A stretch of DNA of 64,000 nt. Origin: Acidimicrobiales bacterium (GTDB lineage Bacteria > Actinomycetota > Acidimicrobiia > Acidimicrobiales > GCA-2861595). Below the pieces are notes generated by a model. The model did no database searches. It was given only the letters and a program-made list of their open reading frames with translations, and was not told the origin of the DNA. Of this stretch, positions 1 to 64,000 are shown one piece after another (within the stretch, counting starts at the first letter, position 1; each line of letters begins with the position of its first letter). Location: NCBI GenBank assembly GCA_035540975.1, contig DATLFN010000136.1:856-64855 (forward strand), given 5' to 3'. The position numbers were made by a program, and so were the translations under genes.

Positions 1-467
1 AGCGCCTCGGGCGGGTCGTCGGGAGACACCAGCACCGCCACCTTGGCCGGGCCGGCGGCCAGGCGCACGGCGGCGTCGAAAGGGCGGCCGTGGGCCGACA
101 CGACGGTGGCGTCGTCCCACGGGAGGCCCAACCGGGCGAACGCCAACGACACGGCCGACGGCGCCGGGTGCACGTCGAGCGCCTGGGGGCCGAAGCGGGC
201 GGCCAGCGCCCGCACGATCCCGAAGAAGCCGGGGTCGCCCGAGGCCAGCACGCACACCGGCCCGGCGCTGGCGGCCACCGCGTCGAGCACGCCGATGACG
301 TCGCCCTCGATGGCCGCCGTGGCGACACCGGGCGGGGCCAGGGCCAGGTGTCGGCGGCCGCCGACGACCAGGGCGGCGGCGCCGAGGGCATGGCGCGCCG
401 CCGGCGCAAGCCCGGCAGCGTCCTGGCCCCAGAGGCCGACCACGGCGATGGGCGCCCGCTCAGGCAC
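1..467 (-). CDS. cobL: precorrin-6Y C5,15-methyltransferase (CobL/CbiE type), N-terminal part; the gene runs off the window
   Basis: My own minus-strand translation from GTG at 467 gives VPERAPIAVVGLWGQDAAGL...GPVCVLASGDPGFFGIVRALAARFGPQALDVHPAPSAVSLAFARLG, the tetrapyrrole-methylase signature of CbiE/CobL. The start overlaps the cbiD stop by 8 nt. This ORF is not in the supplied track because it is open-ended. Confidence 0.75.
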   Translation of the reverse strand, partial: MPERAPIAVVGLWGQDAAGLAPAARHALGAAALVVGGRRHLALAPPGVATAAIEGDVIGVLDAVAASAGPVCVLASGDPGFFGIVRALAARFGPQALDVHPAPSAVSLAFARLGLPWDDATVVSAHGRPFDAAVRLAAGPAKVAVLVSPDDPPEA

Positions 468-1551
468 GGGCCACCACCGCCTCGCCGTCGAAGTCGACCA
501 TGACGACCTCGACGGCCAGGGTTCCCCCGGCGTGGGCTTCGCACGCGGCCCGGGCCCGGAGGCAGAGCACCTCGAGGGCGCCGACGCTGCCTTCAGCCAC
601 GCACACCTCGAAGAAGTGCCGGGCGGTGGCGGTGGCGGTGGCAGCCTCCACCACCGCGGGTGGGGCGCCCGAGCCCAGGGCCGCCTCCCGCAACACGGAG
701 CCGTCGACCTGGGAGCGGTGGAAGTGGGTCATCATTACCCCGGCGGCCAGCTTGGCGATCTTGCCGGCCATGCCCACGAACAGGACCCGCCCGATCCCCG
801 CAGCCACTGCCCGGCGGAGGGCGATGCCGGTGAAATCCCCCACCTCCACGATGGCGACCTCGGGAAGGTCGGGGCGCAGCCGCACCGCGGCCCACTCGGA
901 CCGGCTGCCGGTGGCCAGGGCGAGGTCCTGCACGCCCTGGGCGGCGGCCACGTCGATCTGCTGCACGACCGAAGCCCGGTAGGCGGCGGTGGAGAACGGC
1001 CGCACCACGCCGGTGGTGCCGAGGATGGAGATGCCGCCGACGATGCCGAGTCGGGTGTTGGTCGTCCTGGCGGCCATGTCGCCTCCGCCCGGCACCGAGA
1101 ACGTAACGCAGAGCGGGCCCGGCGTCACCTCGGCGAGGGCGGCCAGGATCATCCGGCGGGGCACCGGGTTGATGGCCGGGGCACCGACGGGGAGGCCGAG
1201 GCCGGGCATGGTGACCGTGCCCACCCCGGGGCCGGCGTGCAGCTCGGTCGGCCCACTCGAGGCCGGCTCCACCAGCGCCGTCACGCGGGCGCCGTCCGTG
1301 CAGTCGGGGTCGTCACCCGCGTCCTTCACCACCACGCACCGGTTCGGGCCTTCCGGGCCGGGCTCGGCGCCGAAGCGCACCCGCCGCCCATCGGGCAGGG
1401 CCACCTCGACCTCGTGCTGGGCCACGCCGGTGAGGAGGCCCAGGGCCGCCGCCTTGGCCGCCGCGCTGGCGCAGGTTCCCGTCGTCCACCCCGTGCGCAG
1501 GCCCTTGGTGCGACCCGCCACGTCGGGGGAGAGGGGTGGTTCGGTGGTCAT
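460..1551 (-). CDS. cbiD: cobalt-precorrin-5B (C1)-methyltransferase CbiD
   Basis: Internal ATG at 1551 of ORF 460..2355 gives MTTEPPLSPDVAGRTKGLRTGWTTGTCASAAAKAAA...GGISILGTTGVVRPFS...GMAGKIAKLAAGVMMTHFHRS, which are typical CbiD motifs. The ATG shares one nucleotide with the cobM stop codon (TGATG). Confidence 0.9.
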   Translation of the reverse strand: MTTEPPLSPDVAGRTKGLRTGWTTGTCASAAAKAAALGLLTGVAQHEVEVALPDGRRVRFGAEPGPEGPNRCVVVKDAGDDPDCTDGARVTALVEPASSGPTELHAGPGVGTVTMPGLGLPVGAPAINPVPRRMILAALAEVTPGPLCVTFSVPGGGDMAARTTNTRLGIVGGISILGTTGVVRPFSTAAYRASVVQQIDVAAAQGVQDLALATGSRSEWAAVRLRPDLPEVAIVEVGDFTGIALRRAVAAGIGRVLFVGMAGKIAKLAAGVMMTHFHRSQVDGSVLREAALGSGAPPAVVEAATATATARHFFEVCVAEGSVGALEVLCLRARAACEAHAGGTLAVEVVMVDFDGEAVVARA

Positions 1552-2348
1552 CACGTGCGGGCGGCCCGGCCCTCGGTCGACCCCGACGCCGAGCGGCGCC
1601 GGAACATGTGCGCCCACTCGGGCGAGTACAGGTGGCTGCGGGGCGCGGCGCCGGCCAGCGCCGGGCCGACCAGCACCATGACGGTCGTGGTGGCGCCCGT
1701 GGCGGCCAGGTCGGCGGCCAATCGGCCGACCGTGGTCGTCACCACCCGCTCGTCCGGCCAGGAGGCCCGCACCACGATGGCGGCCGGCGTGTCGGGCGCG
1801 TAAGCCGAGCCGGCGGCCAGGAGGGCGTCCTGCAGCTCGGCGGGACGGGCTGCCGACAAGAACACGGCCATCGTGGCCCCGCTGGCGGCGAACGACGCCA
1901 CCGACTCGCGCGCCGGCATCGACGCCGCCGTCCGCCCGGCCAGACGGGTGAGCACCACGCTCTGGGCCACCTCCGGGACGGTCAGCTCGCGGCGCACGGC
2001 GGCGGCGGCGGCGGACACCGACGTTACCCCGGGGACGATCTCGAAGTCGCGCCCCGACGCCAGGCACCAGTCGATCTGCTCCTGGATGGCGCCGTAGACC
2101 GAGGGGTCTCCGGAGTGGAGGCGCACCACGGACGCGCCGGGATCGGTCGCCTCGTAGACGGCCAGCACGTCCTCCAGCGTCATCACCTTGGAGTCGTGGA
2201 TGCGGGCGCCAGGCCGGCAGTGCCCGAGCACCTCCCCGGGCACCAGCGACGATGCCCAGACCACGACCTCGGCGCCGGCCAGGCGGTCGCGGCCCCGCAG
2301 GGTGATCAGGTCTGCGGCGCCGGGACCGGCACCGACGAAGGAGATCAC
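1551..2348 (-). CDS. cobM: precorrin-4 C11-methyltransferase (CobM/CbiF)
   Basis: The C-terminal 265 codons of ORF 1551..3659 read VISFVGAGPGAADLITLRG...RLHSGDPSVYGAIQEQ...EIVPGVTSVSAAAA. The GTG at 2348 overlaps the cobI stop (GTGA). The upstream part of the ORF is Arg-rich shadow sequence. Confidence 0.9.
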   Translation of the reverse strand: MISFVGAGPGAADLITLRGRDRLAGAEVVVWASSLVPGEVLGHCRPGARIHDSKVMTLEDVLAVYEATDPGASVVRLHSGDPSVYGAIQEQIDWCLASGRDFEIVPGVTSVSAAAAAVRRELTVPEVAQSVVLTRLAGRTAASMPARESVASFAASGATMAVFLSAARPAELQDALLAAGSAYAPDTPAAIVVRASWPDERVVTTTVGRLAADLAATGATTTVMVLVGPALAGAAPRSHLYSPEWAHMFRRRSASGSTEGRAART

Positions 2349-3067
2349 GCCCCACCCTCCGCCCGTGCCGGGGGGACGATCACCGTGGCCAGGTAGGCGG
2401 CCGGGCGGGCGGCGGCGTCCGCCACCGCGCCCACGCGCTGGCCGGGGAGGCCGAGCAGCTCGCCGAACACGGCCCCGTCCAGGCGGCCGGCCCGGGCCAG
2501 CCGCTCGGCGATGGCCGGCAGGTGACGGCCCCCCTTGTACACGACGAGTGCGGCGTCCGTATCGGCCAGGGCGGCGTGGAGCGGCCCGGGCCCGTCGGCC
2601 GCGCTCACCACGGCCAGGCGCTCGGCGCCGTCGACGACCACGACCCCGGCGCGCGCCGCGAGGTCCTGGAAGGCCATGATCCCGGCCACCGTCTCCACCG
2701 CCGTGCCCGGCCGGAGCCGCTGCACGGCCGAGGCCAGGTGGTGGAACGTGCTGTAGATGTTCGGGTCGCCGAGGGTGACGAAGGCGACCCGCTGGCCGGC
2801 CGCCAGGCACTCCACCACCCGGGCGGCGGCGAGGTCGTGGGCGCCGGCGCGGGTGGCGGCATCCCCGTTGACGGCGAAGACCACCCGCTCGACGGCGATG
2901 GCCGGGTCGGCCCCGCGCACGATCGACTCGGCCCGGCCGACGGCGTCGACAGCCAGGGAGGGCGCGAAGACGCGATCGGCCTCCCGCAGCACGCGCAGGG
3001 CCCGCAGGGTGAGCAGCTCGGGGTCGCCAGGCCCAACACCCACGCCGACGAGCACCGCTGGGGTCAT
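2345..3067 (-). CDS. cobI: precorrin-2 C20-methyltransferase (CobI/CbiL)
   Basis: ORF 2345..3067 reads MTPAVLVGVGVGPGDPELLTLRALRVLREADRVF...VAFVTLGDPNIYSTFHHL...VAGIMAFQ. Confidence 0.9.
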   Translation of the reverse strand: MTPAVLVGVGVGPGDPELLTLRALRVLREADRVFAPSLAVDAVGRAESIVRGADPAIAVERVVFAVNGDAATRAGAHDLAAARVVECLAAGQRVAFVTLGDPNIYSTFHHLASAVQRLRPGTAVETVAGIMAFQDLAARAGVVVVDGAERLAVVSAADGPGPLHAALADTDAALVVYKGGRHLPAIAERLARAGRLDGAVFGELLGLPGQRVGAVADAAARPAAYLATVIVPPARAEGGA

Positions 3068-3142
3068 GGGGTTGGATGGACGGGAGCTGATGACCGCAGC
3101 ACCCCGTTCTGGCTTCCCGGCGGGCCGGGATCACAGTGGCGC

Positions 3143-4543
3143 TCAGGAGCGCCGCGCCGGACTCGCACCGGCTTGGGTCACGCGGGAGCGGCCAGCATAG
3201 ACCCGGGCGGCCTCGACGAACCGGGCCGCCGGTGCCGGGTCTGCGCCCAGGTGGAGGTGCAGATAGCCGGCGAACAGCGAGAGCCCGGCGAACCCGGCCC
3301 GGCCCCGGCCGAAGCGGGAGGCCACCTCGACCGCGTCGCCGGGCGGATCGACGGCGGAGTAGTGGAACTCGTGTCCCCGCACCTCGGCGCCGGCGACGAC
3401 GACCGGGTTGTCGACCCGGGGCGTGGCCCGGCGGTAGCCGAGGGTGAGACGGTCGGTCATGCGGGCGTCGGCCGGCACCACGCCCGCCAGCCGGTGGCCG
3501 TCGAGCGAGCGGGCCAGCCACACCAGGCCGCCGCATTCGGCCCAGGTGACGAGACCGTGGCGACAGCGGGCGGCGACGTCGTCGAGCAGTGGCCGGTTGG
3601 CGGACAGAGCCTCGGCGAACACCTCGGGGAAACCGCCGCCGGCGTAGAGCCCGGCGCACCCCTCCGGCAGCGATGCGTCGACGATGGGGTCGACGGCGAT
3701 CAACTCGGCTCCGGCCGCCTCCAGGGCTTCGAGGTTGTCGCGGTAGGCGAAGGTGAACGCCGGCCCGGCGGCCACGGCCACCCGCACCCGGAGCCCGCCT
3801 GCCGGCGGGTCCGGCAGCGGCGGGTCGCGCACCTCGCTGCTGGGCGCGGTCGCGGCGAGCGCCTCGAATGCGCCGAGGTCGCAGGACGCGTCGATGGCAT
3901 CCGCCAGGGCGTCGAGGGAGCGGGCCACCTCGTCGCGGTGCTCGGCCACCGGCACCAGCCCCAGGTGGCGGTCACGCCATGCCCAGGCGGGGTCGCGCCG
4001 CAGCACGCCGAGCACGGGAACGCCGAGCGGCCCGAGCGCCTCCCGCAGCATCACCTCGTGGCCGTCGCTGCCGACGCGGTTGAGCACCACGCCGGCCAGG
4101 CGCAGGCGCGGGTCGAAGGTGGCGAAGCCGTGGACGAGGGCGGCGACGGACCCGCTCATCGACGACGCGTCGACGACCAGCACCACCGGCGCGTCGAGCA
4201 GGCGGGCCACCTGCGCCGTGCTCGCCGTCCCCCCGTCGTCGGCGGCGCCGTCGAACAGGCCCATCACGCCCTCGACGATCAGCAGCTCGGCGCCGCGTCC
4301 CGCCCGCCCGGCGAGGGCGGAGACGGCCTCAGCGCCGCAGATCCAGGCGTCCAGGTTGCGGCCGGGCCGGCCGGTGGCCAGGGCGTGGTAGCCGGGGTCG
4401 ATGAAGTCCGGTCCGACCTTGGCCGCCGCCACCCGCACGCCGCGGCGCCGGAAGGCGGCCATCAGCCCGGTGGCCACGGTGGTCTTGCCCACACCCGACG
4501 ACGTGCCCGCCACCACCAGCCGGGGCGGCAACAAGGCGGTCAC
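3143..4543 (-). CDS. cobB: cobyrinate/hydrogenobyrinate a,c-diamide synthase (CobB/CbiA)
   Basis: ORF 3143..4543 has the N-terminal P-loop VVAGTSSGVGKTTVATGLMAAF and a C-terminal glutamine amidotransferase part (LYAGGGFPE...WAECGGLVWL...GHEFHYS). Confidence 0.9.
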   Translation of the reverse strand: MTALLPPRLVVAGTSSGVGKTTVATGLMAAFRRRGVRVAAAKVGPDFIDPGYHALATGRPGRNLDAWICGAEAVSALAGRAGRGAELLIVEGVMGLFDGAADDGGTASTAQVARLLDAPVVLVVDASSMSGSVAALVHGFATFDPRLRLAGVVLNRVGSDGHEVMLREALGPLGVPVLGVLRRDPAWAWRDRHLGLVPVAEHRDEVARSLDALADAIDASCDLGAFEALAATAPSSEVRDPPLPDPPAGGLRVRVAVAAGPAFTFAYRDNLEALEAAGAELIAVDPIVDASLPEGCAGLYAGGGFPEVFAEALSANRPLLDDVAARCRHGLVTWAECGGLVWLARSLDGHRLAGVVPADARMTDRLTLGYRRATPRVDNPVVVAGAEVRGHEFHYSAVDPPGDAVEVASRFGRGRAGFAGLSLFAGYLHLHLGADPAPAARFVEAARVYAGRSRVTQAGASPARRS

Positions 4544-4564
4544 ACCCTCACCGCGCCACCGACG

Positions 4565-5092
4565 TCAGTACTCGATGCCCTTGATGGCCTTGATGCCCGA
4601 GTCGAAGGCGTGCTTGACCTTGCGCATCTCGGTGACGGTGTCGGCCACCTCGACCAGTTCGGGGGCGGCGTCGCGGCCGGTCATGACCACGTTGGTCTTC
4701 GGCGAACGGTCCCGCACCGCATCGGCCACCTCGTCGGCCGCCACCCAGCCGTACTTCACGGCGTAGGTGACCTCGTCGAGGATGAGCAGCCGGTGCTCGC
4801 CCGAGGCCAGCTTGGCCTTGGCCACCTCCCAGGCGTGGCGGCCCTTGGCCGCCGTCTCGTCGAGATCGGTCGACTCCCAGGTGAACCCGTCGCCGAGGAC
4901 GTGCCACTCGATTCCCAGCGTGTCGGCCAGCTTGCGCTCGCCCGTCTTCCACTTGCCGCCCTTGATGAACTGCACCACGGCCACGTTCCAGCCCCGGGCC
5001 CACCCCCGGCCCATCACCCCGAAGGCGGCGGACGACTTCCCCTTGCCGTGCCCGGTGTTCAACAGCACGACCGATTCGGCGCGGGCCCCCAT
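4565..5092 (-). CDS. cobO: cob(I)yrinic acid a,c-diamide adenosyltransferase (CobO/BtuR type)
   Basis: Internal ATG at 5092 of ORF 4565..5437 gives MGARAESVVLLNTGHGKGKSSAAFGVMGRGWARGWNVAVVQFIKGGKWKTGE...LLILDEVTYA. The in-frame sequence upstream of 5092 lies on the complement of the riboswitch, so I excluded it. Confidence 0.85.
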   Translation of the reverse strand: MGARAESVVLLNTGHGKGKSSAAFGVMGRGWARGWNVAVVQFIKGGKWKTGERKLADTLGIEWHVLGDGFTWESTDLDETAAKGRHAWEVAKAKLASGEHRLLILDEVTYAVKYGWVAADEVADAVRDRSPKTNVVMTGRDAAPELVEVADTVTEMRKVKHAFDSGIKAIKGIEY

Positions 5093-5111
5093 GCACGGCA
5101 CGCTACCGGCC

Positions 5112-5262
5112 AATACAGTGGGCGCCGTAGCGCAGGGAACCCGGTGTGAGTCCGGGGCTGTCCCGCAACTGTGACCGGGAAGCCGAACCCGACATGGCCA
5201 CGGCCCGAGAGGGCGGGAAGGCCGGGTGAGGCGTCGATCCGGGAGCCAGGAGACCTGCCTGC
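5112..5262 (+). promoter_or_regulatory. cobalamin (B12) riboswitch controlling the cbiZ-to-cobT operon
   Basis: The conserved core is read directly: AGGGAAcccGGTGtgAGTCCGGgGCTGtCCCGCAACTGTGA (5134-5173), B12-box region GGCCACGG...GGGAAGGCC (5205-5224) and 3' element AGCCAGGAGACCTGCC (5244-5259). A small hairpin CCGAG-ggca-CTCGG (5263-5276) and an RBS GAGGA lie before the ATG at 5301. Boundaries are approximate. Confidence 0.85.
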
Positions 5263-5300
5263 CCGAGGGCACTCGGTCGACGCGAGGACGGACAGCCATC

Positions 5301-5924
5301 ATGGACATGCAGCTACGGGTGCGCCGGGAGGGCGGGCGGAACCTGGCGGTGCTGGTGTGGCGTTTCGACGCCGCGGTGCGCGCCATCTCCACCGCCCCGC
5401 ACGGGGGCGGGCTGGGGCCGCGGCGGTGGGTGGTCAACGCCGAGGTGCCGGCCAGCTACGCCCGCCGCGACCCGGGCGACCACCTGGCCAGGCTCGGCGT
5501 GTCGCTCGGCCTGCCCGGGCGGGGTGTCGGCCTGTTGACCGCAGCGGACGTGTCGGCCCGCACCACGGGCTGGGACGGGGGCGTCGAGGCCACCGCCACC
5601 GTCGGCCTCGGGCACCCCGTGCTGGCCGCCGCCCCCGACGAGGTGGGCCGGCCGTCGCTGGTCGGCACCATCAACCTGGTGGTGGCCCTCCCCGAGCGCA
5701 TGGCCGACGCCGCCCTGGTCAACCTGGTGGCCACCGCCACGGAGGCCAAGGTCCAGGCCCTGCGCGACGCCGGCCTGCACGCCACGGGCACGGCCACCGA
5801 CGCCGTGTGCGTGCTGTGCCCCGAGGACGGGCGGGCCCACGACTTCGGCGGGCCCCGATCGGCGTGGGGGGCACGCGCCGCCCGGGCCGTCTACACGGCC
5901 GTCGCCGCCGGGGCGCGGCCATGA
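5301..5924 (+). CDS. cbiZ: adenosylcobinamide amidohydrolase (CbiZ)
   Basis: Starting at ATG 5301 in ORF 5226..5924: MDMQLRVRREGGRNLAVLVWRFDAAVRAISTAPHGGGLG...TINLVVALPERMADAALVNLVATATEAKVQAL, which is CbiZ-like. The 5226 start is rejected because it overlaps the riboswitch. Confidence 0.8.
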   Translation: MDMQLRVRREGGRNLAVLVWRFDAAVRAISTAPHGGGLGPRRWVVNAEVPASYARRDPGDHLARLGVSLGLPGRGVGLLTAADVSARTTGWDGGVEATATVGLGHPVLAAAPDEVGRPSLVGTINLVVALPERMADAALVNLVATATEAKVQALRDAGLHATGTATDAVCVLCPEDGRAHDFGGPRSAWGARAARAVYTAVAAGARP

Positions 5925-6421
5925 TCACCCTGGTGCTCGGCGGGGCCCGCTCGGGGAAGTCCGAGGTGGCCGAACGTGCGGCCGCGGCGGCCGGTGACGC
6001 CGTCACCTACGTGGCCACCTACGTGGCCACCGGCACGGCCACCGACGCCGAGATGGCCGCCCGCATCGAGGAGCACCGCCGTCGCCGGCCGGCGGGGTGG
6101 ACGACGGTGGAGAGCGGCCCCGACCTGGCCGGTGCGCTGGTGGTGGCGACGGGGACGGTCCTGGTCGACGCCCTGGGCACCTGGCTGGCGCAGTTCGAAG
6201 ACGTGGCCGTGGACACCGATGCGCTGTGCGCCGCCCTGGCCGGTCGCCGAGGGGACACGGTGGTCGTGAGCGACGAGGTCGGCCTCGGCGTCCACCCGTC
6301 CACCGAGGTCGGCCGGTGCTTCCGGGACGCGCTGGGGACGCTCAACCGCCGTGTGGCCGACGTGGCCGACGAGGTGGTGCTGGTGGTGGCCGGCCGGGTG
6401 CTGCGCCTGGACCGGACGTGA
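5921..6421 (+). CDS. cobU: adenosylcobinamide kinase / adenosylcobinamide-phosphate guanylyltransferase (CobU/CobP)
   Basis: MITLVLGGARSGKSEVAE (P-loop)...VLVDALGTWLAQ...VVVSDEVGLGVHPSTEVGRCFRDALGTLNRR. The ATG at 5921 overlaps the cbiZ stop (ATGA). The gene contains an in-frame 12-bp tandem duplication (6005-6028, giving TYVATYVAT). Confidence 0.9.
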   Translation: MITLVLGGARSGKSEVAERAAAAAGDAVTYVATYVATGTATDAEMAARIEEHRRRRPAGWTTVESGPDLAGALVVATGTVLVDALGTWLAQFEDVAVDTDALCAALAGRRGDTVVVSDEVGLGVHPSTEVGRCFRDALGTLNRRVADVADEVVLVVAGRVLRLDRT

Positions 6422-6462
6422 GCGGTGCCGGGGTGAGCGGTGCCGGGGTGAGCGGTGCGCGG
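6418..6462 (+). repeat. 15-bp tandem repeat x3 (gtgagcggtgccggg, third copy with 2 mismatches) sitting on the cobU stop / cobS start junction
   Basis: Read directly from the DNA. It encodes (VSGAG)x2-VSGAR at the CobS N-terminus and supplies three in-frame GTG codons. The cobU TGA (6419-6421) lies in copy 1. Confidence 0.9.
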
Positions 6463-7158
6463 TCCGCACTCGGGTTCCTCACCGTGATCGGCGGGGCGGA
6501 GGCCCCCTCGCCCTGCGCCCTGCCCTGGTTCCCGGTGGTGGGCGCCGGCCTGGGGGCGGCACTGGGGCTGGTGTGGATGGGCGCCGCCCACCTCTGGCCG
6601 GCTCCGGTCGCCGCCGCCGTGGTGATCGCCGTCGACCTCGCCCTGACCGGGCTGCTGCACGTCGATGGGCTGGCCGACAGCGGCGACGGCCTGCTTCCCC
6701 ACCTCGACCGACAACGGCGCCTGGCCGTCATGGGCGAGCCGGACGTGGGCGCCTTCGGGATGGCCGTGGTGGCGGCCGTGCTGTTGCTGCGCGTCGCCGC
6801 CCTCGGCGCCCTCGCCGCGTCGGTACCGTTGCTCGCCGGGCTGTGGTGCCTCTCCCGCAGTGCGATGGCACTTGCCATCGCCACCCTGCGCTACGCCCGC
6901 CCCGAGGGCCTGGCCTCCGGCTTCGCCCGCTCGGGTGGGGCGGTGGCCGGTGGCGTCGGGCTGGCCGCCGCCGCCGGGCTGGCCGCCTGGTGGCGGATCG
7001 GGCCCGGGCTGGCGGCCGTCGCCGGTGGCCTGCTGGGGGCCGGTGCCGTGCTCTGGCTGGCTGACCGGCGCCTCGGTGGCTACACCGGCGACGTGCTGGG
7101 CGCGGCCGGGATGGTGGCCGAGACGCTCGGCCTGCTCGTGGCGTCGGCCCGCTGGTGA
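6418..7158 (+). CDS. cobS: adenosylcobinamide-GDP ribazoletransferase (cobalamin synthase CobS/CobV)
   Basis: The C-terminal part of ORF 6097..7158 reads ALGFLTVIGG...VDLALTGLLHVDGLADSGDGL...GYTGDVLGAAGMVAETLGLL, a polytopic membrane protein. GTG 6418 overlaps the cobU stop (GTGA). The repeat also offers alternative GTGs at 6433 and 6448. Confidence 0.85.
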   Translation: MSGAGVSGAGVSGARSALGFLTVIGGAEAPSPCALPWFPVVGAGLGAALGLVWMGAAHLWPAPVAAAVVIAVDLALTGLLHVDGLADSGDGLLPHLDRQRRLAVMGEPDVGAFGMAVVAAVLLLRVAALGALAASVPLLAGLWCLSRSAMALAIATLRYARPEGLASGFARSGGAVAGGVGLAAAAGLAAWWRIGPGLAAVAGGLLGAGAVLWLADRRLGGYTGDVLGAAGMVAETLGLLVASARW

Positions 7159-8048
7159 CTACCCGGGCCCTCGCCGTGGCCGGCGGGCTGGCGGCCGACG
7201 CGCTGTTCGGAGAACCTCCGGCGCGGTCGCACCCGGTACGCGCGTTCGGCTCCATCATGCGCATCGCCGAGCGCCGGCTCTACCGCGACTCCCGGGTGGA
7301 TGGGGTGGCCCACGCCGGCCTCGGGGTGGCGCTGGCCGTCGGCACCGCTGCGGTGGTGCGGTCCACCGCGGTAACCACCTATTTCGCCGTCGCCGGCAGG
7401 GCGCTCGGCGATACCGCCCTCGAGGTGGCGCGGGCGTTGGAGGACGGCGACCTCGATCGGGGCCGGGCCCTTCTGCCCGCCCTCGTCGGACGCGACCCCA
7501 CCGGGCTGGACGAGGCCGAGATCGCCCGCGCCGTCGTCGAGTCGGTGGCCGAGAACACCGTCGACGCGGTAGTGGCGCCCGCCTTCTGGGCCGTCGCCCT
7601 GGGAGCCCCCGGCGCCCTCGGCTACCGGGCCGTCAACACCCTCGACGCCATGGTGGGGCACCGCGGCGACCGCTACGGCAGCTACGGGTGGGCAAGCGCC
7701 CGCCTGGACGACGCCGCCAACCTCGTGCCGGCGCGCCTGACGGCGGCGCTGGTGGCCGGCGCCCGCCCCCGGCGGGCCGGCGAGGTGTGGCACACGGTCC
7801 ACCGGGACGCCCGTGGCCATCCCTCGCCCAACTCCGGCGTGGCCGAAGCGGCGTTCGCCGCCGCCCTCGGGGTCCGCCTCGGCGGGACCAACCGGTACGG
7901 CGACCGCCACGAGGTCCGGCCGTTCCTCGGCCGCGGCCGCCCGGCGGCGCCGGCCGACATCGCCCGATGCGTCCAGCTCTCCCGCCACGTCACCATCCTC
8001 TTTGCTGCCCTGTTGGTCGGCGGCGGCCTCGTGTGGACGTCCCGGTGA
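7155..8048 (+). CDS. cbiB: adenosylcobinamide-phosphate synthase (CbiB/CobD)
   Basis: ORF 7155..8048 reads LAADALFGEPPARSHPVRAFG...ESVAENTVDAVVAPAFW...YRAVNTLDAMVGH...PSPNSGVAEAAFAAALGVRLGG. GTG 7155 overlaps the cobS stop. Confidence 0.9.
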   Translation: MTTRALAVAGGLAADALFGEPPARSHPVRAFGSIMRIAERRLYRDSRVDGVAHAGLGVALAVGTAAVVRSTAVTTYFAVAGRALGDTALEVARALEDGDLDRGRALLPALVGRDPTGLDEAEIARAVVESVAENTVDAVVAPAFWAVALGAPGALGYRAVNTLDAMVGHRGDRYGSYGWASARLDDAANLVPARLTAALVAGARPRRAGEVWHTVHRDARGHPSPNSGVAEAAFAAALGVRLGGTNRYGDRHEVRPFLGRGRPAAPADIARCVQLSRHVTILFAALLVGGGLVWTSR

Positions 8049-8959
8049 GCGCTGTCCTCCGCGCCGCCATGCCCCCGCCCGGGCCCCACGGCGGCGACGG
8101 CGCCCGGCTGGCCGCGGCCCTGGGCGTGGCCCCGGGCGAAGTACTCGACCTGTCGGCCAGCCTCAACCCGGCGGCTCCCGACCCCGGGCCCGTGGTGGCC
8201 CGCCACCTCGACGCCCTCGGCCGCTATCCCGACCCGGCCGCCGCCACCACTGCACTGGCCGGCGCCATCGGCGTCGATCCACGCCAGGTGCTCCTCACCA
8301 ACGGCGGGGCCGAAGCCATCGCGCTGGTGGCGGCGGAGTTGGGGGGCCACGTCGTCGAGCCCGAGTTCGCCCTCCACCCGCGCGGCGCGGGCGAACCCCG
8401 ATGGCGGTCGAACCCCCACAGCCCGACCGGGCGGCTGGCCGCAGGCGACGAGGTCGCCGGGGTCTGGGACGAGGCCTTCTACGCGCTGGCAACCGGCCGC
8501 TGGACTCGCGGTGACGCGGAGCACGGCGCGGTGGTGGTCGGCTCGCTCACCAAGCTCTTCGCCTGCCCGGGCCTGCGCCTCGGCTACGTGCTGGGCCCCG
8601 AAGGCGACCTCGTCGACCGGCTCCGGCACCGCCAGCCCCACTGGTCGGTGAACGGCCTGGCCGCGGCGGCACTGCCCGATCTCCTGGAAGGGGCCGATCT
8701 GGCAGGCTGGGCGGCCGCCGTCGCCCGCCTGCGGGCCGACCTCACCGGCCTGCTCGCCGACCACGGCCTCGACCCCCTGCCCTCCGACGCCAACTGGGTG
8801 CTGTGCGCCCGGGCCGGCGGGCTCCGGGCGCGCCTGGCGCCCCACGCTGTGCTGGTGCGCGACTGCGCCACCTTCGGCCTGACCGGCCACGCCCGAGTCG
8901 CCGTCCCTGACCACGCCGGCCTCGATCGCCTCGCCGCCGCCCTGGAGGCGACGGCATGA
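8045..8959 (+). CDS. cobC: L-threonine-O-3-phosphate decarboxylase (class I/II aminotransferase fold; actinobacterial CobC = Salmonella CobD)
   Basis: The C-terminal 304 codons of ORF 6665..8959 read HGGDGARLAAALGVAPGEVLDLSASLNP...LLTNGGAEAI...NPHSPTG...VVVGSLTKLFACPGLRLGY. GTG 8045 overlaps the cbiB stop. Confidence 0.8.
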   Translation: MSAVLRAAMPPPGPHGGDGARLAAALGVAPGEVLDLSASLNPAAPDPGPVVARHLDALGRYPDPAAATTALAGAIGVDPRQVLLTNGGAEAIALVAAELGGHVVEPEFALHPRGAGEPRWRSNPHSPTGRLAAGDEVAGVWDEAFYALATGRWTRGDAEHGAVVVGSLTKLFACPGLRLGYVLGPEGDLVDRLRHRQPHWSVNGLAAAALPDLLEGADLAGWAAAVARLRADLTGLLADHGLDPLPSDANWVLCARAGGLRARLAPHAVLVRDCATFGLTGHARVAVPDHAGLDRLAAALEATA

Positions 8960-8974
8960 GGGCGACGGCATGAG
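8947..8974 (+). repeat. 14-bp tandem duplication (ggcgacggcatgag x2) of the cobC-stop / cobQ-start junction
   Basis: Read directly. Copy 1 holds the cobC TGA (8957-8959) overlapped by an ATG (8956). Copy 2 holds the ATG used by cobQ (8970). The first ATG now opens only the short ORF MRATA-stop, whose TGA (8971-8973) overlaps the cobQ ATG. Confidence 0.9.
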
Positions 8975-10472
8975 AGGCGGGTTGATGGTGTGCGGCACCA
9001 CCAGCGACGCCGGTAAGAGCCACGTCGTCACCGGCCTGTGCCGACTGCTGGCCCGGCGGGGCGTGAAGGTCGCCCCCTTCAAGGCCCAGAACATGGCCCT
9101 CAACTCCTATGTCACCCCGAGCGGTCACGAGATCGGCCGGGCCCAGGGCGTGCAGGCGCTGGCTGCCGGCGCCGAGCCCGAGGTGGCCATGAACCCGATC
9201 CTGCTCAAGCCCACGGGGGAGCGCACCAGCCAGGTGGTGGTGCTCGGTCGCCCCGCCGGGCACCTCAGTGCCGTCGAGTACCACGACCGCAAGCCGGAGC
9301 TGCTGGCCACCGTGCTCGACTGCCTGGCCGACCTTCGCTTCCGATTCGACGTGGTCGTGGCCGAGGGCGCCGGCAGCCCGGCCGAGATCAACCTGTTGGA
9401 CCACGACATCGTGAACCTGCGGGTGGCGGCCGAGGCCGGCCTCCCCGCCATCGTGGTGGGCGACATCGACCGTGGCGGCGTGTTCGCCGCCCTCCACGGC
9501 ACCGTCGCCCTCCTCCCGGAGCACTACCGCCGGCTGGTGGGCGGGTTCGTGATCAACAAGTTCCGGGGCGACCCGGCCCTCCTGGGCGACGGCCTGGCCG
9601 AGCTGGAGCGGCGCTGCGGCGTGCCCACGCTCGGCGTGCTGCCCTTCGTGCACGGCGTGGCCCTCGACGCCGAGGACTCCCTCGCCCTGGCCGGCCACCG
9701 CCCGGCGCCCGACCGCCCGGCGGTGGCCGACAGCCTCGACGTGGCCGCCGTCGCCTTCCCCCGCCTGTCCAACTTCACCGACCTCGACGCCCTGGCCATC
9801 GAGCCGGGCGTCGGCGTCCGCCTGGTCGACTCGCCCGCCGCCCTCGGCGACCCCGACCTGGTGATCCTCCCCGGCACCAAGGCCACCGTCGCCGACCTCG
9901 ACTGGCTGCGGGGGCGCGGGCTCGACCTGGGCATCGCCGCCTGCCGGGAGCGGGGCGCGCTCGTGCTCGGCATCTGCGGCGGCTACCAGATGCTCGGGCG
10001 CACCATCTCCGACGAGGACCAGGTGGAGTCGGGCCGGGGCGAGGTGGCCGGCCTCGGCTGGCTCGACGTGGCCACCACCTTCGGGCCCGACAAGGTCACC
10101 CGCCAGCGGCGGGGCACGGCCATGGGCCGTCACGCAACCGGCTACGAGATCCACCACGGGATCACGAGCCGGGGCGACGGTGCCGCGCCGTGGGTGCACC
10201 TCGACGACGTGCACGGCACGGACGAGGACGGGGCGGTCGACCTCGGCGACGCCGGCGTCCTCGGCACCACCCTCCACGGCCTGTTCGAGCAGGACGGCTT
10301 CCGGGCCACGTTTCTCACCGAGGTCGGGCGCCGCCGTTCCAAGACCTTCGTGCCCGCCGGCGTCTCCTTCCCGGCCGCCCGCGAGGCGCAGTTCGACCGC
10401 CTGGCCGACCTGCTCGAGGCCCACCTCGACCTCGCCGCCCTCTTCTCCCTCGTCGAAAGCGGCTCCCCGTGA
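8970..10472 (+). CDS. cobQ: cobyric acid synthase (CobQ/CbiP)
   Basis: ORF 8970..10472 reads LMVCGTTSDAGKSHVVTGLCRLLARRG...APFKAQNMALNSYV...NPILLKP...VAEGAGSPAEINL...ICGGYQMLG. Confidence 0.92.
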   Translation: MRGGLMVCGTTSDAGKSHVVTGLCRLLARRGVKVAPFKAQNMALNSYVTPSGHEIGRAQGVQALAAGAEPEVAMNPILLKPTGERTSQVVVLGRPAGHLSAVEYHDRKPELLATVLDCLADLRFRFDVVVAEGAGSPAEINLLDHDIVNLRVAAEAGLPAIVVGDIDRGGVFAALHGTVALLPEHYRRLVGGFVINKFRGDPALLGDGLAELERRCGVPTLGVLPFVHGVALDAEDSLALAGHRPAPDRPAVADSLDVAAVAFPRLSNFTDLDALAIEPGVGVRLVDSPAALGDPDLVILPGTKATVADLDWLRGRGLDLGIAACRERGALVLGICGGYQMLGRTISDEDQVESGRGEVAGLGWLDVATTFGPDKVTRQRRGTAMGRHATGYEIHHGITSRGDGAAPWVHLDDVHGTDEDGAVDLGDAGVLGTTLHGLFEQDGFRATFLTEVGRRRSKTFVPAGVSFPAAREAQFDRLADLLEAHLDLAALFSLVESGSP

Positions 10473-13400
10473 TCCTCGTCCTCACCAACGCCGACACCGA
10501 GATCCTGGCCCTTCGCTCGATCGTGGAAGCCCTGCCCGGCGGCTTCCCCGCCGTCCGGGCGGCCAACCCGGCCACCCTCGACCGGCCGCCGCCGCTCGAC
10601 GGCGTGGAGGCGGTACTGGTGCGCCTCCTCGGGGGTCGCCGCGCCTGGGAGAGCCCCCTCGACGAGCTGCGCCGCCGGTGCGTGGCCGAAGGCATCCCCC
10701 TCTTGGCCTTCGGGGGCGAGGCGGTGCCCGACGCCGAGCTGGCCGGTCTGTCGACGGTGCCGGGCGGCACCCTGGCCCAGGCGTTCGCCTATCTGGTGCA
10801 CGGCGGGCTCGACAACATCGAGCACCTGCTGCGCTTCGCGGCCGACACCGTCCTGCGCCACGGCTTCGGGTTCGAGGCGCCGCGGCCGGTCCCGTCCGAG
10901 GGCGTGCTGGGCGAGGGCGACGGGGCCGCACGGCCCGTCGACCCGTCGCGGCCGACCGTCGCCATCGTGTTCTACCGGGCCCATCTGCTGGCCGGGAACA
11001 CCACCTTCGTCACCGACCTGGCCACCGCCGTCGAGGCCCGCGGCGCCAACGCCCTCCCGGTGTGGTGCTACTCGCTGCGCCCGGATGGCGACGGGCGGGT
11101 GCGGGCCCTCGAGCTGCTGGCCGAGCGGGGGGTCGACGCGGTGATCACCACCGTGCTGGCCATGGGCTCGACCCGCGGCGAGGAGTGGGATGCCTCCGCA
11201 CTGGCCGCCCTCGACGTGCCCGTCGTCCAGGCCATAGCGTCCACGGGGACCTCGGCGGCGTGGGAGGCGGGCAGCGCCGGCCTGGCGCCGGTCGACGTGG
11301 CCATGCAGGTGGCCATCCCCGAGTTCGACGGCCGCATCGTCGCCGTGCCGTTCTCGTTCAAGGAGACGGTGGACGACGCCGACGTCCTCGGCGCCCCCGT
11401 CACCGCCTACCGCACCCGGCCCGACCGGGTGGGCCGCGTGGCCGGCCTGGCGGTGCGGCAGGCGTCGCTGCGGCGGACCCCGGCGGGCGAGCGGCGCGTC
11501 GCCGTCGTCTTGTCCGCCTACCCCACCAAGCGCAGCCGGGTCGGCAACGCGGTGGCCCTCGACACCCCGACCAGCGTGGTCGCCCTGCTGCACTCGCTGC
11601 GCGACCGGGGGTACCGGGTCGACCGCATACCGGTTGACGGCGACGCCCTCATGGCCGAGCTGCTCGACGGGTTCGTCTACGACAACGACTGGCTCACCGA
11701 GGCCCAGTTGGCCCAGGCACCCGGCCGCTGGCCGGCCGGTCGCTACGCGGCCTGGTTCGCCACCCTGCCGGCGGCGACGCAGGGGGATCTCACGGCTGCG
11801 TGGGGCGACCCGCCCGGCTCCGTCCACCTCGACGCCGCCACCGACGAGCTCGTCTTCCCCGGCATCGACCTCGGCCACGTGCTGGTCACCGTGCAGCCGC
11901 CGCGCGGCTTCGGCGAGAACCCGATCGCCATCTACCACTCGCCCGACCTCGCCCCGACCCACCACTACCTGGCCTTCTACCGCTGGCTCGACGACGGCTG
12001 GGGGGCCGACGCCGTGGTCCACGCCGGAAAGCACGGGACCCTGGAATGGCTGCCGGGCAAGGGCCTCGGCCTGTCCGCCGGGTGCTACCCCGACGCCGCC
12101 CTCGGCGACATGCCCCTCGTCTACCCCTTCGTGGTGAACGACCCCGGCGAGGGGACCCAGGCCAAGCGTCGGGCCCACGCCGTCATCGTCGACCACCTGC
12201 TGCCCCCCATGACCAGGGCCGAGGCCTACGACGACACGGCCCGCCTGGAAGCCCTGCTCGACGAGCACGCCCGGGTGGCCTCGCTCGACCCGGCCAAGCT
12301 GCCGGCCATCCGCCGGCGGGTGTGGGACCTGCTGGTCGAGGCCGAGATCCACCGCGACCTCGGGCTGGGCGCCGCCCCCGAGGGCGACGCGTTCGACGAC
12401 CTCGTGCTCCACGTCGACGGCTACCTGTGCGAGCTCAAGGACGCCCAGATCCGCGGCGGCCTCCACGTGCTGGGCTCCCCTCCGGCGGGAGAGGCGGAGC
12501 TGGACCTCGTGCTCGCCCTCACCCGGCTGCCCCAGGGCGCCGTCCCGTCGCTGCGGGCCGAGCTGGCCCCGGACGCGCCGCGGGACGAGGTCGACCGGGC
12601 CGAGGCGGACAACCGCGCCGTGCTGGCCGGCCTCCAGACCGCCGGGTGGGCCTACGACGGCGACCACCCGACCCTGCGCTGGGTGTGTGACCGCCTCGTG
12701 CCCGCCCTGGCCCGCACCACCGACGAGCTGGCCGGCATCGCCGCCGCCCTCGACGGCCGCTTCGTGCCCGCCGGCCCGAGCGGCGCCCCCACACGGGGGA
12801 TGGCCCACGTGCTGCCCACCGGCCGCAACTTCTACTCGGTCGACCCCAAGGCCCTGCCGTCGCCGCTGGCCTACGAGGTGGGCACCGCGCTGGCGGACAA
12901 GCTGATCGAGCGCCACATGCAAGAGGAGGGCCGCCCGCCCGCCACCGTGGGACTGGTGGTGTGGGGCACGGCGGCCATGCGCACCATGGGCGACGACGTG
13001 GCCGAGGCCCTCGCCCTGCTCGGGGTGCGCCCGGTGTGGGCGGCCGAGTCGGGCCGGGTGACCGGCCTGGAGCTGGTGCCTGACGACGAGCTGGGCCGGC
13101 CCCGGGTGGACGTGGTGCTGCGCATCTCCGGGTTCTTCCGCGATGCCTTCCCCCACCTCGTCGAGCTGCTCGACGACGCCGTCCGCCTGGCCGGCTTCGG
13201 TGACGACCCCCGCATCTTCGGGGCCAAGCCGGGGGCGTACGGCTCGGGCATCCTGCCCCTCCTCGACTCGGGGGACTGGCGCAGCGACGACGACCTGGCC
13301 GCCGTCTACGAGGCATGGGGCGGCTTCGCCTACGGCCGGGCTGGGATGGGCGTGCCGGCGGTCGACGCCATGCGCCGGCGCTTCTCGACCATCGAGGTGG

Positions 13401-13924
13401 CGGTGAAGAACCAGGACAACCGTGAGCACGACATCTTCGACTCCGACGACTACCTCCAGGACCACGGCGGCATGGTGGCGACCATCCGCGCCCTCACCGG
13501 CGCCCAGCCCAAGGCGTGGTTCGGCGACTCGGCCGATCCCGCCCGGCCCCGTGTGCGCAGCCTGGCCGAGGAGGCGGCGCGGGTGGTGCGCACCCGGGTG
13601 CTCAACCCGAAGTGGATCGGCGCCATGCAGCGCCACGGGTACAAGGGGGCCTTCGAGCTGGCCGCCACCGTCGACTATTTGTTCGGCTACGACGCCACCG
13701 CCCAGGTGGTGGAGGACTGGATGTACGAGCGGGTGACGGCCGCCTACGTGGCCGATCCCGAGGTGCGCAAGTTCTTCGAGCTGTCGAACCCGTGGGCGCT
13801 GCGCTCGATCGCCGAGAAGCTCCTCGAAGCCGATGAGCGGGGCCTGTGGGACGCGTCGGCCGGGGCGCTGGCCACCCTGCGCGACGCCCTGCTGGAGGCC
13901 GAGGGATGGGAGGAGTCGCGATGA
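10469..13924 (+). CDS. cobN: cobaltochelatase large subunit CobN
   Basis: The last 1151 codons of ORF 9038..13924 begin at GTG 10469 (GTGA overlap with the cobQ stop): [17 protein letters not shown]...[11 protein letters not shown]...[14 protein letters not shown]...[11 protein letters not shown]...[19 protein letters not shown]. The first 477 codons of that ORF are an out-of-frame shadow of cobQ. Confidence 0.92.
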
Positions 13925-15756
13925 GCACGACCGACACGACCGGCGGGTGTGTGCGGTTCCCGTTCAGCGCCGTCGTCGGCCACGACGACGTCAAGCTGGC
14001 CCTGCTCCTCAACGCCATGGACCCCCGCATCGGCGGCGTGCTCCTGCGGGGGCAGAAGGGCAGCGCCAAGACCACGCTGGCCCGGGGCCTCGCCACCCTG
14101 CTGCCCGGCCGGGCCCCGTTCGTCGAGCTGCCCCTCGGGGCCACCGAGGACCGCCTCATCGGCAGCCTCGACGTGGCCGCCGCCCTCGGGGAGGGCCGCC
14201 GCCTCTTCCGGCCCGGACTGCTGGCCGACGTGGACGGCGGCGTGCTCTACGTCGACGAGGTCAACCTCCTGGCCGACCACCTGGTCGACGTGCTCCTCGA
14301 CGTCGCCGTCAGCGGCGTGAACGTGGTCGAGCGGGAGGGCCTGTCCGAGTCGCACCCGGCCCGGTTCGTGATGGCCGGGTCGATGAACCCCGAGGAGGGC
14401 GACCTGCGGCCCCAGCTGCTCGACCGCTTCGGCCTGGCCGTCGACGTGGCCACCAGCGCCGATCCAGACGAGCGGGCCGAGGCGGTGCGCCGGCGCCTCG
14501 CCTTCGACGCCGACCCGGCCGCCTTCGCCTCCGCCTGGGCCGGTGAGGAGGACCGCCTGCGGGCCCGCCTGGCCGCCCACCGTCCCGCCGACCTGGCCCC
14601 CGGCCTGCTCACCCGCATCTCGGCGCTGTGCGCGTCGGTGGGGGCCGAGGGCCTGCGGGCCGACCTGGTGATCTGCCGGGCAGCCACCGCCCTGGCCGGC
14701 TGGGACGGCGAGGCCACCGCCACCGAGGAGCACGTACGGCGAGTCGCCCCCCTGGCACTGGCCCACCGGCGCCGGCGCTCCCCCTTCGACCAGCCCGGCG
14801 TCGACCAGCAGGCGATCGACGACGCCCTCCACGACCCCCCGCCAGACCAGCGCGACCCGCGCGACCCGAGCAACGTCGAGAGCCGGGACGGTGGCGGTGA
14901 CGGCCGTCGCGGCCCGGACGGTGATGGCGCAGCCGGGAGGCGGGCCGAGGCGGACGCCCCGGGCCGGGTGGTCGCCGTGCGGGCGGCCCGGACACGGTCC
15001 GACCACGAGGCCGGCGGTCGCCGTTCCACCGTCGAGGGGCCCCGGGGCCGCCTCGTGGGCAGCCGCGTGCCCGGCGGCCCACCGACGTCGGTCGCCGTCG
15101 GGGCCACGCTGCGCGCCACCGCCGAACGAGTCGCCGTCGGCGGCGGCCCGGCCGCCACCGAGGCCGGCGACCTGCGCGAGGCGGTGCGCGAGCAGCGGGC
15201 CGGCAACCTGCTCGTGCTGACGGTCGACGCCTCCGGCTCGATGGGCGCGGCCCGGCGTATGGAGGCGGTCAAGGGCGCCGTGGTGTCCCTGTTGCTCGAC
15301 GCCTACCAGCGCCGCGACCGCGTGGCCCTCGTCGCCTTCGGTGGCGAGGGCGCCGAGGTGGTGCTCCGGCCGACCAGCAGCGTCGAGGTCGCCTCGGCGC
15401 GGCTGGCCGACGTGGTCACCGGGGGTCGCACCCCGCTGGCCGCCGGGCTCGAGGCCGCCCTCGGTGTGTGCACGGCGGCGGCCGGAGGGGCCCACCGGCC
15501 CCTGCTCGTGCTGGTCTCCGACGGCCGGGCCACAGCCGCACCGCCCGGCGCCGACGATCCGTTGGCCGCCGCCCACCGGGTGGCGGCATCCATCGCCTCG
15601 CGTGGCCTCGACGCCGTCGTCATCGACGCCGAGGACGGACGGACCCGCCTCGGCCTGGCGCGCGGCCTGGCCGAGGCCATGGGCGCCCGCTACCTCGCCC
15701 TGCCCGAGCTGACCACCGGCGCCCTGAGCGGCGCCCTCCAGGCGGTACTGCCATGA
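13921..15756 (+). CDS. ChlI/ChlD-type AAA+ / vWA chelatase subunit fusion (partner of CobN)
   Basis: Starting at ATG 13921 (ATGA overlap with the cobN stop): [45 protein letters not shown]...LYVDEVNLL...[18 protein letters not shown] (AAA+). An acidic/Arg-rich linker follows, then a vWA domain ([12 protein letters not shown]...VALVAFGG...[10 protein letters not shown]). Confidence 0.88.
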
Positions 15757-17267
15757 AGGCCCTGCTCGACGCCGTCGTGTTCGACATCGGCGGCACCCTC
15801 GTCACCGAGGCTGACCCCGGCACCCCCGTCGGTGACCTCGTGGTCGAGGTCCGCCGCGGGGCGGTCGACGACCTGAGCGCCCTGGCCGCCGCCGGCCTCG
15901 CCATCGGCGCCGCCACCAACACGGCGGTCATGCCCGAGGCCGAGGTCCGGGCCCTGCTCGTCCCGAGCGGGCTGGCCGATCTCCTGCCGGTCATCGCCAC
16001 GTCGTCCGACGCCGGCGCCGACAAGCCGGATCCGGCGGTGCTCCATCTCGCCCTCGAGCGCCTCGGCGTCGCCGACCCGGCTCGGGTGCTGTACGTCGGC
16101 GACCGCGACATCGACGTCACCGCCGCCGCAGCCGCCGGCATGCCCTTCGCCCCGATCGGCGACGGTCCGGTGATGGCTGCGGTCATGGCGTGGATCGACC
16201 GAGTGACCAGCGAGGTCATCGCCGACGCCGTGGTGGCCATCCGGCCGGTCGACGTCGAAGCGGAGCGGGCGGCCACCGAGCTGCAGGACCGGCTGACCAA
16301 GCCACGCGGCGCCCTCGGCCGGCTCGAATCCCTCGGCATCCGCCTGGCGGCGCTGGCCGGGGAGGTGCCTCCCCCCGTGCCCCATCCGGCGGCGGTGGCC
16401 GTGTTCGCCGGCGACCACGGGGTGCTCGCCCAGGGGGTGACCCAATGGCCCCAGGAGGTCACCGGCCAGATGGTCGCCAACTTCCTGGCCGGCGGCGCGG
16501 CAATAAACGTGCTGGCCGGCCAGGTGGGCGCCGAGGTGGTGGTCGTCGACATGGGCGTGGCCGGCATCCTCCCGGCTCACCCCGGGTTGCTCGACCGCAA
16601 GGTCCGGGCGGCCACCTGGGACCTGGCGGACGGGCCGGCCATGACGGTGGCCGAGGCCGGCCAGGCGGTGGCCGCCGGCATCGGCGTCGCCCGCCTTCTC
16701 GTCGAGCGGGGTGCCCGCTGCCTCGTCACCGGCGACATGGGCATCGGCAACACCACGCCTTCGGCCGCCCTGATCGCCGCCTTCACCGGTCGCCCGGCGG
16801 CCGAGGTGACCGGGAGGGGTACCGGAATCGACGACCCGACCCTGGCCCGCAAGGTGGCGGTGATCGAGCGGGCGCTGACCCGGGTGGGCCCCGGCGACGG
16901 GCCGCTCGCCGTGCTGGCCGAAGTGGGCGGCTTCGAGATCGCCGGGCTGGCGGGCTTCATCCTCGGTGGCGCGGCGGCCGGGGTGCCGATGGTCACCGAC
17001 GGCGTGATCGCCATGGCCGCGCTCCTCACCGCCTCCCGCATCGCCCCGACGGTGCTGCCCTGGTGCATCGCCGGGCACCGCTCCGTGGAGCCGGGTGCCA
17101 CCGTCGCCCTCGCCCACCTCGACCTCGAGCCCCTGCTCGACCTCGGCCTGCGGCTCGGCGAAGGCACCGGCGCCGTGCTGGCCCTGCCCATGGTGCAGGC
17201 GGCGGCCCGCATCCTGGGAGGGATGGCCACCTTCGACGCCGCCGGCGTGGTGGAGAAGGAGGGGTGA
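15753..17267 (+). CDS. cobT: HAD-superfamily hydrolase domain fused to nicotinate-nucleotide:dimethylbenzimidazole phosphoribosyltransferase (CobT)
   Basis: Starting at ATG 15753 (ATGA overlap with the chelatase stop). Residues 1-150 carry HAD motifs: [10 protein letters not shown] (DxGxT variant of motif I), [21 protein letters not shown]. The remainder is CobT: [12 protein letters not shown]...FAGDHGV...[15 protein letters not shown]...[11 protein letters not shown]. The protein is about 150 aa longer than a stand-alone CobT. Confidence 0.85.
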
Positions 17268-17336
17268 CCTGGCACCGCCCGGGAGGCTCGTCCCTGGGCA
17301 CGTTGCCGTGCGGGATCCCGCCGCGATGGTGCGCCC

Positions 17337-18209
17337 GTGATCCGCTGCGGTGAGGGGTGGGCGCCGGGGACCTGCGGAGAGCTGGTGCAGGGCGTCCTTG
17401 CCGACGGCACCGAGTTCCAGGTGTCACTGCCCATCGACCGGGGCGCCCGGGTGGTCGTGCACGTCGAGCCAGCCGACCGGTCGGAGGTGCGGGGCCTGCC
17501 GGCGTGGTGCACCAAGGCGACCCGCGCCGCCGAGGCTGCGCTGGACGTTCTCGACGTGGGACCGCACCTGGTGCGGGTGGAGCGGTCGAGCGACCTTCCC
17601 GTCGCCAAGGGCCTCGGCTCGTCCAGCGCCGACATCGTCGCCACGGCGCGGGCCGTGGCCGCCGCCTTCGGGCGCTCGTTCGCCGCCGACGAGCTCGCTG
17701 CACTGGCGGGAGCCATCGAGCCGAGCGACCCGGTGATGCACGAGGGCGTCGTCGCCTCCCGCCGTCGCGGCGGCATCCTCTGCCGCTGGGACTGGTCACC
17801 GACGTTCACGGTGGCCGTCCTCGTACCCGTCGCCTATGCGACCACCCCCGCCCGGGCCGCGTCACGTGACCGGCCGGTCGCCGACGACGACCTGCTCCAC
17901 CTCCTCGAGTCCGGGGTCAGGGACCGCGACCCGGCGCCCTTCGTGGCCGCGGCCCGAACCTCGGCGCGGCGCAGCTCCCGGGCGGCCGACCCGATCGTGG
18001 AGCGGACCGCGGCGCACGTCGGGAGGCTCGGCGCGCTGGGGTTGAACGTGGCCCATACGGGTACCGCCACCGGACTGCTGTTCCCGGACACCGGAGCCGG
18101 ACGGGCGGCGGCGGCGGCGGCCGTCGATGACGCCGTCCTCACCGCCGGCCTAGCGGCCGCCTTCGTGGCCGTCACGCCGGCCCGGTACGCCGTGAGTGGG
18201 CTCGCGTGA
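17337..18209 (+). CDS. pduX: GHMP-family L-threonine kinase (PduX-like)
   Basis: ORF 17337..18209 reads GEGWAPGTCGELVQGVL...DLPVAKGLGSSSADIVATARAV (GHMP motif II). Its position at the end of the cob cluster fits supply of threonine phosphate. Confidence 0.7.
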   Translation: MIRCGEGWAPGTCGELVQGVLADGTEFQVSLPIDRGARVVVHVEPADRSEVRGLPAWCTKATRAAEAALDVLDVGPHLVRVERSSDLPVAKGLGSSSADIVATARAVAAAFGRSFAADELAALAGAIEPSDPVMHEGVVASRRRGGILCRWDWSPTFTVAVLVPVAYATTPARAASRDRPVADDDLLHLLESGVRDRDPAPFVAAARTSARRSSRAADPIVERTAAHVGRLGALGLNVAHTGTATGLLFPDTGAGRAAAAAAVDDAVLTAGLAAAFVAVTPARYAVSGLA

Positions 18210-18550
18210 GCAGGACCGGGCGACACCCGCCGACCTCGACGAGACGATCCACCGCAGTCGCGACGTCCTTCTCGGGTGATCCCGCCGACACTGCGGCGCT
18301 CCGCCGTGTCGTCGTCGCCCACGCGGCACCAAGCGCGGGCCTGTCCCGGCCCTGAGACTTCATCCTCATCGACGACTCGCACGTGAAGCGTAGGTTCGCA
18401 GCGCATGTGGCCGAAGAGCGGGCCGAGTCCGCCAGGCCCCGCGGCGCCGCCAGGCCGGTTCCTTCGCCGGCATCAAGATCGACGGCGTGCTCGGATCGTC
18501 GCTCCGGCGGCCGTCACACCTCATCACCGGAACTGCCGGGCGTACACGCG

Positions 18551-18583
18551 AGGAGGCCCGCAGCACAGGGCTGCGGGCCTCCT
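18551..18583. terminator. perfect 13-bp stem / 7-nt loop hairpin (aggaggcccgcag-cacaggg-ctgcgggcctcct)
   Basis: Read directly. It lies 21 nt downstream of the minus-strand gene that ends at 18604. There is no U-tract, so its function as an intrinsic terminator is inferred only. Confidence 0.5.
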
Positions 18584-18603
18584 GTACTTCGATCAGGAGA
18601 TGA

Positions 18604-19506
18604 CTACGGACGACCGCCAGAGGCCGGCGGGACCGACTCGGGCGTGTAAGCGACGGCGGGGGTGTCGCCGGCGGTGTCGGTGCCCGTCGAGCTCTGCGAG
18701 CCGGCGTCCGCGGGCGGCGTGGTGGCCGGAGGGCCCGCCGGTACCGACTCGGGCGTGTACCCGGCGGCCGGCGTGTCGCCGGCGGTGTCGAGGCCGGTGG
18801 AGCTCTGCGAGCCGGTGCCGGTCGGCGCGCTCGGTGCCGTCGCCGGCTTGCCGGCGGGGACCGACGTGGGGACGCGGCCGGCGGCCGGGGTCTCGTTGGC
18901 CTTGTCGAGGCCGGTCTGGCCGGGGGCCTCGGGGCGGCCGGCGTCGTCGGCACGGTTCGCTTCGCCGTTCTCCTTGGCCTCCTCGCTGATCACCTCGCCG
19001 TCGACGCCCCCGTCGGTGGCGTCGGTGCTCACCCGCCCGCCGAAGTCAGCCTTGTCAGAGGCCTTGTCCGGGAACGAGAACGGCGTCATCGCCTCGACGG
19101 CGGCCGACACCGCGTTCTGGGCCGGGTCGGGCAGGACGCCCGCCGCCCCGGCGGCGGTCACGCTGGCCGCCGCCATGGAAATGCCGAACGTCGCCTTGGC
19201 GGCCACGCTCAACCCTGCAAGGAACTCACCAATCATCTTTCTCTTCCTCCACTTCGGTAGTCCGGCCGCCTGCGGCGCAGGCCCGGGGACGTTGCTCGCT
19301 GCCGTCGCCGGCAGGTCGCCCTTTTCGGTGAAGAAGCCCTCCGCCAGCATCGCCGCCAGTGCCACCGAGGGCGTCGGGACCGACCCGGCGCCTCGGCCGT
19401 ACAGCTCGTCGGTGAACACCGCCAGCTCGGCGAGCTCGGCGCCGGCGTCGCCGCCGGTGCAGAGCGCCTCGATGGCGGCGTCGTCGATGGGGGTGCGTTG
19501 GAACAT
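18604..19506 (-). CDS. membrane protein, putative anti-sigma factor (single TM, Ser/Thr/Pro-rich repeated ectodomain)
   Basis: ATG 19506 in ORF 18604..20046, 26 nt after the sigma gene stop: MFQRTPIDDAAIEALCTGGDAG.... The TM segment is MIGEFLAGLSVAAKATFGISMAAASVTAAGAAG. The C-terminus carries a tandem repeat GSQSSTG(L/T)DTAGDTPA(A/V)(G/A)YTPESVP x2. I saw no ZAS or other diagnostic anti-sigma motif. The function rests on gene position only. Confidence 0.55.
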   Translation of the reverse strand: MFQRTPIDDAAIEALCTGGDAGAELAELAVFTDELYGRGAGSVPTPSVALAAMLAEGFFTEKGDLPATAASNVPGPAPQAAGLPKWRKRKMIGEFLAGLSVAAKATFGISMAAASVTAAGAAGVLPDPAQNAVSAAVEAMTPFSFPDKASDKADFGGRVSTDATDGGVDGEVISEEAKENGEANRADDAGRPEAPGQTGLDKANETPAAGRVPTSVPAGKPATAPSAPTGTGSQSSTGLDTAGDTPAAGYTPESVPAGPPATTPPADAGSQSSTGTDTAGDTPAVAYTPESVPPASGGRP

Positions 19507-19532
19507 CTCAGCGTCGTGATCGGATCCCGAGC

Positions 19533-20117
19533 TCACAGGGGTACGCCCTCGCGCTCGAAAATTCTCCGGAGGGCGGCGAAGCCGCGGCGCTGGAGGGCCT
19601 TGACGGCGCCGGGGGACTTGCCCACCACCTCCGCCACCTCCTCGACCGTCAGGCGGCCGAGGACGCGAAGGACGACCACGTCGCGCTGGTCGGGCACCAG
19701 CCGCTCGCAGATCTGGCGTACGGCGTCGTCGCTCAGGCGCCGCACGGCCTCGTGCTCGGCGCTCGCCGCCGGCGAACCCTCGACGACACCGTGCTCGGGG
19801 ACGAACCGCTGCGGGCGGGAGCGAGCCCGGCGGCGCTCGTCGACGAGGCGGTGGTGGGCGATGGTGAACACCCACGAGCGGAACTGCGCCTCCGAGCCGG
19901 AGAAGGAGCCGATGCGCTGGAACACCGAGATGAACACCTCGCTGGTGACGTCGTCGGGCTCGGCGGCTCCCTGCACCCTGAGGTAACCGGTCACGGCGGG
20001 CGCCAGGGATCGCCACAGCCGTTCCGCGGCCCAACCCGTTCCGCACTGCGCGGCGGCGAGCACCGGGGCGAACTGCTCGCCCAAAGGGTCAGTGATGGGC
20101 TGGCGCGTTCCGCTCAC
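19533..20117 (-). CDS. ECF-type RNA polymerase sigma-70 family factor
   Basis: ORF 19533..20252 has a region 2-like FRSWVFTIAHHRLVDERRR and a region 4 HTH LRVLGRLTVEEVAEVVGKSPGAVKALQRRGFAALRR. I chose GTG 20117 as the start (194 aa). The upstream ATGs would add an Arg-rich extension. Confidence 0.8.
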   Translation of the reverse strand: MSGTRQPITDPLGEQFAPVLAAAQCGTGWAAERLWRSLAPAVTGYLRVQGAAEPDDVTSEVFISVFQRIGSFSGSEAQFRSWVFTIAHHRLVDERRRARSRPQRFVPEHGVVEGSPAASAEHEAVRRLSDDAVRQICERLVPDQRDVVVLRVLGRLTVEEVAEVVGKSPGAVKALQRRGFAALRRIFEREGVPL

Positions 20118-20631
20118 GTGTAGGCATGTCGACCATGGCCGCCGTGGTCTGAATCGAATCCAAAGGACCATACTCCGGCGCCTCGTGGGGGAGCCGACCC
20201 GGCGACCGCCGATCACGCTGGTGCGCCGGCTCGAGCTCCACAGCGCCGACATCCGCCATGTGCCGCACCTGGAACGGCGTCACCGACTGGTCCTGCCGGT
20301 GACCGGTCCGTCCCTCAACGGGTCGGGGGCCCGCTCCGAGCGCTGGGCGCTCCAGATCTGACGTTCACCGCCGAGTGAGCCAACGATGCGTGACGCGCTG
20401 CACCACGCGGAGCCCAACTTCAATAAAGCCCCAGGCGCGAACTGCCGACGATGCCGGAGCGTGGCATCCCTTGACACTCGGCGTGGGCGGAACATCGGGT
20501 TCGGTTGTCGTCGGCGCGTTCGCGGCTTGCCCCAGAGGGCTGTGCCGCTCCGGCGCCGGTCCTCGGGTCGTTCACACTCCTGCGACCGAGGGTTGCGGCC
20601 GTTGGAGCGGGTGCGGAAGGAGGTCGGCGCG

Positions 20632-22326
20632 GTGACCAGTTACAAAACATGGTTCCGCAGAACCAAGCGCTGCGGTGACGAGCGGGGCGCAGTGCTGATG
20701 CTGGCCGTCCCCGGGCTGATCGTCGCCATGGCCGCCTGTGCGCTGTCGGTCGACATCGGACGCCAGGCGCTCGCAAAGCGCGGCGTCCAGTCGGTTGCGG
20801 ATATGGCCGCCCTCGACGCGGCACGCGACCCGGCCAACGCGCAGGCGGTGGGCGAGGCGGCCGCAGCGAGGAACGGGTTCGACCTCTCCGTGGTCGGCAA
20901 CTCCTTGGCCGTCGAGGTCGGCTCGGTGGATGCCGCCAACAACTTCAGCGCCGGGGTGGAGGCCTCGGCGGTGCGGGTCACCGTCGGCTCAGTGGTCGAC
21001 TACATCTTCGCCCCCGGCACCCGGGCGGTGAAGGCCCGGGCGGTGGCCAAGATCCACGACCCCAAGCGGGCCGGCTTGATGATCGGGTCGTCGCTGGCGT
21101 CGGTCGACACCACCAAGGCGCCCCTGATCGACGCCGTGCTCGGCCAGATGATGGGAGGCAGCGCGGACGTCGTGGGCTGGCAGGCACTGCTCAGCTCCCA
21201 TGTCACCCTCGGTGAGCTGCGAGGCGAACTTGTCGAGGCGGGTGTGGCGGCGGGCACGCCAGAGCAGTTGCTCGACGCCGATCTGACCCTGGCCCAGCTG
21301 GCTCAGGCCACCGCCGACGCCTTGACGGCCAAGGGCGACTCCAACGCCAGCCTCTACGGCGGACCCTACGGCATCGTGGCCCAGTCCACCACCACCACCA
21401 GGTTCAAGCTGGGCAGTTTCATGAAGCTCGACGTGGCCGGCGGGGACGCGGTGCTGGACGGCGAGATCAACGCCTTCCACCTGCTCACGGCCAGCGCCAT
21501 GGCGGCCAACGGCACCAACACCATCTCGATCGCCGACGCCGGCGTCAGCGTGCCGGGGGTGACCACCACCGCCCTCAGCCTGCAGGTGATCGAGCCCCCC
21601 GTGTGGGTGGCGGGAAGGGCGGGAGTGACCGCCAGCACCGCCCAGGTGCGCCTCACCGTCACCCCGCGCCTCGATCTGCCCATCACCGTGGCGGGGCTGG
21701 TGCTCCCAACGCTTACCGGCGCTCTGCCCTTGAGCCTCGAGGCGGCGGGGGCGCAGGGGACGCTGAAGCAGATCACCTGCCCCGACCCCGCCGGCGGGAT
21801 CGTGGTGGGGGTCGACACCAAGCCCTTCGCCGGCGACGCCTCGGCCACGCTGCGCGTCAGCGACGCCACCGGGCCGCTGCTCGACATCCCGACCACCGGA
21901 AGCATCCCGGAGACGACGCCGGCCGCCACCGATCTGGCGTTCTCCTACGACGACGAGTTCTGGCCCACGGCCGCCAGCAAGCGGGCGGGGTCGGTGCCCA
22001 TCGGGCTCGCCGGGCTCACCAGCTTCAGCCAGGACGGCGACCCCACGGTGCTGGGCCTCTTATCGGTCCCGATCATCGACGTGGTCAACGGTGCCTACGC
22101 CGCCCTCGGTCCGGTCATGGGCGACCTGGACACCACCATCCTCAGCCCGCTCCTCGCCACCCTGGGAGTGACCATCGGGGCGAGCGACGTGACCGCCATT
22201 AGGAGCGACTTCACCGGCTGCGACAGCCCGCCCTCCGGTGCTCGTCGGGTGATGCCTTCCAACCGGCCACCGACGCGCTCGCGACGCCGCCCCACGCACC
22301 TCCGCTGCGCCCCAACATCGTCGTGA
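20632..22326 (+). CDS. TadE/TadG-like N-terminal domain membrane protein (large extracytoplasmic region)
   Basis: GTG 20632 lies 9 nt after GGAAGGAGG. The N-terminus ERGAVLMLAVPGLIVAMAACALSVDIGRQALAKRGVQSVADMAALDAARD matches the TadE/G-like pattern. The remainder is Ala/Gly/Thr/Val-rich with no motif I recognise. The ORF tail (RRVMPSNRPPTRSRRRP) looks non-native, so the true 3' end is uncertain. Confidence 0.65.
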   Translation: MTSYKTWFRRTKRCGDERGAVLMLAVPGLIVAMAACALSVDIGRQALAKRGVQSVADMAALDAARDPANAQAVGEAAAARNGFDLSVVGNSLAVEVGSVDAANNFSAGVEASAVRVTVGSVVDYIFAPGTRAVKARAVAKIHDPKRAGLMIGSSLASVDTTKAPLIDAVLGQMMGGSADVVGWQALLSSHVTLGELRGELVEAGVAAGTPEQLLDADLTLAQLAQATADALTAKGDSNASLYGGPYGIVAQSTTTTRFKLGSFMKLDVAGGDAVLDGEINAFHLLTASAMAANGTNTISIADAGVSVPGVTTTALSLQVIEPPVWVAGRAGVTASTAQVRLTVTPRLDLPITVAGLVLPTLTGALPLSLEAAGAQGTLKQITCPDPAGGIVVGVDTKPFAGDASATLRVSDATGPLLDIPTTGSIPETTPAATDLAFSYDDEFWPTAASKRAGSVPIGLAGLTSFSQDGDPTVLGLLSVPIIDVVNGAYAALGPVMGDLDTTILSPLLATLGVTIGASDVTAIRSDFTGCDSPPSGARRVMPSNRPPTRSRRRPTHLRCAPTSS

Positions 22327-22622
22327 CGATCGAGGCACCGCGGTATTCATCTCCTCCCCGTTGGAGATCGCGGTCGTAGCGGTTGTCGCGACCCTGGCCG
22401 CCGTCGTGCAGCCGATTGAACGGACGGGGGCCCGGCGCCGGCATCGCGACGACGACGTCCTGTTCCGACGTCGTCGAGGTCCTCGCCACGGCCGGCACAC
22501 CCGGTGCGCCGCTGGGGAGCCGAAACAAGCGGGAACGTCCCCGATGTACGCGCTCGCGTCGATCGCCCACTCAACCCGGCTGTCCGGGATGCCGACGCCT
22601 GTCCGTGGCCCTGGAGGTACGG

Positions 22623-24782
22623 ATGGGAAGGCTCGGCGTCCTCGCCGTCACGATCTGCGTGATGCTCGCCACCGTCGGGGTCGCTCCGTCGGCCGCCGTG
22701 GGAGTCCCCGGCCGCGCCGCCGTCCCCGCCGACGACGCCGGGCGGGGGCTCGTCTACCGCGGGCTGCGCCCCGCCGACCCGGCCGGGCCGTGCGGCAACG
22801 GCTTCGAGGTGGGCGGCCCGGGCAGCGGGCGCTGCACCCACGGCCCCGACCCGGCGCCCGCCGGCGTGGACGTCACCCGGCCGCGATCGCTCGCCGCCCT
22901 CGCCGCCGAGGAGCCGTCGAGCGTCGCCCAGGAGGGTGCCGGCTCCATCCTGTGCATCGACGACGGCACGTCGGGGAGGCGGGTGCAGGCCATCTACGCG
23001 GTGGCCAGCGACAAGGCCGACCGCTTCGCGAGCATCGCCCCGCTCATCCCGCAGTGGGCGACCACGGTGGACGGCGTGTTCAACGCCAGCGCGGCGCAGA
23101 CCGGTGGCGTGCGCCACGTCCGCTGGGTGACCAACCCGGACTGCAGCCTGTCGGTCACCAAGGTCGTGCTCTCACCCTCGGGCGACGACTCGCTGTCCGA
23201 CACCGAGGACGAGCTGTACGCCAAGGGATTCAACCGGGCCGACCGCAAGTACCTGGTGTGGACCGACGCCAACGTCTACTGCGGGATCGCCGGCATCTAC
23301 GCCGACGACCGCCCGGGCCAGGAGAACCACAACAACGGCGTAGCGTGGGCGAGCCCGCTGGTCGGCCGCGTCGACAGCGGGTGCTGGGGCCGGAGCAACT
23401 CCGTCGAGGCCCACGAGCTGGTCCACATGCTGGGCGGCGTCCAGCGGTCCGCCCCGAACGCCACCTCCGGCTTCCACTGCAGCGACGAGTACGACCGAAT
23501 GTGCTACATGGACGAGCCGTCGACCATCCTGTCTTACGTGTGCCCGAGCACCCAGGAGAAGCTGCTCGACTGCAACAACGACGACTACTTCTCGACCGCC
23601 CCGCCGACGGGCAGCTACCTGGCGACGAGGTGGAACACCGCGAACAGCGCGTTCCTGACGGCGGCGTCGGCGCCGGCGGCGGACATGACGCCGCCCGCCA
23701 TCCCGTTCGGGCTGGCGGGTATCCCGGGCGACGGACGGGCGTCGCTGACGTGGTTCGCGGTGAGCGATGCCGACCTGGCCGGCTACCGGGTGTCGCGCAA
23801 CGGCACGCCGATCGCCACCACCACCTCGCCGGCGTACACCGACACCGGCCTCACCAACGGCGTGCTGCAGATCTACACGGTCTCGGCGTTCGACGCCGTC
23901 GGGAACCGCTCGCTCGAGTCGATGTCGATCGCGCTGACCCCGTTCGGCCTCACGGCGCCGGCGGCGACGACCACCACGACGACGCCACCGCAACCTCCAC
24001 CGCCCTCCGCGACCACGGTGAGCGCGCCGGGGGGCTACCGCCTGGTGGGGGCCGACGGGCAGACGTTCGTGTTCGGCGAGGGCGGCGCCACCGGCTCCAC
24101 CGGCCCGCTGCCCGTCGACCCGGCCCGGCCCGTGGTCGGGGCCGCCGCCACGCCCCACGGCACCGGCACGTGGGCGGTCACGTCGAACGGCTCGGTGTAC
24201 ACAATCGGCTTCGCCCCGTTCCTCGGGACCGCCGCCGGGTTGACGCTCGCCCGGCCCATCGTGGGCATCGCCGCCACGCCCTCGGGCGGCGGTTACTGGC
24301 TGGTCGCGTCGGACGGCGGCATCTTCGCCTTCGGCGACGCCCGCTTCTTGGGCTCGACCGGCGCCATCAAGCTGAACCAGCCCATCGTGGGGATGGCGTC
24401 CACCCCATCGGGGAACGGCTACTGGCTCGTCGCCTCCGACGGCGGCATCTTCGCGTTTGGTGACGCCAGGTTCGTCGGCTCGACGGGAGCCATCAAGCTG
24501 AACAAACCGGTCGTCGGCATGGCGTCGACCCGGGGCGGCAGCGGCTACTGGCTCGTCGCCTCCGACGGCGGTGTCTTCGCGTTCGGTGATGCCAGGTTCT
24601 TCGGCTCGACGGGAGCCATCGCGCTGAACCAGCCCATCACCGCCATGGTGCCGACGCCGTCGGGCGCCGGCTACCGGTTCGTGGCCTCCGACGGCGGCGT
24701 GTTCTCGTTCGGCGACGCCCGCTTCTTGGGCTCGGCCGCCGACAAGCGCGTCACCGTCGCCGCCCTGGTCTCCGCCCGGTAG
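22623..24782 (+). CDS. secreted multidomain protein: HExxH zinc-metalloprotease-like domain, FN3 domain, Thr/Pro linker, six ~42-aa beta-propeller-type repeats
   Basis: ATG 22623 lies 7 nt after GGAGG. Signal peptide [27 protein letters not shown]. HExxH motif at [15 protein letters not shown]3-like segment [32 protein letters not shown]...[13 protein letters not shown]. Linker [13 protein letters not shown]. Then six repeats of [41 protein letters not shown]. Confidence 0.8.
24030..24779 (+). repeat. six tandem ~126-bp coding repeats (blades); copies 3-5 (24291-24668) are nearly identical at protein level
   Basis: Repeat units were counted in the translation, with frame and start confirmed at codon GGG 24030. 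Confidence 0.85.
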
Positions 24783-24825
24783 GGCGCGGGAGGGTGTTCC
24801 CGACGCTGGACCTGCAGACCGGGAT

Positions 24826-24985
24826 CGCTGGTCACCCCCGGTAGTCCACGCGCAGTCCCTCGAGGCCCCGGCCTGGTAGTGGCACACGGTGATGCGGAAC
24901 CCCGGCCCGGGGGCCAGGCCGGCGAGGTGCCACTTCGGTGTCCCTTGAAGTAGGAGCCAGCTCGGTCCGCCGACCCGCTCGACTC
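24826..24985 (-). mobile_element. degraded fragment of an ISAzo13-family (DDE_Tnp_ISAZ013) transposase
   Basis: Minus-strand frames give PKWHLAGLAPGPGFRITVCHYQAGAS, which I compare with the family motif remembered as R.WK..L..LA.E.GL.ITVCH.PPGTSKWN. A further piece, GLEGLRVDYRG-stop, lies in another frame. There is no intact ORF. The identification is from memory of the family motif only. Confidence 0.4.
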
Positions 24986-24993
24986 CCGCACTT

Positions 24994-25715
24994 TCAGATG
25001 CGCGCCCTAGTCGGTCCCGCCGTTGACGACTTCCTGGCGCTCTCGCAAGGGAGATCGAAGACAGTCGCCCGTGTCCCCGCTGCGCTCGACTTCCTCCGTT
25101 TCCCCCAGGCCCGGCGCACCACACCCGGCAGTCGAGCTTCCGGCATGGTGGCCACGATCTCATCGACATCTCGGGCCGCCATCCGCTCCAAGAGCGCGTC
25201 GAGTGGTTCACGGGCGCGCACCGTCGCCGGCCCCGGCTCCATGACCTGTTCCGCCCGTGCCATGGCCGGGTGATCGCCGGGGCGGACCGGCCGAGAACCA
25301 CCCGCTGATCGTTGACCACCGATGCCGTCCCGGGAAGCGTGCTCACGGCGGCGTCGGGAGCGCAGGTGAGCGGTTCGCGATCGGCCACCTCCAATGCCCG
25401 GCGCTCGCCCGGCCCGGCGCCCACGGTCGGCATCCCGGCCGCCAGCAGTGCGCCTTGCCGCCGCGTGGTCGTAGATGTCGAAGCCGAATCGCTCGAGGTG
25501 CCACGCGACCGGGGGCTCAAGTCTCACCGGGCGTCCCAGCAGTACACGACGACCGGCCGCGCCCGATCGAGCACCGCGGCGCGCTCGGGGCTCAAGCACT
25601 TGAGCGCCAGATAAAGGGCATCGGGCAGGTGCTCCTCGTCGAACTCGTGGCGGGGCAGGGCCTCGACGAGGTGGGCTCCGCATCCGAGGAGCTCGAGGCT
25701 GGCGACCCTGCCATA
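24994..25715 (-). pseudogene. rhodanese-domain / CBS-domain protein gene broken by frameshifts
   Basis: The pieces lie in three minus-strand frames. Rhodanese part: LVEALPRHEFDEEHLPDALYLALKCLSPERAAVLDRARPVVVYCWDAR-stop. Continuation: PVAWHLERFGFDIYDHAA. CBS-like pieces: LLAAGMPTVGAGPGERRALEVADREPLTCAPDAAVS...ASVVNDQRVVLG and VMEPGPATVRAREPLDALLERMAARDVDEIVAT. Boundaries are approximate. Confidence 0.45.
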
Positions 25716-25762
25716 CCGGCCGCGGCGGCATCGTCGGCGGTTCCACTGGAAGGCCAAGACGC

Positions 25763-26162
25763 ATGCTGATCGGGGAGGTGGCCCCGGCGCTCCGGCTTCA
25801 ACGCCAAGACCTTGCGCTACTACGAGGACATCGGCGTGCTCGCCCGCCCACCTGGGGACCATCGGGGTACCGGGGCTACGACGAGCACGTCCTCGACCGC
25901 CTGCGCTTCATCCGCTCAGCGCAGGCCGTGGGCCTGTCCTTGGGGGAGATCCGCGGCATCGCCCTCGCGGACGACGGCCAGCCACGGTGCGGACACGTGC
26001 TGGCGCTCCTGCGCACCCGAGCCAACGAGGTGGAGCGTACCGCCGCGCAGCTGAGGACCCTGGGACGCGAGCTCACCCGCTTGGTCGAGCGTGCCGCCCA
26101 TCTCGACCCCAAGGATTGCGACACCGACGCGCGTCTGTCATCTCATCGGCCCCGAACGATGA
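25763..26162 (+). pseudogene. MerR-family transcriptional regulator with three frameshifts
   Basis: Frame 0 gives MLIGEVA, then nonsense, then SGYRGYDEHVLDRLRFIRSAQAVGLSLGEIRGI...DPKDC. The missing HTH (ARRSGFNAKTLRYYEDIGVLARPPGD) is in frame +1 between about 25784 and 25858. The expected C-terminal RVCHLIGPER-stop is again in frame +1, ending at 26162. The first two shifts sit at the runs CCCC (25782-25785) and GGGG (25853-25856). Confidence 0.6.
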
Positions 26163-26609
26163 CGGGGTCGACGACCGGAGTCACCCCCGACCAAGGCGCT
26201 GGCGGACGGCGGTCGCCCTCGGCGAAATCGCGGATCATCGGCACCCCGCGTGCGCACGGTAATGACCCCTTCCTGGACTCCGCAGCGGCCCGCCGACCCG
26301 ACCGGTAGCTGGCGATCCCGGACGCGTTCGCTCGTCCGACCCCTCCGCCAACAGGCAGCGAGCGGTGACGCCCAACGCCGTGGTAAGCGGGAGGGGGAGC
26401 GACCGATGGCCGATCGTCCTCACGAAGCGAGGCCGAACGGCCCTACGCACCGCGACCCCGGCTGAGGGTCCTTTCCCAAAGGCACGACGGAAACGAAGGG
26501 ATGAAGGCTCCATGGTTCTCGCACTCGGCCCATCCTCACTCGGCCGAGGCGCGGGGTCGAGGCCCTGACGACGGCAGCCGTCCGAGATCACGACGACGAG
26601 GAGGCCCAG

Positions 26610-27158
26610 ATGCGCGCACTGGTGGTGTTCGAGTCGATGTTCGGGAACACGCGGGACGTCGCCCGCGCCGTCGCCGACGGTGTGTCGTCACGGCTCCCGG
26701 TCGAGACGGTGGAGGTGGGTACGACGCCCTCGGTGCCGGGAGACGACGTGGTGCTGCTCGTCGTCGGTGGGCCCACGCACGCGCTCGGCCTGAGCCGTGC
26801 CGGCACGCGTGCCGACGCCGCCCGGCAGGCGTCGGGGCCCCTCGTCTCCACGGTGGTCGGGATCCGGGAGTGGCTCGACGCCGTCGACGCCGTCGACGCC
26901 GGCTCGCGCCGGGTCGTCGCCGCCGCGTTCGACACACGCGTCGCCAAGCCGCGGCTCCCGGGCTCCGCGGCCAAGGCGGCGGTCAGGCGCCTTCGCCGCC
27001 TGGGGTTCCCGATCGTGGCGCCCGCCGCCAGCTTCTTCGTCGACGGGACGAAGGGCCCGCTGCTCGACGGTGAGCTCGACCGGGCGCGGGCCTGGGGAGC
27101 AGAGCTCGGCGCCGCCGCAGTGCGAGGCTCCACCGAGTGTTCGCCGGGGCGGCCATAG
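26610..27158 (+). CDS. flavodoxin-like domain protein
   Basis: ORF 26610..27158 follows the RBS GAGGAGG. The N-terminus MRALVVFESMFGNTRDVARAVADG is typical of flavodoxin_5-type proteins. Confidence 0.7.
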   Translation: MRALVVFESMFGNTRDVARAVADGVSSRLPVETVEVGTTPSVPGDDVVLLVVGGPTHALGLSRAGTRADAARQASGPLVSTVVGIREWLDAVDAVDAGSRRVVAAAFDTRVAKPRLPGSAAKAAVRRLRRLGFPIVAPAASFFVDGTKGPLLDGELDRARAWGAELGAAAVRGSTECSPGRP

Positions 27159-27398
27159 CCAACGGCGAACCGGGGCTGGCCGCGTACCACCACGACGCCG
27201 GGGACGCCGCAGCGAGGGCTACGGAGCGCGTCGCCGAGTGCCGGGGCGGCGGCCCGGTCAGCCGCCGCGAGCGAGCGCGGCGAGCGACCGCGGGCAACGT
27301 GACACCGCGATGCCGGCGTCCCACCCCTCGCCGCTCGACGAGCCGATCGGCGGTCGCCTCGCCGGCGCCCGTTCGGCTTGCCTGTACGATGCGCCGCC

Positions 27399-27866
27399 GT
27401 GCCGGCGTGGAGGGCGGTCGAGGAGGCTGAACCGGTGTTCGCCCGGCGGGTGCGGCGGCTGTTCGACGCCGGTCGCCACAAGACGATCGCGACGCTGCGC
27501 AAGGACGGCTCGCCGCGCATCTCGGGCATCGAGTGCGAGTTCGCCGACGGGGTCCTTCGCTTCGGTTCGATGACCGGCGCCCGCAAGGGCGCGGACCTCC
27601 GACGGGATCCCCGGTTCGCTCTGCACGGCCCTACCTTCCACCCCGAGGAGGGGAAGGAGCGCGACTGGCCGGGAGAGGCGAAGATCGCGGGACGAGCCAT
27701 CCCCGTCGGGCCGGCCACGGACGAGGCGAGAGACCAACCGGACGGCGAGATGTTCGTCGCCGACGTCACCGAGGTCGTCATCACCCGACTCGACGCCGAG
27801 GCCACCGGGCTCGTGGTCGAATTCTGGACACCCGAGCGAGGACTACGAGCCGTCGACCGGGCGTAG
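27399..27866 (+). CDS. pyridoxamine 5'-phosphate oxidase-like split beta-barrel family protein
   Basis: ORF 27378..27866 contains GRHKTIATLRKDGSPRISGIECEF...LRRDPRFALHG. I prefer the GTG start at 27399, which lies 9 nt after a TACGAT -10-like hexamer. TTG 27378 is also possible. Confidence 0.6.
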   Translation: MPAWRAVEEAEPVFARRVRRLFDAGRHKTIATLRKDGSPRISGIECEFADGVLRFGSMTGARKGADLRRDPRFALHGPTFHPEEGKERDWPGEAKIAGRAIPVGPATDEARDQPDGEMFVADVTEVVITRLDAEATGLVVEFWTPERGLRAVDRA

Positions 27867-27896
27867 AGGGAGGGACGCACCCCGGTTTGCCCGCCG

Positions 27897-28316
27897 TCAG
27901 GCGGGCATGGGTAGCTCGACCCCCATCTGGGTGAGGATGGTCGCCTGGTCGTAGTACAGCTCGCCGGCGGTCACCATGCCGTCGGCGTCGTACGTCAGGA
28001 TCTCGCAGATGTCGAACGCGAGCTGCTGGTTCGATGGCGGGAACGGACCGAGCGGACCGTCGTTGCGCCCCCGGCCCACGAAGCGGGCGACGCTCGTGTC
28101 GCCGGCATCGAGGTACCGGGCGTCGTCGCACCGGGCGTCCGACATGGCCGTCGTCCAGCCCTGGAGCCACGACACGAACTCGTCGGGGCCCTTGACGGAG
28201 ATGGCCCTCGGATGGTCCACGTAGACCGCGTCGGCCCGGACCCGCTGGCGGAGCGCTTCGAACTCTCGCCGGTTGAACAGGTCGTGCAGCTCGCGGTGGA
28301 TATCGCTGGTCGCCAT
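27897..28316 (-). CDS. SnoaL-like / NTF2-fold protein (ester-cyclase-like)
   Basis: ATG 28316 follows GGAGGAGGG. MATSDIHRELHDLFNRREFEALRQRVRADAVYVDHP...FVGRGRNDGPLGPFPPSNQQLAFDICEILTYDADGMVTAGELYYDQ. The upstream part of ORF 27897..29201 is shadow sequence. Confidence 0.65.
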   Translation of the reverse strand: MATSDIHRELHDLFNRREFEALRQRVRADAVYVDHPRAISVKGPDEFVSWLQGWTTAMSDARCDDARYLDAGDTSVARFVGRGRNDGPLGPFPPSNQQLAFDICEILTYDADGMVTAGELYYDQATILTQMGVELPMPA

Positions 28317-28638
28317 GCCACCCTCCTCCGGATGTGCGAACCCGCCGCGGTCAGAAGAGTACGTCGCGCGCGACGTCGTTTCTAGGGGCGCGCCGGGCGC
28401 CCGAGCAGCTCCCACCCAGCGCGTCGTCCCAGGCCGCCGCTCGAGCCCGGTTCGCCCTCCCCGACGGATTTCATCCTTGACGGGGGTTTCCTTCCAGCGG
28501 TATCCAGGGGTGACACCGTGGAAAGGGGGCAGCACGCGCCGGTCCGCCCTACCGTGCCGCCGGCTTCGGGCCGAAGCTCGGCACAGCCGCCTTCCGCCGT
28601 CTCGTGCGTCGTCCCGCCCGTCAGGAGAGGATCTGCAA

Positions 28639-30540
28639 ATGCTGACCGTCCGGCGCCTTTCTCTCGTCCTTGTCGTGTGCGTCTCGTTGCTCCTGCCCGG
28701 TGCGGCCGGCGCCCACCCCGACCACCCCGACCCCGCCGGCTCGTTGGAGACGTTCCCCGGAGAGGGGGTGGCCCGACCGGGCGACCTCCAGCACGGGACG
28801 ATGGAGGGCCACCTCCCGCCGGTGCGGCGGAACGTGACCCTCGTCGGCAAGGCGGCGGTGACCAACCCGAGCGGAGCGGGCAACGAGGGCCGGGTCGCCG
28901 ACGTGTTCGCCCACGGCGACCATGCGTACCTGACCGCGTTCCGCGAACCGACCTGCGAGCAGGCCGGCGTCCACGTGATGGACATCTCCGACCCCGCGGC
29001 GCCGTTCGAGCTCACCGACGCCTTCATCCCCACCACGGTGGGCTCGTACGCGGGGGAGGGCATCCAGGTCATCCCCATGGACAACCAGCACTTCCGCGGC
29101 GACCTGCTCATCCACCAGAACGAGACCTGCCCGGCCGGCCCCGCCCCGCCCGACGTGATGCAGAAGGGCGGGATCTCCATGTGGGACGTGACCGACCCCA
29201 CCGACCCGCAACCGGTGAAGCGTCACGCCGGTGACCTCGTGGGCGGTCTCGACGCGGGACCGAACCAGACCCACAGCATGAGGGCGTGGACCAACGTGTT
29301 CGACAAGAGGACCTACGTCGCGCTGGTGGACGACGAGGAGGTCACCGACGTCGACATCCTCGACATCACCGACCCGTTCCATCCGGTGCTCGTCAACGAC
29401 GACCTCAACCTCGACGAGCCGCCCTTCGACGTCGACCAGGCCACACCGCCCAACCTGACCGCCTCGTTCAGCCACGACATGATGGTCCAGAAGATCGGCC
29501 AGCGTTACGTGATGAACGTCAGCTACTGGGACGGCGGCTACGTCCTCCTGGACGTCACCGACCCCCGTGAGGACCGGGTGCAGCTCATCGCCGACAGCGA
29601 TTACCCCGCCCTCGACGAGGAGCGGCTGGCCCGCGGCCACGCCATCTCCCCCGAGGGGAACGCCCACCAGTCGGAGCTGTCCCCCAACAAGAAGTTCCTG
29701 CTCGCCACCGACGAGGACTTCAACCCGTACCGGGTGGTCGCCACGATCACCTCCGGCCCCTACGCCGGGACCGGGTACACGGCCACGTCGGCCAGCGCCA
29801 CTCCGCCCGTCGACGCCGACACGACGATCGACGGTGTCCCGACGTACGTGGGCCTCGCCTGCACCAGCCTCCCGGCCGGGACGGGTATCGCCCTGGTGGA
29901 GCGTGGCATCTGCTCGTTCCAGCAGAAGCTCGACAACATCGAGGCGGCCGGCTACTCCGCAGGGATCGTGTTCAACGCCGTCCGCGCCGATTGCATGTCC
30001 GGGGTCACCATGCTCGCCGAGGGGGACATCCCCTACGTGTTCACCAACCGCCTCGCCGGGCTTCAACTCCTCGGCGTCGCCGGGGTGACGGCGGCGAACG
30101 CCTGCACCACGGCGTCGCCCGCCCCGGGCTCGCCGGTCGCCTCCACCACCATCGAGGCGGTCTTCGACGGTTGGGGCTACGTGCGCCTCTTCGCCACGGA
30201 CATCCCGAACCAGCGGGGCCGGCCCGGCTCCATCACCTCCATCGACACCTACGCCGTGCCCGAGTCCCAGGACGAGGCCTACGCGGTGGGCTTCGGCGAT
30301 CTGTCCGTGCACGAGGTGGCCATGGCCTCCGAGACCGGACTGGCCTACATCTCCTACTACGCGGCGGGCCTGCGGGTGGTCCGCTACGGCCGCGGCGGGA
30401 TCCAGGAGGTCGGCGCCTTCATCGACGAGGGTGGCAACAACTTCTGGGGCGTCGAGGTGTGGCACGACGAGCACGGCACGGAGTACGTCCTGGCCAGCGA
30501 CCGCGACCACGGCCTCTACGTCTTCCGCTACACGCCGTAG
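28639..30540 (+). CDS. secreted LVIVD-repeat beta-propeller protein with inserted PA (protease-associated) domain
   Basis: ATG 28639 follows CAGGAGAGG. Signal peptide MLTVRRLSLVLVVCVSLLLPGAAGA. LVIVD-type repeats: GVHVMDISDPAAP, GISMWDVTDPTDP, VDILDITDPFHP, GYVLLDVTDPRE. PA-like segment GIALVERGICSFQQKLDNIEAAGYSAGIVFN. Confidence 0.8.
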   Translation: MLTVRRLSLVLVVCVSLLLPGAAGAHPDHPDPAGSLETFPGEGVARPGDLQHGTMEGHLPPVRRNVTLVGKAAVTNPSGAGNEGRVADVFAHGDHAYLTAFREPTCEQAGVHVMDISDPAAPFELTDAFIPTTVGSYAGEGIQVIPMDNQHFRGDLLIHQNETCPAGPAPPDVMQKGGISMWDVTDPTDPQPVKRHAGDLVGGLDAGPNQTHSMRAWTNVFDKRTYVALVDDEEVTDVDILDITDPFHPVLVNDDLNLDEPPFDVDQATPPNLTASFSHDMMVQKIGQRYVMNVSYWDGGYVLLDVTDPREDRVQLIADSDYPALDEERLARGHAISPEGNAHQSELSPNKKFLLATDEDFNPYRVVATITSGPYAGTGYTATSASATPPVDADTTIDGVPTYVGLACTSLPAGTGIALVERGICSFQQKLDNIEAAGYSAGIVFNAVRADCMSGVTMLAEGDIPYVFTNRLAGLQLLGVAGVTAANACTTASPAPGSPVASTTIEAVFDGWGYVRLFATDIPNQRGRPGSITSIDTYAVPESQDEAYAVGFGDLSVHEVAMASETGLAYISYYAAGLRVVRYGRGGIQEVGAFIDEGGNNFWGVEVWHDEHGTEYVLASDRDHGLYVFRYTP

Positions 30541-30613
30541 CAGGAGCCTGCCGGCGCGGGCGGCGCGCCGCACCTGGTCGGCCTCCGTAGGGAGACGTCG
30601 CCTGGATGTACGG

Positions 30614-30645
30614 TTGACCTAATACCGATTCTTAGGTAGACCTAA
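30614..30645 (+). promoter_or_regulatory. AT-rich promoter/operator region upstream of padR (TTGACC -35-like hexamer; GACCTAA x2 plus inverted TTAGGT)
   Basis: Read directly: ttGACCTAAtaccgattcTTAGGTaGACCTAActcATG. The 14-bp near-palindrome TTAGGTAGACCTAA (30632-30645) ends 3 nt before the padR ATG. This suggests a leaderless or near-leaderless transcript and autoregulation. The identity of the binding protein is unknown. Confidence 0.4.
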
Positions 30646-30648
30646 CTC

Positions 30649-31131
30649 ATGAGCGCGCGGGCGGCCGAGCGGGACCTGGCCCGTCGTGAGGGACCTCTGG
30701 AGCCGTCGAGATCGGAGGCGACGAAGAGCCCGACGCGTTCGCACGGTCGTGACGACGGCCTGCCTCGCGGCTACCTGCGGGCCTGCCTGCTGCTGCTCGT
30801 GGCCGAAGCGCCGGTCCACGGCTACGAGCTCGTCGCCCAGCTCGGGGATCTGGGCGTGGGCAGGCCCGATGCCGCCACCGTCTATCGGACGCTGCGCGGT
30901 CTCGACGAGGAGGGGCTGGTCTCCTCGTGGTGGGCGTCCCCGGTGGCCGGCCCCGCTCGGCGGGTCTACCGGACGACGGTCGCCGGCAGGCACTGCCTCG
31001 TGCAGCTGGTCGGCGCGGTGGAGGACACCCACCTCCACCTGTCGGCCTTCCTGCACCGCCATCGTGCCCTGGGGCCCGCCGCGGGACGGACGGGCGACGC
31101 AACGTCTCCCTGTGGCGGCCGTCCCCGATGA
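30649..31131 (+). CDS. PadR-family transcriptional regulator
   Basis: ORF 30649..31131 reads YLRACLLLLVAEAPVHGYELVAQLGDLGVGRPDAATVYRTLRGLDEEGLVSSWW...RRVYRTT. There is no alternative in-frame start. Confidence 0.85.
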   Translation: MSARAAERDLARREGPLEPSRSEATKSPTRSHGRDDGLPRGYLRACLLLLVAEAPVHGYELVAQLGDLGVGRPDAATVYRTLRGLDEEGLVSSWWASPVAGPARRVYRTTVAGRHCLVQLVGAVEDTHLHLSAFLHRHRALGPAAGRTGDATSPCGGRPR

Positions 31132-31174
31132 CACCCCCCGACGGCCGCTCTCGCCGCGCCATGACCGCCCCTCC

Positions 31175-32347
31175 GTGACCGCTGCCTCCCGTTCGCGGGC
31201 GGGATCTGCTCCGGGGCATCGTCGGGGATCAGCGCCTCCGAGTGGTCGCCGCGTCGGCGCTGTCGGTGTCGCACCACGCCGGCGAGGCGCTGGCCCGGCG
31301 CAGCTGGAGGCCGCCCCTCGACCTCGTCGTTCGCGGGGGCTCCTCTCCGGTGGCTGGGCCCGCGGCGGAGGGCTGTTCGCCGCCCTCGCCGTGCTGAGCG
31401 CCGTGGCGCTGGCGTCCATCGCCTACGGGTCCAGGCCCATGGCGCTCTCCACCGTGTGGGACGGCATGTGGGCCTACGACCCCACGGTGGGCGACCACCT
31501 GATCGTCCGCAGCCTGCGCATCCCCCGCACCGGGATGGGCCTGCTCGTCGGTGCCGCCCTCGGCCTCGCCGGCGCCGTGATGCAGGGGGTCACCCGCAAC
31601 CCGCTGGCCGACCCGGGCATCCTCGGGATCGAAGCCGGCGCGTCCCTCGCGGTCGTGACCGGCATCTACGCCCTCGGGATCGGCTCGTTCAGCGGGTACG
31701 TGTGGCTGGCGTTCGTCGGCGCCGCCGTCGCCAGCCTGGTGGTCTACTTCCTCGGCTCCCTCGGCCGCGGTGGCGCCACGCCGGTCAAGCTGGCGCTCGC
31801 CGGCGCCGCGCTCTCGGCGCTGCTCGGGTCCGTCACCACCTCGGTCCTGCTCCTCGACGTGGCCACGCTCGACCAGTTCCGCTTCTGGGTCGTCGGCTCG
31901 ATCGCCGGCCGCGACGCCGGGATCGTCGCCGACGTCGCCCCGTTCCTGGCCGTCGGCGCCGTCCTGGCGCTGCTGTCGGCACGGTCGCTCAACACCCTCG
32001 CCCTGGGCAACGACGTCGCCCGCTCCCTCGGCCAACGCGTCGGGCTCGCTCGCGCCATCTCCGCGCTGGCCGTGATCGTCCTCGCCGGCGGCGCCACCGC
32101 GGCGGCCGGCCCCATCGGGTTCCTCGGTCTCACCGTGCCCCATGTCGCCCGGGCGATCTGCGGGCCCGACTACCGGTGGATCGTCGCCTGGTCGGCGGTG
32201 CTGGCGCCCATCCTGTTGCTCGGAGCCGACGTCCTCGGCCGGCTCGTCGCCCGGCCCGGCGAGGTGCAGGTCGGCATCCTCACCGCCGTCATCGGCGCGC
32301 CGTTCTTCGTCGCCCTGGTGCGCCGCCGGAAGCTGGCCGAGCTCTGA
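31175..32347 (+). CDS. FecCD-family iron-siderophore ABC transporter permease
   Basis: The C-terminal part of ORF 30686..32347 reads [44 protein letters not shown]...[15 protein letters not shown]...[19 protein letters not shown] 31175 is the only in-frame start upstream of TM1. It overlaps (GTGA) the stop of a 16-codon ORF that in turn overlaps the padR stop. The N-terminal ~70 aa are Arg-rich. Confidence 0.75.
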
Positions 32348-33423
32348 TGACCGTGCCCGGTTCACTTCGGCGCGCCGGGCAGGGCGGTCTCCTCGTCATC
32401 CGCGTCCCCCCGCTCGGCTGGTCGACGAGGGCCCACGCACGGTCGTTCATCGTCACGCTGGCACTGACCGCCGCCGCCATCGCCATGTTCGCATGGTCAC
32501 TGGCCGTCGGCGACTTCCCGATCGCGATCAGCGACGTCCTCGCCACCCTCGCCGGTGGCGGCTCGGAGGACGGCGACTTCATCGTGCGGACCCTGCGGCT
32601 GCCGCGGGCGCTGGCCGCCGTTCTGGTGGGTGCCGGTTTCGGGCTGTCCGGCGCCATCTTCCAGCGGCTGGCACGCAACCCGCTGGCCAGCCCCGACATC
32701 ATCGGGGTCACCGCGGGCGCCGCCGCCTCGGCGGTGTTCATGATCGTGGTGGTCGGCGCGACCAGCATGCAGATCACCCTCGGCGCCCTGGCCGGGGCCA
32801 CCATCACCTCGCTCGGCATCTACCTCCTGGCCTACAAGCGGGGCGTCTCCGGCTACCGCCTCGTCCTCGTCGGCATCGGCATCACCGCCGTGCTCACCTC
32901 CGTCACCCAGTACCTGCTGACCAGGGCCGAGATCTTCGAGGCGCAACGCGCCGTCGTCTGGCTGACCGGGAGCCTCAACGGGCGCGGCTGGGAGCACGTA
33001 CGCCCGATGGCGCTGGCTCTGGTCGTGCTCGTCCCCGTCGCCCTGGGCCTGACCCGTCACCTGCGCGTGCTGGAGCTGGGCGACGAGACCGCCCGGGGGC
33101 TCGGCGCCCGCGTGGAAGGCATTCGAGCGGCGCTGTTGCTCACCGGCGTCGCCCTCGCCGCGGTCGGCACGGCGGCGGCCGGGCCCATCGGGTTCGTCGC
33201 CCTGGTCTCGCCGCAGATCGCCCGTCGCCTCGTGGGCGAGCGCTCCCTGGCACTGATGCCGGCCGCCGCCTGCGGCGCCGTGATCGTCGTCACCGCCGAT
33301 CTGGTCGCCCGCCGTCTGTTCGCGCCGACCGAGCTGCCGGTCGGGGTCATCACCGCCATCGTGGGGGCCCCGTACCTGCTGTACCTGCTCGCCCGCGCCA
33401 ACAAGATCGGAAGTGGCGGATGA
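32347..33423 (+). CDS. FecCD-family iron-siderophore ABC transporter permease
   Basis: ATG 32347 overlaps the upstream [46 protein letters not shown]...[17 protein letters not shown]...[16 protein letters not shown]. Confidence 0.9.
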
Positions 33424-34286
33424 CCCGGCACAGCCTGCGCGCCGAACACCTGTCGCTCGCCTACGACGACCGCCCGATCGTCGACGACCTCACGGTGACG
33501 ATCCCCGACGGGCGCATCACCGTGATCGTCGGCGCCAACGCCTGCGGCAAGTCGACGCTGCTGCGCGGCCTGGCCCGCCTCCTCAAGCCCCGCGCCGGCT
33601 GCGTGCTGCTCGACGGCGCCGACATCCGGCGCCGCCCGACCCGGGAGGTGGCCACCCGCCTCGGCATGCTGCCCCAGCAGCCGGTCGCCCCCGAGGGCAT
33701 CACCGTCGGCGACCTCGTCGCCCGCGGCCGCCACCCCCACCAGCGGTGGCTGCGGCAGTTCTCCGGCGACGACGAGGCCGCCGTCGGCGCCGCTCTGGCG
33801 GCGACGGGCACCACCGACCTGGCCCAGCGGAGCGTGGACGAGCTGTCGGGCGGGCAGCGCCAGCGGGTCTGGATCGCGCTCGCCCTGGCCCAGGGCACGC
33901 CCCTCATGCTGTTGGACGAGCCCACCACCTTCCTCGACCTCGCCCACCAGGTGGACGTGCTCGACCTGCTGGCCCGCCTCAACGAAACCGAGGGCCGCAC
34001 GATCGTCGCCGTCCTGCACGACCTCAACCTCGCCTGCCGCTACGCCCACCACCTCGTCGCCATGCGCGACGGAGGGATCGTGGCAGAAGGCGCACCGGGC
34101 GACGTCATCACGCCCGAGCTCGTACGCGCCGTGTTCGACCTCGACGCCCACGTCATCCCCGACCCGCTCACCGGGACGCCGCTGGTGCTGCCGGTGCCGG
34201 CCGCCGGCCGCCCGGCCGCCGCACCGCCGGTCGCCGTCGTGCACCTGGTCGCGAACAACGGCGACCGGGACGCCGTGGCGCCATGA
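33420..34286 (+). CDS. iron-siderophore ABC transporter ATP-binding protein (FepC/FecE type)
   Basis: ATG 33420 (ATGA overlap). Walker [13 protein letters not shown], signature LSGGQRQR, Walker [13 protein letters not shown], then VLHDLN. Confidence 0.9.
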
Positions 34287-35116
34287 CCGCGCCGTCCGGT
34301 CCTCTGGCCGAGACGCTCGAACGTCTCGCCGGCGTCGGCCCGTGGTTCGGCGGCCACCTCGGCGAGCCCGAGGGTGACGGCTGGCACCGCTTCAGCGACG
34401 TCTTCCACGACGACCGCCTCGCCGTCTGGGTGGACGACCTGGCCGCTCACCACGACGGTCGTCGCGACGTGGCCGGTTCGTACCTGGGCGGCTGGCTGGC
34501 CGGCGCCGCCACTGCCGTCCCCACCGCCGCCCTCGTGCTCGAACGCCGCCTTCCCGATCCGGCCGGAGAGCTGTGGTTCCACCGCCACGAGGAGGGCTGG
34601 TTCGACCGGGTCGCCTTCGAGGGAACCGGCGTCTTCGCCACATCGGCCGACCCCGCCGCCTCCCATCCCGACGTCGTCGTCGTGGCCACAGCCGACCTCC
34701 CCCGGGTGTTCGCCCGCGGGCTCGTGGACCGGCTCACCCCGGTCCTGGACGCGGTGCGGGGCGCGGCCCCGTTCGGTCGCAGCGGCCTGTGGGGCGGCGT
34801 GGCCGACGAGCTGGCCAGCGCCGCGCTGGGGGCGGCGCGGGCAGCGGGCACCGACACCGGCGACGCCTGGCGCCTCGCTGAGGCCGTCACCGACGCCATC
34901 GCGGAGGAGAGGCGGTGGCTGCGCGCCCGGCCGCGGCCGTTCGCAGTCACCACCGGCCGGGGCACCACCGCCTTCATCGTCAGGGGGACGTGCTGCCTCT
35001 ACTACAAGACGCAGCCGCAGCCGCCCGATGCCTCCGGCGACAGCCACTGCAACACCTGCCCCTTCCGTGACGACGACTCCCGTCACCGGCGCCTCGCCGC
35101 CGACGCCGAGGCTTGA
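34283..35116 (+). CDS. FhuF-like (2Fe-2S)-binding ferric-siderophore reductase family protein
   Basis: ATG 34283 (ATGA overlap). The C-terminal Cys cluster [25 protein letters not shown] (CC...CxxC) and the position after a siderophore importer fit the FhuF family. Confidence 0.7.
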
Positions 35117-35474
35117 GATCCGGCCACGGCGCCGGATGGTCCTCGGCGTGGCCGACCCGGTCGGCCGCCGTAGCCAAGCCAAGAGGCTGCTCGGCGACTT
35201 CGAGTCGAGTCGAAGCCGTCGCCGCCCTCCGCGCGGCAGGCGGCGGGCGGCGGGCCTGCCGCCCTCCGCGTCGCTCACGTCGGGTTCTACGAGACGGGCA
35301 GCCTCTCGTACCGCGGGTGACGCTCCGTTCCGGTACCGGTACCGCTCCCACCCCGCCACCCCGGTGCGGGCGACGAGCGGCTCACGAGGGCGCAAGCGGG
35401 CGTAGGCGTCGAAAGTCGCTCCGCGCTTAGTCGCGTCGGTGGATGAGTCGTACCCTTCACCCGGGAGGTGGGGC

Positions 35475-35945
35475 ATGCAGGGCAACGAACGGGTCCTCGA
35501 CCTGCTCAACGACGTGTTGACGGCCGAGCTGACGGCCGTCAACCAGTACTTCGTGGACGCCAAGATGTGCCAGAACTGGGGCTACGACCGGCTGGCGGCG
35601 AAGTTCCGGGAGGACTCCATCGACGAGATGAAGGACGCCGACTCGCTGATCGAGCGGATCCTCTACCTCGACGGCGTGCCCAACATGCAGCGGCTCGGTC
35701 CGGTGCGGGTGGGCGAGAGTGCCCCTGAGAAGCTGAAGCTCGCCCTCGACGTGGAGAGCGAGGCGATCGCCCGCCTCAACGCCGGGGTGGCGGTCTGCGT
35801 GGAGCTGGGCGACAACGGCAGCCGCGAGCTGCTCGAGCGCATCCTCGTGGGCGAGGAGGAGCACGCCGACTGGCTGGAGGCCCAGCTCGAGCTCGTCCGC
35901 CAGGTCGGTGAGGCCCACTATCTCGCCCAACAGATCCGCGACTGA
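35475..35945 (+). CDS. bfr: bacterioferritin
   Basis: ATG 35475 follows GGAGG. MQGNERVLDLLNDVLTAELTAVNQYFVDAKMCQNWGY...DSIDEMKDADSLIERILYLDG...EEEHADWLE. Met52, the heme ligand, is present. Position 54 is Asp rather than the usual His. Confidence 0.9.
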   Translation: MQGNERVLDLLNDVLTAELTAVNQYFVDAKMCQNWGYDRLAAKFREDSIDEMKDADSLIERILYLDGVPNMQRLGPVRVGESAPEKLKLALDVESEAIARLNAGVAVCVELGDNGSRELLERILVGEEEHADWLEAQLELVRQVGEAHYLAQQIRD

Positions 35946-36002
35946 CCGCCCGCCGTCGGGTTCGCGGCGACAACGCGCCCGGCGGGGCGCGATCCTGGCG
36001 CG

Positions 36003-36419
36003 ATGGAGCAGCGCCTCTCCCTGATCACTCTCGGCGTCGCCGACGTGGCTCGGGCTCGTGGGTTCTACGAGCGCCTCGGCTGGTCAGGAGAGTCACCCGA
36101 CGGCGAGGTGGTCTTCTTCCAGGTCGGCGGCATGGTCCTCGCTCTGTGGGGACGCGACAAGCTCGCGGAGGACAGCGTCGTCGAGGACGGCGGCGGTTGG
36201 GGCGGCGTCACGCTCGCCTACTGCGTCGACTCGCCGGCGACGGTGGACGCCGTTCTGGCCGAGGCCGCCAGGGCCGGCGCGACGATCGCTCGACCGGGGG
36301 CGCCGACCTTCTGGGGCGGCTATTCGGGGATCTTCCTCGATCCGGACGGGCACCCCTGGGAAGTCGCCCACAACCCGGGCTGGGTCCTCGAGGGCGACGG
36401 CTCCGTTCGCCTCCACTGA
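36003..36419 (+). CDS. VOC (glyoxalase/bleomycin-resistance/dioxygenase) family protein
   Basis: ORF 36003..36419 reads LSLITLGVADVARARGFYERLGW...GYSGIFLDPDGHPWEVAHNPGW. Confidence 0.8.
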   Translation: MEQRLSLITLGVADVARARGFYERLGWSGESPDGEVVFFQVGGMVLALWGRDKLAEDSVVEDGGGWGGVTLAYCVDSPATVDAVLAEAARAGATIARPGAPTFWGGYSGIFLDPDGHPWEVAHNPGWVLEGDGSVRLH

Positions 36420-36605
36420 CGCAGCGAGAGGGCGCGCCGCGGACGCCGTGGCGGACGGGGCTTGCCAGGCCTCCCGCACATGCGCTGGGGTCACCGCCCG
36501 CGCACGGGCGGCAGCTGCCGGAGCCCGTGCCGGCGAGTTGGCGCTTCGGAACGCGATGCATCAGGAGGCTGTCGCCAAAATGGAGACGGACGCTATCGTG
36601 CCCGG

Positions 36606-37355
36606 ATGACCACTCCGCTGCACCTGAGCGCGGATCAGCGTCGCGAGCTCAGGCGTATCGCGGCGTCGTATTCGCAGCCCTACCGACGAGTGGTCATCGC
36701 GCGTGCACTGCTTCTCGTCGCGGACGGTGTTCCAACCGCTGACGTCGCCCAGCGCTGCGAGACGACGCCCACGACGGTTCGACGGTGGAGCTCACGTTTC
36801 GCAGCGGTCGGCATCGACGGGCTCGGCACAGTAGGACCCGGAAGAGGCCGCAAGCCGTCGCTCCGCCGGGCGGTGGCCGATGCGATAGCTCGGGACACCG
36901 AGCACACCGAGCCGCCCCCGGGGACGTCTCGCTGGACATTACGCACGATGGCGAGCCGGCACGGGGTGAGCAAGGACACGGTCGCCCGTGTGTGGCGCGA
37001 GCGCGGACTACGCCCGTGGGAGAAGCCGCCGAGACCGACCAAGGCGAGGCCGACCGAGCGTCGCCGCCGCCCGTCAGAGGCTCGCGAGAGCGAGGTCATC
37101 GAGGTCTTGTCCGCGCTCAACGAGGCGACCGGCCTGGCCCTGTCGCGGTGTCGACCCCGCGACGTGCACCGTGACTTCCTGTTCTTCGTGAAGCTCACCG
37201 AGGCGATCGAGCTGTGGGTCGAGCACTGGGACGATCCGAGCCGGCCGTTCCACTGGCAGAGCCGAGAGGAGGTCGTCAGCAGTACGAAGCGCGCCCGGGA
37301 GGCTTTGACGAACTACGCCAAATCGGCGCCAACTCGCAGCCACCAGGCCAGGTAG
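36606..37355 (+). mobile_element. IS630-family transposase remnant (HTH region plus C-terminal tail retained, DDE catalytic core deleted)
   Basis: ATG 36606 in ORF 36462..37355 gives LHLSADQRRELRRIAASYSQPYRRVVIARALLLVADGVPTADVAQRCETTPTTVRRWSSRFAAVGIDGL...GRGRKPS...SRWTLRTMASRHGVSKDTVARVWRERGLRPW. The sequence then jumps to LSALNEATGLALSRCRPRDVHRDFLFFVKL and on to AIELWVEHWDDPSRPFHWQS. At 249 aa it is about 100 aa short of an intact IS630 transposase, and I saw no DDE-type residues. I identified no terminal inverted repeats. Confidence 0.65.
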
Positions 37356-37449
37356 GTGACGCGGCGCACTCTTGCGGCGCCGCGCCTCGGGCGATTTGAC
37401 TGGACCCGTGCGGCGATCACGGACGCCAGGGAGTGGCGGTTACGGATCC

Positions 37450-37944
37450 GTGGGCCTCCGTCGACGGTGCGTTCCGCTCCTGTACGCATCGATCGGCGCC
37501 ACGATGCTCCTGGGTTGCTCCAGCAACGACACCGACGAGCAGGGAGGCGGCGGTGAGCCTTCCGTGGTGGCCTTCTCGCCGCCGGCGGTGTCCGGCCCGT
37601 CGCCGCGCTTCGGGGTTCCGCTCCCGGAGGGCGCGGCGCTCGACCAGGGGGCGTCGAACGCCGAGGCCGAAGTGTTCACGGTCGCGTCGCCGACCACGTT
37701 CGGCGACGTCAACGCGTTCTACAAGCAGGAGATGGACGGAAAGCCGTTCCGCGACTTCGAGTGGTGTGGGCCCCGCGTGGATGCCGCCAGCGAGACATAC
37801 CTCCGGATCTGGCGCCGCCCGGGGACGTCCGACCTCATGGTCGTGGGCCTGACCTACAAGGCGCCGAGCGAGCCGACCACCATCAGCATCACGCAGGCGA
37901 GTGGCGTCATGGTCGACGCATGTCCACCAGCGGCATCGGGGTGA
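37450..37944 (+). CDS. lipoprotein of unknown function
   Basis: GTG 37450 in ORF 37372..37944. The signal peptide has a lipobox: VGLRRRCVPLLYASIGATMLLG-C-SSND. I recognised no motif in the mature part. Confidence 0.6.
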   Translation: MGLRRRCVPLLYASIGATMLLGCSSNDTDEQGGGGEPSVVAFSPPAVSGPSPRFGVPLPEGAALDQGASNAEAEVFTVASPTTFGDVNAFYKQEMDGKPFRDFEWCGPRVDAASETYLRIWRRPGTSDLMVVGLTYKAPSEPTTISITQASGVMVDACPPAASG

Positions 37945-37958
37945 CAGGGGGGTTCGGT

Positions 37959-39233
37959 ATGGGAAGGCACCGTCGGGCGCCGGGGGGCCGAGCCGGCGAG
38001 GGGGGCTTCACGCTCATCGAGCTGCTGGTCGTGGTCGTGATCCTCGGGGTCCTCGCCGGGGTCGTCGTGTTCTCCGTCAGCGGGATCAACGACAAGGGCG
38101 AGGAGTCGGCTTTGCGGACCGACGCCCGTACGCTCGTCAGCGCTCAGGAGGCCCACTGCGCGCAGAAGAGCGGCTACGCGTCGGAAAGCGGGCTCGTGAC
38201 CGCCGGCCTGCTGTCCAACGAGTCCGTGAACCACGACATCGTGTTGAACTCGGCCGGCCGGTGCGGCGAAGGGATGGGATCGGGCTTCGCCATCGAGTGC
38301 GTCGCCGACGCCCAGGTGTGCGCCGCCGAGGGCATAACGGTCGTGGACTCGGCCGGCGTGGCGGTAACCGTCCCGTCTCCTCCGCAAAGGGTCGTGTGTC
38401 TGGTGGGGGCCTGCGAGGATGTCCTCGCCGCCCTTGGCGCCACCGACCGGATGGTGATCCGATCGGTCGACTCCACCAACACGCCCGCCGCCATCGCGGC
38501 GTACGGAACGGCGGGCATCCCAACGATCAACAGCGCCGGGTTCGGCTTCCAGGACGAGGATCTGGAGCAGATCGCGGCGGCCGACCCCGACCTGGTGATC
38601 GGGCTCGGGCCGTTCCAGGGCTACCTGCGCCCTGCGCTGGAGCCGATCGCTCCGTTCTTCGACCTCGACATCGGCTCTTACCAGATGGCGATCACGAACC
38701 TCTACCGCGTCGGACAGCTCCTCGGGCTCAATGAAGCGGCCGAGGCTGGGGCGCAACTACTCCGCGACCAGATCGACGACTACGCCGATCTCTCCCCCCG
38801 CAACCGCACACCGATCGACGTCTACCCCTTCTTCTTCTTCGGCATCGAGATCCTGGCCGACAGCACCGAATCGCAGGGTGGTTCATTGTGGGCGACCCAG
38901 GGCCCCTATCCCTGGCCGGCGTACACGTCGAATTCCTCCTACCACTCCGGTGGGCAGATCACCTTCGACCTGGCGCGGGTGGCCGAGGTGGATCCTGACG
39001 CCATCTTCATCATCCGCTCCAACCGGTCGACGACCACGGCGAACGACGACTTCCGGCCCGCCAACCCGGCGGTGTGGGACAGCCTCGCGGCGGTCCGGAA
39101 CGGCCGCGTGTACGAGGGGCCCGACGTGAAGAGCTGGCCCTGGGCAACGGGCGGCACCATCTCGGCCAAGGAGACGCTCGATCGGGGAATGAAGCTGCTG
39201 TACCCCGAGGTCGGGGCCTTCCCTCTTCCCTAG
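37959..39233 (+). CDS. type IV prepilin-like N-terminal module fused to a cluster-A (FhuD/FepB/BtuF-like) ABC substrate-binding domain
   Basis: ATG 37959 follows AGGGGGG and lies 14 nt after the lipoprotein stop. The leader is MGRHRRAPGGRAGEGG, followed by FTLIELLVVVVILGVLAGVVVFSV (Gly at -1, Phe at +1, Glu at +5). A Cys-containing pilin-like head of about 90 aa follows (residues about 40-125). From residue about 126 (nt 38334) comes the binding domain: ITVVDSAGVAVTVPSPPQRVVCLVGACEDVLAALGATDRMV...ADPDLVIGL...VDPDAIFIIRS...WDSLAAVRNGRVYEG. An alternative ATG at 37920 would only lengthen the leader. Confidence 0.85.
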   Translation: MGRHRRAPGGRAGEGGFTLIELLVVVVILGVLAGVVVFSVSGINDKGEESALRTDARTLVSAQEAHCAQKSGYASESGLVTAGLLSNESVNHDIVLNSAGRCGEGMGSGFAIECVADAQVCAAEGITVVDSAGVAVTVPSPPQRVVCLVGACEDVLAALGATDRMVIRSVDSTNTPAAIAAYGTAGIPTINSAGFGFQDEDLEQIAAADPDLVIGLGPFQGYLRPALEPIAPFFDLDIGSYQMAITNLYRVGQLLGLNEAAEAGAQLLRDQIDDYADLSPRNRTPIDVYPFFFFGIEILADSTESQGGSLWATQGPYPWPAYTSNSSYHSGGQITFDLARVAEVDPDAIFIIRSNRSTTTANDDFRPANPAVWDSLAAVRNGRVYEGPDVKSWPWATGGTISAKETLDRGMKLLYPEVGAFPLP

Positions 39234-39442
39234 GATGCACCGTGGCGTGACCACTGCCTCGCAGCGCCCTGCCGCCGGCGGTCGCGCGGCGCGCCCACCG
39301 AGAACCCTGTCGTGTCGGAGCCCATACGGTCGCCCGTCGGGCCACGCGAGGGGGCGGCGGCGGCTGTCCCCGGGAGCCTGACACGCCGGCCACCCGACCC
39401 GCCGGCGGGACAGAGGGCGAAAATGCCCGCTTCGTCGCGTGG

Positions 39443-40423
39443 ATGATCGGGCTGATCGCCGCCCTGGCGACCGTGGCACTGGTCACGCTGCTTGCCGGGA
39501 TTCCCGCCCTGTCGCTGCCCGAGCTACGCGATGCGCTCGCCGGCACCGGGGACGAGCGGGCCGCGCTGGGAGTGCGTCACCTCCGCCTGCCCCGTCTCGT
39601 GCTGGCCGTCTGCGGAGGCGCAGGACTCGGGCTCGCGGGTGCGCTCGCCCAGGACAGCCTGCGCAATCCCCTGGCCGGCCCCGAACTGCTCGGCATCTCG
39701 TCCGGAGCGGCCACCGTGGCGGCGGCGGTCATCGTGTTCGAGATGCCCGTGCCCTTCACCGTCCTGCCCTTCCTGACGCTGGCGGGCGGGCTCCTCAGCG
39801 CCGGCGTGGTGCTCGCGGTGATGACCCGTCTGCGGTGCCCACCGAGCTCGCCCGTCCTGGTGCTCGCCGGCGCGGCCCTGTCGGCGGCCTTCGGTGCGGC
39901 GGTGACGATGATCGTCACCTTCGGGGAGCGGCAGGAGGTTGGTGCGGTACTGCGCTTCCTCACCGGGAGCCTGGCCGGCAGCGGGTGGCCCAGCGTTCGC
40001 GTGGCGCTGCCATGGCTCGCTGTCGGCATCCCGGCGGCGCTGATGCTGGCCCGACCGCTCAACCTGCTCCGCACCGGAGACGACCTGGCCGAGGGCGCCG
40101 GCCTCGCGGTGGTGCCGGCTCGTGCCGCGGCGCTGGGCCTCTGCGCCGTGCTGACGGCGGCGCTGGTCGCCGTCGCCGGTGCCATCGGGTTCGTCGCCCT
40201 GTCGGCGCCTCACATCGCCCGGCGCCTCCTCGGGACCACCGATGCCCGCCGGGTGCTGCCGATGGCCGCCGTCGTGGGCGCGTTGCTCCTCGCGGGCGCC
40301 GACCTCGCCGCCCGTCTTGCCTTCTCGCCCGTCGAGGTTTCGGTCGGGCTGTGGACGGGCATCGTGGGTGGTCCCGTCCTGCTGGCCGTGCTGAGGGCTC
40401 AGCTCCGGGGTTCCGGGGAATGA
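39443..40423 (+). CDS. FecCD-family ABC transporter permease
   Basis: ORF 39443..40423 reads RLPRLVLAVCGGAGLGLAGALAQDSLRNPLAGPELLGISSGAA...GAIGFVALSAPHIARRL...GLWTGIVGGPVLLAVL. Confidence 0.9.
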   Translation: MIGLIAALATVALVTLLAGIPALSLPELRDALAGTGDERAALGVRHLRLPRLVLAVCGGAGLGLAGALAQDSLRNPLAGPELLGISSGAATVAAAVIVFEMPVPFTVLPFLTLAGGLLSAGVVLAVMTRLRCPPSSPVLVLAGAALSAAFGAAVTMIVTFGERQEVGAVLRFLTGSLAGSGWPSVRVALPWLAVGIPAALMLARPLNLLRTGDDLAEGAGLAVVPARAAALGLCAVLTAALVAVAGAIGFVALSAPHIARRLLGTTDARRVLPMAAVVGALLLAGADLAARLAFSPVEVSVGLWTGIVGGPVLLAVLRAQLRGSGE

Positions 40424-41538
40424 CCGGCGGTCCGGACCTCACGTCTGGAGGGCCTCGTTCCTCCGTGCCTTCACCTGGCGAAGCCGGCGGATCGGCCGGG
40501 GAGCGGCCTCCGGCGTTGGTCCGGCACTTCGGCCTGGTGATGGCCGGCGGCATCGCGGTGACCGGCGTGCTGGTGATGCTCTCGGCCGCTGTCGGGACGA
40601 CGCGGGTGAGCCCCGCCGACGTCGTCGCAGCGCTCGTCGGGCACCCGGTGTCGGAGCTCCACCGCCAGGTGGTCCTCGAGCTGCGCCTGCCCCGGGCCCT
40701 GGTCGCCGTCGTCGCAGGCGGCTGCCTGGGGTTGGCCGGCGCACTCTCGCAGGCCGTCACGCGCAACCCATTGGCGTCGCCCGATCTCACCGGCGTCGCT
40801 GCCGGTGTCGTGTTCTGCACCGTCTCGTGGATCGCGAGCGGCCCGACCCTCGGCGCCACCCCCGATCAGCTGCTCCTCCAACCCACGGTCGTGATCGTCG
40901 GTGGCGTGGGTGGGGCGGGAACCGGTTGGGTCGTCTACGCGTTGTCGGCTCGGCGGCGTGGTGACCCCGTCGCCCTGGTGTTGACCGGCGTCGTCGTCGC
41001 CCTGTTGCTCGGGACCGCCACCGCCTTCGTGTTGATGCTGTCGCCGACCAGCGCCACCCTGAGCGCCTATTACTGGTTCGTCGGCTCCCTCAACGCCCGG
41101 GCATGGGCCCACTGGGCGGTTCTGTGGCCCTGGGCGGCGATCACGGTCTGCGCCGCCCTCGTCGGCTCCAGCCGAGCGAACGTGTTGCAGCTGGGCGACG
41201 ACGTGGCCACCGGTCTCGGTGTCGACCCCGAGCGGACCCGCCTCGGGCTCTTCCTGATCTCAGCCGTCATGACCGCCGGCGCCCTCGTCGTCGTCGGCGC
41301 CATCGCCTTCGTCGGCCTCATCGCTCCCCATGTGGCCCGTGGCCTCGTCGGCCACGACCTACGCCGCGTCCAACCACTCAGCTTCGTGATCGGCGCGGCA
41401 TTGCTGTGCGGCGGAGACTTGGCGGCGCGGTCAGTGGCTCAGCGACCGCTCCCGACCGGGGTCGTCACGGCGGTCCTCGGCGCCGGCTTCTTCATGTTCC
41501 TGCTGTTGCGCCGCCCGGTTCCGGGACCGTCGGCATGA
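40420..41538 (+). CDS. FecCD-family ABC transporter permease
   Basis: ATG 40420 (ATGA overlap). [41 protein letters not shown]...GAIAFVGLIAPHVARGL...GVVTAVLGAGFFMFLL. Confidence 0.9.
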   Translation: MTGGPDLTSGGPRSSVPSPGEAGGSAGERPPALVRHFGLVMAGGIAVTGVLVMLSAAVGTTRVSPADVVAALVGHPVSELHRQVVLELRLPRALVAVVAGGCLGLAGALSQAVTRNPLASPDLTGVAAGVVFCTVSWIASGPTLGATPDQLLLQPTVVIVGGVGGAGTGWVVYALSARRRGDPVALVLTGVVVALLLGTATAFVLMLSPTSATLSAYYWFVGSLNARAWAHWAVLWPWAAITVCAALVGSSRANVLQLGDDVATGLGVDPERTRLGLFLISAVMTAGALVVVGAIAFVGLIAPHVARGLVGHDLRRVQPLSFVIGAALLCGGDLAARSVAQRPLPTGVVTAVLGAGFFMFLLLRRPVPGPSA

Positions 41539-42383
41539 CCGAGAAGCCGACCGGCGGGCCCAGCCTCGCCGCCGAGGACGTCGTCGTCCGCTACGGGCCG
41601 AGAACGGCCCTCGGTCCCGTCGCGCTGGAGTTCGAGCCGTCGACCACCACCGCCGTCGTGGGGCCGAACGGTTGCGGCAAGTCGACCCTGCTCCGATCGC
41701 TGGCTCGCCTCGTGACCCCTTCGGTCGGGACCGTCTACCTCGACGGTGCCGCCATCACCAACCTCCCGACCCGGGCCGTCGCCCGCAGCCTCGCCGTGCT
41801 TCCGCAGGCTCCTTCGACCCCCGACGGGGTCACGGTCGCCGAGCTGGTCGAACAGGGCCGGTACGCCCACGTCGGGCCGCTGCGGATGCTGCGGCGCCGC
41901 GACTACGACGCCGTCGAGCGGGCCCTCGAGGTCACCGGGGTGGCGAGGTTCCGGCACCGCACCATGGACCGGCTCTCCGGTGGCGAGCGCCAGCGGGCCT
42001 GGATCGCGGTGACGCTCGCCCAGGAGCCCCAGATCATGCTCCTCGACGAGCCGACCACCTTCCTCGACATCCGCCACCAGCTCGAGATCCTCGAGCTGAT
42101 CAGGAGGCTGAACCATGAGCGGGGGATCACCATCGTGGTCGCCCTCCACGACGTCAACCACGCCGCTCGGTACGCCGACCGCCTGGTCGCCCTCAAGGGC
42201 GGCGCCGTCGTCGCTGATGGACCGCCCGCGGCGCTCCTCACACCCCAGCTCATCGAGGCCGTCTTCGACGTCTCCGCCACGGTTTTGCGCGATCCCCGTA
42301 CCGGTGTTCCGGTGTGCATCCCGTACCTGCCTGCCGGCCGAGCGACCTCCATGCCGGACGACCGCCCCGGAGCCATGGCGTGA
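41535..42383 (+). CDS. ABC transporter ATP-binding protein (FepC/BtuD type)
   Basis: ATG 41535 (ATGA overlap). Walker [13 protein letters not shown], signature LSGGERQR, Walker [13 protein letters not shown], then ALHDVN. Confidence 0.9.
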   Translation: MTEKPTGGPSLAAEDVVVRYGPRTALGPVALEFEPSTTTAVVGPNGCGKSTLLRSLARLVTPSVGTVYLDGAAITNLPTRAVARSLAVLPQAPSTPDGVTVAELVEQGRYAHVGPLRMLRRRDYDAVERALEVTGVARFRHRTMDRLSGGERQRAWIAVTLAQEPQIMLLDEPTTFLDIRHQLEILELIRRLNHERGITIVVALHDVNHAARYADRLVALKGGAVVADGPPAALLTPQLIEAVFDVSATVLRDPRTGVPVCIPYLPAGRATSMPDDRPGAMA

Positions 42384-43183
42384 TCCGAGAGACCACCCTG
42401 AGGGTCGTGACGTGGAACGTCTGGCTGCGCTTCGGGCCCTGGCGGCGTCGCCAGACGGCGATCGAGAGCACACTCGCCGGGCTCGCACCCGACATCGTGG
42501 CGCTCCAGGAGGTCTGGCGGGAGCCGGGTGGGACCGATCAGGCACGGCTGCTCGGTGAGGCGCTGGAGATGTACCACCACTACAGCCACTGCTCCACGCT
42601 CGACGGGCTGGAGATCGGGAACGCGGTTCTCTCGCGCTGGCCGATTACCTGCGTCGAAGAGTTGGTGCTGCCCGGGCCCCGGGACAGCGGTGAGCGGCGC
42701 CGTTGCGTCACCCTCGCCAGGATCAGCGGGCCAAGGGGTGACGTCCCCTTTTGCACCACCCACCTCGCCCACGACTACGCGGACAGCGGCCTGCGCCAGC
42801 AGCAGGCGCGCGCCGTCGCCCGGTTCGTGGCGTGCCATGCCAACGGCGGCTTCCCGTCGGTCCTTGCCGGCGACCTCAATGCCGACCCCACGTGCGACGA
42901 GGTCCGGATGCTCACGGGCCGCTGCGCGGTGCCCGTCCCGGGGCTCGTCTTCCACGACGCCTGGGACATCGCGGGGTCCGGTGACGGGCACACCTGGTCG
43001 AATGACAATCCGCATGCACGGTCGAGCCTGGCCCCGTCACGTCGGATCGACTACGTACTCGTCGGGCTCACCGGCCCCCATGGAGTCGGCCACGTCGTCA
43101 GCGCCACTCTTGCGGGCGTGAGCCCGGTCGACGGCATGGTCGCCTCCGACCACTACGCCGTCGTCGCCGATCTCCGGTACTGA
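42380..43183 (+). CDS. endonuclease/exonuclease/phosphatase (EEP) family protein
   Basis: GTG 42380 (GTGA overlap with the ATPase stop). LRVVTWNVW...DIVALQEVW...LAGDLNADP...RIDYVL...SDHYAVVADL. Confidence 0.8.
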   Translation: MIRETTLRVVTWNVWLRFGPWRRRQTAIESTLAGLAPDIVALQEVWREPGGTDQARLLGEALEMYHHYSHCSTLDGLEIGNAVLSRWPITCVEELVLPGPRDSGERRRCVTLARISGPRGDVPFCTTHLAHDYADSGLRQQQARAVARFVACHANGGFPSVLAGDLNADPTCDEVRMLTGRCAVPVPGLVFHDAWDIAGSGDGHTWSNDNPHARSSLAPSRRIDYVLVGLTGPHGVGHVVSATLAGVSPVDGMVASDHYAVVADLRY

Positions 43184-43283
43184 AGTGACGCCGGCGGTCC
43201 GAGCCGAGACGTCCGGCCTGCCGGCGTGAGGTTCGCCGCGAACGTACGAGCCCCCCTTATCCCATGGATTCAAACATCAAGCG

Positions 43284-43636
43284 GTGGTTCTCGGGCTCTT
43301 CCGCCGCCAGGCCGTCGTCGACGCCGCCGGGTGGGACACCAACACGGTGGGGGAGGACGCCGAGCTCGTCCTGCGGCTGCACCGCACCCGGCGCGAGCAG
43401 GGAAAGGCGTGCCGGATCACGTTCTTCCCCGACCTCATCTGGTTGGACCGAAGCGCCCGGCGACTTGAAGACGCTCATCCGACAGCGAAAACCGCTGGCA
43501 GCGGGGGCTGACCGAGATGATCGTGCGCCATCGCACCATGGTCGGCAGCCCGCGCTATGGCCGGATCGGCCTGGTGGCGCTGCCCTACTTCGTGGTCTTC
43601 GAGCTCCTCCGGCCGGTGATCGAGCTGGCGGGCTAA
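43284..43636 (+). pseudogene. fragment of a family-2 glycosyltransferase (PgaC/IcaA-like), 5'-truncated and frameshifted
   Basis: Three plus frames each carry a piece. FRRQAVVDAAGWDTNTVGEDAELVLRLHRTRREQGKACRITFFPD is followed by WTEAPGDLKTLIRQRK. The last piece is (R)WQRGLTEMIVRHRTMVGSPRYGRIGLVALPYFVVFELLRPVIELAG-TAA. Two frameshifts lie within about 60 nt, and the N-terminal catalytic half is absent. Confidence 0.55.
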
Positions 43637-43695
43637 CGCCGCCCTGATCGCCAGCGTCTGCTTCGGTCTCGCCTCGCTCCGGCCGGCCGAGCTCG

Positions 43696-44316
43696 TCAAA
43701 CTCCGGTAGCGGCGCCAGCTGGTTCAGCGCCAGGAGAGGGCGGCCTCTCGGTGTAGTTGTCGCCGAGGGGAGCGCAGCCGGGGACATTCACGACCGGGAG
43801 CCCGGCGGCGGAGCGGTACTCGTCTCCGAGAAAGGCTCCCACGCCCATCGCTCCCGTCGGGTTTCCCTTCCCGGAGGGGACTCCACCCCACGCCCCGCAC
43901 GTGCCGACAGCGACGAGAGCGGCCGCTCGAGGGGCGAGCCGGCGCAGCCAGTCGTTGCTCGTGCCCTGGCCGCCATCGCCGGAAGTGCCCAGGCCCGACC
44001 AGAACCCGTCGCCGACGGTGCGCTCGTCGCACACCGAGCCCTCCCAGGTGATGACGTAGGGGGCGTCGAGCTCGCCCCGCTCGGTCAGCTCGAGGTGCAC
44101 CAAGGCGGCGAACGGGCGCCCGAGGAGGCCCTGCGGCCACCGGCCGAGCATGGTTTCCAGGGCATGGCTGCCGTACTCGACCGTGCCGTCGTCAGCGAGC
44201 AGGGCGGTGATATCGGGCGAACGCTCGACCACGGCGACCAGTGCCGCGTGCGCGCGCCGCCAGGACTCTGCGGTGTCGGTCACGGCCGGACAGCGACGGC
44301 TCGGGTCTGGTGGCAC
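43696..44316 (-). pseudogene. chimeric ORF: PAS-like fragment joined to an internal fragment of a [NiFe]-hydrogenase small subunit
   Basis: ORF 43696..44316. The C-terminal half, APYVITWEGSVC...WLRRLAPRAAALVAVGTCGAWGGVPSGKGNPTGAMGVGAFLGDEYRSAAGLPVVNVPGCAPLGDNYTE, matches the flavodoxin-like portion of the hydrogenase small subunit. The N-terminal CxxC region and the whole distal Fe-S domain are missing. The N-terminal half (VERSPDITALLADDGTVEYGSHALETMLG) is PAS-like. Confidence 0.45.
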
Positions 44317-44558
44317 CCCGTGGCGGCACGCGCCCCATTCCGGAGGACGCGGCCTCCCTCGAGGATGCGAACCCGACGGCGAGGACCCGCGGGGGCCGCT
44401 CCATCAGTCCGCATCCACCTGTATCGGCAGTTGCGCGCCGTCGCTGAAGAGGAGAACCGGTCGTACTGAGACGCTCGCCGTGCGCCTGCGCCAGTCAGCG
44501 CTCGAGCCGATCCGTCCCTGCCCCGTCGTAGGCGCCCTCGCCCCTACGATCACGCGCC

Positions 44559-45740
44559 GTGGTTCGGTGCCCGGGCTGCGGCGCAGCCGTGTCGGAGTGG
44601 GCTGCTCGATGCCCGGAGTGCGACGCCGATGTCCGGGCCGCTCCGGTGCTGGAAGTGCCGGTCGAGCGTGCACCCGCTTCCCGCCTGCCCCGCGTCCCGC
44701 CGGCGAGTGTCGTCGTCGCCGTCGTCGTTGTGGCCGTCACCGCGGCTGTCGTTCGACAGGGTGACGACGCCGCGCCGCCGGCGGGCGGCTCGGCGTGGGC
44801 CGAGACGAGTACGGCTGCGCCTACCACGACCGGCCCGGGCCGCGGAGAGGCCAGATCCTTCGTCGAGCCTCCCCGGACGTTCCGGACGGGGCGCTCCGTC
44901 ATGTCGGAACTGCCCGTCGAGGCCTATCCCGAGCATCCGCTCGCGCTCGGGGCGTCCTTCGTCTTCACGTCGGCCGGCCAGGCGCGGCTCGCCGGCGCCG
45001 TGGACCCGGCCCCGGCTCCCGGCTCGTCGTGCGGATGCTCGGCGCTGCTGACTCGGTCCTTCCCGCCGATCACCCCGGGGCCGTCCGGCTCGTCCGCGGC
45101 CAGCCGCCCTCGCCGGTCGAGGTCGAGCTGGTCAGTGGCGGCGGGGACCGTCTGGCGCCCCCGTCGCGCTCCCGCCGGTACGGCGCCCGTCGTCGCCGCC
45201 GGGCCGGACCGGCTCGTGCTGCAACGAGTCGACGGGACGCTCGTCCCTACGACACCCGGCCCGACGCATCAGCGACGGCCTCGGGCGTGCCGGTGACGTC
45301 CTCGATGCCCACGGGCGCGTGGTCGCGTGGGTGACCGAGGCCCATGGACGGTGCGTCGGAGCGACCGCCTGCGCGCTGCACCTGCCGACGTCGACTCGGG
45401 CCGTGACCGGGTCGTCGCCGCGCCGCCCGGGTCGGAGTAGGTGCGCGGCGGAACGTTCTCTCCGGACGGGACGAAGCTGGCCGCGTTCGCAGCGGCCGCC
45501 GGCGCCGCAGAGGCGGGTGCCGCTCGTCTCGGGACGATCGACGTGGCCACCGTCGGCACGCTCGAGATCCCCGGCTCGGAGGTCCCCGTGGGGGAGCCAG
45601 TGGTGGCAGCGGCGTGGTCGCGCACTTCCGGCTGGCTGTTGTACTCGGGCCTCGGCGGATCCCTTCGCGCCCACTTCCCGGGGTCCTCCTCGGCGCCATC
45701 ACTCGACCTTCCGTCCTCGTACACCTTTGCTGCGAACTGA
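44559..45740 (+). pseudogene. zinc-ribbon / TM-anchored protein with TolB-like C-terminus, apparently disrupted by frameshifts and an in-frame TAG
   Basis: The N-terminus VRCPGCGAAVSEWAARCPECDADV plus the TM segment VVVAVVVVAVTAAVV are in frame 0. Plausible protein segments then alternate between frames, for example RLVVRMLGAADSVLPADHPGAVRLV in another frame. Frame 0 resumes as DVDSGRDRVVAAPPGSE-TAG-VRGGTFSPDGTKLAAF...WSRTSGWLLYSG. The reconstruction is tentative. Confidence 0.35.
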
Positions 45741-46256
45741 GAAGTGCTGGGCCGCCCTGCCGGGGTCCACGCGACGCGCCCCATCGGTCCGATCGGTCCG
45801 GTGCGGCCGGCTCGGCAGCGACGCGGCGTACGGGACGATCACGGCCGTCACCCCGGGGAGCGGTTGAAGGAGATGGGCGATGCGCCGGGCGCTGCGCCGG
45901 TGCAGCAGTGGGTGCCACCACCGGTCGAAGTCCAGCTCCGGCACGACCACCGTCACGTGCCGGGCTGATGCCGATTGCTGCCCGACGGCGGCGCGGAGCG
46001 AGTCGCCGAGGGCCTCGGCCGATGCGTCGTGGACGTGGAGGGGCAGCCAGGTGAGGCCGAGCTCCATCCAGTCCCCGGCCAGTCTGCGCGTCTCGGCAGC
46101 GTCGACCGAGACGTGCAGGGCCCGCACGTCGGTGTCGGGAAGCCGGGACACGAACCGCAGCGCCGGAAGGATGCGGCGGTCGACCACCGACACCAGCACG
46201 ATGGCCGTGTGGCGCCGATCCGCCGGGCGCTCAACGACCGGGTCGCGCTTCGCCAT
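45699..46256 (-). CDS. stand-alone paralog of the cytoplasmic C-terminal domain of the adjacent KimA-like transporter
   Basis: ORF 45699..46256: HTAIVLVSVVDRRILPALRFVSRLPDTDVRALHVSVDAAETRRLAGDWMELGL...HVTVVVPELDFDRWWHPLLHRRSARRIAHLL...AVIVPY aligns by eye with the transporter tail HTVVVLVGRVHRGTIEALDYARSLRPNHLTAVHVSS...TVTIVIPEFVTGRLLSPTQLLHNQSAAALKLAL...VVTSVPY. The start overlaps the transporter 3' end by 26 nt. Confidence 0.7.
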   Translation of the reverse strand: MAKRDPVVERPADRRHTAIVLVSVVDRRILPALRFVSRLPDTDVRALHVSVDAAETRRLAGDWMELGLTWLPLHVHDASAEALGDSLRAAVGQQSASARHVTVVVPELDFDRWWHPLLHRRSARRIAHLLQPLPGVTAVIVPYAASLPSRPHRTDRTDGARRVDPGRAAQHFSVRSKGVRGRKVE

Positions 46257-48117
46257 CGTCGGGGCCGGAGCTCTCGATGTGGTACGGCACCGAGGTCACC
46301 ACGGTGCCCTGGCGGAACAGGAGGGCAAGCTTGAGGGCGGCCGCGCTCTGGTTGTGGAGCAGCTGGGTCGGCGACAGCAGCCGCCCGGTGACGAACTCGG
46401 GGATCACGATGGTGACCGTGTCGCCCCGCCAGCGCTCGTCCAGGTCGTCGAGGTAGCGCTCGACCGCCGGGGTGAGCTCCCGGTAGGGGGAGGGGACGAT
46501 CTCGAGCGGGATGTCGAACTTGAAGGCTGCCCAGTCCCGCTCGATGGCAGCCACGTCGCCGTCCTGGGAGGACACGTGGACGGCGGTGAGGTGGTTGGGG
46601 CGCAGTGACCGGGCGTAGTCCAGTGCCTCGATGGTGCCCCGGTGGACCCGGCCGACGAGGACCACGACGGTGTGGTCCATGGACCGGGGGCGTACCGGTC
46701 CGGGCTCGACGGCCAGGATGGCCTCGACGCGGGTGTAGTGGCGCTTGATGGACACGAACAGGGCGATGATGAGCGGCACCACCACTATGGGCAGCCACGC
46801 CCCCACCGCGAACTTCGTCACGGCGACGATCGCGAGCACCACGGCGGTGGCCACCGCGCCCACCGCGTTGACGGCCACCCCCCGCTGCCACCCGCGCTCT
46901 CGCAGGCGGAGGTGGTGGCGCACCATGCCCGACTGGCTCAGGGTGAACGACGTGAACACCCCGACGGCGTAGAGCGGGATGAGCAGCGTGGTGAGGCCGC
47001 CGAAGGCGACCAGCAGGGCGCCGGCCGCCACGGCCAGGAACAGGATCCCGTTGGAGAACACCAGCCGGTCACCCTGGTTGGCGAACTGCCGGGGCAAGTA
47101 GCCGTCCCGGGCCACGATGCTGGCCAGCCGGGGGAAGTCCACGTAGGCGGTGTTGGCGGCCAGGATCAGGATGCCGGCGGTGGCGAACTGGAGCAGGGTG
47201 TGCAGCGGGCCGACTCCGAACACGGCCCGTCCCAGCTGAGAGATGACCGTCTCCTCGTGGGTCGGGTACGGGGCGAGGTGATGGGCGAGCACGGTCACCC
47301 CGAGGAACAGCGTCCCCAGGATGAAGCCCATGACGGTGAGGGTGGTGGCGGCGTTCTTCGACTCCGGCCGCCGGAAGGCGGGAACGCCGTTGGAGATGGC
47401 CTCGACGCCCGACAGGGCGACGGCACCCGACGAGAACCCCCGGAGGACCAGGAACAGCGACAGCTCCCCGCCCGCTCGCCGCACGTCCTCGGCCCGCTCG
47501 GCGTCGAACGGCACGGGGGCGATGTCGCCGAAGAACTCCCGCGCCAAGCCGTAGACGACCATGGCGGTGAGCATCACGATGTAGATGTAGGTGGGTGCCG
47601 CGAAGATCTTCCCCGACTCCTTGACCCCCCGCAGGTTCCCGGCGGTGAGGAGCACCACGAAGAACAGGCAGATGGCGACCCGCTGGTCCTCGAGATGGTG
47701 GAAGGCGTCGAGGGACACGAGGGCGGCGACGCCGGCGGACACCGACACGGCCACGGTCAGGATGTAGTCGACCAGCAGGGAGGCGGCCGCCACCAGCGAC
47801 GGGTACTCGCCCAGGTTCTCCCGGCTGACGATGTAGGCGCCGCCCCCGCTCGGGTAGGCGAAAATGGTCTGTCGGTAGGAGGTCACGACGATGGCGAGGA
47901 GCACCGCCACCGCGATCGCCATCGGAACCAGCTTCTCGAGGCCGAGAGCGAGGCTGGAGGCGCCCACGGCGGTGACGAAAAGGATCTCCTCGGTGGCGTA
48001 GGCGGTGGAGGAGATCGGGTCGGACGAGAAGGTCGCCAGCGCGATCGTCTTGGGCAGCCGCTGGTGGTCGGCGTCGGCCGAGGACAGGGGCCGGCCGACG
48101 AGCAGGCGCTTGGCCAT
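46231..48117 (-). CDS. kimA: APC-superfamily transporter of the KimA (K+/H+ symporter) type with C-terminal cytoplasmic domain
   Basis: ATG 48117 in ORF 46231..48243: MAKRLLVGRPLSSADADHQRLPKTIALATFSSDPISSTAYATEEILFV matches the KimA N-terminal pattern. About 12 TM segments follow, then a soluble domain of about 170 aa. The upstream in-frame codons (ttt, tta, ctt) are atypical for this genome, so I did not use the ATG at 48183. Confidence 0.8.
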   Translation of the reverse strand: MAKRLLVGRPLSSADADHQRLPKTIALATFSSDPISSTAYATEEILFVTAVGASSLALGLEKLVPMAIAVAVLLAIVVTSYRQTIFAYPSGGGAYIVSRENLGEYPSLVAAASLLVDYILTVAVSVSAGVAALVSLDAFHHLEDQRVAICLFFVVLLTAGNLRGVKESGKIFAAPTYIYIVMLTAMVVYGLAREFFGDIAPVPFDAERAEDVRRAGGELSLFLVLRGFSSGAVALSGVEAISNGVPAFRRPESKNAATTLTVMGFILGTLFLGVTVLAHHLAPYPTHEETVISQLGRAVFGVGPLHTLLQFATAGILILAANTAYVDFPRLASIVARDGYLPRQFANQGDRLVFSNGILFLAVAAGALLVAFGGLTTLLIPLYAVGVFTSFTLSQSGMVRHHLRLRERGWQRGVAVNAVGAVATAVVLAIVAVTKFAVGAWLPIVVVPLIIALFVSIKRHYTRVEAILAVEPGPVRPRSMDHTVVVLVGRVHRGTIEALDYARSLRPNHLTAVHVSSQDGDVAAIERDWAAFKFDIPLEIVPSPYRELTPAVERYLDDLDERWRGDTVTIVIPEFVTGRLLSPTQLLHNQSAAALKLALLFRQGTVVTSVPYHIESSGPDDGEARPGR

Positions 48118-48206
48118 GGCGAGCACGGAACCACTGTCACCCGTCCCGATGTCAAGAAGGCGTAAAAACGGCCCGGTGGGCATCAGGAAACCGTAAAGAT
48201 CAATCC

Positions 48207-49349
48207 GTGGCCGCCGGCAGGATTGCTCTCCGCCCCCGCCCACTGTGGGGATGCGTCGCCGGCGTGGTCCTCGTGATCGGCCTCAGCGCCGCACTGGTCC
48301 CCTTCCGCTCGGACATCACCCGCGCCTCCCCCGCCCTGGCGCTGGTCGTGGCCATCGTGGTGGCCGGGCTGGTCGGCGGCCGGCTGGCAGCCCTGGTGGT
48401 CGTGCCCGTCGCCGTCCTCGCGTACAACGTCGTGTTCATCCCGCCCCACTGGACCCTCACCGTGGACGCCCTGGACGACGGCGTGGCGCTGACCGTGTTC
48501 GGGCTGGTGGCCGTCGTCGTCGGCTCGCTGGTGGCCAGGGAGGGCGAGCGCCGACAGTCAGCCGAGGAGCGGGCGGCCGAGCTGCAGATGCTGAACGCCG
48601 AGCTCCAGAAGGTGCACCACGAGCGGGAACGCCTCGGCGAGGAAGCAATGCGGGCGACCGTGCTCGAGAGGATCGACGAACAACGAAGCGCACTGCTGCG
48701 GTCGGTGTCGCACGACCTGCGCACACCCCTCGCCACGGTGCGCGCCGTGGTGTCCGACCTGCTGGGCGGAGCGCCCTACGACGACGCCACCCGCAGCGAG
48801 CTGCTGGGGCTGGTGGCGGACGAGGTCGAGCGCCTGGACCGGCTGGTCGCCAACCTGCTGAACCTGAGCCGGATCGAAGCCGGAGCCCTCCGTCCCGACC
48901 GCCAGGCGGTGGTCATCGACGAGCTGCTGGCCCACACGGTGAAGCGCCTGGACCGGCTCTTCGTCCATCGCCGGGTGCAACTGGAGGTCCCGCCGCTGCC
49001 CATGGTCGACGGCGACTACACCCAGCTGGACCAGGTCGTGAGCAACCTCCTCGAGAACGCCGCCCGCCATGCCCCGAGAGGCTCGACGGTGCGCATCGGA
49101 GGCCGGGAGACCGACGAGCACGTGGAGATCTGGGTCGACGACGAGGGGCCGGGCGTGGCGCCGTTCGAGCGCCGGCGCATCTTCGAGCCCTTCAGCGCCG
49201 GCGACGGGAGCTCGTCGAGCGGCATCGGCCTCGCCATCTGCAAAGCCATCGTGGAGGCCCACGGAGGTTCCATCACCGCCGAGGGCTCGCCGGGGGGAGG
49301 GGCCCGTTTCCGGTTCAGCGTTCCGAAGAGCCATGCCCGGCGAGACTGA
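48207..49349 (+). CDS. sensor histidine kinase, KdpD C-terminal type (DUF4118-like 4-TM module, HisKA, HATPase_c) lacking the N-terminal KdpD/Usp sensor domains
   Basis: ORF 48207..49349 starts with GTG. It has four TM helices including VLAYNVVFIPPHWTLTVD, the H-box LLRSVSHDLRTPLATV, the N-box VSNLLENAARHAP and the G-boxes DDEGPGV and GIGLAICKAIVEAHGG. Confidence 0.85.
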   Translation: MAAGRIALRPRPLWGCVAGVVLVIGLSAALVPFRSDITRASPALALVVAIVVAGLVGGRLAALVVVPVAVLAYNVVFIPPHWTLTVDALDDGVALTVFGLVAVVVGSLVAREGERRQSAEERAAELQMLNAELQKVHHERERLGEEAMRATVLERIDEQRSALLRSVSHDLRTPLATVRAVVSDLLGGAPYDDATRSELLGLVADEVERLDRLVANLLNLSRIEAGALRPDRQAVVIDELLAHTVKRLDRLFVHRRVQLEVPPLPMVDGDYTQLDQVVSNLLENAARHAPRGSTVRIGGRETDEHVEIWVDDEGPGVAPFERRRIFEPFSAGDGSSSSGIGLAICKAIVEAHGGSITAEGSPGGGARFRFSVPKSHARRD

Positions 49350-50058
49350 GCTGATCCTGGTCGTCGACGACGAGCCCGGCATCCTGCGGGCGCTCTCGGC
49401 GGCCTTGCGTGCCCGCGACCACCGAGTGGCGGTCGCCACCACCGGGGCGGAGGCGCTCACCGAGGTCGCCACCCGGCAGCCGGCCGTGATCATCCTCGAC
49501 CTGGGCCTGCCCGACATCGACGGGATCGACGTCTGTCGGCAGTTGCGGAAGTGGACCGACACCCCGATCATCGTGCTCACCGCCGAGGGCGCCGAGTCCC
49601 GCAAGATCGAGGCACTGGACGAGGGAGCCGACGACTACGTCACCAAGCCGTTCTCCACGCCCGAGCTCCTCGCCCGCGTCCGGGTCGCTCTCCGCCGCCA
49701 CCGCCCGGCCGACGGTACCGGTATCGACGTCACCCTGACCGTGGGCGACATCGAGATGGACCTCGCTCGCCACCAGGTTCGCGTGCGCGGCACCGAGGTG
49801 GAGCTCACGCCCAAGGAGTTCGCCTTCCTCGCCGCCCTGGCCCGCCACCCGGGCCGGGTGTTGACCCATCGCATGCTCCTCCACGAGGTGTGGGGGCCCG
49901 AATACGCGAAGGAGACGCAGTACCTGCGGGTCTACGCCAGTCAGGTCCGCAAGAAGCTCGCCGACGACCCTGCCCACCCCGCCCTCGTCACGGAGCCCGG
50001 GGTGGGCTATCGCCTCGTCGATCCGGCCGACCAGCTGGACAGCGGGCCGCAGCAGTAG
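49333..50058 (+). CDS. kdpE: OmpR-family response regulator, KdpE-like
   Basis: ATG 49333 overlaps the kinase gene by 17 nt. LILVVDDEPGILRAL...IILDLGLPDIDG...DDYVTKPF; the winged helix is LTPKEFAFLAALARHPGRVLTHRMLLHEVWGPEYAKETQYLRVYASQVRKKL...TEPGVGYRL. Confidence 0.88.
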   Translation: MPGETELILVVDDEPGILRALSAALRARDHRVAVATTGAEALTEVATRQPAVIILDLGLPDIDGIDVCRQLRKWTDTPIIVLTAEGAESRKIEALDEGADDYVTKPFSTPELLARVRVALRRHRPADGTGIDVTLTVGDIEMDLARHQVRVRGTEVELTPKEFAFLAALARHPGRVLTHRMLLHEVWGPEYAKETQYLRVYASQVRKKLADDPAHPALVTEPGVGYRLVDPADQLDSGPQQ

Positions 50059-50091
50059 CGCGTAGGCCGCGGGGGCGAGTCGCGCCGGACG

Positions 50092-50120
50092 TTGATTGAG
50101 AACGGTTATTGTTCTATGTT
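50092..50120 (+). promoter_or_regulatory. promoter with embedded Zur-type operator upstream of znuA copy 1
   Basis: TTGATT (50092-50097), a 17-nt spacer, then TATGTT (50115-50120). The ATG lies 8 nt further on. The spacer holds TGAGAACGGTTATTGTTCT, and the 15-mer AACGGTTATTGTTCT (50101-50115) recurs exactly at 59287-59301 on the other strand. Confidence 0.6.
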
Positions 50121-50128
50121 TGAAGGCC

Positions 50129-51133
50129 ATGCGAACAGTTCCCACCCGTCCCCGGCCCCGCCATCGGCCGCGCCGCGCCGTGGCAGCCATCGTGACGGCG
50201 CTGGCGTCGGCCGGTCTGGTGGGCTGCGGGAGCGACGGTGACGCCGCCGCCGCCGGCGGAGCGAACGGCCGGCTCGCCGTGGTGGCGAGCTTCTACCCGG
50301 TCGCCGAGGTCGCCGGTCGGGTGGGGGGCAACCGGGTCCGCGTCTCCAACCTGACGCCGGCGGGGGCCGAGCCCCACGATCTCGAGCTGACCTCGCACCA
50401 GCTCGACCAGCTCGAGGACGCCGATCTCGTCGTCTACCTCGGCAACGGGTTCCAGCCCGGCGTCGCCGAGATCGCCTCCCGCCGGGACTCCGCCACCCTG
50501 GACCTTCTCGACACGATCTCGCTGGAGGAGGGCGCCCACGATGCCGTCGATGCCGACGAGGGGCACGTCGGCGAGGCCAACGAGGGCGAGCACGCCGAGG
50601 GCCGCGGTCTCGATCCCCACTTCTGGCTCGACCCCACGCTGATGGCACAGGCCGCCGACGCGGTCGTCGACGCCCTGGTCGAGGTGGACGCCGACGGTGC
50701 CGGCACGTTCCGGGCGAACGCCGAGGCGTACAAGCGCGAGCTGGCGAGCCTCGACGCCGACATCCAGGCGGGGCTGGCGACATGCGAGCGTCGAGACATC
50801 GTCACCGCCCATGCCGCCTTTCACTACCTCGCCCGCCGCTACGGCCTCGTGCAGCTCCCCATCGCCGGGCTGTCGCCCGAGGCCGAGCCCGATCCCAGGC
50901 GCCTCGCCCAGCTCACCGATCAGATCCGGGAGAAAGGCATCACCACCGTGTTCTTCGAGGAGCTCGTCTCGCCGGCGGTGGCCGAGGCGCTCGCCCGCGA
51001 GGCCGGCGTGGCGACCGCCGCGCTCAGCCCCCTGGAGGGGCTCAGCGTGCCCGATGCCGAGGCCGGGAAGGACTACCCAGCGGTGATGCGCGAGAACCTG
51101 GCGGTGCTGCGCCGGGCCCTCGGCTGTCGCTGA
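50129..51133 (+). CDS. znuA: ZnuA/TroA-family metal ABC substrate-binding lipoprotein
   Basis: ATG 50129 in ORF 50096..51133. Lipobox ASAGLVG-C-GSDG. AVVASFYPVAEV...AGAEPHDLELT...DPHFWLDP...AHAAFHYLARRY. The acidic/His loop is HDAVDADEGHVGEANEGEHAEG. Confidence 0.85.
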   Translation: MRTVPTRPRPRHRPRRAVAAIVTALASAGLVGCGSDGDAAAAGGANGRLAVVASFYPVAEVAGRVGGNRVRVSNLTPAGAEPHDLELTSHQLDQLEDADLVVYLGNGFQPGVAEIASRRDSATLDLLDTISLEEGAHDAVDADEGHVGEANEGEHAEGRGLDPHFWLDPTLMAQAADAVVDALVEVDADGAGTFRANAEAYKRELASLDADIQAGLATCERRDIVTAHAAFHYLARRYGLVQLPIAGLSPEAEPDPRRLAQLTDQIREKGITTVFFEELVSPAVAEALAREAGVATAALSPLEGLSVPDAEAGKDYPAVMRENLAVLRRALGCR

Positions 51134-51272
51134 GGTCGTCGGCACCCGACGCCGCTCGGCCGGCAACGGCGGGCGCGGCAACCCGTCGCGACGCCGTCGC
51201 CCGGCCGGGGGCCGCGGCTCTCGCCGTCGCGCGGTACGGCCGACGGGACGGGCCGACGACGGGCCGACGCCG

Positions 51273-52235
51273 TCAGCCGAGACTGAGGTCGAAGCGTCGG
51301 AGCGTGCCGTCGAGACATCCGACGGCCAGGTGCCACCCCGATGTCGACCATGCCAGGCTGGCCACCCCCGCCGGCAGTTCGGCCTGGGCCAGCGCTCGCT
51401 CCTCCCGGTCCGCCGCCAGCAGCAGCAGGCGCCCGGCGGCGTCTCCGGCGGCGACGACGTTGCCGCCCCGTGAGGCGAGCGCCGCGATCGGCCCGTCGTG
51501 CGCGAGCAGGCGAACGGGCGCGTCCACCGCGACGTTCCCGTCGGCCGTGACCGGCCAGCTGTTCACCTCATCGAGGTCGCAGACGACGAGGTGCTCCCCG
51601 GCCCACGTCAGGCGGCGCACCGGCGTCCCGTAGCCGTCCACGCCGGTCCCCAGGCCCGACACGAGGTCGACGACGTGCACGGACCCGCCCGCCTCGCCCA
51701 CGGCGAGGCGCTGACCGTCGGCCGACAGGGCGAAGGCGCAGGCCATCGACGTCCTCCGCTCGGCGTCCACCGTGCCGTTCTCGTGGTCGACGATCACCAG
51801 GCCGTCGGCCGTACCGAGGGCCACCCGGCTCCCGGGGAGCAGGCAGGCGTCGACGACGTGGCCGACGTCGCATCGGATCGGCGCCAGCTCCCCCGGCCGG
51901 CCGCCGTGGACCCCGGCCGAGGTGACGGCGACCAGCCGCCCGGGGTCGGACCACCACACCCGCCGGCCCCAGCCGCCGAGGCGCTGGGCCGCCTGCCCGA
52001 CCCGGACGTCTCCGCGGTGGTCGATGGTGGCCATCTCCCACGCCGGGCCGCAGGCCACGGCGACGACCACCCCGGGCCCGGGGGGGCGGCGGAGGTCGGG
52101 CCTCCCGTCCACGTGCACGGACCCGTCGGCGCACGTGCAGGCGAGCGACGAGCCGATCCACGCCAACCCGACCACCGCCTCCGGCAGGCAGGCCTCGCCG
52201 ACCGGCCGGAGCGACGCGGCGGCTGGAGTGTTCAC
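51273..52235 (-). CDS. WD40-like beta-propeller protein (module A)
   Basis: GTG 52235 overlaps (GTGA) the stop of the COG0523-like gene. Degenerate WD repeats: AFALSADGQRLAVGEAGGSVHVVDL, IAALASRGGNVVAAGDAAGRLLLL, VASLAWSTSGWHLAVGCLDGTLRRFDL. Confidence 0.75.
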   Translation of the reverse strand: MNTPAAASLRPVGEACLPEAVVGLAWIGSSLACTCADGSVHVDGRPDLRRPPGPGVVVAVACGPAWEMATIDHRGDVRVGQAAQRLGGWGRRVWWSDPGRLVAVTSAGVHGGRPGELAPIRCDVGHVVDACLLPGSRVALGTADGLVIVDHENGTVDAERRTSMACAFALSADGQRLAVGEAGGSVHVVDLVSGLGTGVDGYGTPVRRLTWAGEHLVVCDLDEVNSWPVTADGNVAVDAPVRLLAHDGPIAALASRGGNVVAAGDAAGRLLLLAADREERALAQAELPAGVASLAWSTSGWHLAVGCLDGTLRRFDLSLG

Positions 52236-53224
52236 GGCGCAGCGTGGGATCGCAGGCCGGCCGCCAGGTTCGCCCGGTCGAGCCCCCACCCCACCAGCGC
52301 CACCTGCGAGGCGGTGCCGTGAAGCCTCCTGCCTGGCTGCGTCATCACGATCGACCGCATGCCGAGGCAGTCGACCGCGCTCTCCCGGTCGACCAGGCAC
52401 AGCTCGCCCTGGAGCCGGAGCAGGCGTGAGGCGTGGTCGTCGAGGACACCGTCCAGCCAGGCACGGACGCCCTCCGCCTCGAGCGGCCCGTCGGCGTCGA
52501 CGACGACGGTGGCCGGCGCCTCGTGGGGCGCCGGGCGCGCGTCGTGCACCGAGGCCATGCGGCCGTGCCACGCCCGGCGGTCGAGGAGCGAACCGAGCAT
52601 TGCAGGGCTCCCGACCCACGCCCGGACGGGACCGGTCCGGTTCACACCGCGCACGGCGTGGCGCACGCGGCGCACGACGGCGGGCCGCAGCCGGTCGGCT
52701 CGGGCCACGACCACGGCGTCGGCCATCGCCAGCGTCTCCATCTCCGCCTCGGTCCCCAGCCGGCCGCCGGTGGCGAGCCGGGTGGCCATGGCGGGGCCGT
52801 CGCACGTGGCGATGACGGCGTCGAGGAAGGTCTGGCCGGTCAGGTCGGGGTCGGTGAGCAGCGTCTGGGCGACGCCGACGGCGTCATGGTGCGTGACCAG
52901 GAGGGCGCGGCGCGGCGGGTGACGGCGCCGCAGGGACAAGCGCAGCCCGTCGACGACGTCGACCCGGATCGAGCAGCACTCGCAGCCCGTCGTGCGGTAG
53001 CCGGTCGCCGCCTCCGCCGGCACGGTGAGCACACCCTCGACGGCTGGCCCCTCGACCGCTCCGTGTGGGCCGATCAGGCACACCGCTTCGGCTGCGGTGA
53101 AGGCGGCCAGGTCGAGCGCCAGCTTTGCCGCCTCGGGCCCTCCGGCGACCACCGTGACGGCCACCGGTCCGCCCCGCTCGGCGGCGCCCGCCCCGGCGGG
53201 CGCGGAGGGCAGTTCTTCAGGCAT
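52232..53224 (-). CDS. COG0523 (CobW/YjiA/ZigA) family paralog with degenerate Walker A (module A)
   Basis: ATG 53224. By-eye alignment with my remembered YjiA pattern: PVAVTVVAGGPEAAKLALDLAA replaces the G-F-L-G-A-G-K-T-T P-loop. The GCECCS (CxCC) motif is retained. Family blocks LLVTHHDAVGVAQTLL, LDAVIATCDG and MADAVVVARADRL are present, followed by a CobW_C-like tail. Confidence 0.75.
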   Translation of the reverse strand: MPEELPSAPAGAGAAERGGPVAVTVVAGGPEAAKLALDLAAFTAAEAVCLIGPHGAVEGPAVEGVLTVPAEAATGYRTTGCECCSIRVDVVDGLRLSLRRRHPPRRALLVTHHDAVGVAQTLLTDPDLTGQTFLDAVIATCDGPAMATRLATGGRLGTEAEMETLAMADAVVVARADRLRPAVVRRVRHAVRGVNRTGPVRAWVGSPAMLGSLLDRRAWHGRMASVHDARPAPHEAPATVVVDADGPLEAEGVRAWLDGVLDDHASRLLRLQGELCLVDRESAVDCLGMRSIVMTQPGRRLHGTASQVALVGWGLDRANLAAGLRSHAAP

Positions 53225-53240
53225 GCCGCGTACTATAGAA

Positions 53241-53255
53241 TGAGACTTGTTCTCA
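53241..53255. promoter_or_regulatory. Zur-box-like 7-1-7 palindrome TGAGACT-T-GTTCTCA
   Basis: Read directly. It lies 16 nt upstream of ATG 53224 (minus strand) and next to a TATAGT -10-like hexamer on that strand. It is an AT-rich island in GC-rich DNA, between the zur stop and the COG0523-like start. Confidence 0.6.
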
Positions 53256-53296
53256 CACCAACTGCCCCGCACGATGTGGGTCGAGACGAGGGAGGA

Positions 53297-53722
53297 TCAG
53301 CCGCCGTCTCCGCAGCGACGGCACAGGCCCTCGAAGTCGAGGCGGTGCCCGGTGACCTCGAACCCGGTTTCGGCCACCGCCTGCGAGGCAGCCTCGCGCA
53401 GCACTCGTTCGAGCCGCGTGGCCGCCACCAGATCCGTCACCGCTCCGCACCGCCGGCACACGAGGTGGTGGTGGTGACCGGCCAGGTCCTCGGCCAGCTC
53501 GAACCGGCCGTACTCGTCGGCTCCGGGGAGGCGGACGGCGATCCCGGCGTCACACAGGACGGTGACGTTCCGGTAGGCCGAGCTCTGTGGGACGCCCTCG
53601 GTCCGGCGCAGGATCTCGCCGATGGTCAGGGGGTGCCCCGCCCGCTCCATGGTCTCGACCAGCCGGCGCCGGCTGGCGGTGTAGCGCAGGTCTAGGGCGG
53701 CGAGGCGCTCCTCCGCCACCAC
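53297..53722 (-). CDS. zur: Fur-family metalloregulator, probably Zur
   Basis: GTG 53722 in ORF 53297..53944 (141 aa). LRYTASRRRLVETMERAGHPLTIGEILRRTEGVPQSSAYRNVTVLCDAGIAVRL...GHHHHLVCRRCGAV...GLCRRCG. The assignment to Zur rather than Fur rests on context: the znu genes, COG0523 paralogs and an SmtB-like gene in the same operon, the arrangement known from the M. tuberculosis Rv2358-furB operon. Confidence 0.8.
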   Translation of the reverse strand: MVAEERLAALDLRYTASRRRLVETMERAGHPLTIGEILRRTEGVPQSSAYRNVTVLCDAGIAVRLPGADEYGRFELAEDLAGHHHHLVCRRCGAVTDLVAATRLERVLREAASQAVAETGFEVTGHRLDFEGLCRRCGDGG

Positions 53723-53790
53723 GTGCAGCCGGCCATCCGTCTGATCCGATCCGCGGCCGGGATCGTCGAGCGGTCGCCCGGACGGGAGGC

Positions 53791-54081
53791 TCAGTGCTCG
53801 TCCCAATGACCGTCGTGCGAGGCGTGGCGGTGCCCGTCGTGCAGGTAGTCGGTGTGGCCGCCGTGGTCCAGCGCATCGTGGCCGCACCCCGAGCCGTGCT
53901 CGTGGTCGTGGCCGTCGTGGGTCACGTGGGCGACAGGTTCGCACTCGTCCCAGTGGTCGTCGTGCTCACGATGGGCGTGGCCGTCGTGGAGGTAGTCGGT
54001 ATGGTCGCCGTGGTCCACGGCGACGTGCCCGCATGTCGAGCCGTGCGCGTGATCGTGCTCGGCGTGTGTCGTATGGGTCAT
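53791..54081 (-). CDS. small His/Asp-rich tandem-repeat protein (putative metal-binding)
   Basis: ATG 54081 follows GAGGAGGAA and lies 2 nt after the arsR-like stop. The 96-aa sequence is MTHTTHAEHDHAHGSTCGHVAVDHGDHTDYLHDGHAHREHDDHWDEC / EPVAHVTHDGHDHEHGSGCGHDALDHGGHTDYLHDGHRHASHDGHWDEH. These are two copies of a unit of about 40 aa. Roughly a quarter to a third of residues are His. Confidence 0.7.
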   Translation of the reverse strand: MTHTTHAEHDHAHGSTCGHVAVDHGDHTDYLHDGHAHREHDDHWDECEPVAHVTHDGHDHEHGSGCGHDALDHGGHTDYLHDGHRHASHDGHWDEH

Positions 54082-54083
54082 GG

Positions 54084-54413
54084 TCACTGTTCCTCCTCGG
54101 TGGAGAGCTGGCGGGACGGCCGCAGCTCGTGGGCGTGAACGATGGCATCGTGGACGATGTGGGCGACGTGCTCGTCGCCCAGCGAGTAGGCGATCTCCCG
54201 GCCCCGGCGCTCGGTCCGGACCAGGTGGGTCGACCGGAGCACCCGGAGATGCTGCGACACGAGCGGCTGGGAGAGCCCCAGGGCGTCCACCAGCTCGTGG
54301 ACGCATCGGGCGCCGGTCCCCAGTTCGTGCACGATGGCAAGCCGGTGGACGTTCGCCAGCGCCCGGAGCAACTCGGCGGCTGCTTCGAGGTCCGGCGGCG
54401 GAGCGGTCAACAC
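54084..54413 (-). CDS. ArsR/SmtB-family metal-sensing repressor (alpha5-site type)
   Basis: GTG 54413 follows GGAGG, in ORF 54084..54446. LLRALANVHRLAIVHELGTGARCVHELVDALGLSQPLVSQHLRVLRSTHLV. The C-terminal helix DEHVAHIVHDAIVHAHE carries the Asp/His pattern of alpha5 Zn/Co/Ni sites. Confidence 0.8.
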   Translation of the reverse strand: MLTAPPPDLEAAAELLRALANVHRLAIVHELGTGARCVHELVDALGLSQPLVSQHLRVLRSTHLVRTERRGREIAYSLGDEHVAHIVHDAIVHAHELRPSRQLSTEEEQ

Positions 54414-54459
54414 CTCGCCTCCACTGCCAGCCCCGGGACGCCGCACCCACGTATCATAT

Positions 54460-54469
54460 CATGCGCATG
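54460..54469. promoter_or_regulatory. perfect 10-bp palindrome CATGCGCATG in the divergent intergenic region (candidate ArsR/SmtB operator)
   Basis: Read directly. It is embedded in the AT-richer stretch gtatcatatCATGCGCATGgctgcatgtgt, 47 nt upstream of the arsR-like start. The function is a guess. Confidence 0.3.
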
Positions 54470-54522
54470 GCTGCATGTGTCGCGCAGCCTACGCACCCTG
54501 CCCGCCCCGCTCGCACCGGGGG

Positions 54523-54537
54523 TGAGAATCGTTCTCA
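54523..54537. promoter_or_regulatory. Zur-box-like 7-1-7 palindrome TGAGAAT-C-GTTCTCA
   Basis: Read directly. It lies 20 nt upstream of ATG 54558 of the second COG0523-like gene. Confidence 0.65.
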
Positions 54538-54557
54538 TCGTGTGGTACGGTGAGGGG

Positions 54558-55535
54558 ATGGCGAGCCAGGCGAACCGACGAGCCACGGTCCCCATCACGG
54601 TGGTGACCGGCGCCTGCGAGGCCACCCGGTGGGCCATCGCCGACGCCCTGGCGTCGCCCGATGGCGTCGTCGTCAGCGCCCACGCGCCTCCCGTCTCCGT
54701 CGGTGCCCGGGTGGTCGACGTCGCCGAGGAGACGTTCCGGACCAACCCCGACTGTCCTTGCTGCGCCGTTCGCTTCGACCTTCTCTCGGTGATCCCGGTG
54801 CTGGCGTGTTCGCACCGGCCGTTGACGCGCATCGTGGTTGCCGCAGGAGAGGACAGCGACGTCGCCCTCGTCGCCCAGACGCTGCTGGCCAGCTCGGAGG
54901 TGGAGCGGCTGGCGGAGCTGGACGCCGTCGTGGTCATCGTCGACGGGCGCCGGGCGTCGGCACGCCTGGCGACAGCCCAACCACTCGCCGGCTCCGCCGG
55001 TGCGGCCGACCAGCTGGCCCTCGCCGACCACCTCGTGGTGACGGGATCGGAGGACCTGACCGCCGACGCGCTGGCCGCGGTATCGAGCGAGCTCCGCAGG
55101 TGCAACCCCCTGTCGCTCCTGTGGCTGACCGAGGCGAGCGAGCTCGACACGACCCGGCTGACCGGTGTGCGCTCGTTCGACCTGGCGACGGTGGCCCAGC
55201 GGTCGAGCCGCCCGGTGCCGCCGGCTCCTCCGCTCGACCCGGACCAGCCGGGCACCGTCGTCATCGAGCTCGCCGGCGATCTCGACGGCGACTTGTTGCG
55301 CGGGTGGTTGGGCCGGCTGATCGAGCACCACGGCCACGACCTGCTCAGGTTGCAGGCGGTCTTCCAGGTCCGGCAGTCGGCCAGCCGTCGGGTGTGCTCA
55401 GGCGTGCGTACCACCATCGCGTGGGGCGACGAGGCTGCGTCGGCCCCGGGCGGATCGGGCAGCCGGGCCCTGCTCGTGGGCCGCCGGCTCGACGCCGACC
55501 TGGTGCGAACGTGGCTGGCCGAGGCGCGGGCGTGA
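54558..55535 (+). CDS. COG0523 (CobW/YjiA/ZigA) family paralog with degenerate Walker A (module B)
   Basis: ATG 54558 follows GAGGGG, in ORF 54033..55535. VPITVVTGACEATRWAIADAL sits in place of the P-loop. The CPCCA (CxCC) motif is retained. Blocks RIVVAAGEDSDVALVAQTLL, LDAVVVIVDG and LADHLVVTGSEDL are present, followed by a CobW_C-like tail. Confidence 0.75.
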   Translation: MASQANRRATVPITVVTGACEATRWAIADALASPDGVVVSAHAPPVSVGARVVDVAEETFRTNPDCPCCAVRFDLLSVIPVLACSHRPLTRIVVAAGEDSDVALVAQTLLASSEVERLAELDAVVVIVDGRRASARLATAQPLAGSAGAADQLALADHLVVTGSEDLTADALAAVSSELRRCNPLSLLWLTEASELDTTRLTGVRSFDLATVAQRSSRPVPPAPPLDPDQPGTVVIELAGDLDGDLLRGWLGRLIEHHGHDLLRLQAVFQVRQSASRRVCSGVRTTIAWGDEAASAPGGSGSRALLVGRRLDADLVRTWLAEARA

Positions 55536-56653
55536 AGGCCGCAGGGCAGCGCACCGACGACTGGGCCCGTCCCTGGCTCGAGGCCGAGGCGAGCGACGCG
55601 TTCACCGACGCCATCACCGCGGTCTCGTGGGCCCCTTCGGGTGACGCCCTGGCGGCGGGATCCCTCGGCGGCGAGGTACGGATCGTCGCCGGCGGCGGGC
55701 ACGAGGCGCCGGCGCCGGCGTCGTCGCCCATCGCGCTCCACCCCGGCGGGGCGCTGTGCCTGGCCTGGTCCCACGACTCGGCGTGGGTCGCCAGCGGCGG
55801 CACGGATGCCCGCCTCGTCGTGCGCCACCGCCGGATGGGGACGGGCATGGAGGTGGAGCTGGCCGGATGGGTCCGGTCGGTGGCCTGGAGCCGGGACGGC
55901 TGGCTGGCGGCAGCGGCCGGCCGGGAGGTGTACGGGGCGCACCTCGACGACGGCCGGTGGCACACCCTGGCGCCCCATCCCGGGCCCGTGACCGCCCTGG
56001 CGTGGAGCGACCGCTCATCGCCCGGCCTTCCGTCCCGCCTCGCCGTCGCCGGCGTGGGCGGCCTGCGCTGGTACGAGCCTTCTCGGGACGGCGAGCCCGT
56101 CGCCAGCCGCTGGGAGGCCGCTGCGCTGCTCACCATGGTGGTCGACGCGGCCGCCGGGACCGTGGCCGCCGGCAGCCTCCGCGGCCGGGTGTGGGTGTCC
56201 GGCGTCGGACCGGGCCCCTGCGCTCGCGCCCACGGGCGCCTGGGCCCGGTCAGGCGCCTGGCGTGGAGCCGCGGGGCGAGCCGCCTGGCAGCCGCCGAGG
56301 AGAGCCGCATCGCCGTGTGGGACCACCGCCGCAGCCGAGCTGCGCAGCCGGGCCGGCTCCAGGACGCTATCGCTCACCCCAGCGCCTTCGTCTCGCTGCC
56401 GGCCCACCCCGGCGGGGTCTCCGACGTGGCGTGGGACCCCGGCGGCGAGATCCTGGCGTCGGTGGGAGCCGACGGCCACGTCGCGTTGTGGAAGCCCGAC
56501 GAGACCCGGGACCCCCTTCAACGCATCGACCTGGGCGAGCCCCTCTCCTGCCTCGCCTGGCGGCCCGACGGCACCGGCCTGGCCGCCGGTGGCGAGGCGG
56601 GCTCGCTGCACCGGTTGAGGCTCCGTCACCGACCGCCTACGTCCCGCCCATGA
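55532..56653 (+). CDS. WD40 repeat protein (module B)
   Basis: GTG 55532 overlaps (GTGA) the stop of the COG0523-like gene. Repeats: ITAVSWAPSGDALAAGSLGGEVRIV, CLAWSHDSAWVASGGTDARLVV, VTALAWSD, VRRLAWSRGASRLAAAEESRIAVWD, VSDVAWDPGGEILASVGADGHVALWK, LSCLAWRPDGTGLAAGGEAGSLHRL. Confidence 0.8.
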   Translation: MKAAGQRTDDWARPWLEAEASDAFTDAITAVSWAPSGDALAAGSLGGEVRIVAGGGHEAPAPASSPIALHPGGALCLAWSHDSAWVASGGTDARLVVRHRRMGTGMEVELAGWVRSVAWSRDGWLAAAAGREVYGAHLDDGRWHTLAPHPGPVTALAWSDRSSPGLPSRLAVAGVGGLRWYEPSRDGEPVASRWEAAALLTMVVDAAAGTVAAGSLRGRVWVSGVGPGPCARAHGRLGPVRRLAWSRGASRLAAAEESRIAVWDHRRSRAAQPGRLQDAIAHPSAFVSLPAHPGGVSDVAWDPGGEILASVGADGHVALWKPDETRDPLQRIDLGEPLSCLAWRPDGTGLAAGGEAGSLHRLRLRHRPPTSRP

Positions 56654-56719
56654 CGGGCGGCTCCGGTCCCGGCCGCGGTGCGAACCTGGCCGCTGGCCCG
56701 CCTCCGGTGGAGGCCGAGG

Positions 56720-57559
56720 TCAGGGCGCAGGCGCAGACCGGGCCACGCGATGCAGGCGCAGCCGGCGGGCGCCGGCTCCGGCCCCCGCCGCCGCCAGGTA
56801 GGCGGCGATGGCGGTGAGCACGATGGCGGAGCCGGGGCTGTAGTCGAGGTAGTGCGCGACCGACAGCCCGGCCACGGCACTGGAGGACCCGACGGCGGAC
56901 GCGGTGACGAGCGTGCCCCGGTAGCTGGAGGCCAGCTGGGCGGCGGCGGCCACGGGTACGACCATCATGGCGGCGATGAGCAGCAGGCCGATCGACGACA
57001 TCCCGGCGACGACCACGAGCGAGACCATCAGGGTCAGGGCCAGGACGATCCGGTCGGTGGCGACGCCCGACACCCGGGCCGCTTCCTCGTTGAAGGCCAG
57101 GGCGACGAGGCGGGGATAGAGGACCGCGGTGAGGGCCACCACCGCGGCGGCCAGGACGGCGATGAGCCACACCCGCCCCCAGCTCAGGTTGAGCGGGCTT
57201 CCGAACAGCACGCCGACGAGGCGCGTCTGGCCGGCGCCCGCTCGCGCCGAGAGGAGGTACCCCAGGGCGATCCCCCCGTAGAAGATCAAGGCGATGGCGA
57301 GGTCGCCGGCGAGCCCGGCCCGGGACATGCGGATCAGGAGCAGGCCGGCGACGACGCTGCACGCCAGCGCACCGAGAAGCGGCTCGGCGCCGACCAGGAA
57401 GGCCAGGCCCACCCCGGCGAAGGCGACATGGCCCATCCCGTCGCCGATGAGCGACTGCCCCCGCTGGACGATGAAGCTGCCGACGAGAGGGGCGACGCCC
57501 GCCGTCAGCGTGCACGCCACCAGCGCCCGCTGCATGAACTCGAACTCGAACGGGTTCAC
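56720..57559 (-). CDS. znuB: metal (Zn/Mn) ABC transporter permease ZnuB type
   Basis: GTG 57559 overlaps the znuC stop. VNPFEFEFMQRALVACTLTAGVAPLVGSFIVQRGQSLIGDGMGHVAFAGV...AFNEEAARVSGV. Confidence 0.88.
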   Translation of the reverse strand: MNPFEFEFMQRALVACTLTAGVAPLVGSFIVQRGQSLIGDGMGHVAFAGVGLAFLVGAEPLLGALACSVVAGLLLIRMSRAGLAGDLAIALIFYGGIALGYLLSARAGAGQTRLVGVLFGSPLNLSWGRVWLIAVLAAAVVALTAVLYPRLVALAFNEEAARVSGVATDRIVLALTLMVSLVVVAGMSSIGLLLIAAMMVVPVAAAAQLASSYRGTLVTASAVGSSSAVAGLSVAHYLDYSPGSAIVLTAIAAYLAAAGAGAGARRLRLHRVARSAPAP

Positions 57560-58290
57560 GTGGCGGCGGCGTGGCGGACGGCGGCCGGGGCGACGGGGGC
57601 GGAGACGTCGACGAGCTGACCGTCGTCGACCGCCAACACCCGGTCGGCCAGCCCCGTGAAGGCTCCCGGGTCGTGGCTCACGTAGACGACGGCCATGCCT
57701 TCGACCCGCACCAGGTGCTCGAGCGATTGCCGCAGCACGGCCCTGGCGGCGGCGTCGACTCCGGTCGTCGGCTCGTCCAGCACCAACAGCTGCGGAGCGG
57801 TCACCAGAGCGCGGGCGATCAGGGCCCGTTGCTGCTGGCCGCCCGAGACCTCCGACACCCGCCGGCGCCTGACGTCGGCGAGGCCCATGAGGTCCAGGAC
57901 GTGCTCGAGGCGCTCGCGCGTGGCGCTTCCCCGCCGCACGGCGCGCCTGGTGCCCGCCAGCCCGCTGCGAACCACCTCCTCGACGCTCAGCGGCAGCGCC
58001 GAAGACGCGACCGCCCGCTGGGGGACGTACCCCAGCTGCCACCACTGCCGGAACGATCCCGTGGCCACGCCGAAGAGGCGCACGCTCCCGCGGTCGGGGC
58101 GGAGCAGGCCGAGGCTCAGGCGCAGGATCGTGGTCTTCCCCGCGCCGTTGGGGCCGACGACGGCGACGCACTCGCCCTTGTGGACGGACAGCGACACGTC
58201 CCGCACCACCGCAACGGCCCCGTAGGCGAACGTGACGGCGTCGAGCTCGAGGACCGGGCGCGGCGCAGGCACGGGCCGGCGACCCCTCAA
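57556..58290 (-). CDS. znuC: metal ABC transporter ATP-binding protein ZnuC type
   Basis: Walker A GPNGAGKTTILR, signature VSGGQQQR, Walker B LLVLDEPTTGVD. The chosen start is TTG 58290, overlapping the znuA stop (TTGA). An in-frame GTG at 58272 is an alternative. Confidence 0.85.
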   Translation of the reverse strand: MRGRRPVPAPRPVLELDAVTFAYGAVAVVRDVSLSVHKGECVAVVGPNGAGKTTILRLSLGLLRPDRGSVRLFGVATGSFRQWWQLGYVPQRAVASSALPLSVEEVVRSGLAGTRRAVRRGSATRERLEHVLDLMGLADVRRRRVSEVSGGQQQRALIARALVTAPQLLVLDEPTTGVDAAARAVLRQSLEHLVRVEGMAVVYVSHDPGAFTGLADRVLAVDDGQLVDVSAPVAPAAVRHAAAT

Positions 58291-59258
58291 GGGCAGCCGA
58301 GGGCGGTGGCGAACTGGCGGGCCTGCTGGCGGAGCAGCTCGGGGAAGGCGGTGCCGGCCTCGGCGTCGGTGACGGCGTCGAGCGGAGAGACCTCGAGCAG
58401 CTCGACGCCCGCCTCCCTGGCCACGACCTCGGCGTCGCTCCGCCCCTCGACGGGCTCGACCAGGACATGGCCGATCCCCTGGGCCCTGATCTCGGCGACC
58501 AGCTCGGCGAGCTCGGCGCTGGAGGCGCCCGCCTCCGGATTGATCCCGGTGACGCCGTGCTGGGTGTGGCCGAAGGGCCGGAGGAGGTAACCGTACGCCT
58601 GGTGGCTCACCACCGCCTCGTCGAGCCTGCACGGTCCACCCAGCAGGTCGTCCAGGTCCCCGCGCACGCCCATGAGCTCGTCGCGGGCGCCGGCGGCGTT
58701 CTCGCGGTACATCTCCGCTCTCGACGGGTCGGCGGCGGCGAAGGCGGCGCCCACTCGCTCGGCCACCTCGGCCATGATCTCGGCGTCGAACCACATGTGC
58801 GCGTCGATCGCCTCGTCGCCGTGCTCGCCGCTCTCCTCGCCCGCGTGCTCGCCGCTCTCCTCGCCGGCGTGCTCGCCGTCGGAGTGCAAGTCCCCGGCCG
58901 CCCGCAGCACGCGATCACCCGCCACGTCGGACAGTGCCACCACCTCCCCCGACGCTGCTCCCACCGCCTCCTCGACCTGCGGCTGGTAGCCGATGTCGCC
59001 CACGTAGAGCACCACGTCGCTCGTCTCGATCGCCGACCGCTGGCTCGGAGTGAGGTCGAGGTCGTGCGCCTCGGCTCCGCCCGCGGTCAGCAGTGTGACC
59101 TCGGCGTCGGGCGCCACGCGCTCCGCGAGCCATGCCAGTGGGTAGACGGCGGCCACCGCGGAGACGGAACCGTCGTCGGCGGACCCGTCTCCGCCTCCAC
59201 AGCCGGCAGCGACGGACGAGACGAGGGCGAGGGCGAGGACAAGAAGCAGGCGTGGCAT
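58287..59258 (-). CDS. znuA: ZnuA/TroA-family metal ABC substrate-binding lipoprotein (copy 2)
   Basis: ATG 59258 in ORF 58287..59345. Lipobox VSSVAAG-C-GGG. AAVYPLAWLAE...GGAEAHDLDLT...DAHMWFD...SHQAYGYLL. The His/Glu loop HSDGEHAGEESGEHAGEESGEHGDE is encoded by a 24-bp tandem repeat (58821-58880). Confidence 0.88.
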   Translation of the reverse strand: MPRLLLVLALALVSSVAAGCGGGDGSADDGSVSAVAAVYPLAWLAERVAPDAEVTLLTAGGAEAHDLDLTPSQRSAIETSDVVLYVGDIGYQPQVEEAVGAASGEVVALSDVAGDRVLRAAGDLHSDGEHAGEESGEHAGEESGEHGDEAIDAHMWFDAEIMAEVAERVGAAFAAADPSRAEMYRENAAGARDELMGVRGDLDDLLGGPCRLDEAVVSHQAYGYLLRPFGHTQHGVTGINPEAGASSAELAELVAEIRAQGIGHVLVEPVEGRSDAEVVAREAGVELLEVSPLDAVTDAEAGTAFPELLRQQARQFATALGCP

Positions 59259-59284
59259 GAGCCCCCGGTGAGTTCGGCGGTTGG

Positions 59285-59303
59285 TGAGAACAATAACCGT
59301 TTC
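59285..59303 (-). promoter_or_regulatory. Zur-type operator upstream of the znuA(copy 2)-znuC-znuB operon
   Basis: The plus strand reads TGAGAACAATAACCGTTTC. On the gene strand this is GAAACGGTTATTGTTCTCA, which contains the same 15-mer AACGGTTATTGTTCT as at 50101-50115. It lies 28 nt upstream of ATG 59258. Confidence 0.6.
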
Positions 59304-59532
59304 GGATTGGCAGGGACAAGCGGAGGACGCTCTCAATCTCGGCACGCCGCCTACCGATCCTCGCCGGTGGTGGCGCCGCAGCTCTCACGCGTCGGGATCG
59401 CCGGCGGCGCTTGTCAGGCCGAGTCGGGCTGGTGGCGTCGTACCGCGCAAGCCGAGGCCCGCCCAAGTCGTCGGCCACCCAACCGCCGCGGCCGCCGGTT
59501 CCCGCCTGCGCCGGGCATGCCGCCTCCCGAAC

Positions 59533-59556
59533 TAGAATGAGAACTGTTATTGTACC
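59533..59556 (+). promoter_or_regulatory. TAGAAT -10-like hexamer plus Zur-type operator variant upstream of the HAF-repeat gene
   Basis: TAGAATGAGAACTGTTATTGTACC. The segment TGAGAACTGTTATTGTACC matches TGAGAACGGTTATTGTTCT (50097-50115) at 16 of 19 positions. It lies about 93 nt upstream of ATG 59649. Confidence 0.45.
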
Positions 59557-59648
59557 GCCCGGACCGCCGGTGGGTGGCGAGGGCCGCCCGACATTGCCCA
59601 CCGAGTTCACGGCCTACGGGCTGTTCGCCGATGAGGAAGGTGCCAACC

Positions 59649-60710
59649 ATGCGTCGCCATCGTCTGATCCCGGCTCTGCTGGCCGTTCTCCTGGCCGCAC
59701 TGGCCCCCGCCGACGTCTCGGCGCGCCCGGGGTCGGTCCTGGTCACGGACCTGGGCAGTCTGGGCGGCAGCGCCACCTTCGCCCTCGACATCAACGATGC
59801 TCGCCAGGTGACCGGGAACTCCCGAACCACCGGAGGCCAGCTCGTGGCCTTCCTCTGGCAGGGCGGCCACCTCACCGAGCTCGGGTCCCTTCCCGGCGGC
59901 AACGGGTTCAGCCGCGGGTACGCCGTGAGCCCCGACGGCGTCGTCGTCGGCGAGAGCGACAACAACCGGCCCCGCGCCTTCCGTTGGGAGGATGGCGTCA
60001 TGACCGACGTCGGCACGCTCCCCGGCGGGTCCACAGCGGTGGCCCACGACGTGAACGGCTCCGGCGACACCGTGGGCGCCGCCTCGAACGGCTTCGCCAC
60101 CAGGCCGTTCGTCGCCGTCGACGGATCCGAGCCGGTGGACCTCGGGACCCTTGCCGGAACGCCGACATCGTCCGGGCGGGCATGGGCGGTGAACGATCGA
60201 GGCGACGTCGCAGGACTGTCCCGCAACGTTGTCGACAGCACGTCGGAGGCCACGCTCTGGCCGGCAGGAACGCCCGGATCGGCAGTCAGCCTCGGTTCTC
60301 TCGGCGAAGGCCTCTTCAGCCAGGCCTACGCGCTGAACAACCAAAGGGTGGCGGTTGGTGAATCGAGCGTCCTGAGCGGGGACGGGCACGCCGTCGTCTG
60401 GCCGGGCGCGGGAAGCCCGGTCGACCTCGGCACCCTCGGGTTCCGACACAGCCGGGCCAACGACATCAACGAGCGGGGGGAGATCGTGGGGCACGTCGGT
60501 GCCTTCCGCGGGGCACCCACCTCCGGGGGCCGAGCGGTGCTGTGGCGGGCCAACGACGCGGTCGATCTCAACGAGCTGCTCCCGCCCGGGTCACCATGGG
60601 TCCTCCACAGCGCGGAGGGGATCAACGACCGAGGCGACGTCGTCGGCTTCGGTCGTCTGCACGGCCAGCTGAGGTCATTCCTCCTGAACGTGAGGGTCGC
60701 ACGCTCCTGA
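59649..60710 (+). CDS. secreted HAF-family extracellular repeat protein
   Basis: ATG 59649 follows GAGGAAGG. Signal peptide MRRHRLIPALLAVLLAALAPADVSA. Repeated units are of the type A(L/V)DIND(A/R)GQVTG...AFLWQGG.(L/M)T(E/D)LG(S/T)LPGG, as expected for HAF repeats. Confidence 0.8.
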   Translation: MRRHRLIPALLAVLLAALAPADVSARPGSVLVTDLGSLGGSATFALDINDARQVTGNSRTTGGQLVAFLWQGGHLTELGSLPGGNGFSRGYAVSPDGVVVGESDNNRPRAFRWEDGVMTDVGTLPGGSTAVAHDVNGSGDTVGAASNGFATRPFVAVDGSEPVDLGTLAGTPTSSGRAWAVNDRGDVAGLSRNVVDSTSEATLWPAGTPGSAVSLGSLGEGLFSQAYALNNQRVAVGESSVLSGDGHAVVWPGAGSPVDLGTLGFRHSRANDINERGEIVGHVGAFRGAPTSGGRAVLWRANDAVDLNELLPPGSPWVLHSAEGINDRGDVVGFGRLHGQLRSFLLNVRVARS

Positions 60711-60825
60711 GCGGGCGTACGGCCCGGCGGCAACCGCAACGAGCAGCCCGTCGACGCCGTGCGCGCCGGCCAGTACCGCGTCTGCCTCACCTGGCGAACC
60801 GGGCGATGTACGCGCGCCGCGCGTG

Positions 60826-61560
60826 TCAGGTGCGGTACACCGTCACGTGGGCCGTGGAGTCGGCGGTGAAGGGCGAACGCGTCCAGTCCGCCCACCGGCT
60901 CTCCCTGCGAAGCCCGGCCAGCCGGCCCATCAGGTCCAGCTCGGCCGGCCACGCGTAGCGGTGGGTGGCCGGGTACAGCCGGACCCGACCGCCGGCGAAC
61001 ACCGCCTGGGTGGTGCGCATGAGCTGGTCGGCCTGGTCGAGCTCGGCCGCCTCGATGGACAGGACGTCGGGCCCGATCACCCGCGGTCGCAGCAGGCGGT
61101 TGCTCCTGAACCCGCCGACGTCGGGGACCCACGCCTCGACCACGAACCGGCCCCCGGGGCGGAGGTGACGGGCCGCGTTCTGGAAGCACGCCACCTGGGC
61201 GTCCTGGTCGGGCAACGCGAAGATCGTGTTCACGGCCAGCACGACCAGCGAGAACCCCTCCCCCGCCACGGCGTCGGCGAAGTTGCCGATCACGACGCGG
61301 AGCTGTTCGCCACCGGGCTTCTCCCGGAGCTTCGCCACCATCTCGGGCGATCCGTCGATGCCGTGGACGTCGAGCCCCCGGCGCACCATCGGGAGGGCCA
61401 GCCGGCCGGTACCGATGCCGAGCTCGAGCACGGGCCCGCCGTCGGCCAGCTCCACCAGGCAGTCGACCGCCGCGTCGGTCTCCCAGTGGTCGGCGTACAG
61501 CGCGTCGTAGTCATCGGCGATGCCCGAGGCGCCGTACTCGCCGGCGTCGAAGTCGCTCAT
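60826..61560 (-). CDS. class I SAM-dependent methyltransferase
   Basis: ATG 61560 in ORF 60826..61848. Motif I VLELGIGTGRLALPM, post-I HGIDGSPEM, then LRPGGRFVVE. Confidence 0.8.
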   Translation of the reverse strand: MSDFDAGEYGASGIADDYDALYADHWETDAAVDCLVELADGGPVLELGIGTGRLALPMVRRGLDVHGIDGSPEMVAKLREKPGGEQLRVVIGNFADAVAGEGFSLVVLAVNTIFALPDQDAQVACFQNAARHLRPGGRFVVEAWVPDVGGFRSNRLLRPRVIGPDVLSIEAAELDQADQLMRTTQAVFAGGRVRLYPATHRYAWPAELDLMGRLAGLRRESRWADWTRSPFTADSTAHVTVYRT

Positions 61561-61615
61561 CGACGCAGCGTAGGCGCCGCCCTGCTGCCGCCCTACCGCT
61601 TCCCGGACCGGCGGG

Positions 61616-63118
61616 TCACCTGTCCGCCGGGCTCTCCTCGACGAGCAGCGGATCCCCCCGGCGGACCACCCACCGGGCGGCCCGGGTCTCACCTGCCGCC
61701 GGGTCGGTGACCCCGTCCACGTGCCACCACTCGGCCCGCACCCGGTCATGGTCGACGTCGACCACCAGGTACCCGTGGCGTTCGAGGTCGAAGAAGCGGA
61801 CGTGCGGGTTCTGGCGCCGTACGACACGGCGGAGGAGGGCCCGGGCACCGGGAAGGGGCGGCGCCACCTCCTCGGCGAACGACCGGGACGTGATGCTGGG
61901 CGTGACGAGCTCCACGCCGACGGTCCGGGACGGCTGCGTCGGGTCGAGGGTCAGCTCCGACGCCCACGACGAGTGGAGGTCGCCGGTGAGCACCACGATG
62001 TCGCTCACCCCGGCGCGCTCGACGAACTCGAAGAGGTTCCGGCGCTCGCGTGGGTAGCCGTCCCACTGGCCGGCGTTGACGCCGGCACCGCCGGCGACGG
62101 TTCCGGGGAGGAAGCGGCGGAGCGGGCCCGGGAGGGTGACGAGGCGCAGCGGCGCCATCATCACCTGGTTGCCGAGGACCCGCCACGCCGCCGGCGCCCG
62201 CAGCTCGTCGCGGAGCCAACGGCGCTGGCCGTCACCCAGGAGCGAGCGGCTCCGGGACTCGACCGTCGCCACCGGGCGCTCGCCGTCTGCCGCCGGTCGA
62301 TCGCGGCCCTCGAGGCGGGTGTCGAGCATGATCAGGCGGACGAGGTCGCCGAGGGCGAAGCTCCGGTAGATGCGCCCGGGACGCGACCGGTCCGGCGTGC
62401 GGACGGGGAGCCACTCGAGGAAGGCCCGGGTGGCGGCCGCCCGGCGTCGGGGCCACGGCCCGTCCGAGGCCGGGTCGTGGTCGGCGGCGCCGTCGCGCCA
62501 GGCGTTGCCGGCCACGTCGTGGTCGTCCCAGACCGCCACCAGCGGATGGCGCTCGTGCAGGCGCCGGAGGTCGGGGTCGGTCCGGTACTGGGCGTGGCGG
62601 GCCCGATAGTCGGCGAGGGTGCGCAGGCGCGCCGCAGGGTTGTGGGACCGGCCGAGCTCCGTCCACGCCTCGTCGCTCTCGTAGACGTAGTCCCCGAGGT
62701 GCACGACGAGGTCGACCTCGCGCTCGGCCAGATGCCGGTAGGCGGTGAACAGCCCGTGCGCCCAGTTGGCGCACGACACGACGCCCAGGCGCACGGCCGC
62801 CGTCTGCCCGCTCGGCGCCGTCCGGGTGCGCCCGACGGGCGACGCGGCGCCGTCGACCTCGAACCGGTAGTGGTACGTGGTCGCCGGCTCGAGGCCACCG
62901 ACGTCGACCTTCACCGTGAAGTCGTCCTCGGCCGAGGCAGTCGCGTGCCCTTCGGCCACGGCGGGGCCCCCGCCGTCGGACGAGCGAGAGACCCGCCACC
63001 GCACGGGGACGGCGTCGCCCTCGGGGACCGTCACCCGGGTCCACAGCACGACCGCGTCGGGGAGCGGGTCGCCGCTGGCGACCCCGTGGCGGAACGGGCC
63101 GCCTCCACCGGCGGTCAA
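61616..63118 (-). CDS. phoD: PhoD-family alkaline phosphatase/phosphodiesterase
   Basis: The C-terminal part of ORF 61616..63742 reads FRHGVASGDPLPDAVVLWTRV...VSCANW...VVHLGDYVYE...AVWDDHDVAGN...GDLHSSWA. The start is uncertain. TTG 63118 overlaps the upstream stop (TTGA) but leaves no signal peptide. GTG 63217 would add an Arg-rich leader with only a weak hydrophobic region. Confidence 0.75.
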   Translation of the reverse strand: MTAGGGGPFRHGVASGDPLPDAVVLWTRVTVPEGDAVPVRWRVSRSSDGGGPAVAEGHATASAEDDFTVKVDVGGLEPATTYHYRFEVDGAASPVGRTRTAPSGQTAAVRLGVVSCANWAHGLFTAYRHLAEREVDLVVHLGDYVYESDEAWTELGRSHNPAARLRTLADYRARHAQYRTDPDLRRLHERHPLVAVWDDHDVAGNAWRDGAADHDPASDGPWPRRRAAATRAFLEWLPVRTPDRSRPGRIYRSFALGDLVRLIMLDTRLEGRDRPAADGERPVATVESRSRSLLGDGQRRWLRDELRAPAAWRVLGNQVMMAPLRLVTLPGPLRRFLPGTVAGGAGVNAGQWDGYPRERRNLFEFVERAGVSDIVVLTGDLHSSWASELTLDPTQPSRTVGVELVTPSITSRSFAEEVAPPLPGARALLRRVVRRQNPHVRFFDLERHGYLVVDVDHDRVRAEWWHVDGVTDPAAGETRAARWVVRRGDPLLVEESPADR

Positions 63119-63822
63119 CGCCGCGGGCGCTCTGCGGGGCGACCGGCGAGGCCGCCGGCGCGGCGCCGGCCGAGCGGGTGGGCCGACCCCATGGTGAGCA
63201 TGCCCCGACCGATGCACAGGCCGGGATGGCGCCCGGCCAGGCCGGCCAGAGGGCTCCCGGGGCCCGTGTCGACTCGAACGGAGGCGAGCCGCGCCCTGCC
63301 CCGCACGTGGGCGCCCGTCGCCACCACGCCGGCGTCGCCGGACTGCAGGCACCACGTCGGGAGCGGGACCGGGGCTCGGGGGCCGATGGGCCGGCCGCTC
63401 AGCTCGACGTCGCCCTCGGGCCACCGCAGGCGAGCGGTGCCGTCGCCGCCCGGCGACCACTCCAGCGTCCCCAGCTGCTTGGGGAAGCTCCACCGGGCCC
63501 GGCCCTCGTCGAGTGACGCCGCCGTGTCGACGACCATCACCGTGGCGCACGAGCCGGGCCGGGCACCGAGGCGCACCGGCTCGACGACGGCCAGCTCGAC
63601 GTACGGCCCGACGGGCGACGTGGCGTAGCGGGCACCGATCACCAGGACCGGTCCGGGAACGCGCACCAGCGGTGCCGGCACGACGCCGACCGCTTGGGGG
63701 CTCCAGGCGACGCCCACCACGCACTCGCACGTGGCCCGCCACCGCGCCGGGCTGCCCACCGGGGCGGCGCCGGAGGCCGCCGTGCGCCTCCCGCCCCGGC
63801 CCGCGGGGACCGCCCTACGCAC
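63115..63822 (-). CDS. acetoacetate decarboxylase (ADC)-like beta-barrel family protein
   Basis: ORF 63115..63822 reads ARYATSPVGPYVELAVVEPVRLGARPGSCATVMVVDTAASLDEGRARWSFPKQLG, which resembles the Y.dSPVGPY.E / GGR.nW..PK pattern of the ADC-like family (from memory). The GTG 63822 start overlaps the upstream stop by 8 nt. GTG 63759 is an alternative. Confidence 0.5.
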   Translation of the reverse strand: MRRAVPAGRGGRRTAASGAAPVGSPARWRATCECVVGVAWSPQAVGVVPAPLVRVPGPVLVIGARYATSPVGPYVELAVVEPVRLGARPGSCATVMVVDTAASLDEGRARWSFPKQLGTLEWSPGGDGTARLRWPEGDVELSGRPIGPRAPVPLPTWCLQSGDAGVVATGAHVRGRARLASVRVDTGPGSPLAGLAGRHPGLCIGRGMLTMGSAHPLGRRRAGGLAGRPAERPRR

Positions 63823-64000
63823 CCCGCCGGCGGACGGCCCGGCGCTGCTCGATGAAGTCGACCAGCACGTAGTCGCCCAGCGTCTCGGGCGTGGTGAAGA
63901 AGGCCCGGCCCCGGTTGAGCTCGGTCAGCTTCTCCACGAACGCGGTCAGCGCCCGGGTGGCGTCGAGCATGAACGTGTTGATGCGAATGCCCTCACGGGT
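63815..64000 (-). CDS. C-terminal end of a vWA-domain protein (COG4867-like); the 5' part lies outside the window
   Basis: My own minus-strand translation gives TREGIRINTFMLDATRALTAFVEKLTELNRGRAFFTTPETLGDYVLVDFIEQRRAVRRRGA-TAG. It resembles the conserved tail of vWA proteins that pair with MoxR-type ATPases. Confidence 0.5.
   Translation of the reverse strand, partial: TREGIRINTFMLDATRALTAFVEKLTELNRGRAFFTTPETLGDYVLVDFIEQRRAVRRRGA

Follow-up and report, generated by a model that had tools for sequence, protein, structure and literature searches.

Why does the binding protein of an ABC importer begin like a type IV pilin, and does such a protein serve the importer, a filament, or both? According to textbooks, monoderm bacteria have binding proteins that are either lipoproteins or fused to a permease. 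A first-pass annotation of the 64 kb stretch of Acidimicrobiales DNA analyzed here (hereafter, the window) had singled out one open reading frame, from ATG 37959 to the TAG at 39231-39233, in which a prepilin-type N-terminus, a pilin-like head, and a binding domain occur in one product of 424 aa. Its parts are as follows.

37959..39233, + strand: gene for the pilin-fused substrate-binding protein, 424 aa (open reading frame and translation, PF07963, PF01497, TIGR02532)
37959..38006, + strand: class III leader peptide, 16 aa, basic, last residue Gly-1 (sequence read directly)
38007..38321, + strand: mature pilin module, residues 17-121, alpha1 helix and four-Cys head (AF2 model, profile matches)
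38322..39230, + strand: Peripla_BP_2 substrate-binding domain (FhuD/HtsA/FecB-like, cluster A), residues 122-424 (Pfam, PDB matches)

A prepilin-type signal on a substrate-binding protein

The protein begins MGRHRRAPGGRAGEGG|FTLIELLVVVVILGVLAGVVVFSV, where the bar marks the predicted prepilin cut. After the basic leader of 16 aa comes G|FTLIE, with Gly-1, Phe+1, and Glu+5, followed by a hydrophobic helix of about 20 residues. The reading of this arrangement as a class III signal was confirmed by the sequence itself and by matches to PF07963 N_methyl (29.1 bits against a curated cut-off of 21.2, residues 14-36) and TIGR02532 (26.6 bits against a curated cut-off of 16.3); with PF01497, described below, all three profiles proposed for checking the 424-aa product scored above their curated cut-offs. 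No second GFTLIE motif is present in the 64 kb window. Among 150 relatives, Gly-1 and Glu+5 are invariant (150/150) and Phe+1 is at least 90% conserved, and all three are invariant in the seven aligned sequences comprising the window protein and six orthologs. A plain membrane anchor would have no need of these residues. In the leader, dN/dS is 0.5-1.6, which indicates that only its length and charge are conserved.

Some gene callers use an upstream ATG at 37920, giving a product of 437 aa (P0001). Because the leaders of all orthologs are 16-20 aa long and ortholog L014 is called at the equivalent of ATG 37959, the latter is likely the start codon.

In an AF2 model based on a 61-sequence alignment, the pilin module has a pLDDT of 87.5 and is composed of a 52-residue alpha1 helix (residues 19-70) and a beta-hairpin head (strands 92-97 and 109-114); the first 121 residues are thus predicted to be a whole small pilin. 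Profile matches to solved pilins included Geobacter PilA (4.8e-15), GspG (1.1e-10; a further, partial GspG match covers residues 16-75), and Streptococcus sanguinis PilE1 (6e-10). Foldseek returned no significant match to the modeled module in the PDB, the best being Thermus PilA5 at E=3.4; long-helix folds score badly with this tool. The four head cysteines described in the annotation are present, at residues 67, 102, 114, and 121.

Over its N-terminal 100-120 residues, the protein shares 45-64% identity with stand-alone actinobacterial pilins; the module is 51-64% identical to the actinobacterial major pilins and 55% identical to the stand-alone pilin of the related locus L009. A profile search with the module retrieved an actinobacterial major-pilin family of more than 4,200 proteins at E<=1e-10, and the best 120 of these matches were all stand-alone pilins (104-212 aa) from Streptomyces, Kitasatospora, and Acidimicrobiia. 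Judged by sequence, the module belongs to this family and amounts to a complete, conserved version of the major pilin of the lineage. It shares its leader, alpha1, and alpha-beta loop pattern with GspG and with the Streptomyces and Kitasatospora proteins annotated as 'type IV pilin protein' or PilA; whereas those proteins stop after the head, at 104-160 aa, the fused forms run on into cargo. The cysteines also differ: stand-alone pilins pair a Cys of the alpha1 'SAC' motif with a C-terminal one, whereas the fused forms have Cys 67 and 102, frequently along with Cys 114 and 121. In alpha1N, dN/dS is 0.15-0.17, and in the pilin head it is 0.27-0.44, both below 1.

A pilin module where relatives carry a lipobox

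Only about four residues link the pilin head to the binding domain. The claim that this domain is a complete one of the FhuD/FepB/BtuF type was borne out by PF01497 Peripla_BP_2 (52.1 bits against a cut-off of 27.5, E=7.7e-14), which aligns with residues 145-389 over nearly its whole length (profile positions 1-233 of 235). In the PDB, the best sequence match was siderophore-binding protein 5dh0 (1.6e-7), and HtsA, FecB, and CeuE also matched; the similarity to these solved siderophore binders is weak, at 20-34 bits. Structure prediction, proposed as a check on the two-part layout, supported the alpha1 helix and head, whereas a full-length model from seven sequences had a pLDDT of 49, with residues 275-424 below 50 and the C-lobe below 40, too little confidence to judge the fold of the binding domain.

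The nearest relatives without a pilin module (P0185-P0191) align end to end at 26-36% identity, and their mature domain begins where the pilin module of the window protein ends. A lipobox is present in seven of these seven proteins, and direct reading of the window protein revealed no signal peptide or lipobox belonging to the binding domain. Because all the nearest non-pilin relatives have lipoboxes, the pilin module stands in place of a lipid anchor and flexible linker. Compared with the lipoprotein siderophore binders (FhuD, HtsA, CeuE, FecB, and 5dh0), the window protein shares PF01497 and an operon with two FecCD genes and one ATPase gene; it differs in that lipobox and linker give way to a pilin of about 105 residues. 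Its subfamily is divergent, sharing no more than 36% identity with any relative that lacks a pilin, and has CLxGxC where most members of the family have S-L-S-P-S.

Lipoboxes do occur elsewhere in the window, as the annotation had stated: LLGC in the gene directly upstream, and LVGC and AAGC in the two ZnuA copies. Given that both ZnuA proteins carry lipoboxes, a pilin anchor is not this organism's general solution.

A trivial origin of the fusion would be a misassembly or frameshift that joined two genes, or a translation start downstream of the helix. We found nothing in favor of such an artefact; the sole doubt concerns the choice between ATG 37920 and ATG 37959, and both are upstream of the hydrophobic helix. 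The identical protein is encoded on 23 contigs examined, from several JGI and ENA samples and more than one assembler. Six further ortholog clusters, at 60-82% identity, keep the junction (motif C-x-x-EGIT-x-x-D), the continuous frame, and the operon. In addition, dN/dS is <1 across the N-terminal module, and the binding domain lacks an export signal of its own. A chimera across the junction is very unlikely, and we consider an artefact of any of these kinds scarcely credible.

The importer operon

The fused gene lies within a block of genes on the same strand.

36606..37355, + strand: IS630-like HTH protein that lacks a DDE domain; first gene of the conserved block (HTH_23/28/29/32)
37504..37944, + strand: small lipoprotein with an LLGC lipobox, directly upstream of the binding-protein gene (no Pfam family)
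39443..40423, + strand: first FecCD permease (PF01032, 244 bits), found downstream of the orthologs too
40420..41538 from ATG 40420, or from 40516 according to gene callers, + strand: second FecCD permease (PF01032, 265 bits)
41535..42383, + strand: ABC ATPase (PF00005, 104.7 bits), with a 4-nt overlap with the second permease gene
42380..43183, + strand: endonuclease/exonuclease/phosphatase-family (EEP) gene (PF03372, 82.8 bits), with a 4-nt overlap with the ATPase gene

The two permeases, the ATPase, and the EEP gene are present as the annotation had described. Its account of 4-nt overlaps held for the ATPase and EEP genes; the permease genes overlap (ATGA, 40420-40423) only if ATG 40420 is used. 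The EEP gene is translationally coupled to the ATPase gene and is found at the same position in L005. Between the binding-protein gene and the first permease gene there is a gap of 209 nt, in which no convincing terminator was seen. The order FecCD-FecCD-ATPase-EEP is conserved, with the pilin-fused binding protein at the head (L005, and L015 for the importer genes). We detected no sigma-70 promoter and no IdeR/DtxR box, and Rfam reported no riboswitch around the operon.

The annotation had also taken an IS630 remnant on one side and gene debris on the other as signs of horizontal acquisition, a view that did not hold up. The IS630-like gene is itself conserved, being 47% identical over 238 aa to its L005 counterpart and having an equivalent in L015, and the GC content of the locus (0.70-0.73) falls within the range of the window (0.70-0.78). 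We reject horizontal transfer because of this conserved gene order and normal GC content. The small lipoprotein is 33% identical to its positional counterpart in L005, the only locus in which homology was seen; L014 and L015 have some small gene there, nothing more. Bacterioferritin and a second FecCD importer are encoded nearby. Genes resembling those of cobalamin biosynthesis, as judged from ORF translations alone, are located at 2-18 kb.

Considering the weak similarity to solved siderophore binders together with the genomic context, the importer's substrate is most likely a ferric siderophore or similar metal chelate. The cobalamin biosynthesis-like genes prompted us to consider cobalamin as a ligand; we rejected it, as Rfam gave no cobalamin riboswitch around the operon and the closest relatives with solved structures are siderophore binders.

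The domain could also be a receptor or adhesin borne on a pilus, used for sensing, adhesion, or piracy of chelates without delivery to an importer. Modular type IV pilins described so far, such as S. sanguinis PilB (vWA module) and PilC (lectin module), are adhesins (PMC8179133), and modules related to the one studied here also bear non-transport cargo. The operon argues for delivery: it encodes no other binding protein, the fused gene is the sole Peripla_BP_2 gene of the 64 kb window, and the order of binding protein, permease, permease, and ATPase is conserved. Other pilin-fused binders, in the loci checked, each adjoin permeases of the matching class. Moreover, Asp337, an acidic residue at the C-lobe position that in BtuF is a permease-docking site, is invariant in the orthologs. 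We therefore give little credence to a receptor or adhesin with no part in transport.

Spread of pilin-fused binding proteins

The annotation had presented the architecture as unusual, and this was correct for one combination only. Fusions of a pilin with Peripla_BP_2 are rare: they form seven clusters at 90% identity (P0001 and the six ortholog clusters), and among 185,579 species-representative genomes scanned for orthologs they were found in one, an Acidimicrobiales MAG, with no cultured host. Fusions of a pilin with a solute-binding protein in general are common. Since the best 120 of the more than 4,200 profile matches are all stand-alone pilins, our census was based on the 150 best 50%-cluster representatives related to the pilin module. 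Solute-binding domains (SBP_bac_5, SBP_bac_11, SBP_bac_6, SBP_bac_1, or Peripla_BP_2) follow the pilin in 32 of these 150, and Kelch, propeller, and lectin-like cargo is also borne by related modules.

As for novelty, which an architecture survey was to decide, the window protein is not unique and its kind has been annotated by machine; a published description was not found. Our literature search yielded no paper on pilin-fused binding proteins in bacteria. A 2021 InterPro survey of 264 architectures has none in which a pilin precedes a solute-binding domain, and a single entry in the reversed order, IPR002491-IPR012902 (PMC8179133). Pilins fused to solute-binding proteins are common in uncultured Acidimicrobiales, machine-annotated yet undescribed.

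Pilus genes in sister loci

The annotation had seen no prepilin peptidase or pilus-assembly ATPase in the window. Our searches agree: tblastn with PilB, PilC, PilD, PilT, and minor pilin queries from L009 returned only the pilin module itself from the window, and the 10 kb around each ortholog of the window family likewise lack genes for a prepilin peptidase, an assembly ATPase, or a platform protein.

The situation differs for a sister protein, a pilin-fused molybdate-type binding protein, which adjoins pilus assembly genes in three loci (L009, L016, and L017). In L009 and L016, the genes for pilin-SBP_bac_11, permeases, and ATPase are flanked on one side by the major pilin gene and on the other by PilC, minor pilin, and PilT-like genes, with a Peptidase_A24 encoded divergently; the L009 run also includes a PilB-like (MshEN-T2SSE) gene. 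In L017, PilB and PilC adjoin a pilin gene and a pilin-SBP gene. Genes for A24 peptidases adjoin related fused proteins in L009, L010, L016, and L017 (a fragment in L017). The stand-alone pilins encoded in such loci are 51-64% identical to the modules of the neighboring fused proteins.

These data bear on whether the pilin module is an anchor only, that is, a peptidase-processed tether and stalk that never enters a filament. Consistent with such an anchor, the loci of the window family are without nearby pilus genes, a binding protein has to reach its permease in the membrane, and in close comparisons dN/dS is 0.40-0.44 in the head against 0.11 in the binding domain; even in the archaeal bindosome, no filament has been demonstrated to date. 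A tether, however, would require neither a full head nor conserved Cys pairs, Glu+5, and Phe+1, all of which are kept. The Kelch, propeller, and lectin-like cargo of related modules is of the sort that modular pilins typically display on filaments, and sister binding proteins are encoded inside or beside pilus clusters in three loci. An anchor-only role is a serious contender, to which we assign somewhat less than even chances.

Discussion

We think it probable that the window protein is a modular type IV pilin whose cargo is the binding protein of the adjacent FecCD-FecCD-ATPase importer, working as follows. The precursor would enter the membrane by means of its class III signal, and a prepilin peptidase whose gene lies elsewhere in the genome would cut after Gly16, presumably with methylation of the new N-terminus. 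The alpha1N helix would then hold the mature protein at the outer face of the membrane, with the pilin head serving as a stalk, and this membrane-embedded form may dock on the permease as other binding proteins do. Because the module reproduces the major pilin in full and is conserved, the fused protein is probably also a substrate of type IV filament machinery. It could enter a pilus or a short pseudopilus, carrying the binding domain into or through the wall.

The layout agrees with that of modular type IV pilins (Raynaud et al. 2021), having a pilin at residues 17-121, a second domain from residue 122, and a linker of about four residues. The streptococcal examples likewise combine a small N-terminal pilin, a very short linker, and a large independent domain in a monoderm host; their cargo is an adhesin, whereas that of the window protein is a transporter component.

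The annotation had named archaeal bindosome-type sugar-binding proteins as the only known case of a pilin anchor on a binding protein, and we regard the bindosome as the closest analogue described. Bindosome proteins include GlcS, AraS, and TreS of Saccharolobus solfataricus, with its Bas system, and other archaeal binding proteins with class III signals (PMC3047682; bioRxiv 10.64898/2026.04.22.720090). In both cases, the binding protein of an ABC importer has a prepilin-type signal and no lipid anchor or classical signal, the gene is in a transporter locus, the filament machinery can be encoded elsewhere, and it is hypothesized that type IV filament machinery has been put to substrate capture. 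The differences are considerable. The window protein is bacterial (Actinomycetota, Acidimicrobiales), and its N-terminus is GspG/PilA-like, with G|FTLIE and an entire folded head rather than merely a signal and helix. Its cargo is an iron-chelate-type binder, whereas that of the bindosome is a sugar binder. The Bas proteins have no homology to the window system. Its signal belongs to a bacterial pilin family and is not of the archaeal type processed by PibD; in the sister loci, the importer is embedded in a cluster of PilB(MshEN)/PilC/PilT/Peptidase_A24 type, not BasEF/BasABC. The window protein thus parallels the bindosome without belonging to it.

A bolder reading, which we put forward tentatively and regard as rather unlikely, is that Acidimicrobiales have a bacterial 'bindosome' consisting of pili or pseudopili loaded with pilin-fused binders that would serve peptide/nickel, molybdate-type, and iron-chelate importers. 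Extension driven by PilB would carry the binding domains across the thick wall, where they would pick up scarce ligands, and retraction driven by PilT would bring loaded subunits back to the membrane pool for docking on the permeases. If true, this would amount to active, ATP-driven nutrient 'fishing.'

To our knowledge, the pilus and the ABC importer have never been linked as machines in bacteria. If our preferred reading of a pilin-borne importer component is true, it adds a third, pilin-based mode of anchoring binding proteins in bacteria and would alter the prediction of exported proteins: lipobox and Sec/Tat predictors overlook such proteins, and pipelines label them 'pilin' or 'ABC substrate-binding protein.' It would also provide a bacterial counterpart, with a complete pilin head, to the poorly understood archaeal bindosome, and the importer genes inside pilus clusters at the sister loci make filament display of binding proteins directly testable. 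The repertoire of modular pilins would widen from adhesion to nutrient uptake, which suggests how the abundant uncultured Acidimicrobiales of soil and aquatic habitats may scavenge iron, peptides, and oxyanions.

A type IV pilin module precedes an ABC binding domain

The fusion protein joins a type IV pilin module to a Peripla_BP_2 binding domain and is encoded by the following gene.

37959-39233, + strand: fusion-protein gene; ATG start after a G-rich stretch, TAG at 39231-39233, 424 aa

The protein begins MGRHRRAPGGRAGEGG/FTLIELLVVVVILGVLAGVVVFSV, with a basic leader of 16 residues, Gly at -1, Phe at +1, and Glu at +5, followed by a hydrophobic stretch. The first-pass annotation had described a class III-type N-terminus on an ABC binding protein, and this description holds: the ORF is open, and the matches to PF07963 N_methyl (residues 14 to 36, 29.1 bits versus a curated cutoff of 21.2), TIGR02532 (residues 16 to 36, 26.6 versus 16.3), and PF01497 Peripla_BP_2 (residues 145 to 389, 52.1 versus 27.5) all exceed their cutoffs. 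Alignments to the GspG and Myxococcus PilA models cover residues 15 to 75. Some gene callers start at ATG 37920 (P0001), adding 13 residues (437 aa). We place the start at 37959 because orthologue leaders are 16 to 20 residues long and one orthologue is called at the equivalent ATG; the helix lies downstream of both ATGs.

Judging by sequence and modeled fold, the N-terminal 121 residues appear to be a complete small pilin. The AlphaFold2 model of this module (61-sequence alignment, mean pLDDT 87.5) contains a 52-residue helix (19 to 70), a short helix (76 to 81), a beta-hairpin (92 to 97/109 to 114), and a short C-terminal helix, in agreement with the pilin-like head proposed earlier; the head Cys are at 67, 102, 114, and 121. 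Foldseek found no significant match to the model in the PDB, the top hit being a pilin, Thermus PilA5 (E = 3.4). Sequence profiles match solved pilins, including Geobacter PilA (4.8e-15), GspG (1.1e-10), S. sanguinis PilE1 (6e-10), Myxococcus PilA, and Thermus PilA4/PilA5. Among 5.8 billion proteins, a profile search detected >4,200 relatives at E ≤ 1e-10, the best 120 of which are all stand-alone pilins (104 to 212 aa) from Streptomyces, Kitasatospora, and Acidimicrobiia, with annotations such as type IV pilin, GspG, or PilA; we therefore assign the module to the actinobacterial major-pilin family.

The pilin module replaces a lipoprotein anchor

The C-terminal 303 residues appear to be a binding protein that has lost its lipid anchor. 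Their best solved-structure matches are siderophore binders: 5dh0 (1.6e-7), HtsA, mycobacterial FecB, and CeuE. The nearest non-pilin relatives (P0185 to P0191) align end to end at 26 to 36% identity, and each of the seven opens with a lipoprotein signal (LGAC, LAGC, ASGC, LAAC, LAAC, LSAC, VAAC) followed by a low-complexity linker. Because their mature domain begins (LTFTDATHTTVTLPRPPSRIACLVGICEDVL) exactly where the pilin module of the fusion protein ends (ITVVDSAGVAVTVPSPPQRVVCLVGACEDVL), the pilin takes the place of lipobox and linker. Structure prediction bore out the pilin helix and head and left the expected bilobed binding fold unconfirmed, as the full-length model (seven-sequence alignment) was poor (pLDDT 49).

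The first strand-helix of the binding domain carries a C-L-x-G-x-C motif (residues 147 to 152, 38397-38414) that is invariant in the pilin-fused orthologues. The lipoprotein relatives P0185 to P0189 have a corresponding CxxxxC pair (ACLVGIC, ACLTEIC, ACLTMIC), and most Peripla_BP_2 proteins have S-L-S-P-S at this position. The two Cys may form a disulfide or bind a metal.

The fusion is genuine and under purifying selection

A spurious joining of pilin and binding protein is extremely improbable. The identical protein was read, in unchanged context, on 23 contigs that span several JGI and ENA samples, and six further orthologue clusters (60 to 82% identity) each have a single uninterrupted frame. 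Besides metagenome assemblies such as farmland soil (L014) and a Logan run (L015), their sources include an NCBI Acidimicrobiales MAG. The orthologues share an invariant G/FTLIE, all four head Cys, and the junction C-x-x-EGIT-x-x-D.

We compared the window gene with three orthologues by the Nei-Gojobori method. The dN/dS was 0.15 to 0.17 for alpha1N, 0.27 to 0.44 for alpha1C plus head, 0.11 to 0.25 for the binding domain, and 0.5 to 1.6 for the leader. Purifying selection acts on the entire mature N-terminal module, with the head less constrained than the cargo domain in the closer comparisons.

The locus is an old, vertically kept block

Two genes precede the fusion-protein gene.

36606-37355, + strand: IS630-like protein; HTH domains, no DDE domain
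37504-37944, + strand: small 146-aa lipoprotein with an LLGC lipobox and, close to its C-terminus, a conserved Cys; no Pfam family

Horizontal acquisition had been proposed from a flanking IS630 remnant and gene debris, and we reject it. The IS630-like protein shares 47% identity over 238 aa with the gene at the same position in L005 (8578-9330), an orthologue locus 61% identical, and has an equivalent in L015 (535-1227); the small lipoprotein is 33% identical to its L005 counterpart (9441-9932). GC at the locus (0.70 to 0.73) is within the window range (0.70 to 0.78). The locus is an old block, vertically kept.

The IS630-like protein keeps N-terminal HTH domains and a C-terminal tail without the DDE catalytic core, and its gene heads the operon block in orthologue loci. 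These features suggest a transposase fragment that has been domesticated, possibly as a regulator, rather than debris. Immediately before the fused gene, the lipoprotein gene of the window has a homologue in L005, and L014 and L015 have a small gene in this place. The "debris" is ORF 43696-44316 (- strand), probably a pseudogene or gene fragment with an N-terminal PAS-like stretch and a fragment matching Oxidored_q6 (NiFe-hydrogenase/NuoB small subunit); on that side, the L005 neighbors differ from those in the window.

The fusion-protein gene heads a FecCD-type importer operon

As annotated earlier, two FecCD genes, an ATPase gene, and an EEP-family gene follow the fusion-protein gene, joined to one another by ATGA/4-nt overlaps at 40420, 41535, and 42380. 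Further features of the neighborhood are these.

30649-31131: PadR gene, preceding the second importer set
31391-34286, + strand: second importer, FecCD-FecCD-ATPase, 3 to 6.5 kb upstream of the fusion-protein gene
35439-35945: bacterioferritin, after the second importer
42380-43183, + strand: EEP gene (endonuclease/exonuclease/phosphatase family), translationally coupled to the importer ATPase gene

The second importer is 35 to 49% identical to the downstream set and lacks a dedicated binding-protein gene in the window, where the fusion protein is the sole Peripla_BP_2 homologue. Either another genomic region encodes its binding protein, or both importers might rely on the pilin-fused protein. 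The whole setting, bacterioferritin included, favors an iron chelate as the predicted ligand; no riboswitch or IdeR box was found at the operon. Both ZnuA proteins in the window carry lipoboxes, as the first-pass annotation stated, so the pilin anchor is selective within the organism.

The EEP gene, an unusual partner for an iron-chelate importer, keeps its position in L005 (14349-15185). The second importer set is followed (region 31391-35116, + strand) by a 277-aa protein without a Pfam match, whose C-terminal CC...CxxC motif recalls FhuF-type siderophore reductases. About 20 kb from the importer, and with no evident link to it, ORF translations alone suggest a run of cobalamin biosynthesis-like genes (2345-18209: precorrin methyltransferase-like, cobyrinic acid a,c-diamide synthase-like, cobyric acid synthase-like, and chelatase-like).

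Pilin-fused cargo recurs in the lineage

With residues 1 to 121 as query, HMMER scanned 1.84 billion cluster representatives in full and gave 892 matches at E ≤ 1e-10. Among the 150 best, 83 reach 300 aa or more, and cargo comprises SBP_bac_5 (27 representatives), SBP_bac_11 (3), SBP_bac_6/SBP_bac_1 (1), Peripla_BP_2, the fusion protein's own family (1), Kelch-like domains (about 24), and other beta-propellers (8). Named members derive from Acidimicrobiales or Actinomycetota MAGs and are annotated "prepilin-type ... domain-containing protein" or "ABC transporter substrate-binding protein." The novelty suggested earlier thus narrows: pilin plus Peripla_BP_2 is rare (seven 90% clusters, one 50% cluster, 1 of 185,579 species-representative genomes), whereas pilin plus solute-binding cargo is recurrent and machine-annotated in MAGs. 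At the loci examined, the matching permease class adjoins each fused binding protein: pilin-SBP_bac_6 beside BPD_transp_1 (L006) and, in L008, two pilin-SBP_bac_5 fusions, each accompanied by a pair of BPD_transp_1 genes and by oligo_HPY ATPases. L012 follows the pattern too, having two more pilin-SBP_bac_5 fusions with a stand-alone pilin gene in between.

Kelch-repeat cargo is also common on the module in metagenomes, and many Streptomyces genomes join it to a beta-propeller-like domain of ~400 aa, e.g., L010 (Streptomyces sp., GCA_026343295.1, 10001-11584), near PilB, PilC, pilin, and PilD genes.

Three metagenomic, Acidimicrobiales-type loci place a fused molybdate/sulfate-type binding protein beside type IV pilus genes. 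In L009 (9454-20270), a co-directional run encodes a pilin (137 aa), pilin-SBP_bac_11, permease, ATPase, permease, PilB (MshEN-T2SSE), PilC (T2SSF), three pilin-like proteins, and a PilT-like ATPase, with gaps of about 130 nt between the pilin and fused genes and at most about 20 nt thereafter; Peptidase_A24 is encoded divergently upstream. L016 (9155-18856) is arranged similarly, its permease and ATPase genes likewise inside the pilus run, although the binding domains of the two loci share only 45% identity; gene calling gave no MshEN-type PilB in L016, where the sole T2SSE gene lies at the end of the run. In L017 (7581-11464), PilB and PilC adjoin the pilin and pilin-SBP_bac_11 genes before the contig edge. 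The Streptomyces propeller fusion of L010 lies inside its PilB/PilC/pilin/PilD cluster. In each locus, the stand-alone pilin is 51 to 64% identical to the neighboring fused module. ModE-like MerR-TOBE regulators occur nearby in L009 and L016.

This linkage is genomic and concerns sister families; it does not count as evidence for the fusion protein of the window, around whose orthologues no pilus genes occur within 10 kb. The window itself contains no PilB, PilC, PilD, or PilT homologue, consistent with the earlier annotation, and no other GFTLIE protein.

A modular pilin with a binding protein as cargo

Modular pilins are established for adhesin cargo, and an InterPro survey of them contains no architecture in which a solute-binding domain follows a pilin (PMC8179133). 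By sequence and predicted fold, the fusion protein appears to be a type IV pilin and, by its C-terminal domain, a Peripla_BP_2 binding protein; it falls within the definition of modular pilins, differing in its cargo. Binding proteins with class III signals are known only from archaea, as in the Saccharolobus bindosome (PMC3047682), of which the fusion protein is an analogue, not a member; a 2026 preprint describes them more widely among archaea and suggests that they are displayed on filaments (bioRxiv 10.64898/2026.04.22.720090). Our full-text literature search turned up no account of binding proteins fused to pilins in bacteria, in keeping with the archaea-only precedent named in the first-pass annotation.

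The pilin part could be a tether with no filament role, an explanation that overlaps our core statement and to which we give somewhat less than an even chance. Against it, Gly-1 and Glu+5 are invariant and the full head is retained, which argues that recognition by pilus machinery matters beyond anchoring. A receptor or adhesin without transport is improbable. The best-supported reading is a modular pilin with an importer's binding protein as cargo. A prepilin peptidase would process the protein, alpha1N would hold it in the membrane with the pilin head as a stalk, and it could dock on the permease out of the membrane pool of pilins. Filament incorporation is plausible; an extension-retraction cycle carrying loaded binding domains back to the permease is a more doubtful extension. 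Across these sequences, fusing binding proteins to pilins appears to be a habit of the lineage.

Follow-up and report, generated by a model that had tools for sequence, protein, structure and literature searches.

COG0523-like genes lacking nucleotide-binding motifs and paired with WD40 genes behind predicted Zur boxes: a variant of the COG0523-WD40 system in a probable Acidimicrobiia genome

Introduction

Prokaryotic COG0523 subfamily 5 genes are found in clusters with znuABC and genes for WD40 proteins, preceded by predicted Zur boxes, and znuCBA-COG0523-5-WD40 constitutes a Zur regulon (Haas et al. 2009, BMC Genomics 10:470; PMC2770081). An earlier note on the locus studied here was not aware of a described COG0523-WD40 pairing in bacteria, but the same survey had already reported one. 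A second related case is the Mpy recruitment factor of mycobacteria, Mrf (Rv0106/MSMEG_6069), a Zur-regulated, zinc-sensing COG0523-like protein without G motifs and with no need for ATP or GTP (PMC6094098, PMC7431043), which means that a Zur-regulated COG0523-like protein of this kind already has a characterised precedent. Mrf carries CxSC rather than CxCC (PMC2770081), and a WD40 partner is not mentioned in the accounts of it consulted here (PMC6094098, PMC7431043). Among beta-propellers, the periplasmic zinc chaperone AztD binds zinc itself (PMC6689063).

The locus lies in a 64-kb stretch of DNA, referred to here as the window, from an uncultured actinobacterium of high GC content, probably of the Acidimicrobiia, and is a variant of the known COG0523-WD40 system, not a new system type. 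Three features appear to be undescribed in the literature searched: a clade without Walker A, switch I, Walker B and NKxD that has mostly kept CxCC; a WD40 gene that follows the P-loop-less member in every pair examined, usually with translational coupling; and the placement of this pair downstream of Zur-type boxes, with znuA or zinc-independent ribosomal paralogues as neighbours.

Results

Organisation of the locus

Gene coordinates and strands bore out the gene order claimed earlier (Table 1). The genes for the ArsR/SmtB regulator, the His-rich protein, Zur, COG0523-like A and WD40(A) follow one another on the minus strand, and COG0523-like B and WD40(B) diverge from them on the plus strand. 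In both modules the GTG start of the WD40 gene sits on the TGA stop of the upstream COG0523-like gene (GTGA), also as reported before. The start of the ZnuA-family lipoprotein gene is uncertain (ATG 50129 or GTG 50180).

Table 1. Features of the locus, with window coordinates and supporting matches
Feature	Position	Strand	Evidence or location
Asymmetric Zur-like box CAATAAC-C-GTTCTCA (minus-strand reading)	50097..50111	-	Just upstream of first znuA-like gene
ZnuA-family lipoprotein, His/acidic loop	50129..51133	+	Pfam ZnuA 265 bits
WD40(A), beta-propeller, 320 aa	51273..52235	-	Weak beta-propeller matches
COG0523-like A, 330 aa	52232..53224	-	cobW and CobW_C Pfam matches
Zur-type 7-1-7 box TGAGACT-T-GTTCTCA, module A	53241..53255	.	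Palindrome
zur, Fur-family repressor, two CxxC pairs	53297..53722	-	PF01475 54.4 bits
His-rich protein, 96 aa, between the two regulators	53791..54081	-	
ArsR/SmtB-family metalloregulator	54084..54413	-	NF033788 88.9 bits; HTH_5 45.5 bits
10-bp palindrome CATGCGCATG, candidate ArsR/SmtB operator	54460..54469	.	Upstream of arsR
Zur-type 7-1-7 box TGAGAAT-C-GTTCTCA, module B	54523..54537	.	Palindrome
COG0523-like B, 325 aa	54558..55535	+	cobW and CobW_C Pfam matches
WD40(B), WD40 propeller, 373 aa	55532..56653	+	WD40 family 86.5 bits
znuB-type ABC-3 permease	56720..57559	-	PF00950 160 bits
znuC-type ABC ATPase	57556..58272	-	ABC_tran 104 bits
Second ZnuA-family binding protein (znuA2), His-rich loop	58287..59258	-	ZnuA 170 bits
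Asymmetric Zur-like box CAATAAC-A-GTTCTCA	59538..59552	-	Between znuA2 and DUF3466-like gene

Zur-type boxes and regulators

The 7-1-7 palindromes precede the COG0523-like starts by 16 nt (A) and 20 nt (B), as the earlier note had stated. On the coding strand, a TATAGT -10-like hexamer comes after the module A box, 7 nt ahead of the ATG, and a TACGGT -10-like hexamer after the module B box, again 7 nt ahead of the ATG. The core AAYNRTTCTCA occurs four times in the window (0.02 expected from shuffles), and the Zur-type boxes match the mycobacterial Zur consensus at 13/15 positions (PMC4298942). The module A box is also found upstream of orthologues at loci L021 and L017, and orthologous module B boxes at L007, L008 and L009. 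This conservation upstream of orthologues in other organisms supports the proposed reading of the palindromes as Zur operators, and both modules are probably under Zur control.

A FUR domain together with CxxC pairs (CRRC occurs twice) points to Zur as the identity of the Fur-family repressor. The ArsR/SmtB regulator carries a putative alpha5-type zinc site (DEH-x10-HAHE), read against the motif DxHx10HxxE that defines such a site in SmtB and CzrA. For the candidate ArsR/SmtB operator, a sequence resembling GCATGCGAAT is conserved at L007 and L008. The His-rich protein, a tandem 48-aa repeat with 27 His, 16 Asp and 4 Cys, had no match across the family libraries searched and is kept at L007 (78%) and L008.

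COG0523-like proteins A and B

Profile searches identified cobW and CobW_C in A (28.9 and 22.4 bits) and in B (30.1 and 28.2 bits), all four scores exceeding the Pfam curated/gathering cut-offs (20.7 for cobW and 22 for CobW_C), and WD40 in WD40(B), with weak propeller matches only in WD40(A). The cobW matches of A and B begin at profile position 54-58, past the P-loop, and span only positions 54-176. Alignment to the GFLGAGKT of a canonical relative upheld the P-loop loss described earlier (AGGPEAAK in A, TGACEATR in B): the Walker A position is occupied by GGPEAAK in A and GACEATRWA in B, and GxxGxGK[ST] is missing. A displaced P-loop was not found, as neither GK[ST] nor [NT]KxD occurs anywhere in A or B, longest possible N-terminal extensions included. 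Switch I (ENEFG), Walker B (ExxG) and NKxD have been lost as well, with LLVT-- (A) and VVAAGE (B) at the Walker B position and VVARAD (A) and VVTGSE (B) at the G4 position.

CxCC is retained, again in agreement with the earlier reading (GCECC in A, DCPCC in B). Its cysteines C66, C68 and C69 are invariant across 19 sequences and, with R72, D74, D122, R136, D157 and W250, across families only 25-30% identical. The AlphaFold model of B (pLDDT 88.5, pTM 0.89) had the YjiA entries 4ixm and 1nij as its top PDB matches (TM-score 0.73, E = 3e-21), and B is predicted to retain the YjiA-like two-domain fold. Judged by their motifs, A and B would bind zinc at CxCC and would not bind GTP. The P-loop-less proteins are currently annotated as 'G3E family GTPase' or 'GTP-binding protein', which is probably wrong for them.

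Distribution of motif loss and relationship of the modules

Motif loss with CxCC kept was found in 15/15 members of the A and B families and in 58/163 family sequences overall. The smallest neighbour-joining clade containing both A and B comprised 55 sequences, these being clusters at 50% identity, with a P-loop in 0/55 and CxCC in 47/55; as the other eight members are without CxCC, metal binding does not extend to the whole clade. The closest canonical matches were 45-54% identical to a WD40-linked Lichenicola protein, and a tentative placement relative to subfamily 5 of Haas et al. followed the ranking of similarities and an approximate neighbour-joining tree.

The two COG0523-like proteins share 29% identity with each other, and the two WD40 proteins 28%. 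The two modules have separate orthologue sets, mostly in other gene contexts: module A orthologues (86% and 76% identity) do not adjoin zur, and L007 has the module B orthologue with no module A beside zur. On these grounds the earlier note's reading, a duplication in inverted orientation that selection favoured around the zinc sensors, is rejected, and by their divergence and contexts the modules are old paralogues, not a recent inverted duplication.

WD40 partners

The pairing is conserved in other genomes. All 13 pairs with a P-loop-less gene that were examined (both modules of the window, L007-L013, L017, L020, L021 and the P0164 contig) had a WD40 gene downstream, usually translationally coupled and with the GTGA overlap in eight. 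The coupled partner is conserved over an identity range of 27-100%, and WD40(A) orthologues follow A orthologues at L010, L017, L020 and L021. The pair is followed by znuA at L007 and L009; the distant clade members P0164, P0165 and P0166 and their WD40 genes are situated inside clusters of L31/L33/L28 paralogue genes. These L31, L33 and L28 paralogues are of the zinc-independent type.

Canonical COG0523-WD40 pairs were located on alphaproteobacterial plasmids of Lichenicola and Skermanella, in the latter as the operon aztA-permease-binding protein-COG0523-WD40. Their WD40 proteins align full-length with the WD40(B) family: those of L018 and L022 were 29% identical to the L007 member over 322-328 aa (E = 1e-14 and 3e-12, small database), and the match to WD40(B) of the window itself was weaker (E = 2e-6).

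No His or Cys is invariant among the WD40 proteins, which therefore give no clue as to what might be passed on. A secreted zinc propeller of the AztD type was considered for WD40(A) and WD40(B) and rejected: in addition to the missing invariant His/Cys, both are without a signal peptide, and their best structural matches were ordinary 7-blade WD40 domains, with AztD absent among the best 50.

Discussion

Proposed function

The best reading, with a probability of about 0.5, is that each module would encode a zinc-binding protein that is derepressed via Zur, needs no nucleotide and acts in complex with a WD40 adaptor. The region would be a zinc-limitation island with two leaderless operons, each repressed by Zur at a 7-1-7 box between -35 and -10. 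When zinc is scarce, each operon would produce a COG0523-fold protein and, through translational coupling, an equimolar amount of WD40 propeller. The ancestor may have been the known Zur-regulated pair of a subfamily 5-like COG0523 and WD40 of Proteobacteria and Cyanobacteria, the G domain having turned into a pseudo-GTPase in the actinobacterial clade with the CxCC site and the two-domain fold kept. Zn(II) would be bound at CxCC without nucleotide control, in a stable complex whose WD40 partner may give a client-docking or targeting surface. The complex might allocate imported zinc, given the link to ZnuABC, or report zinc occupancy to a client, and modules A and B presumably serve different clients. 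A tentative extension is that the pair acts as a nucleotide-independent zinc switch, in which CxCC occupancy and not a GTP cycle would govern client engagement by the WD40-bound complex; candidate clients would be the ribosome, the ZnuBC importer or a zinc enzyme.

Alternative explanations

By analogy with Mrf acting for Mpy, the COG0523-like protein in its zinc-free state might instead bind the small ribosomal subunit with WD40 as a scaffold, and promote, without GTP, hibernation or the swap of zinc ribosomal proteins for zinc-free paralogues. Mrf is itself Zur-regulated, zinc-sensing and nucleotide-independent, and the distant members among ribosomal paralogue genes favour such a role; however, the window modules and their closer relatives adjoin znuA, zur and smtB, and Mrf differs in its CxSC and in having no WD40 partner mentioned. 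An approximate, unverified Rv0106 query, giving a lead only, had no special affinity to A or B. Overall, a ribosomal role is considered unlikely, and a role as inactive regulatory subunit distinctly improbable. In the latter case the pseudo-GTPase would pair with a canonical COG0523 GTPase encoded elsewhere and tune metal delivery, in the manner of pseudoenzyme-enzyme pairs and of dimeric G3E GTPases. The G3E GTPases HypB and UreG do function as dimers, and at L012 a canonical 405-aa CobW (177 bits) lies a few genes from a P-loop-less/WD40 pair, but the 64-kb window contains no canonical COG0523, and the constant neighbour is a WD40 gene, not a second G protein.

Retention of CxCC with the loss of all motifs for a nucleotide-driven cycle, and a His-rich protein in the adjoining operon, would also suit a zinc buffer or store that sequesters zinc at CxCC beside a functionally unrelated WD40 gene. 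This is very improbable: a single CxCC per 330-aa protein is ill suited to storage, expression from Zur boxes under zinc limitation is contrary to what a store needs, and the coupled WD40 partner is conserved across the whole identity range. Decay into non-functional COG0523 relics, for which the loss of all catalytic motifs and the weak Pfam scores could be cited, is scarcely credible against intact reading frames in many lineages, residues invariant between highly divergent families, the confident fold prediction for B, and conserved operators and translational coupling.

Significance

What GTP hydrolysis contributes in COG0523 zinc chaperones is not yet settled. To our knowledge, no study has addressed what the WD40 partner reported in 2009 does. 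The clade is natural, diversified and conserved, and because it retains metal site and WD40 partner without the nucleotide-binding motifs, it offers a ready-made separation-of-function system. Whatever role the pairs have under zinc limitation, it would be GTP-independent. If the zinc-switch extension were true, metallochaperones or sensors would include a class of pseudo-GTPases, and it would become clear which COG0523 functions can do without GTP.

Comparison with known systems

In mycobacteria, zur shares its transcript with an ArsR/SmtB-type zinc sensor in the smtB-zur operon (Rv2358-furB). Both regulators are likewise together here, but a 96-aa His-rich ORF separates them. As with AztD (PMC6689063), the propeller genes lie close to those of zinc ABC transporters and CobW proteins; unlike AztD, WD40(A) and WD40(B) have neither a signal peptide nor invariant His/Cys. 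With YjiA, ZigA and ZNG1 the COG0523-like proteins share the two-domain fold (predicted from the B model, TM-score 0.73 to YjiA), the CxCC motif and the link to Zur and zinc limitation, whereas those proteins need GTP binding and hydrolysis and all nucleotide-binding motifs are missing here. Like Mrf, A and B are actinobacterial and COG0523-like without G motifs, with Zur control predicted in this case from the boxes, and a context of ribosomal paralogues is shared by distant clade members only. Unlike Mrf, A and B have CxCC, and the window modules adjoin znuA, zur, smtB and znuCBA and not ribosomal paralogues. The comparison suggests that G-motif loss of the Mrf kind happened more than once in Actinobacteria.

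The likeness is closest to the pair of Haas et al. (PMC2770081), with a COG0523-fold gene directly followed by a WD40 gene, often overlapping, a predicted Zur box upstream, a link to znuABC and homologous WD40 partners. The canonical GxxGxGKT, ENEFG, ExxG and NKxD are intact in that pair, whereas all four have been lost here, in an actinobacterial (probably Acidimicrobiia) lineage with an actinobacterial-type Zur box and with two divergent paralogous modules at one locus.

Lost Motifs and Predicted Fold

COG0523-like proteins A and B of the window matched cobW and CobW_C in Pfam barely over threshold, and their cobW alignment began only at profile position 54-58, past the P-loop. In an alignment of 163 family members, with motif columns read off a canonical reference, both proteins lacked Walker A, the ENEFG switch I, the ExxG Walker B and NKxD, and kept CxCC. 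As the earlier note had read them, AGGPEAAK (A) and TGACEATR (B) occupied the position of the P-loop (GFLGAGKT in a canonical relative). Neither GK[ST] nor [NT]KxD occurred anywhere in A or B, longest possible N-terminal extensions included, and no second P-loop was found elsewhere in the N-terminus. At the sequence level A and B barely reached YjiA (E = 0.3-0.8). With 22 sequences as input, AlphaFold gave a confident model of B (pLDDT 88.5, pTM 0.89), whose best PDB matches were the three YjiA entries, with both domains covered (TM-score 0.73, E = 3e-21). Absent G motifs, the kept CxCC and the YjiA-like predicted fold together identify A and B as COG0523-fold pseudo-GTPases. The inference of the earlier note, that they are unlikely to use GTP normally, is well founded.

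Distribution and WD40 Partners

The P-loop-less clade was visible only with an exhaustive HMMER search (1.84 billion cluster representatives, 6187 hits); word-indexed homologue searches returned 7, 8 and 13 proteins only. At 50% identity the A family and the B family each collapsed to one cluster (460 and 440 bits), followed by a hit of 240 bits. Among the top HMMER hits, 58 had lost all G motifs and kept CxCC, another 62 were fully canonical, and 'GW[YH]G[AS]GK[ST]' proteins formed an intermediate grade. The smallest clade containing A and B in a rough neighbour-joining tree had 55 members, with the P-loop in 0/55 and CxCC in 47/55; loss of the P-loop therefore dates far back, with diversification of the clade afterwards. 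Its sole named member came from an Acidimicrobiia MAG. Scans for related loci gave one locus in species genomes, in an Acidimicrobiia MAG, and at least three in metagenomes, one of them canonical.

A WD40 gene lay downstream of the COG0523-like gene in 13/13 P-loop-less pairs inspected, the two window modules included, so that the pairing recurs in other genomes; the GTGA overlap was present in eight. Identity to the window copy of the COG0523-like protein was 86, 76, 63 and 55% in the A family (loci L021, L017, L010 and L020), 66, 62 and 58% in the B family (L007, L009 and L008), and 27-32% (L011, L012 and the P0164 contig) or 37% (L013) in distant pairs. The WD40 partners were mutually homologous and had no invariant His or Cys. 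The predicted model of WD40(B), of moderate confidence (pLDDT 66.9, two-sequence alignment) and serving for fold class only, matched ordinary seven-blade WD40 domains. An AztD-like periplasmic propeller was ruled out, as the model was not AztD-like and the WD40 proteins lacked invariant His or Cys.

A flavin/pyridine-nucleotide oxidoreductase-like gene (Pyr_redox_2, weak) adjoined the WD40 gene in L011 and L012, which makes it a possible third conserved neighbour for this distant branch. The ribosomal-paralogue island of L012 held three COG0523-type genes: one P-loop-less with a WD40 partner, one encoding a canonical 405-aa CobW, and one of 315 aa with both P-loop (GHSGSQAI) and CxCC lost. The last lies in the L28-L33 operon, where an Fe-type alcohol dehydrogenase gene precedes it.

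Zinc-Homeostasis Island

Both modules lay in a compact zinc-homeostasis island at 50.1-59.3 kb of the window (G+C about 74%), with the gene order and the GTGA overlap at both junctions as previously described. The central operon, which we take to resemble the mycobacterial smtB-zur operon, encoded an ArsR/SmtB regulator, a 96-aa His-rich protein and a Fur-family protein. The ArsR/SmtB protein carried DEH-x10-HAHE near its C-terminus, a DxHx10HxxE alpha5-type site that matches the one by which SmtB and CzrA sense zinc. The His-rich protein (27 His, 16 Asp, 4 Cys) consisted of two 48-aa repeats (HxHGxxCGHxAxDHGxHTDYLHDGHxHxxHDxHWDE) and matched no Pfam or NCBIfam family; it is encoded between arsR/smtB and zur, and its conservation is 78% in L007 and partial in L008. 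The protein may be a zinc buffer, made once SmtB is released at high zinc. Directly upstream of the island, a histidine kinase/response regulator pair adjoined an amino-acid-permease-like gene; this set looks like a KdpD/E arrangement, with no evident zinc link.

Positions of features in the window and in related loci
Sequence	Feature	Position	Strand	Remarks
Window	Amino-acid-permease-like	46231-48243
Window	DUF4118/HisKA histidine kinase, OmpR-type response regulator	48207-50058	+
Window	Asymmetric Zur-like box	50097-50111
Window	znuA-like	50129-51133	+
Window	WD40(A)	51273-52235	-
Window	COG0523-like A	52232-53224	-
Window	zur	53297-53722	-	Fur-family protein
Window	His-rich ORF	53791-54081	-
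Window	arsR/smtB	54084-54413	-	88.9 bits
Window	Palindrome CATGCGCATG	54460-54469
Window	Upstream codons of B, JGI call	54477-54557
Window	COG0523-like B	54558-55535	+
Window	WD40(B)	55532-56653	+
Window	znuB	56720-57559	-
Window	znuC	57556-58272	-
Window	znuA (second)	58287-59258	-
Window	Asymmetric Zur-like box	59538-59552
Window	DUF3466-like	59649-60710
L007	GCATGCGAAT-like sequence	about 2331-2345
L008	GCATGCGAAT-like sequence	about 472-482
L011	Oxidoreductase-like	3136-4383	+
L012	Oxidoreductase-like	5295-6455	-
L012	COG0523-type genes in the ribosomal-paralogue island	375-1322; 6478-7695	-; -

The earlier note had taken the inverted arrangement around two zinc sensors as a duplication kept by selection, a reading that does not hold. 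Identity was 29% between A and B and 28% between their WD40 partners, and two orthologues of module A (86 and 76%) neighboured a methyltransferase or a DUF808 gene and not zur; low identity and separate contexts rule out a recent inverted duplication. Beyond zur, the module B orthologue of L007 had a gene of unidentified family and not module A. As module orthologues occur in other gene contexts, the conserved unit is the Zur box with the COG0523-like and WD40 genes; the symmetric layout seems particular to the window organism.

Predicted Operators and Start Codons

The two 7-1-7 palindromes, earlier placed 16-20 nt before the COG0523 starts, were 16 and 20 nt ahead of the ATG codons of A and B. 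Their core AAYNRTTCTCA occurred four times in 64 kb (0.02 expected), the two extra copies being asymmetric Zur-like boxes (CAATAACnGTTCTCA). One stands ahead of the first znuA-like gene; the other separates the second znuA from a DUF3466-like gene, which may therefore be a further part of the Zur regulon. Orthologous loci had the same box type upstream (TGAGAGC-C-ATTCTCA, TGAGACT-C-GTTCTCA, TGAGAAT-G-GTTCTCA, TGAGAAC-A-GTTCTTA) and a variant (TGGGAAT-G-GTTCCCA). Compared with the Zur consensus of mycobacteria given in PMC4298942, the boxes agreed at 13/15 positions, with a symmetric A/T-to-G/C change. Upstream of arsR/smtB, the 10-bp palindrome CATGCGCATG may serve the SmtB-type regulator as its operator; GCATGCGAAT-like sequences occurred in the relatives L007 and L008.

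The public (JGI) gene call of B, in six loci (L001-L006) of the same sequence as the window, has 352 aa and starts 27 codons upstream, traversing the Zur box and a -10-like hexamer. In seven loci the box is followed by a TAnnnT hexamer and, 6-7 nt on, by ATG. This conserved layout favours the shorter start, the longer one probably being wrong, and suggests a promoter that would give leaderless transcripts, with the repressor site within it.

Interpretation and Comparison With Known Systems

With a probability of about one half, A and B are Zur-derepressed pseudo-GTPases that would bind zinc without nucleotide and act in a stoichiometric complex with a WD40 adaptor, the pair descending from a subfamily 5-type COG0523-WD40 pair. 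Its role would likely be zinc allocation downstream of ZnuABC or signalling of zinc occupancy. A ribosome role like that of Mrf is unlikely. Distant clade members lying among L31/L33/L28 paralogue genes recall the gene context of Mrf; the window modules have no such context. Somewhat less probable still is an inactive subunit paired with a canonical GTPase, as a search for a canonical COG0523 elsewhere in the 64-kb window found none. A zinc-buffer function of the pair is improbable, and gene decay very improbable.

Rv0106 is a Zur-repressed COG0523-like protein without Walker A (Haas et al. 2009, PMC2770081), later characterised as Mrf. Clp degrades Mrf when zinc is bound; free of zinc, Mrf attaches to the 30S subunit and, with no need for GTP, brings in the hibernation factor Mpy (PMC6094098, PMC7431043). 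An unverified Rv0106 sequence gave weak matches only, all to canonical proteins.

The COG0523-WD40 pairing, of which the earlier note knew no description in bacteria, is already known. In prokaryotes, subfamily 5 of COG0523 shares gene clusters with znuABC and WD40-repeat genes; znuCBA-COG0523-5-WD40 operons, with Zur regulation predicted, are listed for Bradyrhizobium, Nitrobacter and Rhodopseudomonas (Haas et al. 2009, PMC2770081). In the literature searched, only that paper mentioned the WD40 link, and P-loop-less members paired with WD40 were not described. On a Lichenicola plasmid, a WD40 gene comes after a canonical COG0523 gene (GYLGAGKTT, CICC, ETTG, NKAD), and on a Skermanella plasmid the order is aztA-permease-binding protein-COG0523-WD40, with genes overlapping at ATGA; their WD40 proteins were 29% identical to the WD40(B) family across about 320 residues. 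These examples, with the published clusters, point to the window modules as derivatives of that pair, of which the Lichenicola form keeps the G motifs, whereas A and B have lost them all.
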